Assembly (NCBI GenBank): GCA_043818055.1
Contig: JBDRGF010000042.1
Span: 1-27,304 of the forward strand
Direction of reading: 5' to 3'
Length of the DNA: 27,304 nucleotides
Source of the DNA: Pseudomonadota bacterium
GTDB lineage: Bacteria > UBA10199 > 2-02-FULL-44-16 > JBDRGF01
This document shows, in pieces, positions 1 to 27,304 of this stretch (its first letter is position 1; each line of letters begins with the position of its first letter). A program made the position numbers and the translations under genes. The notes below the pieces were generated by a model. That model was not told the origin of the DNA and searched no databases. It saw nothing but the letters and a program-made list of their open reading frames with translations.

Positions 1-537
1 TTTAATTCAGCGATGTCAGTGGCATAAGCGCGAGAACATAGTGGATTACTTGTCGAAAGAAGAACAACCCTTTATGAGGAGGCAATTACAGAGGGCTTAT
101 GAGCGACCGACATATGAAGAGGCAAGGAAATCACTTTTAAAAATTCGGAGAGATTTGGAAGAGAGGAATATATCAGCAGCAAACAGTTTGGATGAAGGAT
201 TTGAAGAGACGTTAACATTGCATCGATTAGGTCTTTTTGCAAAGTTGGGAAGAAGTCTTAAGACTAGCAATTGCATAGAGTCCATCAATTCAATGGTCGA
301 GGGGCGATGTGGAAAAGTTGATTATTGGAAGAACTCATCACAGCGGCAAAGGTGGTTGGCAGCAACATTGCTCGATATTGAGCCGAGGCTAAATCGAATC
401 AGTGGATACCGGCATTTACATGAATTGAGAGTAGCTTTGAAAAAAGAATTGAAGCTGTGTGACAAAGCTTCTAAGGAGGCTGCTTAAATGTTAACTGAAC
501 CGCTTTTCAAAATTTCAACTAAGTTTGGGATTGACCC
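1..537 (+). mobile_element. IS256-family insertion sequence, right end (partial); putative terminal inverted repeat ~510-537
   Basis: The transposase stop at 487 is followed by aaatttcaactaagtttgggattgaccc, ending in CCC (GGG on the minus strand), after which the sequence becomes sharply more AT-rich. The left IR is outside the window, so the end position is inferred. Confidence 0.6.
2..487 (+). CDS. IS256-family (Mutator-like) transposase, C-terminal part; the ORF runs off the left edge of the window
   Basis: The frame is open from position 2 (LIQRCQWHKRENIVDYL...), giving the IS256 C-x2-H motif QRCQWHK. Downstream, SLKTSNCIESINS contains the catalytic Glu region typical of IS256 transposases. 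Confidence 0.88.
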   Translation, partial: LIQRCQWHKRENIVDYLSKEEQPFMRRQLQRAYERPTYEEARKSLLKIRRDLEERNISAANSLDEGFEETLTLHRLGLFAKLGRSLKTSNCIESINSMVEGRCGKVDYWKNSSQRQRWLAATLLDIEPRLNRISGYRHLHELRVALKKELKLCDKASKEAA

Positions 538-881
538 TGGTAAAACGTTTGATGTCATAATTATAATAAGTATTGCTATTTTCACATGGTTACTAAAGCT
601 AGCGAAAATCAAAGGAAATCCTGTTCATTATTGAGCTTAATTGTCTTACTAAGGAAGTCTTTAATTCTAACCCATTGTAATATATAAAGATTATGTTAAG
701 GCAATAACAAAGCATAATAATTCTTTTTAACTTGAAATTAAAGTAAAATATATATATATGCATTGTCAACTACTTAAAATGGTTTGCTATTTTCAATAAA
801 GTCATGAGGAAGGTATTGCGGGTTTTACTGAGATGTTTTCGAATGTGATAAAAGAAACTTTATAGATTAAGTGAATTTATT

Positions 882-2090
882 ATGTGTAATAATGCTTGGT
901 TTCTAATAGCATCCAATTTTATTTCCCGCTTCGGAAGTTATTTTAGCTATATGGGAATAACAATTTATATTTTTGAAAAAACTGGTTCAAATTTTGCAGT
1001 AGGGCTATCTCTCTTATTGGTTTTAATTTCTCATCTTCTAGTTGCTCCTATTATTTTAAAATACAGTGACAGTTGGGATAAGAAAAAAACTCTTATCATA
1101 TGTAATATTATATCATTATTTTTACTATTACTTTGGAGTTTCAACGCTCAAAATCTCATTTTTGGTTATGCAATAATTTTTCTTAATGGAATATTTTCAA
1201 ATATTCACCAACCAGTTCAACAATCGCTTATTTCAGTTATTGTCAAAAAGAATGCTTTGGACAAAGTAAATTCATTGTTTGGGATCTCAGGTCAGATTAA
1301 TGTTATTGCTGGTTATGCTTGTGGAGCGATAATACTTCAATATTTTGGTATTTCAAACTTATTGTATTTAGATTCACTTACTTATGGGATTTCTGCAATT
1401 TTGATTTTTCTGATTAAAATTCCTAGTCTTGAATCAGCAGTAGAACAAAAATCATTAACCTTTAAATATCGTCCATTTTTTCAGAAATTATGGGAAAATG
1501 GTGTGATGACTTATATTCTCTTTCCGTTTTTAATTGTTTCATTTGCTTTTGGAGTAAATAACGGATTAGCAGTGGGGTTTTCAAGAACGACTTTGGGCTT
1601 AAGTATTGCTAAAACTGGAATTGTGGAGGCATTTTGCGGTGTAGGATTTATTTGTGGAGGTATTATTGTCCCCAGGATATGTAGATGGGATGACGAAGTA
1701 ATTTTTTACATTGCTTCTATTTTTTCGACGATGTTTGGTGTTGCATTGGGTTTGTCAACAAATTTTACTATTGCAGCATTTTTTTGGTTTTTGGCTGGAT
1801 TTATTAATGCATTTACCTTTGTCAAATGGCGTTCATTTGTTCAAAAACGTTTGGAAATAAAAATTCAGGCACGAACATTTTCTATGATATTGACACTGAC
1901 ATCAATTACTCAACTTATTTCACTCGGATTAAGTACATATTTGGCTGATATCTACGGGCCTGCAAATTTGTTGGTTGTCTTTGGAGTTTTATCAACGTCA
2001 CTTTTAATTATTTATGGGATTTGGTTTTTCTTTTTTAATCGTAACTATGTAACCGTACAGGGATTTAATAATGAAAATATTTCTTATTAA
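882..2090 (+). CDS. MFS transporter (DHA3/MefA-EntS-like exporter)
   Basis: 402 aa with about 12 hydrophobic segments. N-terminal SNFISRFGS...IYIFEKTGS, motif-A-like YSDSWDKKK, and C-terminal IQARTFS match this exporter family. Confidence 0.9.
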   Translation: MCNNAWFLIASNFISRFGSYFSYMGITIYIFEKTGSNFAVGLSLLLVLISHLLVAPIILKYSDSWDKKKTLIICNIISLFLLLLWSFNAQNLIFGYAIIFLNGIFSNIHQPVQQSLISVIVKKNALDKVNSLFGISGQINVIAGYACGAIILQYFGISNLLYLDSLTYGISAILIFLIKIPSLESAVEQKSLTFKYRPFFQKLWENGVMTYILFPFLIVSFAFGVNNGLAVGFSRTTLGLSIAKTGIVEAFCGVGFICGGIIVPRICRWDDEVIFYIASIFSTMFGVALGLSTNFTIAAFFWFLAGFINAFTFVKWRSFVQKRLEIKIQARTFSMILTLTSITQLISLGLSTYLADIYGPANLLVVFGVLSTSLLIIYGIWFFFFNRNYVTVQGFNNENISY

Positions 2091-3918
2091 TCCACCATTA
2101 CCAAGTGATTCATATTATCCTCCTTACGGATTGATGAGTTTGGCTTCAATGCCATTTTCTAGTAGTGTAGATATAAATATTTTTGACTACAATTTAATTT
2201 ATCAGAAAAGAAAATTGGGCATTAAGGAGGTTTTTGAATTAGCGCTTACCGATTTAAGTGAAAGTGATTGCGATGTTTTGGGTTTGACGTGTAATAGCTA
2301 TACCTTACCATTTGTATATGAATTATGTAAAAATATAAAGAGTAAGCCATATCGTTTGATTGTGGGGGGACCTGGTGTTTCATTTTTGCATAGTGAGCTA
2401 TTAACAACTCCATGTAACATTGACATTGTTGTACGAGGTGAAGGAGAAATTGCATTTCAAGAATTAGTGAACAATCAGTTTGTTCCAAATAGTAGTATTC
2501 CAAATATTTCATATCGCTTACCAGACAATTCAGTGATAAACACGGATAGCTTGCTAATTGAAAACTTGGATGATTTGCCTGTATTATCCAATGGTTATGG
2601 TGTTGATATAAATGAATATGTGGTTTTAGAAAGTTATTATGACAAGAATGCTGCTGCTATAGAAATTGGAAGAGGGTGCCCATATTCATGCCCATTTTGC
2701 AGTACAAGCCAAATGTGGGGAAGACGATATAGGATGAAGTCTGTTGAACGAGTAGCAAGAGAAATAGAGTTGTTTCGAACTGAAGGATATAGAAGATTTT
2801 TATTCATTCATGATAATTTTGGCTATTCCCATTCATATGTAAAAAGTTTGTGTAATGAAATTTCGAAACTTGATATTGAATGGTCAGCTAGTATTTCATT
2901 AAATTTATTAAATCCTGATTTAATGGACTTAATGGCTAATAGCGGCTGCAAGAGAATTTATCTTGGATTAGAATCTGGTTCGAAAAGAATTTTAAAGAGA
3001 ATTCCATATAAAACAGTTAAAGGAGAAAAAGATAAAATTAATAAGCTACTATCAACATTTGATCATGCAACATTCTCATATGTGATCGGTTTTCCTGAAG
3101 AGGATAAATTGAGTTTTAAAGAAACTCTTAATGCTGCATGGCAATATAAACTTCAAGGGGTCAGTGATATTCAGCTTCATCCATATACCTATCTACCAGG
3201 GGCGACTGATTATGAAAATGTGAAAAATAGGTTACATTTTGACAATAAACATCTTTTTGCAGAACGCGAATTGAATCAAATTTTAGAAGCTTTTCATGAT
3301 ACAATTCTTGAGCATCGCAACATATTTCCAAATTATTACTTTTTTGCCCCCATTAATCTAAAAGAAAACGATTGCATACATATTATTATAGAGTGCTATT
3401 CAGTTTTATTAAATAATTTCTCACAATTGACTAAACTTCTTGAGAAATACGGATTTATTGATGTGGGGAACATTTCCTCTAAATTGATTGATTATCTCAC
3501 TAAAAATTGCCCGTCTAATATAGATTATAACAGTATTGGGCAGCTAATTATCAATTATTTTAAAGGAAATTTAGATTTAGAAATTCCTGAAAAACTTTTA
3601 TTGTTATTTTCCGAAGTTGCAGAAGTTGAGTTGAACTTAGCACATTTTCTTTTCAAAAAAAGTAATGTTAAAAATAAGATTATTAGAGATTCATTTGTGT
3701 TTATGCATAGTTCTGATACTGACGGGGTGTTTGTAATAAAACCAGGAATATATTTATATGTTAATGGTGAAAAAAACTTTATTGTTTATCGATTGAACGA
3801 TAGTGATTATGAACTTTTTAAGTTAATTCAGCATGTGAATACACCTGATGATTTTCAACAAATTAGAAAATTATATTCTAATAGTGCAGATTTATTTGAA
3901 GCACTTTTAATAAATTGA
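2071..3918 (+). CDS. Cobalamin (B12)-binding radical SAM enzyme with probable C-terminal RRE/PqqD-like domain
   Basis: N-terminal B12-binding domain (KIFLINPP, PPYGLMSLA, DVLGLT, IVGGP, VRGEGE). CxxxCxxC motif GRGCPYSCPFC at 2677-2700, followed by HDNF, GLESGS and VIGFPEE. Overlaps the MFS gene by 20 nt. Confidence 0.93.
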   Translation: MKIFLINPPLPSDSYYPPYGLMSLASMPFSSSVDINIFDYNLIYQKRKLGIKEVFELALTDLSESDCDVLGLTCNSYTLPFVYELCKNIKSKPYRLIVGGPGVSFLHSELLTTPCNIDIVVRGEGEIAFQELVNNQFVPNSSIPNISYRLPDNSVINTDSLLIENLDDLPVLSNGYGVDINEYVVLESYYDKNAAAIEIGRGCPYSCPFCSTSQMWGRRYRMKSVERVAREIELFRTEGYRRFLFIHDNFGYSHSYVKSLCNEISKLDIEWSASISLNLLNPDLMDLMANSGCKRIYLGLESGSKRILKRIPYKTVKGEKDKINKLLSTFDHATFSYVIGFPEEDKLSFKETLNAAWQYKLQGVSDIQLHPYTYLPGATDYENVKNRLHFDNKHLFAERELNQILEAFHDTILEHRNIFPNYYFFAPINLKENDCIHIIIECYSVLLNNFSQLTKLLEKYGFIDVGNISSKLIDYLTKNCPSNIDYNSIGQLIINYFKGNLDLEIPEKLLLLFSEVAEVELNLAHFLFKKSNVKNKIIRDSFVFMHSSDTDGVFVIKPGIYLYVNGEKNFIVYRLNDSDYELFKLIQHVNTPDDFQQIRKLYSNSADLFEALLIN

Positions 3919-3934
3919 TGTAAATAACAAAAAC

Positions 3935-3941
3935 GAGGAGG
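3935..3941 (+). promoter_or_regulatory. Strong Shine-Dalgarno site for the small peptide ORF
   Basis: GAGGAGG at 3935-3941, 4 nt before ATG 3946, preceded by an A-rich stretch. Confidence 0.75.
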
Positions 3942-3945
3942 AAAA

Positions 3946-4002
3946 ATGGAAAAAGTTAAAGAAGTGAAAAAAGGTGGTGCAACCTGCGGCCAAGACAGAT
4001 GA
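3946..4002 (+). CDS. Putative RiPP precursor peptide, 18 aa: MEKVKEVKKGGATCGQDR (not in the ORF track)
   Basis: ATG 3946 to TGA 4000-4002, with a perfect SD, 27 nt downstream of the radical SAM stop. A Lys/Glu-rich leader-like half and a GG motif precede a 7-aa core-like segment ATCGQDR. A strong hairpin follows. Confidence 0.7.
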   Translation: MEKVKEVKKGGATCGQDR

Positions 4003-4024
4003 AATGATTGTAATTCTGCCAAAA

Positions 4025-4053
4025 ATCCCCGGGTTTAATAAAACCCGGGGGAT
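4025..4053. terminator. GC-rich stem-loop downstream of the peptide ORF (partial terminator or mRNA-stabilising hairpin)
   Basis: CCCCGGGTTT (4027-4036), loop AATA, AAACCCGGGG (4041-4050): a perfect 10-bp stem. No U-tract on the + strand; the A5 at 4021-4025 gives a U-tract on the minus strand. Confidence 0.65.
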
Positions 4054-4131
4054 ATAGGCTCTCACAGAAAAAGGAATCATGTGTCAAATTAGAAAGTCAG
4101 TTAATTCATCTTAAGAAAAAAGGAGTTTAAA

Positions 4132-4923
4132 ATGGAAAGTTACGCGCTTTATAGCAGGATTATACCGTATTATTTTAAAGATAGATCGTCCTATGGGTTT
4201 AGTGTTAATTTAGTAGATAAGATTTGTAAAAGGGAGCTTGGCAAGTTGGATCAAGTCCATGCTTTGGATATGGGAGCGGGTTTTGGCGCACATGCAGAAA
4301 TGTTTGCGGAAAAGGGATATAATGTTACTGCGATCGAGTTATCCACTCACATGGTTAATCTGTTTCGCGAACGCCTAAAATTATCAAAGCCTGATATAAA
4401 ACAACGCATTTCCTTATTTCATGATAGTTGGTTTAATGAAGATGGTGATTGGAATAAATCAAAATCATATCAACTTATATATTTTCTAGGAAATACGATT
4501 TGGAATACTGGAAATCGCAATGATTTATCAAGACTATTACGAAATAGTTACGATTTACTTGTCGATGGTGGATTGGTTGTTTTTGATCTGGATGCCTTTG
4601 ATGATTTGGAAGATAATGCTGAGTTAGTCTGGGGAAAACCTGTAGCAACTGATGTTCCAGGTACTAAGTTTCAATCTGCTTTTTCAAAAAGACGCCTGGG
4701 TAATGATGGAGAGTTAGAAGTAACGCTTCATGTTAAATGGATAGAAAATGGAATTGAAAGAATTGAAAAAGAGAAATTTCAAACATTTGCATTTGATAGT
4801 GAAGTTGTTGAGGAAATCGCTACTCAAACAGGTTTTCAGCTTATAGAAACCCTTAAGCCAAGAAAACTTTATGATCCTACTACTACCATTGATCAAACGA
4901 TGTGGATTTTAAAAAAGAATTAA
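4132..4923 (+). CDS. Class I SAM-dependent methyltransferase
   Basis: Motif I ALDMGAGFG, post-I VTAIELS and LLVDGGLVVFD, with a beta-rich insertion as in glycine/sarcosine N-methyltransferase-like enzymes. SD AAGGAG at ~4120-4125. Confidence 0.9.
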   Translation: MESYALYSRIIPYYFKDRSSYGFSVNLVDKICKRELGKLDQVHALDMGAGFGAHAEMFAEKGYNVTAIELSTHMVNLFRERLKLSKPDIKQRISLFHDSWFNEDGDWNKSKSYQLIYFLGNTIWNTGNRNDLSRLLRNSYDLLVDGGLVVFDLDAFDDLEDNAELVWGKPVATDVPGTKFQSAFSKRRLGNDGELEVTLHVKWIENGIERIEKEKFQTFAFDSEVVEEIATQTGFQLIETLKPRKLYDPTTTIDQTMWILKKN

Positions 4924-4983
4924 ATTATTCTCTTAATTATGGATACTCTGTGGCGTATTCAAATTAGCTGGAGGTTCGGAAAT

Positions 4984-6492
4984 ATGAACAAATTTAAGTA
5001 TTATCTTATGCTATTTTTAATCTTAGGGCCTTATGTTTCGAATGCGGGTGACTATCATACTACAATCGATGTAATACCAACTAATTGGGATCCGAGGGAG
5101 CATAAAGGAGGTTTTTATTTGAGGCTTTCTGGTCAAATCTTTTGTTCACTATTACAAATGGATGACAATCTTAACGTTTCTCCTGATTTGGCTATGAAAT
5201 GGTGGATTGATAAGAATGGAAAACGTTATATTTTTCTTCTTAGGGATGATGTTTTTTTTCATAATGGTAGGAGTGTCACTGCAGATGATGTGATCTATTC
5301 CCTTAATAGAATGAAACAACGAAGTGCTTTATCTCTCGATTTGCAAATTATCAAACACATCTCAAAGCCAAATAATAATTCAGATCTTCCTGCGTATTTA
5401 AAAGAATATAAGCATGACAGAGTTGTTATTATTGAATTAAAAGAACCCTTTTCACAAATGATGAGTCTATTGGCGAATATTACAATGGCAATTTTTCCTG
5501 AAGCAGAGCTTAAGGAAAATTCCGATTTGTTTTTCAAAAAGCCTATAAGCTGTGGCCCTTTTAAATTAGCTGATTTGCAATCGAATGTTGTTATTATGGA
5601 TCGAAATGAAAAATACCATGGTGTGAAAAATCCAACGATTGATAGGTTGGTCTTTCATAAAGTTAATTCAATTAAAGCTGCTGAACTATTTAACGAAGGC
5701 AAACTTGATGACATTGTTAACTTAATGGTTGATGAAAGCAAGATTAAGAGAGAATTTAGTAAATTAGAGGGATGGATATTTATTACTAGATTTATACGGT
5801 TAAATACAAAATCAAGTGTATTTAATAAGTTACAATGTAGAAGAGCTTTTATTAGTGCTTTTGATCGAGTTTTATTTATTGAGAAAGTTGGTTTGAAGAA
5901 AATGATTCCAGCCACTGGATTTATACCAAAAGGTATGTTGGGTCATCTTGAGAATTCGCCTTTTATTTATGAACCGAAGGAATCAAAAAAACTATGGCAA
6001 CAAGCTAAATGCAATGCTCACATTTCAGTTGTAACCTCAAGAAAAAAAGAAGCCAAAGCAATAAAGTTTGTTGCAGATAATATGAAAAAGACACTTGGTG
6101 TTTCACTCGACATTAAATATGTTGATCCTGATACATGGTATAAAAAATGGCATGATTTTAAAGATGATGCTATCTTGGGCGGAATGGATAGCATGTATAT
6201 TGATCCTTATTTTATTTTAAAACATGCAGACTCACACTTTGAAAGAAATTATATGGGAATAAAAGATCCAAATATTGATAAGTTGTTATCACAAGCATCA
6301 AAAGAACATGAAAAAGAAATGCGATCGAAGATTTATCAAAAGATTGATGAATTAATAATGAAACATTCAACAATAATGCCTTTATATTATGGCGATGTAG
6401 ATTCTGGAATATATTCAGCAAAAGTGAAAGGATTAAGATTGCCACCAACAGGCACAAATTATGTTAAATATAATTCTGTAAAATTACCTTAG
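4984..6492 (+). CDS. Periplasmic solute-binding protein, family 5 (OppA/DppA-like), with no permease or ATPase genes nearby
   Basis: PDLAMKW, YIFLLRDDVFFHNGRSVTADDVIYS, PISCGPFKL and IMPLYY motifs. Start reassigned from 4939 to ATG 4984 because GGAGG lies at 4970-4974 and a signal peptide (MNKFKYYLMLFLILGPYVSNA) follows. Confidence 0.9.
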   Translation: MNKFKYYLMLFLILGPYVSNAGDYHTTIDVIPTNWDPREHKGGFYLRLSGQIFCSLLQMDDNLNVSPDLAMKWWIDKNGKRYIFLLRDDVFFHNGRSVTADDVIYSLNRMKQRSALSLDLQIIKHISKPNNNSDLPAYLKEYKHDRVVIIELKEPFSQMMSLLANITMAIFPEAELKENSDLFFKKPISCGPFKLADLQSNVVIMDRNEKYHGVKNPTIDRLVFHKVNSIKAAELFNEGKLDDIVNLMVDESKIKREFSKLEGWIFITRFIRLNTKSSVFNKLQCRRAFISAFDRVLFIEKVGLKKMIPATGFIPKGMLGHLENSPFIYEPKESKKLWQQAKCNAHISVVTSRKKEAKAIKFVADNMKKTLGVSLDIKYVDPDTWYKKWHDFKDDAILGGMDSMYIDPYFILKHADSHFERNYMGIKDPNIDKLLSQASKEHEKEMRSKIYQKIDELIMKHSTIMPLYYGDVDSGIYSAKVKGLRLPPTGTNYVKYNSVKLP

Positions 6493-6511
6493 GTAATAGA
6501 AATAGAAGGTT

Positions 6512-8773
6512 ATGATTAAGCTTCAAAGGCATTTGTCATTTTTTTTAGCGTTGGTTTCGTTTATTGGCATTTTAGTGACGTCTTTTGTTATCGTGTATTA
6601 TTCCAAAATCCGTTTGTATGATGAATATTATAAATCAGCAATATCTCAGACTGATCGTGAGGTGTTAAATTTAAAAGAATATTTAACTCTTTATGAATAC
6701 TCAGAAATTATGAAGAGATACAGTAAGGATTTGCATATTCCTAATCTTATACAACTTACTGTATATGATGATGAGGATAGGATTATCGTAAAATGGAATA
6801 AAAGAAATAATATTGCAACTAATGTTAAGAATTATGATTCTATTCAACGAAAGATTAGTGCGTCTCAGAATACAGATAAAATAGTTGGTAGATTGTTAAT
6901 GGTATTTTCCCCCGAGCTGATTAATGATTTGTTTATTAAAGGTACTGCTTTGATAATACTATCAGGAATTATAATTGCCCTATGTGTAATAGTTATAGTG
7001 ATGAAAATTATCCATAAAACTATTGTTCCAATTAACAATATTACTGATAGAATGCGTAACTATGATCCTGACAGCAAAGAAGCTTTATTAACAATTACAG
7101 ATTCACGAATTTATGAGTTTAATATTTTATATTCCTCATTTAGAGAAATGGACAATGCAATAAAGAAACACCAGAGTATTGCTAGAGAGAATGCTGGTCT
7201 TGCTGCAATAGGGCAAACAACTTCTATGCTAGCCCATGATGTTCGTAAACCTTTTTCCATTTTGAAAGCTATATTGGACTCAGCTGATCATTATTTATCC
7301 AATTCCAACGACCTGGAAGAAGCTAAGCTCTCATTAGAGAAATCAATCAAACAAGTGGAAACAATGATAAATGACATAATGGATTTTTCGAGGGAGGAAA
7401 AACTCGATTCGAGTCCCACTTCAATAGTGCCGGTATTTGATTTTTCCATTAGACAGGCATCACAGCATTTTCAAGATTCTGATATTGATTTCATCTTCAA
7501 TATTTCCAATAGCTATAAGCCGATGATAGATGATGAAAGGATCTCAAGAGTCTTTGTGAATATTATATCTAATGGAATAGAAGCAATACTTCAAATAGGT
7601 GAAGTAAAATCAGGAACAATTGATATTTCAACTACGGATATTAGTCAAAGTGGAGTGAAATCTATTAGAATTGTGATCGGAAACGATGGTCCTCCGATTG
7701 ATGAAGAAAATATCCCGCACTTATTTGATTCGTTCTTTACTAAGGGAAAGAAAAAGGGGACAGGGATCGGGTTAGCTTCAGCTCTTAAGATAGTCACTTT
7801 GCATGGGGGAACAATATTAGCACAGAATCGTGAAGGCCAAAAGGGTGTTGAATTTATCATTACATTACCTGCTTCAAATGAGGATGATGATTCTGATTCA
7901 TCAATTTTGCCTAAAAATATAGTTGAGACTCAATTTATTAAAACTACCAAGGATGAAACTGAAATTGAGAAGATGATCAAAATGATGTCAGTAGCGAAAC
8001 AGAATATGAAGATATTGCTGCTCGAAGACGAAGCATTGTACAGGGCTTCCGTTAGAAACGCTATCAAGCAATATCATGATTTAGATAATCTTCTAACTTT
8101 GTATGAAGTACAAACAGTTGATGATGCCTTAAAATTATTGCAAACAGAGGATATAACTCACGCAATAGTTGATGTCGATTTGGGAGATGTTAAAAATGGG
8201 TTTGATTTTCTGGCTGTAGCACGGAAAAGCTATCCCTTGCTTCGATGCATGGTTCATTCAAACAGATGTATTGAGGAAGATAAGAAAAGAGCATATATGC
8301 TTGGAGCAAAGGCATTTGTTCCCAAACCACTTAATGTTGAACATCTTGTGGCGTTCTTGCAGGATGAGCACATAGTCTCAAATCGACTGCAAATCGGAAG
8401 CAAATTGACAATCCTGCTAATTAACGATGAACGTGCACTGAATTTAATGGCTAAAAACATGCTGAATGAAGTCTTAAAAATGAAACACAATTATGGTAAT
8501 GAGATTCAGTTCCATATGGCCAGTTCATATAATGAGGCTATTGCTTTGATTAAGGAGATAAACTTTGATTTTATCTTCTGTGATCTTGATTTGGGAAGCT
8601 CTCAAAATGGATATGATGTTCTTAATACTCTTAAAGAATTAAAACGAAAATCCAGATTTTATATCATCTCAGGAACACCGAGAAGCCAAGCGGAGCCGAA
8701 AGCTTTAGAACTCGGTGCTGATGGGTATCTGCAGTTGCCTATAGACCCGAGCGACTTCATTGATATCATTTGA
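6512..8773 (+). CDS. Membrane hybrid sensor histidine kinase (2 TM, periplasmic domain, HAMP-like linker, HisKA, HATPase, two REC domains)
   Basis: H-box MLAHDVRKPF, N-box VNIISNGIEA, G1 NDGPPI, F-box LFDSFFT, G2 GTGIGL. REC1: ILLLEDE...IVDVDL...FVPKP. REC2: ILLINDE...FCDLDL...YLQLP. Confidence 0.93.
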   Translation: MIKLQRHLSFFLALVSFIGILVTSFVIVYYSKIRLYDEYYKSAISQTDREVLNLKEYLTLYEYSEIMKRYSKDLHIPNLIQLTVYDDEDRIIVKWNKRNNIATNVKNYDSIQRKISASQNTDKIVGRLLMVFSPELINDLFIKGTALIILSGIIIALCVIVIVMKIIHKTIVPINNITDRMRNYDPDSKEALLTITDSRIYEFNILYSSFREMDNAIKKHQSIARENAGLAAIGQTTSMLAHDVRKPFSILKAILDSADHYLSNSNDLEEAKLSLEKSIKQVETMINDIMDFSREEKLDSSPTSIVPVFDFSIRQASQHFQDSDIDFIFNISNSYKPMIDDERISRVFVNIISNGIEAILQIGEVKSGTIDISTTDISQSGVKSIRIVIGNDGPPIDEENIPHLFDSFFTKGKKKGTGIGLASALKIVTLHGGTILAQNREGQKGVEFIITLPASNEDDDSDSSILPKNIVETQFIKTTKDETEIEKMIKMMSVAKQNMKILLLEDEALYRASVRNAIKQYHDLDNLLTLYEVQTVDDALKLLQTEDITHAIVDVDLGDVKNGFDFLAVARKSYPLLRCMVHSNRCIEEDKKRAYMLGAKAFVPKPLNVEHLVAFLQDEHIVSNRLQIGSKLTILLINDERALNLMAKNMLNEVLKMKHNYGNEIQFHMASSYNEAIALIKEINFDFIFCDLDLGSSQNGYDVLNTLKELKRKSRFYIISGTPRSQAEPKALELGADGYLQLPIDPSDFIDII

Positions 8774-11700
8774 TTTTTGAATTGGATATCTCTTTAAATT
8801 TATCGAGTAGTACCGGATTATTTCCTGCAAGTTTCTTCAAAAATGGGAGCAGGGATCGCGCCTCGGAATCCCTATTCTGCATTTTCAATGCGTTGAACTT
8901 CCAGTAGCCACTGACAAATTTCAAGGCATGGCTGGCATCAGGCAATTTGGCCATAGCAGAATCGGCCTGATCGATCAAACCGTAAGCCTCGTCGAACTTT
9001 TTCGTATGGATATAGGCCTCAGCCAACCCCAATTCTGCTCTTACCTGCAAATAATCACTGTTTCCCAAGCTCATTGCCGCTTCGAAATATTTTGGAGATT
9101 CGTTGAACTCTCCTTTTTCATTGTAACAGTTGCCTGTGTTAACCCATACGAATTTAGTAACTCTCTCGTGCTCTTCGAAACTGTCGAGGCATGTGCTTGC
9201 GGATAAGCAATGCTGATTCTCAGCGATCGATCTATCGAATTTTTTCGAATCGAAATAACAGGCTGATAAAACTGAATGCACAATGACCAGCCACCTGCCA
9301 TGTGATATTTGTTTAGCCAGATGATAGGCTTCCTGAGCATATTTTACAGCCTCTGAATACTTGGTAACTTTTCTCAAGCCTTCAGCTAATGAGAGACAGG
9401 CCAGCATGATCTTCAATATATTGTTGCTCTTTTTGCACTTATCCAATTCCCATTCCATGGCTTCGATAGCTTCACTAGTTTTCCCCAAAGCTAACAATAT
9501 CTGACCGAGTTCGTTATCGGTAACCAATGCCATGTTCGGATGATGGATTTTCTTTTCCAAATCCCGGCTCCTATTGTAAATCCTTTCAGCGTCCAGAAGA
9601 TACTTGCGGTCTTTGTTTCTCAGTTTGAAATTTATTCTTCCTTCCCAATTCAGGAAATAAATATTGTGAGAAGCGAATCGTTCATTGCCGCTTATTTTTC
9701 GGGCTTGTGAGATTATTTCTTTTGCCTCATCGAATTGCCCGGATTCGACGAAAGAGGGCAGAATCGATGTAAAAAGGCGCAATTTGCAAATATTCGTTTC
9801 TACCTCGTTTAGACCATGTGTCATCACTTCGGATTCATCGTAAAGCTCGAAAGCTTTTCGATATTCTCCTGAACAATAATATACATGTAATAACAACGAT
9901 CGCACATATATGGACAATCTCATCATCTTTGACGGAAGATATGACAGAGCCTTTATTAGCAGCTGTTGAGATAATAATATTTCTCCCTTCGTTGATAAAA
10001 GGCTACGCGCAAGCTTGATCAGACAGGCTAAACCTTTTATATCATGATTTCCGAATCCTGTGTGTAAATACAGTGCATCGCGATACGGTAATGAGCTAAC
10101 ACGTTTCAATTTAAGAAAGCCCGCTATTGCGAGATGATGCATGGTTTTCAATTCATCATTGAGATGGTCATAAATCACATCGGAAAAATATGGATTGTAA
10201 AATGTGTACGTCTTATCTTCCAGTACCTGTTCACTATTATCTATAGGATAGAGCGTGATCTCACTCTCATTCGTATCATCTGAACTGTTATCGTCAAATG
10301 CATGATGTTTCAATATTTGCTTTCGACATAGGCTTGTCAAATGCTGGCTGATACTGAGACCGGGGAAAAAATGACGAAGATCTATGACAGACACCGGAGG
10401 GGACACCCATTTCAAATGCCATACTGATAGTAAATCGATTATTCGTTTTTCAGAGGTATTCAATGCATCATATTGCCTCATGATGCGATTTTCAGTCGTT
10501 TTTGGAGCTTTTTTCCGACTCTTACTTATTTCAGGTGCGTGTGCTTTGAAAAGATGAACATTTCCATCGAGGTCAAATAACAGACCTTCGCTATCGAGTT
10601 GTATCAGCTGTTCGCTTATTTCGCTCGGGATACCTCCCGTTTGGCGCAAAAGAGTACGAATCCATTTCAGTGAAATATCCTGTTTTTTCAGAGCCAGAGT
10701 CGATTTGAGATAGTTGCTTATTCCATCTTCTCCAAAAGGTTTGAGGTCTATCATCTTGAGCGGCAAATCGTTCATTTTTGTGATCGTACCCACGACGTTT
10801 TTCGAAGAACGGATCTGGCAGGGATCGCTTGAAAAACAAAACATAACCGGTTTTAAATGCTCATACAACTGAGGTTGTGATTTTCGTTGGGCTAAACCAT
10901 GAGCCAAGCCAATCAGCGATTTTCGAATCTGCTCGAAACCCGAAGAGGTTTTCCCGTTGCTGCCGAAGAGATGCAAATCATCTATCAATATCAATAAGGG
11001 ATATCTATTTTCATCCAATAGTCTCGCCAACTGGAGGGTCCATGTAAGCGCCCATTCTTCATCGATCGGAAATCTGATCTGGTGCAAAAGCATCTGTCCC
11101 ATCTTCTTTTCGGCGAAATTTCTAATTTCCTGAAGAAAGCAGCTTTTGCCCAGGCCCTTTTCGCCGGAAATGCAATAAACAGAAAAAGGGGAGGGCTGCA
11201 CACCTTTTGCTATGGAACTTATGCTATCGCTGATCTCCCCTATCTCGGATTCACATCCGACAAATTTATCTGGTATCAGATAACAGGATTTGATCTCCTG
11301 GGATTCCATAAAACTATCCGGCAAGCGAGTCTTAAGCGCGTTTATCACAGCTCGTGCCGTTCCGTAAAACCGATCAGAAGGATTGCGCTGCAATAACCTC
11401 ATGACTATTGTGTCCAAATATTCCGGAATATCCGGGCTTCGCGTTTTCAAAGATTTTGGAGATAGTTCGCTTTCGACAATTTGTGCCAGTTTTTTTGGAT
11501 CTTTCTGCCAACCATATCTCTTTTTGAAAGGATACGTATGCGCCAGACAATAGTACATGAGTGCTGCGGCTGAGAAGAGATCGGTAGAAGCGCCTATCTG
11601 ATTTTCCCAGGACAGGATCACTTCCGGAGCGATATACATAGGCGTCCCTAGCATATGTCTTTTATTTGCCGTAATCGCTGTGGCGATTCCGAAATCGATG

Positions 11701-12236
11701 ATCTTGACAACCGGCTTTCCGTCAATTTCTTTGATCAGGACGTTTTCAGGCTTGATATCGCCATGCAATAACCCGCTATCGTGAATAAATTGCAGGCCTT
11801 CGAACAACTGGATGAAGAAGGGGGGCATCGAATCTTCCGAAATTTTCCTCGTATATACAAATATGTCGTATCCTTCGATGTATTCAGAGGTAAAATATAA
11901 GAAATCCTCGAAAAGACCGAATTCATAAACCGAAGCTATATTCGGGTGATTAATACCGAGAAGTTGATGTTGATATTCCTCTTTAAATCGCTCTATGACG
12001 TTCTGGTAATGCTTTGAAAACTTCTCTTCGAGGTGTTCCGAGGTGAGTTTCTCGTTGGCGTGCTTGATTTTGAATGAAGCGAATACAGTTTCCCTATTCA
12101 GAAATTTCAGCGCGACAGGTTTCTTTTGTTCCAAATCGGTGGCTAAATAGACAATGCCAAAACCACCTTGACCGATTTCGCGTTCGATCCGGTTATGTCC
12201 TACTATCGTGCCTGGCAAAATCTCCGTAATATCCAT
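8766..12236 (-). CDS. Hanks-type Ser/Thr protein kinase fused to a P-loop ATPase (STAND/AAA-like) and C-terminal TPR repeats
   Basis: Kinase motifs IGQGGFGIVY, VALK, HGDIKPEN, DFG, GTPMYIAPE and DLFS. Walker A GEKGLGKS, Walker B LLILIDD, TGGIP motif, and a helical TPR-like C-terminus. Overlaps the HK stop convergently by 8 nt. Confidence 0.9.
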   Translation of the reverse strand: MDITEILPGTIVGHNRIEREIGQGGFGIVYLATDLEQKKPVALKFLNRETVFASFKIKHANEKLTSEHLEEKFSKHYQNVIERFKEEYQHQLLGINHPNIASVYEFGLFEDFLYFTSEYIEGYDIFVYTRKISEDSMPPFFIQLFEGLQFIHDSGLLHGDIKPENVLIKEIDGKPVVKIIDFGIATAITANKRHMLGTPMYIAPEVILSWENQIGASTDLFSAAALMYYCLAHTYPFKKRYGWQKDPKKLAQIVESELSPKSLKTRSPDIPEYLDTIVMRLLQRNPSDRFYGTARAVINALKTRLPDSFMESQEIKSCYLIPDKFVGCESEIGEISDSISSIAKGVQPSPFSVYCISGEKGLGKSCFLQEIRNFAEKKMGQMLLHQIRFPIDEEWALTWTLQLARLLDENRYPLLILIDDLHLFGSNGKTSSGFEQIRKSLIGLAHGLAQRKSQPQLYEHLKPVMFCFSSDPCQIRSSKNVVGTITKMNDLPLKMIDLKPFGEDGISNYLKSTLALKKQDISLKWIRTLLRQTGGIPSEISEQLIQLDSEGLLFDLDGNVHLFKAHAPEISKSRKKAPKTTENRIMRQYDALNTSEKRIIDLLSVWHLKWVSPPVSVIDLRHFFPGLSISQHLTSLCRKQILKHHAFDDNSSDDTNESEITLYPIDNSEQVLEDKTYTFYNPYFSDVIYDHLNDELKTMHHLAIAGFLKLKRVSSLPYRDALYLHTGFGNHDIKGLACLIKLARSLLSTKGEILLSQQLLIKALSYLPSKMMRLSIYVRSLLLHVYYCSGEYRKAFELYDESEVMTHGLNEVETNICKLRLFTSILPSFVESGQFDEAKEIISQARKISGNERFASHNIYFLNWEGRINFKLRNKDRKYLLDAERIYNRSRDLEKKIHHPNMALVTDNELGQILLALGKTSEAIEAMEWELDKCKKSNNILKIMLACLSLAEGLRKVTKYSEAVKYAQEAYHLAKQISHGRWLVIVHSVLSACYFDSKKFDRSIAENQHCLSASTCLDSFEEHERVTKFVWVNTGNCYNEKGEFNESPKYFEAAMSLGNSDYLQVRAELGLAEAYIHTKKFDEAYGLIDQADSAMAKLPDASHALKFVSGYWKFNALKMQNRDSEARSLLPFLKKLAGNNPVLLDKFKEISNSKIK

Positions 12237-12266
12237 AAATTAAACAGAAAAAATAAGCTGAAAATT

Positions 12267-13322
12267 CTACCGGTTCGACATGCTTTTGGTAACCGTAGTA
12301 TCACCCAATTTTTTCTTGTTGAGCTCGTCCTGAAACAGCTCCGTGATTTTCTTTGAGACCACACGAGCGCTCTTGAGTGATCTGTTTTCGGGATTCGCTT
12401 TCAATAGAGCCACGATTATATCCTCTAGCTTGTCAATTTTAGCAGCTGCCTCTTTATCACAATCCTTCTGGAGCATCAGAGTATTTCTCTGCGAGGGTTT
12501 CATCTGCTCATGCTCTTTTGTCACTATTTCCTTAAGTTTGCCAATATCGGAAACTTCTTCGCGATCCGGAAATGGATCGGCACGACACATGCAGGAATAA
12601 GCCAAAGCAGCGAAGGAATATAAGTCGGATGTCTCTGAGATTTTACCGGACTCTTGCAAGATCACCTCAGGCGCGGAATATATCGGTGAGCCATATGATT
12701 TAATGGCAACCTCGCCAATATCAACCGCATAGCCATAATCTGTAAGCTTGGTTACCGAGGGATAGGCTGCTTTAACGAAGACCCGTTTTGACTTCAGATT
12801 GAGATGCAATAGGTTTTCGTCATGGATGAAATCGAGCGCTTCGAGTATGGACAAAAATATCGGGATCATTCCGAGTATGCTCATGCCGCATGTGACATCG
12901 AATATCGGAGCCCCGTCCACGTACTCCGTAGTCACTACCGCCTCGCCATTATGATCTATTCCGACATCTATCACTTTCGCGATGTTCGGATGATCGAGCC
13001 CGACAACTCTCGTATGGCGTCTGATGAAATCCTTCAGTTCGTCTTGATATTTGGATTCGGCATTTTTCTTGAACTCAACGCGTATTTCGTCGGTATCGGA
13101 TCCAGATTGAGGAATAAAACCATATTGAACCTCGAATTTCATCTTGTCCAAGCGGGATATGAGCACTTTGTCGTTCGTACGTGTATCAACTGCCAGTTGG
13201 GATTTGGTCCACTTGCTAGGTTCTTCACCTTGAGACAGATCACGAATCACGACGTAATTTTTCAACATTGCGTCCGTGCTTTGAAGCTCCGATGCCATTT
13301 TAGTAGGTTCGATATTTGTCAT
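12267..13322 (-). CDS. Ser/Thr kinase-like protein, probable pseudokinase
   Basis: The kinase fold is retained (LDHPNIAKV, TEYVDG, GSPIYSAPE, SDLYSF). The catalytic loop reads HLNLK (Asp to Asn), the Gly-rich loop is lost, VAxK is replaced by VLIS, and DFG reads DYG. SD GGGGG upstream. Confidence 0.85.
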   Translation of the reverse strand: MTNIEPTKMASELQSTDAMLKNYVVIRDLSQGEEPSKWTKSQLAVDTRTNDKVLISRLDKMKFEVQYGFIPQSGSDTDEIRVEFKKNAESKYQDELKDFIRRHTRVVGLDHPNIAKVIDVGIDHNGEAVVTTEYVDGAPIFDVTCGMSILGMIPIFLSILEALDFIHDENLLHLNLKSKRVFVKAAYPSVTKLTDYGYAVDIGEVAIKSYGSPIYSAPEVILQESGKISETSDLYSFAALAYSCMCRADPFPDREEVSDIGKLKEIVTKEHEQMKPSQRNTLMLQKDCDKEAAAKIDKLEDIIVALLKANPENRSLKSARVVSKKITELFQDELNKKKLGDTTVTKSMSNR

Positions 13323-13468
13323 AATGCCCCCCTTAATGATTTAATTCCTTTATTTTACACTAGGCTGAACAGACTGTCATTAAATTTTCAATGCCTTGTA
13401 ACCTTATATTTTTGCCTATTATGAACCGTTTGACTGTGATTAACAAAGGATTTCTAGCGTTATTTCTT

Positions 13469-13497
13469 TTGCTACGAATGGGCTATTGTAGTATATA
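13469..13497 (+). promoter_or_regulatory. Possible sigma70 promoter for the phosphatase gene
   Basis: TTGCTA (13469-13474), 17-nt spacer, TATATA (13492-13497), 25 nt upstream of the ATG. Weak evidence in AT-rich DNA. Confidence 0.3.
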
Positions 13498-13522
13498 TAC
13501 CCTCTGAAAAAGAGGGGGATAT

Positions 13523-14419
13523 ATGACTACGAAAAAGCCTAAAATACGCTCTTATGCAGCTACGGAGCAATTGGAGAGAAAAGAGAATCAGGATTACTAT
13601 TTTTCCGACGGAAAAAGCAAACTCTACCTTGTCGCAGACGGAATGGGGGGATTCGAGGGTGGGGCATATGCAAGCAAATTTACTTCAGAACTGGCCTCGA
13701 AACTCATCGAGACCATCGACAGCCTCTCTTCTCAGCATTCAGGTCATGATGATACCTTTGTGCCGGAAACTTTCGAAGCAACAGCTGATTATGAAACAAT
13801 CCTGCAAACATTGATCAGGGAGATTCACGACCGGATCATTAGCGAAACTGATAGATTGGCATTCGAAAAGATGGGTTGCACATTAGTTCTGGTACTCTTC
13901 AGAAATTCAAAAGCTTATGTCCTTAACGTGGGCGATTCTCCATGTTATCTATACAGCGAACAAACACTAAGACAGATAACGCGTTCACATTCGAAAGTGG
14001 ATCAGATGGTAAGGGATGGCGAGATTACGAAAGAAGAGGCAAAAATTCACCCCAAAAGAAATGTGGTTACAAGATGTATCGGAGGAGCGAAGGAAAAGGC
14101 CGTGGCTGATATCCACATCATGCCATATTATGAGAACGACCGGTTTTTCCTGTGTACGGATGGGGTGACTAAAGTCCTGACCGATGAACAGATAGAGTCT
14201 TTTTTAAAATACAAAGACCCCAAAGAAGCGATCGATCTGATGATGGGCACTATCAAAGACGCTCCCCCGACTCGTTCATCAACCTCTGGAAAAATAATAG
14301 CAAAAGACAATGCAACTGCGATGATCGTCGATGTGGCCTCTCTGGGAGAAAAGGTCTTGAAAGATGAGAAGAACCCCCCGACAGTAAAACATAATCACAA
14401 GGAAGATACGATTCTGTAA
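13523..14419 (+). CDS. PP2C/PPM-family Ser/Thr protein phosphatase (PrpC/Stp1-like)
   Basis: RKENQD, VADGMGG, MGCT, NVGDS, HPKRNVVTRCIG, LCTDGV and KDNAT motifs. SD GAGGGGG upstream. Confidence 0.93.
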   Translation: MTTKKPKIRSYAATEQLERKENQDYYFSDGKSKLYLVADGMGGFEGGAYASKFTSELASKLIETIDSLSSQHSGHDDTFVPETFEATADYETILQTLIREIHDRIISETDRLAFEKMGCTLVLVLFRNSKAYVLNVGDSPCYLYSEQTLRQITRSHSKVDQMVRDGEITKEEAKIHPKRNVVTRCIGGAKEKAVADIHIMPYYENDRFFLCTDGVTKVLTDEQIESFLKYKDPKEAIDLMMGTIKDAPPTRSSTSGKIIAKDNATAMIVDVASLGEKVLKDEKNPPTVKHNHKEDTIL

Positions 14420-14649
14420 GGCCGATATCAAGGAAATGTAGCTGGTATATTATAAAGAAAGCTGATCGATAAGAGTGGATTTGTTTATAACACACCTGAT
14501 GTCGTATAAGGTATATTATGAGAACCAACATATCCCTATCTATTATATAGCAACAAAATAGCCATTCCTCCTTCACTCCACAATAACTACTTTATTGAAA
14601 TCATAAGTCTTAGCTTGTATGGAATGTAATATTTTGATATCACCCTTTT

Positions 14650-15063
14650 ATGAAAATTGATTTGAAAAAAATACTTTCTGCTTATGGGCAAAATCATCCT
14701 GAGATATCCTTGATATATCTTTTCGGTTCACATGCTTGCTCCAGAGCTATGATCGACAGCGATATCGATGTTGCCATTCTCTTTAAAAACTCTTCATATA
14801 ATGATGATATACTGAAATACATTATTGATCTTTCAAAGGCCTTAAAAACGGATAAGCTTGATTTGGTCATACTCAATAAATCTACCCCGCTTCTATCATT
14901 TCAGGTAATCAGACATGGCAAATGCCTTTACAATATATCAAATGCTTCAAGGGTAAGATTTGAGACTCAAACTCTCAGGGAATACCTTGATCTCACCCAT
15001 ATTTTTGAAATTCAACGTAACTATGTGAAAAAACAAATAAATAAGGGGGAATACTTTGGTTGA
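14650..15063 (+). CDS. mntA: MntA-type minimal nucleotidyltransferase antitoxin (type VII TA)
   Basis: YLFGS-x-SDIDVA motif (GS..DxD), then DLVILN and VIRHGK. Overlaps the downstream HEPN gene by 8 nt. Confidence 0.88.
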   Translation: MKIDLKKILSAYGQNHPEISLIYLFGSHACSRAMIDSDIDVAILFKNSSYNDDILKYIIDLSKALKTDKLDLVILNKSTPLLSFQVIRHGKCLYNISNASRVRFETQTLREYLDLTHIFEIQRNYVKKQINKGEYFG

Positions 15064-15472
15064 CTATGATATTATAATGAAACGGCTTGAAAAACTTAAG
15101 GGCTATATTCTTATCCTGAAAAAGCTTAAAAAGACGCCCAGAAGCCAATTTATAGAGGATCCTTTTATTCATGGGCTGGCTGAAAGATATCTTCATCTCT
15201 CAATTGAAGCTCTGATTGATATCGGTAATCATGTAATAAGTGACCAGAAATTTAAAAAACCTGAAACTTATGCTGAAATTTTCGAGATATTGTTCAAAAA
15301 CGGCATAATACCTAAAACACTCTACTTAAAAATATCCGACATGCCGGCATTTAGAAATGTATTGGTTCATGACTACCTGGATATAGATCATGGTATTGTA
15401 TATAAAACTTTGCAGGAAAAACTGGAATTGCTTGAACAATTGGCCAAAAAGTTTGCAAAATTTATTCAATAG
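15056..15472 (+). CDS. hepT: HepT-like HEPN ribonuclease toxin (DUF86 family)
   Basis: AERYLHLSIEALIDIG and FRNVLVHDY (R-x4-H-x-Y HEPN motif with the Tyr that is adenylylated in characterised systems). Confidence 0.88.
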   Translation: MVDYDIIMKRLEKLKGYILILKKLKKTPRSQFIEDPFIHGLAERYLHLSIEALIDIGNHVISDQKFKKPETYAEIFEILFKNGIIPKTLYLKISDMPAFRNVLVHDYLDIDHGIVYKTLQEKLELLEQLAKKFAKFIQ

Positions 15473-15484
15473 AAATAAACAGCA

Positions 15485-16396
15485 TTATCTCCTTAAATCT
15501 TCAAGCTTAATACCCGACTCTTCAAAGAATTGTTTTAACCTTTTGATAAGCTTTTCTTCAACCTGTCTGACTCGCTCCTTCGTGATTCCATAATCTGTGG
15601 CAATTTCCTGAAGAGTTTTAGGTGATTGGGCTAAAAGTCTCTCCTCAAATATCTTAAGCTCCCTTTCATTTAACACCTCAGCAAATTCTTTAAACTTTTG
15701 GTTTAAAAGCTCTGCAGTTTGTCTATTGCCGACAACGGTTTCTGAACTTAAAGTATCATCTGAGATAAAGTCCTTTAACGTTGTATTACTCTCTTCTCCG
15801 CCATGACCCTTTATAGGAGTTTCAAGTGCTATTTCCGAATGAGCGAGCCTTTTTTGCATCTCCTCGATCTGACCTTGATCGACCCCCAGATGCTCCGACA
15901 AGAGGGCTGGTGTCGCATAATAACCCATTGCCTCAAGCTTCTGTTGTTCTCTCATCAGATTATAAAAGAGCTTTTTTTGCGTCTTCGTCGTTCCGATTTT
16001 GACCATTCTGAAGTTGTCCAATATGAATTTGAGGATATATGACCGTATCCACCACGTTGCATAATGGGCGAGCCGAGCACCCTTATCCTGATCGAATTTT
16101 TTGACCGCATGCATGAGCCCCAGCGTCCCCTCTTGTATCAGATCGAGCATGTTATGATAGGTGCTTCGATAATCCATGGCAATCTTGGCAACAAGCCTTA
16201 AGTGAGCCTTGACGAGCTCCTTCGCTGCCTCGATATCTCCATCTACATGGTAGCGCTTAAAGAGCTCGGCCTCTTCCTCCGGCAAAAGCATCGGATACGA
16301 ATGTACTTCGGCAAGAAACTGTCCAACAGGGTCCCTTCTGACAAGGGATTGATTGGATTTTGGAACTTCGGTTCTCTTTGTTCGATTTTTGGACAT
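15485..16396 (-). CDS. rpoH: RNA polymerase sigma-32 factor (RpoH-like)
   Basis: Region 2 HLRLVAKIA...DLIQEG..GLMHAVKKFD and YATWWIRSYI. RpoH box KIGTTKTQKKLFYNL. Region 4 TLQEIA..YGITKERVRQVE. Confidence 0.88.
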   Translation of the reverse strand: MSKNRTKRTEVPKSNQSLVRRDPVGQFLAEVHSYPMLLPEEEAELFKRYHVDGDIEAAKELVKAHLRLVAKIAMDYRSTYHNMLDLIQEGTLGLMHAVKKFDQDKGARLAHYATWWIRSYILKFILDNFRMVKIGTTKTQKKLFYNLMREQQKLEAMGYYATPALLSEHLGVDQGQIEEMQKRLAHSEIALETPIKGHGGEESNTTLKDFISDDTLSSETVVGNRQTAELLNQKFKEFAEVLNERELKIFEERLLAQSPKTLQEIATDYGITKERVRQVEEKLIKRLKQFFEESGIKLEDLRR

Positions 16397-16446
16397 TGAA
16401 TCGGGAGACTAACAACGATTTCAAAGCTGGTCAATAGATCGAGTTC

Positions 16447-16683
16447 TCAATGAGAACACTTTCCACCGCAACAGGGAGAATTCATCGCGGCACAAGGGCT
16501 ATCCAAACCACAAGGCAAAGAACTCTGGGAGGCTGATTTTGTGATGAGCGCGCTCCCACCTGTGATCAACCTTCGAACAGCGCCGTAACATTTGGGACAT
16601 TTTTCTAAAGGTTTATCAGTGATCCTCTGATCGGCTTCAAACTGATGCTGACATTTGTCGCATTTGTATTCATACGTGATCAT
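16447..16683 (-). CDS. FmdB-family zinc-ribbon protein with Cys-rich tail
   Basis: MITYEYKCDKCQHQFE...CPKC...RRLI. SD AGGAG upstream. Confidence 0.88.
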   Translation of the reverse strand: MITYEYKCDKCQHQFEADQRITDKPLEKCPKCYGAVRRLITGGSALITKSASQSSLPCGLDSPCAAMNSPCCGGKCSH

Positions 16684-16702
16684 TCGATGCTCCTATAGTT
16701 TC

Positions 16703-16732
16703 GTAGGGGCAGACACGGGGGTCTGCCCCTAC
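16703..16732. repeat. GTAG-family REP palindrome
   Basis: GTAGGGGCAGAC-ACGGGG-GTCTGCCCCTAC, a perfect 12-bp inverted repeat. Nearly identical to 27251-27276. Confidence 0.85.
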
Positions 16733-16808
16733 ATCTATGATATAAAAAACCAGTCATTGTGTTTTGCGCAAGCTGTAAACAGACACCTTTCACCTAAACA
16801 ACCCGATG

Positions 16809-17567
16809 TTAGTAATATTTCCATATCAGATAGATGAATAAGAGGGTCAATGCAATAAAAACCACTCTTTTTACGAATCTCCCGCCATGCTTCATCGCAA
16901 GATGGCTTCCTGTATAGCCCCCCAGAAGATTTCCGAGCGCCATAGCAGCTGCATAAGTAAAATTGACCTTGCCTGCCATAAGAAATGGAACAAGGGAGCC
17001 GACGTTGGATGCAAGATTGAATGTCTTGGCCGTTGCGCTGGCTTTGACAACGCTCATATGTGAAAAAATGACAAGTGCGATGATGAGAAATGTACCAGTT
17101 CCCGGTCCCAAAAAGCCGTCGTATGTGCCGATGATAAGACAGGTGATTGATATCATAACCCAGAACTTCAGATCGTACTTCAGCTCTCTCCCTTTTGGCT
17201 TTCTCAACTCCTTAGAGAAGATCAAAAAGAGCAGGACTATGGGAAGGCATCCCACGATGATCTTTGCGAGTATGGCTGGCGATATTATGAGCGCCGTTTT
17301 TGCCCCTATGACTGAACCGATGAGTGAAAAAGGAATACCGACCAGAACCACCTTCCAGACTACATGAAATTTTCTTCCGTAATTTATCAGGGCAACCGAT
17401 GTTCCAAAGGTTGCCTGAAATTTATTCGTACCAAGCGCGATATGTGGGGGGACGTTCATGGCAAGCAAGGCCGGTAAAGAAATGATACCCCCTCCACCTG
17501 CAATAGAGTCGAGAAGGCCTGCCATAAAGCCGGCAAAAGATAGTATGATGAGGGTAAAAAAATTCAT
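16809..17567 (-). CDS. Sulfite exporter TauE/SafE (TSUP, YfcA-like) membrane protein
   Basis: AGLLDSIAGGGG, ALGTNKFQ, GTYDGFLGPGTGTF and AKTFNLASN motifs. Start moved to ATG 17567 (MNFFTLII) because the longer N-terminus runs through a terminator hairpin. Confidence 0.88.
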   Translation of the reverse strand: MNFFTLIILSFAGFMAGLLDSIAGGGGIISLPALLAMNVPPHIALGTNKFQATFGTSVALINYGRKFHVVWKVVLVGIPFSLIGSVIGAKTALIISPAILAKIIVGCLPIVLLFLIFSKELRKPKGRELKYDLKFWVMISITCLIIGTYDGFLGPGTGTFLIIALVIFSHMSVVKASATAKTFNLASNVGSLVPFLMAGKVNFTYAAAMALGNLLGGYTGSHLAMKHGGRFVKRVVFIALTLLFIYLIWKYY

Positions 17568-17577
17568 AGTACATAAC

Positions 17578-17605
17578 AAAAAACCTGCCACGAAGGCAGG
17601 TTTTT
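17578..17605. terminator. Rho-independent terminator (bidirectional) downstream of the DUF2934 gene
   Basis: AAAAAA-CCTGCC-ACGAA-GGCAGG-TTTTT; on the minus strand the stem is followed by T6. Confidence 0.8.
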
Positions 17606-17668
17606 CTAAATCAAATAAATCTCTTCTTGTAAGAAAGAAAAATGTCAGCAGTTTCAATTAAACAAAAA

Positions 17669-17860
17669 CTAGAAATTGCCTATTTTAGCTCTGACATGCT
17701 TCTCAGCTGTCAACCAGTCATTCAAAGAGTTGCCCGGCTTGTTGCCTCTCTTTGCGTAAAGCTCATAAGCCTTTTCCTGCACCATCTTTGTGACCTGCTC
17801 CGGTGAAAACGTAACTGTTGTTTGATTTTTGTTCCTACGTGAAATCACTCTTTTTAACAT
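17669..17860 (-). CDS. DUF2934-domain small protein
   Basis: EKAYELYAKRG..PG..LNDWLTAE matches the DUF2934 signature. Strong SD GGAGGGGG upstream. Confidence 0.85.
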   Translation of the reverse strand: MLKRVISRRNKNQTTVTFSPEQVTKMVQEKAYELYAKRGNKPGNSLNDWLTAEKHVRAKIGNF

Positions 17861-18088
17861 ATGCCCCCTCCTTAATGAATTAGAGTTTCTATATACATTA
17901 TTTGTACTAAACTTATCAACAAATATTTTTAAAAATATGCATATTTTTTTTCGTAAAAAAGTTTGTTTTTATTAAGTTTTTGTTTGCTTAGATTTCAGTT
18001 GATTGATAGATTCCTAAAACTTACAATTTGATCTCTGAAATCTTAGTTTGTTCGATTAACTGTCTAAAAAAATAAGGGGGGAAGGACT

Positions 18089-20107
18089 ATGCATAACGAG
18101 TCACAGTTAATTTCTGATCGCGAATGGATATTGACCAACGGTATCGGGGGATACGCGTTGAGCTTTGGCAACATGATCAACAAGCGTAAATACAATGGTT
18201 TGCTGATATCAGGACTTGATAAACTTAAAAGAATTCATACCCTTTCATCTATTGAGGAAAAGGTTGAAGATCAGGGAACTTTTTTCTTCCTCGATTCCAA
18301 TCATTATTCAAACTGCATATACCCCAGCGGATATATGCATATAGTAAAGTCGTGGCTAAGACCCTACCCCACAGTTCTTTATTCTTCTGCGCCATATCGC
18401 GAAGAGTATCTCATCCAGAAGGAAATCTTTTTACTGAGGGAAAAGAATGGCGTTGCTATAAAATACACCAATTTCGGAACCGCGAGATTGACGCTGACGC
18501 TTAAGCCCAAGTTCACTTTACGCGATCATCACGTGGTGAATTCGCCCGGAACGTGGGAGCGCACCACTCCTGAAAAAGAGGTCAATCATAAGTATTTCAG
18601 AGTTAAGCGCCCGGACAATGGTTATGAGGCTTACGGCTACGTTGAATCGGGAGAAATTATCGACGATTCTACGATCTATCGTTCGGTGTGCTATCCTGTG
18701 GAATCAGTCCGCGGATACGAATCGGTCGAGGATCTCTATTCACCTGTTCGTCTTTCGATAAAATTGAATCCGGGAAAGAGCACCTTTGTGGTGTTTTCAT
18801 CGACCCCTCTCGACAAACCATTTGCAGATGCTAAGAATGCCGAGAAGTTCTATAAAAAATACCCAAAACCGCATGACCACCCTACCCTTGAAAATCCTCG
18901 TTCTATTCTTGAGACAAGGGATGAGAAGAAGAGGCTCTTCAATCAGAAGGACTATTATAAAATATTAGAACTGGCCGTGAGGGATTTCATCGTCAAAGAT
19001 AACGACATAGTTGCAGGCTATCCCTGGTTTGGCGCGTGGGCAAGAGATACGCTTATTTCGATGGGGGCTTTGAAATATCTACCCAATGGCAATCGGACTG
19101 CCGCCAATGTTCTAAAAAATGCTACACAATATATAAAGAATGGAATGTTGCCCAATACCTTTGGCGAGGGGGGCTCTGGGGCCAATTATGACAGCGTTGA
19201 TGCCCCGCTCTGGTTCGTCGTGCGATCTTATCAGTTTGCGCCCAAGGACAAGCATCTCTTTTCCAAGGCCGCTGAAATCATTTTAAGTTATATCTACAGC
19301 CATGATCACCCTTTCATCCTGGCCGATGACGGTTTGATCGACATTCACCGCAGCAATCACGCGCTAACATGGATGGATGCTAAAGTTTACAATAACCCCG
19401 TGACACCAAGATGGGGAAAGCCGATCGAGATAAACGCCCTATGGTACAACGCCCTTTGTTCTATATCTGCGATGGCTAAGCACTTGGGCGTGCATGAGCT
19501 GGGTGCTGGATTACACAAATATTCAATTCGCAAAATTGATAAGCTGGCCGACCACGTGAAGGAATCCCTCCAGAAATTCAAGGGAGAAAATTTTCTTGCG
19601 GACAGGATTGAAAACGACACACCTGTTTGGGAGATAAGACCGAACGCGATCATCGCCCTCTCCCTTCCCTTTGATTTTGTTGACCAGCAGACTATGAAAA
19701 ACGCATGGAAGACTGCAAAGGATAAGCTGCTGACATCCTACGGATTGAGAAGCCTCGATCCGGCCAGCCCAGCCTTCAAACAGAAATATGTGGGAAATCA
19801 GAAACAGAGGGATTTCGCTTATCATCAGGGCACAGTCTGGACATTCCTGCTACTTCCATATGTTCAACTCACTACCAAGGTAATGGGACAAGAGAAGGCA
19901 AACAAGGAAGAGGTATCAAAGGAGATCAGCCGATATCTCTGGCCGCTTCGCGAAGGAGTTGTGACTGGCGAGATGGCCTCGGTCGCTGAGGTTTGGGATG
20001 GAATGGAACCGGTAATTCCAAAGGGATGCCCTGCCCAGGCCTGGAGCGTGTGCGCCCTTTTTGAAATTGAGAATCTTGTAAAAAACGGGAGATTTTTTAA
20101 TAAATGA
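18089..20107 (+). CDS. Amylo-alpha-1,6-glucosidase / glycogen debranching enzyme (GH133)
   Basis: REWILTNGIGGYA, VAGYPWFGAWARDT, YDSVDAPLWF, LTWMDAK, GLRSL, YHQGTVW and GCPAQAWSV motifs. Confidence 0.93.
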   Translation: MHNESQLISDREWILTNGIGGYALSFGNMINKRKYNGLLISGLDKLKRIHTLSSIEEKVEDQGTFFFLDSNHYSNCIYPSGYMHIVKSWLRPYPTVLYSSAPYREEYLIQKEIFLLREKNGVAIKYTNFGTARLTLTLKPKFTLRDHHVVNSPGTWERTTPEKEVNHKYFRVKRPDNGYEAYGYVESGEIIDDSTIYRSVCYPVESVRGYESVEDLYSPVRLSIKLNPGKSTFVVFSSTPLDKPFADAKNAEKFYKKYPKPHDHPTLENPRSILETRDEKKRLFNQKDYYKILELAVRDFIVKDNDIVAGYPWFGAWARDTLISMGALKYLPNGNRTAANVLKNATQYIKNGMLPNTFGEGGSGANYDSVDAPLWFVVRSYQFAPKDKHLFSKAAEIILSYIYSHDHPFILADDGLIDIHRSNHALTWMDAKVYNNPVTPRWGKPIEINALWYNALCSISAMAKHLGVHELGAGLHKYSIRKIDKLADHVKESLQKFKGENFLADRIENDTPVWEIRPNAIIALSLPFDFVDQQTMKNAWKTAKDKLLTSYGLRSLDPASPAFKQKYVGNQKQRDFAYHQGTVWTFLLLPYVQLTTKVMGQEKANKEEVSKEISRYLWPLREGVVTGEMASVAEVWDGMEPVIPKGCPAQAWSVCALFEIENLVKNGRFFNK

Positions 20108-21426
20108 GAGCACTGATATTAACTTGGGAATTCCCACCATATATCGCTGGCGGTTTGGGAATGGCCTGTTACGGCCTTTCAAAGGCGTTGCTTGAACTGG
20201 GAGTTGAGATAGATCTCATGCTTCCATGCAGCGAGAATGTCTATTTTCCTTTTAGATCGCCTGGTGACGTCGACACTATGCCTGTCGATTTTCTTCGCCC
20301 GGAATTTAGGAAGGAAACCCTGATCAAAGAGATCATACTAAAAAGTTCCGATATCAATGGGAAGTTAAAGCTGCTCGGTATTTCGGAATATCCTGAATCA
20401 TACATCACGCCCGGTTTTAGTTTCGAAAGCTTTCTGAATGTCTTTCTCTCGTCAAATGTGGACAATTTTTCACAGGAGATTCAGCTGCTAAATAATTACT
20501 TAAACGGCGATGGGCATCTCTTCAAAAAGGTAAAGGAGTTCACATCGAAGGCTCTACAATACGCCTCCTGTCACAGCTGTGACGTCATCCATGCTAACGA
20601 CTGGTTGACATACCCGGCAGGGATGATGCTCAAAAAGCTCATGAAAAAACCTCTGGTGGCTCATATACACGCTACCGAGTTCGACCGCGCCGGTGGGCCG
20701 GGGGATGAAAGAATACACAAGATCGAATATGCAGGCTTGATGGCAGCGGACTCAGTCATTGCGGTTTCACAGTACACAGCCCAGATGATCATGGACAGGT
20801 ACATGATAGATCCCAGGAAGATTCACGTAGTGCATAATGCCTACACCCTCTCCGCACCTGTGGGACCTGATAAGCCAAAGCTCTTCAAGGATCCACTCGT
20901 ACTCTTTTTGGGACGCGTGACCTTGCAAAAGGGGCCTGATTATCTCCTGGAAGTTGCGAGAAGAGTCTTGGAGCGTTATCCCAGGGTGAGGTTTGTGATG
21001 GCAGGGAGTGGTGATATGTTCTCTGCGATTTTGAAAGGATCAGCGACGAAGCGTCTGAAGGATCGTTTTCTCTTCACCGGTTTTTTAAATCGTGAGCAGG
21101 TGGAAAGCATTCTCACTGCTACCGATATCTTTGTACTTCCTTCCGTCTCAGAACCTTTCGGCATTGCACCGCTCGAAGCTATGGCATATGGCGCAGTTGC
21201 CATCGTCTCGAAACAATCGGGAGTTTCAGAGGTGATCAAAAATGCCTACAAGGTCGATTTCTGGGATGTCGAAAAGATGACTGATGTACTGGTCAACCTT
21301 CTCGAACATCCTGAAGAAAGGCTTTCGATGGCAGCGGCGGGACAAAAAGAGGTACTCTCGATAATCTGGAAGGAGCCCGCGAATAAGACACTTAAAGTTT
21401 ACGAGGAAGCAACATGCTCCATATAG
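20104..21426 (+). CDS. GT4-family glycosyltransferase (glycogen synthase-like)
   Basis: WEFPPYIAGGLG, IHANDWLT, HIHATEFDR, FLGRVTLQKG and SEPFGIAPLEAM motifs. 4-nt overlap with the upstream gene. Confidence 0.92.
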   Translation: MRALILTWEFPPYIAGGLGMACYGLSKALLELGVEIDLMLPCSENVYFPFRSPGDVDTMPVDFLRPEFRKETLIKEIILKSSDINGKLKLLGISEYPESYITPGFSFESFLNVFLSSNVDNFSQEIQLLNNYLNGDGHLFKKVKEFTSKALQYASCHSCDVIHANDWLTYPAGMMLKKLMKKPLVAHIHATEFDRAGGPGDERIHKIEYAGLMAADSVIAVSQYTAQMIMDRYMIDPRKIHVVHNAYTLSAPVGPDKPKLFKDPLVLFLGRVTLQKGPDYLLEVARRVLERYPRVRFVMAGSGDMFSAILKGSATKRLKDRFLFTGFLNREQVESILTATDIFVLPSVSEPFGIAPLEAMAYGAVAIVSKQSGVSEVIKNAYKVDFWDVEKMTDVLVNLLEHPEERLSMAAAGQKEVLSIIWKEPANKTLKVYEEATCSI

Positions 21427-22607
21427 TCTTCTATTTTCAGGTTCACCAACCATACAGACTCAAGCATTACAGCGTTCTTGACATCGCACGCGAAGGGAAT
21501 TTTTTCGACGATAACCTAAACGCTGCAGTGATAAGAAAGGTCGGTGAGAAATGCTATCTTCCGGCAAACAAAGTTTTGCTCGAACTCATCAATAAATATG
21601 AGGGGAAGTTCAAAATAGCCTTTTCGATCACAGGTGTGGTCATCGAGCAGTTCAGGCAGTACTATCCCGAAGTTCTCGAATCGTTCAGGGAGCTTGCCAG
21701 AACAGGATGCGTCGAGTTTTTGGGAGAGACATATTATCATTCACTCTCCTTCCTCTTCGATAAGGATGAATTCTTAACTCAGGTTCACATGCACCGAAAG
21801 CTCATGATGGATGAATTCGGCTACAAGCCTGTGATCTTCAGAAACACGGAGCTCATCTATCAGGATGAACTGGCAAACATCATCTCTGAAGATGGCAACT
21901 ATAAAGGAATTCTTGCAGAAGGAGTTGAAAAGATTCTCGACTGGCGCTCCCCGCTATACGCTTACAAGACACACAATCACAACCTCTTCCTGCTGCTCAA
22001 ATACTATAAACTCTCGGATGATATTGCGTTCAGATTTTCCAACAGAGGCTGGCCGGAATTTCCACTCACGACAGAGAAATTTGTTAACTGGGTTTCTGAT
22101 CTCTCTCTGATTGAAAAGGGAAATAAAAAGCTCTTCGTAAATCTATTCATGGATTACGAGACCTTTGGTGAGCACCAGTGGGAGGACACGGGAATTTTCG
22201 AGTTCATGCGACATCTGCCTGACAGGACATTCAAGTCCCATAATATTTCATTTGCATGGCCATCGGATGTGCTCGACATAACGAATTATTCACCTGAGCC
22301 CCTCTCCTTTCCAAAGCCGGTATCATGGGCGGACACCGAGCGCGACCTCTCCGCATGGCTGGAGAACGATTTTCAGATCAATGCGAATGAGACCTTTTAC
22401 GATATTCTGCATCAGATCAAAGCCACCGGACGCGATGATCTCATCGTAAAAGCCAGAAGATTATCGACCTCAGATCACTTCTATTATATGTGCACCAAAT
22501 ATTTTCAGGATGGTGATGTGCACAAATACTTTTCACCATACGATTCTCCCGAGCAGGCATATATATTCTATATGAACGCGCTGGCCTATTTGAGGGATCA
22601 ATTATGA
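21414..22607 (+). CDS. GH57-family alpha-amylase / glycoside hydrolase
   Basis: FQVHQP, ETYYHSL, FRNTELIY, LSDDIAFRF, FMDYETFGEHQ, SWADTERD and TSDHFYYM motifs. Confidence 0.93.
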   Translation: MLHIVFYFQVHQPYRLKHYSVLDIAREGNFFDDNLNAAVIRKVGEKCYLPANKVLLELINKYEGKFKIAFSITGVVIEQFRQYYPEVLESFRELARTGCVEFLGETYYHSLSFLFDKDEFLTQVHMHRKLMMDEFGYKPVIFRNTELIYQDELANIISEDGNYKGILAEGVEKILDWRSPLYAYKTHNHNLFLLLKYYKLSDDIAFRFSNRGWPEFPLTTEKFVNWVSDLSLIEKGNKKLFVNLFMDYETFGEHQWEDTGIFEFMRHLPDRTFKSHNISFAWPSDVLDITNYSPEPLSFPKPVSWADTERDLSAWLENDFQINANETFYDILHQIKATGRDDLIVKARRLSTSDHFYYMCTKYFQDGDVHKYFSPYDSPEQAYIFYMNALAYLRDQL

Positions 22608-22621
22608 ATCTGTTTCCGAAT

Positions 22622-22684
22622 GTAGGGGCAGGTTTAAAACCTGCCCTAAAGATAGTTTCGGGCGGGTTAGAAACCCGCCCCTAC
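22622..22684. repeat. Inverted pair of GTAG-family REP hairpins (BIME-like doublet)
   Basis: GTAGGGGCAGGTTTAAAACCTGCCCTA (22622-22648), then GGGCGGGTTAGAAACCCGCCCCTAC (22660-22684). Confidence 0.85.
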
Positions 22685-22722
22685 AATTAAAAACAATCAA
22701 TTACTTAATAAAGGAGCAACTT

Positions 22723-25272
22723 ATGGACGTACGCAAATTTTTCATCAGACCTTTCATTCCGGAGAAGATAAACAAGCTTCTCGAACTCGCCTTCAACGTC
22801 TGGGCAACATGGGACAAGGACGCGGAAAAGCTATTCCACAGGCTCGACCCTCAGCTTTTCAGGAGTGTAGCCCACAATCCGGTCGAGCTATTATACCGAC
22901 TGACCCCTGAGCGGTTGGAGGAAGTTGCAAAAGACAAGGGCTTTCAACATGAGTTGAAGCAGGTGTATGAAAAATTCAAAACGTACATGGAATTTGAGGG
23001 AACATATAAATCCGGAAAGAGCGAAAAGACATTCTCAAAAGAAGACACAGCTGTGTACATGTGTATGGAGTATGGCTTGCACGAGTCCATCCCCCTTTAT
23101 TCCGGAGGGTTGGCTGTTCTTGCCGGCGACCAGCTAAAAGCAGCATCGGATGTCGGTTTCCCACTTATCGCCTTCGGCCTGCTCTATAAATTTGGATATT
23201 TCAATCAGCGCATATCCGCCGACGGTTCGCAGATGGAAGATTTCAAAGAGACCGCATGGTATCTCCGCGCGATAAAGGAAGTGATTGATGAACACGGCAA
23301 TCCAAGAATAATTGAAATTCCACTCAAGGGACGGAAAGTATTTGCAAAGATATGGGCCATTCAGGTGGGACGCGTTCCTCTGTATCTGCTGGACACAAAC
23401 ATCCCGCAAAATCCCCCTGAAATCCGGAAGATCACAAACATGCTCTACGATTCCGGCCGCTCCATGCGCCTTGAACAGGAGATCGTACTTGGCAGAGGCG
23501 GCATAATAGCGATGAAGGCACTTGGAATAGAACCAAAGATCTATCATCTCAACGAAGGTCACACGGCCTTCTCCATCCTCGAACGCCTGCTCGATCTTAC
23601 GAAAAACAAGGGCTATAAGATGGAGGAAGCCAGATCGATAATAAGATTCAGCACTGTTTTTACAACGCACACCCCTGTCGTCGAGGGAAATGAGCATTTC
23701 GATGATGAGCTTATCGAAGAGTATTTTGAGGAGGAGGTAAAAGAGCTTGGACTCACGATGGATGAATTTTTGGCGCTTGGAAAAATAGCAAAAGAAAAGA
23801 TTTTCTGGCTGCCGGCCTTTGCTTTGAGATATTCAAGGTGCTCTAACGGCGTTTCGAAGATCCACTCCGGCGTTGCACGCAACATGTGGCGCGAGCTCTT
23901 TTCAACACTGCACGAGCGCGATATTCCTATCGACAGCATCACCAACGGGGTTCATCTTCAGAGCTGGCTGAGTTTGCAGATGACTGAACTCTTCGACCGC
24001 TATATCGGCCCCGACTATCTACATAAAGCGGAAGATAAAAAGGTTTGGGAGAAGGTCAAATCTATTCCCGACAGCGAAATCTGGAATTCACACAGGCGAC
24101 GAAAGGAACAAGTCGCGTCATTCGTGCGTCGTCGGGTCACGACAATGATGAAAGGAAGAGGATATTGCGGCGATAAGATAAAGGATGTCGAGCAGGTTTT
24201 GAATCCCGATTATCTCACGATCGGATTTGCACGGCGTTTTGCAAGTTACAAGAGGGCTGATCTAATCCTGAGCGACCCTGAGAGACTCGCTGCCATTCTG
24301 ACAAACAAGGAGAAACCTGTTCAGATCATCTTTGCAGGCAAGGCCCACCCTGCCGATGGCAACGGCAAGGAGATAATTAAGAAGATCGTAAATTTCATAA
24401 ATACATATCCTGTAGAGAACCACGTCGTATTCATTGAGGATTACGACATGAATATCTCTCGCCACCTCGTTCAGGGAGTCGATCTTTGGCTCAACACACC
24501 GGTAAAACCGATGGAAGCCAGCGGCACATCAGGCATCAAGGCCGGCATCAACGGGGTTTTGAATTTCAGCGTCCTCGATGGATGGTGGCCCGAGGCCTAT
24601 AATGGTGAAAACGGCTGGGCAATTGCCATCGATACGAATGGACATGGTGAAATCGCCCTGTCAAACAAGGCAGAAGCCAATCTGCTCTATGAGCTGCTTG
24701 AAAACGAGATAACCCAAGCCTATTATGACCGCACAGAGAACGATATTCCCATGAAGTGGGTCTCTATGATGAAAAACTCAATCGCGACAGTGAGCAGCGA
24801 ATTTAATATGCACAGAACTGTGCGGGATTATTTCAATAAATTTTATCTTCCGCAGGCACAAGCCTATCAAAGCATGATGGAGAACCATGCGGCTCCACTC
24901 AAAAATGCTATAAAACAGAAAAAACACATTGATGCCGTATGGCCTCAAATCTACATCAAGGATTATTTTACAAACATCCATGGCAAGATGCCTGTTTCGG
25001 GGCAGGAAGTTGATATCGATTGTTATGTATATTTGGATAACATCGATGAAAACCTAATCGAAATACTGGCTTTTTATTGTTCAGATGAGAATACCGAGAT
25101 TTGCAAAAAGATCCCACTCAAATTTGTGGAAAAATATCAGGACAAAGTAGCAAAATTCTATGGCAAGCTTGAGTTAGAGGGGATCGGCCAGCAACAGCTC
25201 TCAGTCTGCATGGTCCCATCAGACGAAAATTTCAGAACAATCTATCCGGAATATGCCAAGTGGAAAGAGTAA
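22723..25272 (+). CDS. glgP: Alpha-glucan (glycogen/maltodextrin) phosphorylase, GT35
   Basis: MEYGL, YSGGLAVLAGD, HLNEGH, FTTHTPV, ITNGVH, GFARRFASYKRA, FAGKAHP, the PLP-lysine motif EASGTSGIK, and SVLDGWW. SD AAGGAG. Confidence 0.95.
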   Translation: MDVRKFFIRPFIPEKINKLLELAFNVWATWDKDAEKLFHRLDPQLFRSVAHNPVELLYRLTPERLEEVAKDKGFQHELKQVYEKFKTYMEFEGTYKSGKSEKTFSKEDTAVYMCMEYGLHESIPLYSGGLAVLAGDQLKAASDVGFPLIAFGLLYKFGYFNQRISADGSQMEDFKETAWYLRAIKEVIDEHGNPRIIEIPLKGRKVFAKIWAIQVGRVPLYLLDTNIPQNPPEIRKITNMLYDSGRSMRLEQEIVLGRGGIIAMKALGIEPKIYHLNEGHTAFSILERLLDLTKNKGYKMEEARSIIRFSTVFTTHTPVVEGNEHFDDELIEEYFEEEVKELGLTMDEFLALGKIAKEKIFWLPAFALRYSRCSNGVSKIHSGVARNMWRELFSTLHERDIPIDSITNGVHLQSWLSLQMTELFDRYIGPDYLHKAEDKKVWEKVKSIPDSEIWNSHRRRKEQVASFVRRRVTTMMKGRGYCGDKIKDVEQVLNPDYLTIGFARRFASYKRADLILSDPERLAAILTNKEKPVQIIFAGKAHPADGNGKEIIKKIVNFINTYPVENHVVFIEDYDMNISRHLVQGVDLWLNTPVKPMEASGTSGIKAGINGVLNFSVLDGWWPEAYNGENGWAIAIDTNGHGEIALSNKAEANLLYELLENEITQAYYDRTENDIPMKWVSMMKNSIATVSSEFNMHRTVRDYFNKFYLPQAQAYQSMMENHAAPLKNAIKQKKHIDAVWPQIYIKDYFTNIHGKMPVSGQEVDIDCYVYLDNIDENLIEILAFYCSDENTEICKKIPLKFVEKYQDKVAKFYGKLELEGIGQQQLSVCMVPSDENFRTIYPEYAKWKE

Positions 25273-25320
25273 CGACGTGAAACGTCTGTCGAATTTATGA
25301 ACATATTACGATTATAAAAT

Positions 25321-25349
25321 GTAAGGGCGGGTTTGAAACCCGCCCCTAC
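25321..25349. repeat. GTAG-family REP palindrome
   Basis: GTAAGGGCGGGTTTGAAACCCGCCCCTAC; same subtype as 22660-22684. Lies between convergent genes. Confidence 0.85.
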
Positions 25350-25440
25350 AATAATTAAGATATACAAACGACTTCGGCAACAGGCTCCTTCGCAGGGATG
25401 ACACGAAGAACAAAAATACAATTTCCCCGCGCTTCACGCT

Positions 25441-27192
25441 TCACGGCTTTAAATGTTTTCCAATCCTCTCTGCAACGTGTTCCCAATCAAGCGCTTTGCT
25501 CAGCTCCTTTGAGAGTTTGAAGCGTTTCTTTCTATCTTTGTTGTCGTTTGGCAGGAGATCGAAAAGCCTCTTGGCGCTATTTTCACAGATCTGAGTTTCT
25601 ATGGAATCCCTCTCCTCTTTAGTCGCATTTATAAAATCATCTTTAGATTTGAACCTCTTTTTGAAGGATTTGGGAACATCTGCAAAATTTATCACAAGAT
25701 ATTCATCTTTGGGCATGGTCTTTTGTAATATAGAAGCGCAACCGCAAGCTGCGCTTAGAACAGGAATCCCACCATATGGCAGCGTCTCTAACTGCGCGAT
25801 GCCAAATGGCTCGTAAATCGACATCCCAAACTCGACATCGCTGGCGAGCCTCAAAGAGAGTATCGAGGCCTTTTTTGGCACCCTCTTTCCTGTCCTTGCA
25901 TGGTCGAAACCAAACTGGTTGATGAAGATTCCTTTGATAGCCTTGGACTTCGCGTTGAAAATCTCAAGGTAGCGGTAGATATCGACCTCCTGAGAGATGA
26001 GATCGGGCCAGCCCTCCTTATGAACTACCGGCCAACCATATTCGGACTCCATGTTTTCGATATCGGTAGCATTCCTGCCGTTGCCAACAAGGGTTGAGAG
26101 CAATACAAAAAAACCCTTCTTGTTTTTTCTTCTGAAGAATTCATCGAGATGGTACAGCAGGCGTATGTCGCGCCACAAGGCTTTGCTGACCACCAGCCTT
26201 GTCACATGTGTAAATACATGGTCGGGAACAAAGCCAAACAAATCCTTGCAGTATTCGCCGATTATTTTGATGCTCGATTTTTTATCCCTGAAAGAAACAT
26301 TCTCTCTTGGAATGCCGTTGAAGACAGTTTTGATCTTTTTCTTATCAGCATCCGGGCAGAGATAGAGGAATTCATCCTTCACTATATCGCTGACGGCAAA
26401 GACGAAATCGAGTTCTGACGCTAGTTTGACAAGCTCATTCCTTGAGTAATTCGAAAATGAACCGAACTCCTCCTCAAGGGAGATCCCTGATTTAGCATCC
26501 TTGTTCAATATGTTGTAAAAGGTAAAATCATGTCCCGGATGATTCTCAACCACAACGCGGGCTGTCGAAACTTCGTGGGCATAGAAGATCGTCTTGTCAT
26601 CCTTGCCTCTTCCTTCGATCTTATCGATTTGAAAAGCGAGTGCTGAGGGCATTCCCATATACTCATGGGAGAATAGAGCGGCCTTTTCGTTTTTGCCGTA
26701 TAGCGCTTCATAGATATCCCGAAGCACTACACCGATTCTCAGGTACTGCTCGTAATCATTATCGTTCTGATAGAGATTGGATTCTATTTTAAAGTGCTCC
26801 CACAATTGATATTTAAATCTGTTCACAACATCGGGATACATATCCCAAATATCTACGGCAACGATATCGACCGTCTCGTATTTCCGTTTGCTATTCTCCT
26901 TATAGAACCTCTTTTTCCCATAGACGATATGAACACCATACTTTTTCTCGATATTCGAAAAGGTCTCTCCCCACATCCCCTTATCAAACTGATCGAGAGA
27001 GGAATAGAGAACATCGGAATCCTTTCCCAGTTTGAGAGAGAGCCCTGTATCCCTGTTAAACAAAGGGCTGTAGAGTAGCGTCCTTGGAAAAATTGTTTTG
27101 TATTTCTTCGCAACTATAAGACCATGAAGGACACTACCTATCCCGCCGATCTTGTTAGTCGCTTCGTGTGAAACATGAATAGCTATTGTCAT
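25441..27192 (-). CDS. GT-B glycosyltransferase, GT3-like glycogen synthase
   Basis: N-terminal HEATNKIGGIGSV (KxGG motif, resembling GT3 WEVxNKVGGI), SHEYMG, FYAHE, AVSDIVKDE, VFNGI and SIYEPFGIAQLE. SD AGGGGG. Confidence 0.75.
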   Translation of the reverse strand: MTIAIHVSHEATNKIGGIGSVLHGLIVAKKYKTIFPRTLLYSPLFNRDTGLSLKLGKDSDVLYSSLDQFDKGMWGETFSNIEKKYGVHIVYGKKRFYKENSKRKYETVDIVAVDIWDMYPDVVNRFKYQLWEHFKIESNLYQNDNDYEQYLRIGVVLRDIYEALYGKNEKAALFSHEYMGMPSALAFQIDKIEGRGKDDKTIFYAHEVSTARVVVENHPGHDFTFYNILNKDAKSGISLEEEFGSFSNYSRNELVKLASELDFVFAVSDIVKDEFLYLCPDADKKKIKTVFNGIPRENVSFRDKKSSIKIIGEYCKDLFGFVPDHVFTHVTRLVVSKALWRDIRLLYHLDEFFRRKNKKGFFVLLSTLVGNGRNATDIENMESEYGWPVVHKEGWPDLISQEVDIYRYLEIFNAKSKAIKGIFINQFGFDHARTGKRVPKKASILSLRLASDVEFGMSIYEPFGIAQLETLPYGGIPVLSAACGCASILQKTMPKDEYLVINFADVPKSFKKRFKSKDDFINATKEERDSIETQICENSAKRLFDLLPNDNKDRKKRFKLSKELSKALDWEHVAERIGKHLKP

Positions 27193-27214
27193 TTTATCCC
27201 CCTGTATTGCTTTT

Positions 27215-27276
27215 GTAGGGGCGAACCCATGTGTTCGCCCGCATTCCTACGGGCAGACACATGGGTCTGCCCCTAC
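27215..27276. repeat. Inverted pair of GTAG-family REP hairpins (BIME-like doublet)
   Basis: GTAGGGGCGAACCCATGTGTTCGCCC (27215-27240), then GGGCAGACACATGGGTCTGCCCCTAC (27251-27276). Confidence 0.85.
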
Positions 27277-27304
27277 AAAAAAATAACACATTATCAAAGT
27301 ACCG

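Follow-up and report, generated by a model that had tools for sequence, protein, structure and literature searches.

A predicted peptide autoinducer-like cassette uniting a B12 radical SAM enzyme, an 18-residue peptide, an orphan binding protein and a hybrid kinase

The cassette and its setting

The stretch of DNA analysed here (27,304 nucleotides, hereafter the window) carries a cassette of six genes on one strand which encode, in order, an MFS transporter, a B12-binding radical SAM enzyme (B12-rSAM), an 18-codon peptide, a methyltransferase, a family-5 solute-binding protein (SBP5) and a hybrid histidine kinase. We interpret the cassette as a predicted peptide autoinducer-like circuit in a two-membrane bacterium, an interpretation to which we give an even chance. 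A broader proposal falls somewhat short of that: such cassettes may form modular peptide quorum-sensing channels in an uncultured phylum, each sigma-54 cassette having its own rSAM-modified micro-peptide and a matched orphan SBP5 and sensor, with halves shuffled, solo receptors eavesdropping and at least four SBP5 channels in one genome. The features discussed are as follows.

1–538, forward strand: right-hand part of an IS256-family (Mutator) element, with the 3' end of its transposase gene (2–487, PF00872, E 4e-12)
539–881, forward strand: upstream region, in which the sigma-54 -24/-12 motif is absent, in contrast to sister cassettes
882–2090, forward strand: MFS transporter, 402 aa, predicted exporter (PF07690, E 4e-26)
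2071–3918, forward strand: B12-binding radical SAM enzyme, 615 aa (PF02310 and PF04055; CxxxCxxC at residues 203–210)
3946–4002, forward strand: candidate precursor peptide, 18 aa, MEKVKEVKKGGATCGQDR (GAGGAGG five bases before the ATG)
4026–4051, forward strand: strong hairpin just past the peptide gene (dG -24.0 for the 70 nt past the stop; z -5.1 against shuffles)
4132–4923, forward strand: class I SAM-dependent methyltransferase, 263 aa (PF13649)
4984–6492, forward strand: family-5 solute-binding protein, 502 aa (PF00496, E 2.5e-56)
6512–8773, forward strand: hybrid histidine kinase, 753 aa (Pfam HisKA, HATPase and two receiver domains)

The original prediction described seven same-strand genes separated by overlaps or short gaps. 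Order and strand were borne out while the count was one too high, and the only overlap is that between the MFS and rSAM genes (20 nt), the remaining gaps measuring 27, 129, 60 and 19 nt. The candidate for a seventh gene, an 11-codon ORF at 4079–4114, was rejected on account of its weak ribosome site and the lack of any counterpart seen in sister cassettes. The description of the locus as a compositionally distinct island held, its GC content being 31.7% against 43.3% for the genome, with none of 802 genome windows of 7.5 kb equally low. So did the statement that no protease is encoded in the window: no protease family was matched among the main ORFs scanned (13 with Pfam and a further six with NCBIfam, two of the latter having no match of any kind at E<=1e-15). 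The right end of the IS element lies at about 538, as copies on contigs C60 (83%) and C24 (97%) stop at window positions 535–537; 343 nt separate it from the cassette start, which places it outside the cassette proper.

Rfam yielded no match within positions 1–9500, and a viral collection yielded no relative. One contig from a public DNA run, which may be the source sample, is identical to positions 3261–4444 and thereby spans the end of the rSAM gene, the peptide, the hairpin and the start of the methyltransferase gene. Contigs from an RNA run, which carry neither strand nor level information and show neither expression level nor its absence, fell in 17 of 30 bins. They cover portions of the enzyme, SBP5 and kinase genes; none fell in 3685–3991, the bin that contains the greater part of the peptide gene. 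The host is a groundwater bacterium with two membranes; its genome encodes Omp85 and a TonB receptor and, since lpxC was not found in it, the two-membrane status rests on these.

Predicted modifying enzymes and candidate precursor

The radical SAM enzyme belongs to class B, with PF02310 at 43 bits (cut-off 32), PF04055 at 71 bits (cut-off 29.5) and the CxxxCxxC motif, and its nearest family leads us to infer methyl transfer to an unactivated carbon. The best NCBIfam match, over residues 16–437 only, is the RiPP methylase ApyD (NF050148; 173 bits, against a cut-off of 750). ApyD of the Burkholderia thailandensis aminopyruvatide cluster is described, in the part of the source consulted, as an RRE-containing B12-rSAM which beta-methylates Tyr (10.1101/2023.10.30.564719); it is of similar length, and its cluster also includes a methyltransferase, while SBP5 and kinase are not named in the cluster gene list as given there. 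Unlike that cluster, the cassette has no MNIO or P450 gene, and its peptide neither contains Tyr nor ends in a core of the Tyr-Leu-Tyr-Asp type. The C-terminal region of the enzyme (430–615) is without a Pfam match and appears DUF2063/RRE-like, with a TM of 0.64 to a model of the HvfC/BufC family (DUF2063 plus NGO1945_C), a value which falls under the tool's naming bar and compares predicted models. On these models the tail resembles RRE-bearing peptide-binding partners, the comparison being with DUF2063-RRE partner proteins as outlined in part of PMC12452194. The cassette rSAMs do not form one clade, requiring five changes, at least three of them forced, on a tree built by a quick method and having long branches. 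The nearest pair of cassette enzymes, those of the window and of C99 (40%), accompany ORFs of 18 and 62 aa, respectively, and SBP5 is absent from 35 of 36 further ApyD-like regions.

In profile comparison the methyltransferase matched glycine and glycine/sarcosine N-methyltransferases in the PDB (E 1e-14 to 1e-10), and its nearest characterised relatives are N-methyltransferases. It scored 31.6 bits with the daptide methyltransferase model NF041820, well below the cut-off of 175, and the daptide partner set (DUF4135, a dehydrogenase and an aminotransferase) is absent at the cassette. A 258-aa protein occupies the methyltransferase slot in genome G005; by profile comparison it is not a methyltransferase, and no family was found for it.

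The 18-aa peptide is Lys/Glu-rich in its first half, has one Cys (residue 14) and contains no Tyr. At six of the seven loci combining a B12-rSAM with SBP5, in four of five genomes, the enzyme gene is succeeded by a short ORF that has a ribosome site, against a background of 19 of 489 same-strand gaps of the genome holding a GGAGG- or AGGAG-led ORF of 8–70 aa. No such ORF was present in 10 gaps at eight loci checked, seven of which lack an rSAM. The exception, G014:C33, has both rSAM and SBP5, yet no ORF follows the enzyme (the contig is cut upstream). A similar peptide ORF had been expected at homologous loci; the slot is indeed filled, but its contents are not significantly alike, the six B12-cassette peptides being 16 to 65 aa long, with not one of the 15 pairwise comparisons beating shuffles at p<0.05. 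Nor did peptide similarity correlate with SBP5 similarity (r=0.14, p=0.23), although co-variation is suggestive by eye for the pairs window/C73 and C99/G088. A 23-aa ORF overlapping the MFS stop in C73 has neither ribosome site nor hairpin and was left uncounted. The motif V-x-[EKR]-[VI]-[KR], which was defined after the peptides had been seen and is missing from C35 and G033, occurs in five of seven B12-rSAM-linked peptides, in none of three others and at 20 of 5722 genome starts. The hairpin, likely an mRNA stabiliser or attenuator, recurs past the C35, G005, G011 and G088 peptides and is not found past those of C99 or G033.

Cys occurs in five of the six B12-cassette peptides, the sixth ending in Met. 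This pattern bears on another reading, rather unlikely in our view, in which the rSAM and methyltransferase would produce a small signal molecule such as a methylated amino acid, and the short ORF would serve as scaffold or regulatory peptide instead of being the final signal. In one form of this reading, thiol methylation would be followed by iterative B12 methylation, as with TmoS and TmoD, for which there is precedent on a carrier peptide (PMC9303977). That system, which makes 3-thiahomoleucine in Tistrella mobilis, likewise combines a methyltransferase with a B12-rSAM, and there the two act in turn on one peptide. It needs PEARL, MNIO and a protease, however; PEARL and MNIO are absent from the window and from sister cassettes, and a protease from the window. 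A small-molecule product would suit the nearest relatives of the methyltransferase, which act on small molecules, and the absence of a short ORF from those sister cassettes whose enzyme is of the GNAT, FemAB-like or ATP-grasp type. A universal Cys core is nevertheless weakened by a chance probability of 0.06 for the five first-found peptides and by the G088 peptide, which lacks Cys, and the RRE-like tail together with the fixed position of the ORF favours a peptide substrate.

The binding protein and its kinase

In the peptide circuit that we favour, the product would be read by SBP5 and the kinase. The start of SBP5 is most likely at 4984 rather than 4939, judging by a GGAGG site, a signal-peptide-like start and the collection's 502-aa call; the N-terminus carries no lipobox. 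Its profile lies nearest to OppA/DppA structures, nearer than to NikA, and the SBP5 family includes nickel and metallophore binders. It does not form an Opp/Dpp importer as defined, there being no permease beside it and PF00528 occurring only on C102, C21 and C33.

The kinase has two membrane helices (by hydropathy) flanking a single-Cache-like periplasmic sensor domain at residues 31–146, whose fold gives a TM of about 0.8 to sCache/CHASE8-type models. The HisKA histidine is His242, and Asp554 and Lys605 of the first receiver are invariant in the alignment. A binding-protein gene next to that of a kinase whose periplasmic domain is Cache-like is also the arrangement of the CBP-ChiS, LuxPQ and AioXS systems. 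Across 15 cassettes, SBP5 similarity correlated with that of the sensor domain (Mantel r=0.60, p=0.0004), as opposed to that of the kinase core (r=0.20, p=0.13), and the SBP5 and sensor of the window are nearest to C73 while its kinase core is nearest to C35. Adjacent DNA moving together could partly explain the co-variation of SBP5 and sensor.

Recurrence within the genome and phylum

Of 93 genomes in the phylum, 12 have SBP5 adjoining the same kinase type, at 16 loci altogether, and the host genome itself holds three sister cassettes (C99, C35 and C73). The co-occurrence of SBP5 and kinase with the rSAM, on which the original prediction depended, was largely upheld, with five complete cassettes in three genomes. 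The order MFS, rSAM, peptide, enzyme, SBP5, kinase recurs in G005, and rSAM, ORF, methyltransferase, SBP5, kinase in G033. An exporter is missing from C99 and G033, and C73 has neither rSAM nor ribosome-site-led ORF. Pairs of SBP5 and kinase without enzyme genes occur in G072, G026 and G014 and resemble solo receptors. The same kinase type also follows non-peptide enzymes, among them GNAT, cyclodeaminase and DHQ-synthase-like proteins, there accompanied by other binding-protein families. As controls, SBP5 was found at none of 80 distant B12-rSAM loci (41 of them 8 kb or longer) and a kinase at one of 80 distant SBP5 loci, distant relatives being the only kind returned by the metagenome and genome pattern scans.

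Is the product perhaps chiefly an antimicrobial or effector, with SBP5 sequestering it as an immunity protein and the kinase providing only product-induced production, as for nisin? We hold this to be unlikely. Peptide diversity is high and the low-GC island appears mobile, with an IS at its edge, both of which would suit such a role, as would the affinity of the MFS transporter to Mef-type efflux pumps (its best NCBIfam matches, all under cut-off, are TIGR00900 and Mef-type efflux models; it is 31% identical to its C73 paralogue). The cores would be very short, however, SBP5-kinase pairs persist without enzyme genes, and the pairing of this kinase type with many unrelated synthases is a better fit to signalling. 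Export by way of a double-glycine leader and a C39 ABC transporter was also considered and rejected, GG being present in the window peptide alone and the exporter being an MFS protein; the genome has a single weak C39 peptidase match elsewhere, within a 276-aa frame.

Sigma-54 wiring and the proposed circuit

Two features absent from the original prediction concern regulation. Firstly, a sigma-54 motif matching at 8 of 8 positions lies upstream of the C99, C73 and C35 cassettes, and every complete B12 cassette apart from that of the window, four in all, is preceded by one at 7–8 of 8, where the background rate is 0.018 per kb; NtrC-type genes close the C99 and C73 cassettes, and rpoN is present in the genome. 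Secondly, the window copy lacks the motif, the 450 nt upstream of its MFS gene holding no site that reaches 4 of 8, and sigma-70-like sites across 450–9000 are not above shuffles. Motif and NtrC gene in the sisters would fit positive feedback on their own operon; in the window copy, which has no motif, such feedback may have been lost, or the IS may have rewired it.

For the autoinducer-like circuit we propose the following sequence of events. The DUF2063/RRE-like C-terminal region of the rSAM would grip the 18-aa peptide, with the V-x-[EKR]-[VI]-[KR] strand as the probable point of contact, and the enzyme would C-methylate an unactivated carbon with methylcobalamin in the manner of ApyD. More weakly, a housekeeping peptidase might trim the peptide and the methyltransferase might N-methylate the free amine. 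The MFS transporter would carry the product into the periplasm, where SBP5 would bind it and act as a co-receptor on the single-Cache-like domain of the kinase. Phosphate from His242 would pass to an NtrC-type activator encoded elsewhere, and sigma-54 promoters would fire; in sister cassettes their own sigma-54 promoter would be among the targets, giving positive feedback.

MFS transporters cross one membrane only, and the cassette has no outer-membrane exporter. The circuit might thus be cell-autonomous, the MFS protein filling the cell's own periplasm and the kinase reading the modified peptide as a gauge of scavenged B12/SAM supply rather than of density. Dependence on scavenged B12 would accord with the fact that cobS was not found in the genome (93.6% complete) and that BtuB is the closest family to its only TonB receptor (281 bits, against a cut-off of 600). 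We nonetheless think it quite improbable, as it leaves unexplained both the parallel cassettes with different peptides and those with B12-independent enzymes, and short peptides may exit through porins. A Cys-based metal chelator whose loaded form is sensed or retrieved by SBP5, as the nickel and metallophore binders in that family and the prevalence of Cys might suggest, is highly improbable given the greater nearness of the SBP5 profile to OppA/DppA than to NikA, the lack of a permease in the cassette, the one peptide without Cys and the control of sister cassettes by sigma-54 rather than a metal repressor.

Relation to known systems

The peptide autoinducer-like reading has partial parallels. 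In agrBDCA and comQXPA, a short precursor, a modifying enzyme and a kinase share one locus, and the peptide and receptor-facing parts vary; their kinases bind the peptide directly, the chemistry is that of AgrB or ComQ, and the regulators are of the LytTR or NarL type. The cassette differs in its two-membrane host, its B12-rSAM, its SBP5 and the sigma-54 control of its sisters, and none of the AgrB, ComQ, LytTR or NarL families was found among the cassette genes with Pfam or NCBIfam. LuxPQ has a sigma-54 output through LuxO, and its synthase is unlinked. There too, a periplasmic binding protein sits on a kinase and reads a self-made signal (AI-2); LuxP, however, is a PF13407 protein rather than an SBP5, and AI-2 is a sugar-derived small molecule. 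In CBP-ChiS of Vibrio, a PF00496 protein is a co-receptor regulating a hybrid sensor kinase, although the consulted part of the review describes its ligand as external chitin oligosaccharide, CBP as also serving a transporter and the sensor as dCache-like (PMC8050422). The window SBP5, by contrast, lacks a permease, adjoins a kinase whose sensor is of single-Cache-like type and shares its gene run with a synthesis module. Searches of the openly available literature found no description of the cassette architecture.

Peptide autoinducers are generally ascribed to Gram-positive bacteria and acyl-homoserine lactones to Gram-negative ones, according to PMC9346555; the circuit, if true, would represent RiPP-based signalling in a two-membrane lineage. 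It would also make a peptide-type SBP5 a kinase co-receptor, the precedent in the consulted part of the review being only sugar-sensing (PMC8050422), and would exemplify natural module swapping among binding protein, sensor domain and kinase core. The loci would further provide small pairs of enzyme and peptide in which to look for new B12 radical chemistry, with precursors of 16–27 residues which gene callers skip. Relatives include P0003 (39% to the rSAM), P0004 and P0264 (33% to the methyltransferase).

Gene anatomy of the cassette

The window, contig C42 in genome G000 (completeness 93.6%), carries one of several related cassettes, with gene layouts as follows.

Layouts of the cassette and related loci, with genes in order down to G088
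Window, 882-8773, plus strand: MFS transporter, B12-binding radical SAM enzyme (rSAM), 18-codon ORF, class I methyltransferase, family-5 solute-binding protein (SBP5), hybrid histidine kinase with two receiver domains
G000:C99: rSAM (41%), 62-aa ORF, methyltransferase, SBP5, kinase, NtrC-type activator
G000:C35: MATE, methyltransferase, rSAM, 16-aa ORF with hairpin, SBP5, kinase
G000:C73: MFS, methyltransferase, SBP5, kinase, NtrC-type activator
G005: sigma-54 motif, MFS, B12-rSAM, 27-aa Lys/Glu-rich ORF with hairpin, 258-aa protein, SBP5, kinase
G033: rSAM, 65-aa ORF, methyltransferase, SBP5, kinase
G088: rSAM, 17-aa Lys-rich ORF with hairpin, SBP5, contig end
G011:C92 (L250), 649-7008: 9-codon ribosome-site-led ORF with strong hairpin, two methyltransferases, SBP5, kinase, SPASM-type rSAM
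G057:C67 (L255), 1495-6412: sigma-54 motif, 23-aa acidic ORF, DUF4135-like protein, SBP5, kinase; MFS upstream
G026:C27 (L064), 671-6179: 17-aa Lys-rich ORF with terminal Trp, two B12-rSAMs, MFS; no SBP5 or kinase
G000:C75, 10923-29661 (region L025 spans 8000-27999): two sigma-54 motifs, short ORFs of 30, 32 and 26 aa, four rSAMs, TldD-like, AcrB-like, MFS, methyltransferase, Peripla_BP_6 protein, window-type kinase, NtrC
G000:C38, 165-6901, minus strand: sigma-54 motif, rSAM, four Cys-rich ORFs (47-84 aa), SBP5-like protein, methyltransferase; cut by contig end

The original prediction of a same-strand run holds, but its count of seven genes does not: six plus-strand genes lie between 882 and 8773. 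The compositional island has 31.7% GC versus 43.3% (all 802 genome windows tested were higher) and begins 343 nt past an IS256-like element's right end. A TTGACC hexamer at the IS end (531-536) points toward the cassette and is a possible -35 of a hybrid promoter; the promoter scan picked up no well-spaced -10 for it. The 18-codon ORF has a GAGGAGG ribosome site 5 bases upstream of its ATG and a hairpin 3' of it (z -5.1). Positions 3261-4444 match a public DNA contig exactly, and runs containing the DNA derive from groundwater and biofilm samples.

Next to the cassette (8766-14419) are genes for two Ser/Thr kinases, one of them with TPRs, and for a PP2C phosphatase. A similar trio, judged by eye, flanks the C99 cassette, which hints at a shared insertion context. 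Beyond lie, in a stretch of low GC (14650-15472), a nucleotidyltransferase paired with a HepT-like protein, of the MNT-HEPN toxin-antitoxin type, and glycogen genes (18089-25272) for a debranching enzyme, a glycogen-synthase-like glycosyltransferase and an alpha-glucan phosphorylase.

Recurrence across the phylum

Profiles of the SBP5, kinase, methyltransferase and rSAM were searched against 93 genomes of one class, and 10, 40 and 36 regions were read; this was a guided rather than an exhaustive search. The cassette's anatomy recurs: SBP5 and this kinase type are neighbours, or one gene apart, at 16 loci across 12 genomes (four loci in G000). As had been anticipated, both co-occur with rSAM elsewhere, in complete runs in C99, C35, G005 and G033, and G005 repeats the window's gene order. 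The expected short ORF at homologous loci was likewise present, ribosome-site-led and directly 3' of the enzyme, in six of seven B12-rSAM and SBP5 loci, G014:C33 having none in that position. In the background set of 489 same-strand gaps, 19 held such an ORF, and three of these were cassette ORFs themselves; at eight loci (seven lacking rSAM) no such ORF occurred in 10 gaps. In distant controls, SBP5 was found in 0/80 B12-rSAM loci and a kinase in 1/80 SBP5 loci; SBP5 was not found in 35 of 36 further ApyD-like regions. One relative's protein is labelled as from a Deltaproteobacteria bacterium.

In G011, G057 and G001, short ORFs accompany enzymes of other peptide-directed types (a SPASM-type rSAM, a DUF4135-like protein and another rSAM, respectively) ahead of SBP5 and kinase. 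The G057 locus amounts to a LanM/daptide-like variant of the cassette, and that in G011 sits behind an apparent IS200-type gene (judged by eye). SBP5-kinase pairs without enzyme genes occur in G072, G026:C29 and G014:C86. The C75 locus is a putative sigma-54 RiPP locus of confirmed layout, and C38 a candidate further RiPP cassette. A separate, widespread family of ~530-aa ApyD-like B12-rSAMs (L279-L313), often directly 3' of a 160-240 aa gene, comes without SBP5 or kinase. Tandem arrays of ~6-7 SBP5 genes were seen in G014:C39, G003:C22 and G012:C35.

Proposed circuit and sensing

We give an even chance to a circuit in which an rSAM-modified peptide is exported by the MFS protein and sensed by SBP5 and kinase, with NtrC/sigma-54 output. 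We infer all its biochemical steps: the rSAM would C-methylate the peptide, an unlinked peptidase would trim it, the methyltransferase would then cap an amine, the MFS would export the product, SBP5 would present it to the kinase, and the NtrC-type activator would drive sigma-54 genes. Such a circuit would be like agr and comQXPA in logic and LuxPQ and CBP-ChiS in reception, but the cassette does not show the full defining set of features of any of these, nor of the aminopyruvatides, daptides, pearlins or double-glycine bacteriocins. Literature searches found no paper describing such a layout, and we would class the cassette as a variant form of peptide signalling whose RiPP module is, on these searches, undescribed.

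The kinase has a single-Cache-like domain flanked by two membrane helices. Across 15 cassettes, SBP5 similarity tracks that of the sensor region (r=0.60, p=0.0004), versus r=0.20 (p=0.13) for the kinase core. Docking of SBP5 on the sensor domain would be expected to give such co-variation, to which linkage alone could contribute. The window's sensor and SBP5 are nearest those of C73 (31% and 44%) and its kinase core that of C35 (63%); by sequence, the kinase looks chimeric. No permease genes lie beside SBP5 in the four G000 cassettes (0/4), the genome's permeases being on three other contigs.

A small-molecule or scaffold-derived signal is unlikely, though foremost among the alternatives. CBP-ChiS, in which an SBP5 co-receptor senses chitin sugars, is the one precedent for such a co-receptor in the available text of a review (PMC8050422). 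Kinases of this type are also found behind GNAT, FemAB-like, cyclodeaminase and DHQ-synthase-like genes, there with binding proteins from other families. A general layout of enzyme, binding protein and kinase thus seems to be in use in the phylum, peptide cassettes being one branch of it.

Candidate precursor peptides

For the peptide circuit, the six B12-cassette ORFs (16-65 aa) are the candidate precursors. They share no significant similarity, nor does peptide similarity track that of SBP5. The motif V-x-[EKR]-[VI]-[KR], defined after the fact, occurs in 5/7 B12-rSAM-linked peptides (a set including the G026 locus without SBP5), 0/3 others and 20/5722 ribosome-site-led starts in the genome; it may be an RRE-binding strand or modified site. 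Cys is present in 5/6 B12-cassette peptides, which counts as weak evidence. A double-glycine leader was rejected, Gly-Gly not being common to the peptides and no C39 exporter being linked. That the product is an antimicrobial whose producer senses it is also unlikely, and ranks second among the alternatives.

Enzymes and B12 supply

Among 1.84 billion representatives, only two close relatives of the window rSAM were found, the C99 paralogue and the protein P0003. Its top curated family, scoring far below cut-off, is ApyD; according to the available text, that B12-rSAM contains an RRE and carries out beta-methylation of a Tyr in its peptide (10.1101/2023.10.30.564719). In comparisons of predicted models, residues 430-615 resemble HvfC/BufC-type DUF2063 and NGO1945_C models (TM 0.55-0.64), a type reported, in the text available, to have an RRE-type domain (PMC12452194); this modelled resemblance favours a peptide substrate. 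Since cassette rSAMs do not form a single clade (quick tree, 62 proteins), their chemistry may vary among cassettes. The methyltransferase family is rare, numbering 3 proteins at E<=1e-15, and has N-methyltransferases as nearest relatives.

As cobS was not found in G000 and its sole TonB receptor is nearest to BtuB, the host probably scavenges B12. It is improbable that the circuit serves self-sensing of B12/SAM supply, and very improbable that its product is a metal chelator.

Predicted sigma-54 control in G000

In G000, rpoN was found, and a sigma-54 motif matching at 8/8 positions precedes the C99, C35 and C73 cassettes. No motif at >=4/8 lies within 450 nt upstream of the window copy, which may have lost its feedback promoter. 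The C73 cassette has neither rSAM nor ribosome-site-led ORF. Its upstream region and that of C35, running from the contig ends (1-319 in each), are 94% identical, and contig C3 begins (1-141) with sequence matching their first 141 nt, which suggests a recently duplicated promoter or repeat.

Follow-up and report, generated by a model that had tools for sequence, protein, structure and literature searches.

The cassette around the 18-codon reading frame

The window, that is the whole stretch of 27,304 nucleotides that was analysed, contains an AT-rich cassette of co-oriented genes. In this order, they encode an MFS transporter, a B12-binding radical-SAM enzyme (B12-rSAM), a peptide of 18 residues, a class I methyltransferase (MT), a family-5 substrate-binding protein (SBP) and a hybrid histidine kinase (Table 1). 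A first-pass annotation had drawn attention to the small open reading frame (ORF), its GAGGAGG Shine-Dalgarno (SD) sequence, the 27 nt that separate its ATG from the stop codon of the rSAM gene (3916-3918) and the 10-bp hairpin behind it, all of which are confirmed in the sequence. The genome contains a 16S tail complementary to GAGGAGG, and a 4-nt spacer is ordinary in it, being found in 40 of the 243 genes that have an ATG start and an SD of at least 5 nt. The hairpin has a terminator-like score on the minus strand only.

Table 1. Features of the cassette and its upstream neighbour in the window
Feature	Position	Strand	Basis or remark
IS256-family transposase, 3' part, and presumed right element end	41..537	+	NF033543, PF00872; neighbour outside the system
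MFS transporter, 402 aa, presumed exporter	882..2090	+	PF07690
B12-binding radical-SAM enzyme, 615 aa, CxxxCxxC at residues 203-210	2071..3918	+	PF02310, PF04055
rSAM C-terminal domain, residues 430-615, DUF2063/RRE-like, presumed precursor-binding	3358..3915	+	structure search
Shine-Dalgarno GAGGAGG, 4 nt 5' of ATG	3935..3941	+	sequence
Putative precursor ORF, 18 aa, MEKVKEVKKGGATCGQDR	3946..4002	+	ATG at 3946, stop ends 4002
Perfect 10-bp hairpin without U-tract, putative 3' stabiliser or attenuator of the precursor message	4027..4050	+	sequence
Class I SAM-dependent methyltransferase, 263 aa	4132..4923	+	PF13649
Family-5 SBP, no adjoining permease genes	4939..6492	+	PF00496; likely start 4984 (SD before 4984)
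Membrane histidine kinase, small periplasmic domain, two receiver domains	6512..8773	+	HisKA, HATPase_c, two Response_reg stretches; N-terminal alignment

No permease, peptidase or ABC exporter is encoded in the cassette, which also has no output regulator of its own. The end of the IS256 element lies 345 nt upstream, and positions 481-537 match other contigs at 90-100%. A sigma-54 motif is absent from the upstream region (488-881). Since such a motif is present in the paralogous cassettes, the IS256 insertion may have altered the promoter of the window cassette. On the other side (8766-14419), the cassette is adjoined by genes named by eye as a Ser/Thr kinase (1156 aa), a second kinase-like gene and a PP2C-like phosphatase, and a similar trio, likewise named by eye, adjoins the C99 cassette of the same genome described below.

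The host genome (2.93 Mb, 93.6% complete) encodes BamA, and the cell thus has a periplasm; LpxC was not found in it. Parts of the MFS, rSAM, MT and SBP genes are represented, at a depth of 2-10 and with one differing letter, in contigs from three DNA runs and one metatranscriptome. None of these contigs spans 3500-4099, so they are silent on expression or variation of the peptide, and the RNA contigs may be DNA.

Conservation of a small reading frame beside the B12-rSAM gene

An SD followed by a small ORF is by itself not beyond chance, since an ORF of at most 60 aa starts at 51 of the genome's 87 GAGGAGG-N3-10-ATG sites. The evidence for the 18-aa ORF that goes beyond chance is the conservation of its position in related cassettes. 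Its sequence has no close homologue in the genome and metagenome searches, and a short-query tblastn against its own genome gave chance matches only, as did Rfam with two microRNA matches below threshold. NCBIfam holds no family for any of eight small peptides of at least 20 aa from related loci, the 18-mer itself being under the length limit. The first-pass annotation had moreover argued from the GC-rich codons of the core. This argument is void, because amino-acid composition accounts for the 13 of 21 GC positions, given 11.2 expected from the amino acids and the codon usage of the cassette (p=0.14).

Three paralogous units lie in the host genome itself, and further related cassettes were gathered by profile searches of 93 genomes of the same phylum and by one metagenome scan. 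C99 encodes an rSAM that is 40% identical, a 62-aa ORF ending in MVNRIRLGSCNSRDYQM, an MT, an SBP, a kinase and a sigma-54 activator. C35 consists of genes for a MATE transporter, a different MT, an rSAM, the peptide MKLIEVVACEAEQPIA, an SBP and a kinase. C73 encodes an MFS transporter, an MT, an SBP, a kinase and an activator; it has no rSAM, no SD-led small ORF and, in the gap, no rSAM remnant. A 23-aa ORF in this gap has G-x-A-x-C in common with the 18-mer and lacks an SD; it was excluded from the counts of nine precursors used below. Apart from these three units, the C75 cluster of the host genome contains an SD-led 26-aa ORF in the same layout with a different rSAM family.

In other genomes and in the metagenome, L097 and L102 have the exact order of the window cassette (MFS, rSAM, a 57-aa ORF, MT, SBP, kinase), and G033 has a related cassette with a small ORF of 65 aa. 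G005 reads MFS, rSAM, MKKEEKKAKETKVKRVKPKIVCNYGYC, a gene of unknown kind, SBP and kinase; the gene after the peptide was considered as an MT of the cassette family and rejected (7% identity, no Pfam match). G088 reads rSAM, MKKKETVNKIKKVISQM, hairpin and SBP, and its contig ends inside the SBP. In L159 (G026:C27, 671-6179), a 17-aa ORF, MAEKKVVRIKKKRPSAW, precedes a pair of B12-rSAM genes that are near-duplicates, and an MFS gene, with no adjoining sensor pair, and an unlinked SBP-kinase pair of the family is found on C29 of this genome. In G014:C58, too, the small ORF (39 aa) precedes the rSAM gene. An MFS or MATE gene is present in the related cassettes with a readable upstream side, C99 excepted. 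The closest rSAM relatives outside the host genome are P0003, P0004, P0123, P0125 and P0126. Five further proteins (P0122, P0124, P0127, P0128 and P0132; 1280-2331 aa) have two to four B12-rSAM profile matches each and are multi-module fusions.

Further searches had the following yields. A search of the genome contigs with the single rSAM query gave five distant loci, none with a cassette, and the MT found only itself. Among the 80 of 376 confirmed loci listed from the metagenome scan, which used a four-sequence alignment, there was one true cassette in two copies (L097 and L102); L041 is the window sequence cut before the peptide, and the rest of these 80 are other systems. The SBP search returned 21 proteins without genomic context. 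Several of 20 further kinase neighbourhoods have other units of a small ORF plus an enzyme before the SBP-kinase pair (e.g., G057, G072:C201 with 46 aa, an MT and an NMT1-type SBP, G011 and G014:C58), and most have none.

For a chance test we used 94 distinct B12-rSAM genes from the collected loci, of at least 230 bits with a complete 3' end and at least 300 nt downstream, near-duplicates being merged. Counted were ATG ORFs of 10-70 aa with an SD of at least 5 nt and a start between -15 and +45 nt from the rSAM stop, and SBP genes within 2.7 kb downstream. An SD-led small ORF (16-65 aa) lies directly 3' of all seven B12-rSAM genes with a downstream SBP (five genomes), as compared to 3 of 87 without such an SBP, or 2 of 54 where 2.7 kb are readable. 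Rule and profiles of this test were set after the cases had been seen, and the Fisher value of 1e-8 overstates the result, because three of the seven share one genome and two are close kin. In G014:C33 (MFS, SBP and rSAM; the contig ends upstream) no SD-led small ORF follows the rSAM gene, and it is counted among the 87. When the long ORFs of the genome are taken instead, 12 of 1159 are followed by such a small ORF, four being these RiPP-like loci. Conservation of ORF and SD in related clusters, whose absence the first-pass annotation had named as refuting its proposal, is found as a conserved position in 7/7 cassettes. Perfect stems of at least 10 bp are, moreover, found 3' of five of the nine precursors, and stems of at least 9 bp 3' of 7% of 1181 ordinary ORFs.

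Only L097 and G033, whose rSAMs are 66% identical, are close enough for a comparison of coding constraint. Codons 1-13 show six synonymous changes and one non-synonymous change, the first five codons overlapping the rSAM tail, and codons 6-24 show eight synonymous and seven non-synonymous changes. Cys-Ala-Asp is kept with two synonymous changes. We conclude that the 18-codon gene is very likely real, and that it is both a real gene and an enzyme substrate is highly probable.

A putative recognition strand and candidate chemistry

The precursors have little sequence in common, and MAFFT gave no meaningful alignment of ten peptides. The pattern V-x-[KRE]-[IV]-[KR], followed by tails of 6-11 residues, occurs in five of the nine (per-peptide shuffle frequencies 0.004-0.06), was defined post hoc from the precursors and is absent from the other four; by eye, K/R-S-V-R-I in L097/G033 and K-L-I-E-V in C35 look like variants of it. 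In the 18-mer, residues 4-8 (VKEVK) match this recurring recognition strand, and residues 9-18 are the variable part. The G088 peptide has six residues after the strand and no Cys; altogether, Cys is present in six of nine precursors and absent from three. The strand is probably the enzyme-binding leader.

A candidate partner for it is found in the rSAM itself. N-terminal B12-binding and CxxxCxxC radical-SAM domains (PF02310 and PF04055, over cut-off) give this enzyme a class B architecture, and CxxxCxxC is invariant in rSAM alignments. The best NCBIfam model is ApyD, with 173 bits against a cut-off of 750, and the PDB matches include TokK and CysS as well as the non-methylating AprD4 and OxsB. 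An Atlas structure search with residues 430-615 gave predicted models of DUF2063 / HvfC-BufC clusters as its top three hits (TM by query 0.59, 0.55 and 0.64, under the bar for naming a family), and weak matches to PqqD and to NGO1945_C are each found in 2 of 40 rSAM homologues. HvfC-BufC-type proteins are described as DUF2063 fused to a RiPP recognition element (RRE) (PMC12452194), and in RRE domains the bound precursor forms a fourth beta strand (PMC11117315). This is suggestive of an RRE-like C-terminal domain that presumably binds the precursor, and VKEVK would fit as a strand added to the sheet of such a domain.

The first-pass annotation had read the ORF as an unusually short leader-core RiPP precursor whose leader ends in GG. 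The division into an N-terminal recognition part and a C-terminal part to be modified is supported, given the 7/7 SD-led ORFs and the RRE-like domain. GG as the boundary between them does not, and the double-glycine reading is rejected: GG is found in one of nine precursors, that of the window, while C99 has GS before its Cys and the others have nothing alike. The annotation had correctly placed Val at -5 and -8 from the GG; positions -4 and -7 are both Lys, and position -12 does not exist. Leaders cut by PCATs, the C39-type enzymes, carry hydrophobic residues at -4, -7 and -12 before GG (PMC10885120). Measured against the cited account of these double-glycine leaders, the 18-mer resembles them in the GG dipeptide before a plausible core and differs in a leader that is too short, in lacking the hydrophobic residues, in a GG that is not conserved and in the absence of a PCAT. 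The window has no C39 peptidase, as had been remarked before, and the one C39-like match of the 93.6% complete genome is a stand-alone 260-aa ORF on contig C130 (29.7 bits). A search for conserved GG-x-x-C peptides, which had been recommended, would have failed, GG being found in 1/9. A cut near GG by another peptidase is possible. In our view, the 18-aa ORF very probably codes for a precursor, very short but real, in a B12-rSAM RiPP family that is as yet undescribed, and not for a double-glycine peptide.

As to the chemistry, the MT profile is nearest to uncharacterised proteins, followed by glycine/sarcosine and aminosugar N-methyltransferases. Among its PDB matches are N-methyltransferases of glycine/sarcosine (1e-10), an N,N-dimethyltransferase of a dTDP-aminosugar (1e-6) and, as a weak match, the N-terminal methyltransferase of cypemycin (6.5e-6). 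Judged by these relatives, methylation of an amine would be somewhat likelier than that of a thiol. For the thiol, the sequence of steps catalysed by TmoS and TmoD, S-methylation and then extension by a B12-rSAM (PMC9303977), could serve as a model for Cys14 by analogy, though three precursors have no Cys. In the cited part of that work, TmoS did not methylate unmodified Cys (PMC9303977). Formation of a crosslink (-2 Da) appears less likely than +14 Da steps, because the rSAM is of the B12-binding type without a SPASM match. To no single modification scheme for the 18-mer would we give better than a minority chance. In G011 (L191, G011:C92; 6479-6508, minus strand), a 9-codon ORF, MTPCRESGK, has a full 8-nt SD and lies between an upstream sigma-54-like motif and a downstream hairpin; it precedes an MT-SBP-kinase unit with no rSAM gene. 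This arrangement suggests that an MT can act by itself on a tiny peptide with Cys.

A candidate signal and the adjoining SBP-kinase pair

What makes the locus of the 18-mer interesting is the adjoining SBP-kinase pair, on which the first-pass annotation of the ORF is silent. The best PDB matches of the SBP are DppE, PrgZ and OppA, and its nearest relatives are dipeptide, oligopeptide and pheromone binding proteins. The SBP gene is directly followed by the kinase gene in six of seven cassettes, the seventh being G088 with its truncated contig. In the SBP tree, the window SBP pairs with C73. C99 groups with G088 as its sister (100/99), and VN[KR]I[KR] and a terminal QM are found in the peptides of both, despite rSAMs that fall into different clades of a quick rSAM tree. 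L097 and G033 are also sisters and have similar peptides. The match of peptide and receptor thus rests on two pairs, one of which includes a partial SBP (G088, 163 aa). SBP-kinase pairs without an upstream biosynthetic gene are present in G014:C86, G072:C58 and G026:C29, which fits what is expected of eavesdropping receptors. Sigma-54-type promoters precede C99, C35, C73 and C75, but not the window cassette, and C99 encodes a sigma-54 activator, both of which fit feedback control. Cross-control between cassettes is possible, because C35 has no sigma-54 activator of its own. Within the first 250 nt of G000:C35 and G000:C73, an identical sigma-54-type promoter string lies equally far from the start of either contig, perhaps a shared repeat where the assembly broke.

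We put at about 0.55 the probability that the product of the ORF is matured into a small modified peptide that is used as an extracellular signal via its own SBP-kinase pair. Provided that the gene is real and its product an enzyme substrate, signalling through this pair becomes fairly probable. The host is an uncultured Gram-negative groundwater bacterium, and the peptide is probably a small methylated signal. In the mechanism that we propose, the RRE-like domain of the rSAM would bind the strand V-K-E-V-K, and the B12-rSAM would add one or more C-methyl groups in KGGATCGQDR. The target of the MT would be either an amine, with the new N-terminus as the likeliest one, or the thiol of Cys14; in the latter case, the rSAM could then extend the S-methyl group as TmoD does. 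Housekeeping peptidases, rather than a C39 enzyme at GG, would trim the leader, and the MFS transporter would export the product to the periplasm, where the SBP of the cassette would bind it and switch the adjacent kinase. With several cassettes per genome, different peptides and diverged SBPs would make separate channels. Against the signal reading are the absence of a peptidase from the cassette and of an SD-led small ORF from G014:C33 and C73.

The main rival to the peptide-signal reading, unlikely in our estimate, takes the peptide as a scaffold: only the last one or two residues (Asp-Arg) would be modified, and what general peptidases then set free, a methylated amino acid or dipeptide, would be exported and sensed. 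The logic of pearlins and of fosfazinomycin offers a parallel, the 22-aa precursor FzmZ being trimmed by general aminopeptidases (10.64898/2026.09.23.753898). The missing peptidase would then be no surprise, MFS exporters suit small molecules, the terminal QM that C99 and G088 have in common goes with sister SBPs, and the short, Cys-free tail of the G088 peptide agrees as well. However, L097 and G033 keep an internal Cys-Ala-Asp while their tails are wholly different, and the cassette has no PEARL, MNIO or amidotransferase gene. It is distinctly improbable that the product acts in the main as an effector, antimicrobial or otherwise, with the SBP-kinase pair serving only autoinduction or self-sensing. 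Many RiPPs regulate their own clusters, as in the nisin type; several distinct cassettes per genome would also fit competition, and the MFS transporter could confer self-resistance. Yet the cores are very short, polar and variable, no immunity gene or outer-membrane exporter is present in the cassette, and three relatives have receptor-only pairs.

We consider it more improbable still that the small ORF is translated in a regulatory role, by coupling or by attenuation with the hairpin, and that the enzymes act on a non-peptide metabolite sensed by the SBP. The low sequence conservation among the peptides, the hairpin directly 3' and C73, which keeps MT, SBP and kinase without a clear peptide, would agree with this. 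The RRE-like domain of the rSAM and the amino-acid-level constraint in L097/G033 speak against it, as does the lack of a U-tract behind the hairpin. An attenuator would moreover be expected at a fixed position, so the small ORFs upstream of the rSAM in G026:C27 and G014:C58 also count against attenuation. Least probable of all is metal scouting, in which an exported Cys peptide would bind periplasmic metal and the SBP would report the complex to the kinase. An MFS exporter and a family-5 SBP are staphylopine-like parts, Cys is found in 6/9 precursors, and the NikA and CntA models match the SBP, if weakly. Peptide-binding SBPs, though, score well above nickel-binding ones, no permease is present, 3/9 precursors have no Cys, and methylation would block the thiol as a ligand.

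Read more broadly, the cassettes could belong to a modular code for RiPP quorum sensing, lineage-wide in a diderm phylum; we put this forward tentatively and hold it to be somewhat improbable. Precursors of 9-65 residues, interchangeable enzymes (B12-rSAM, MT, SPASM rSAM, DUF4135-like), export and cognate SBP-kinase pairs would make up the code. The host genome by itself would have at least four or five channels, and relatives would hold pairs that are receptors only. In that case, a new RiPP class would be founded on the 18-mer, marked by an enzyme-binding strand of five residues and by the lack of a dedicated protease.

Most known peptide autoinducers come from Gram-positive bacteria. No publication that describes this cassette was found among main texts, mostly open-access, so a mention in an SSN table is possible. 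Several published systems resemble parts of it. Aminopyruvatide biosynthesis by ApyD/ApyS in Burkholderia thailandensis also uses an RRE-containing B12-rSAM, ApyD, which beta-methylates Tyr, and a methyltransferase on a ribosomal precursor (PMC11117315). Compared to the cited description, our cassette has the ApyD score of 173/750 bits, no MNIO (class-defining there), no P450 and no Tyr-Leu-Tyr-Asp core, and in addition the SBP-kinase pair. No MNIO was found among the six cassette-side proteins scanned, and the 18-mer contains no Tyr, hence no Tyr-x-Tyr-Asp end. In the pearlin pathway to 3-thiahomoleucine, the class I MT TmoS and then the B12-rSAM TmoD act on a Cys-derived thiol of a peptide (PMC9303977). 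As the cited part presents that pathway, our cassette differs in having no PEARL enzyme gene, no MNIO and no protease, and in its internal Cys. Clavusporins (mpc, 10.1101/2024.01.23.576971) are alike in the transporter, the short precursor and leader-dependent C-methylation by a B12-rSAM. According to the cited passages, they differ by a 39-aa precursor, an S9 peptidase, a DUF5825 partner, CX7CX2C and a hydrophobic surfactant product, none of which is found in this cassette.

On the receptor side, LuxP/LuxQ, CBP/ChiS and ScrB/ScrC each consist of a periplasmic SBP that is encoded with the membrane sensor it signals to, CBP being of family 5 (PMC8050422). The window SBP likewise adjoins a kinase and not a transporter, as is the case for SBP-stimulated sensors. 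Table 1 of that 2021 publication has, in its sensor-kinase rows as cited, no peptide ligand (PMC8050422); here, unlike in LuxPQ or ChiS, the ligand would be a ribosomal peptide from the same operon. Streptococcal RaS-RiPPs and clostridial SCIFF/ranthipeptides are short rSAM-modified precursors tied to quorum sensing, but the cited text describes crosslinking enzymes, Gram-positive hosts and Rgg control, with no B12 methylase and no SBP-kinase pair (PMC8326336).

Precursor, tailoring enzymes, exporter and receptor lie in one cassette, and the circuit can therefore be tested in a laboratory host though the organism is uncultured. If the proposal is true, the 18-mer would represent a new substrate class of B12-rSAMs and, at 18 aa as compared to 22 aa in FzmZ, one of the shortest leader-bearing precursors, and the cassettes would provide natural peptide-receptor pairs for studies of specificity. 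FzmZ was missed by a RODEO search with a 30-aa limit (10.64898/2026.09.23.753898), and 18 aa lies below this limit as well.

Some further units came up alongside. L192 (G057:C67, 175-6412) contains an MFS gene, a 23-aa acidic ORF with a strong SD and genes for a DUF4135-like 354-aa protein, a family-5 SBP and a kinase, so that the layout is kept with another enzyme, and L199 (G014:C8, 4792-7463, minus strand) a 25-aa SD-led ORF with genes for a SPASM radical-SAM enzyme and an MFS transporter. In the metagenome, L078, L079, L080 and L091 have a B12-rSAM gene flanked by SD-led ORFs of 43-46 aa with a common LRPRKFQDPLL-like stretch and a P-I-Y-A end. These form a separate precursor family, and the one tested has no NCBIfam match. 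G000:C38 of the host's own genome has, at ~3850-4330, three SD-led ORFs in tandem (71-86 aa) whose ends are Cys-rich (C-x-x-x-C-G-C-x-G). They are followed by an unknown gene, a family-5 SBP gene and, at the contig end, a methyltransferase gene, making this another RiPP-like unit with a binding protein. Finally, in G003:C22, G012:C35 and G014:C39 of relatives, family-5 SBP genes stand in tandem, five to seven to an array.
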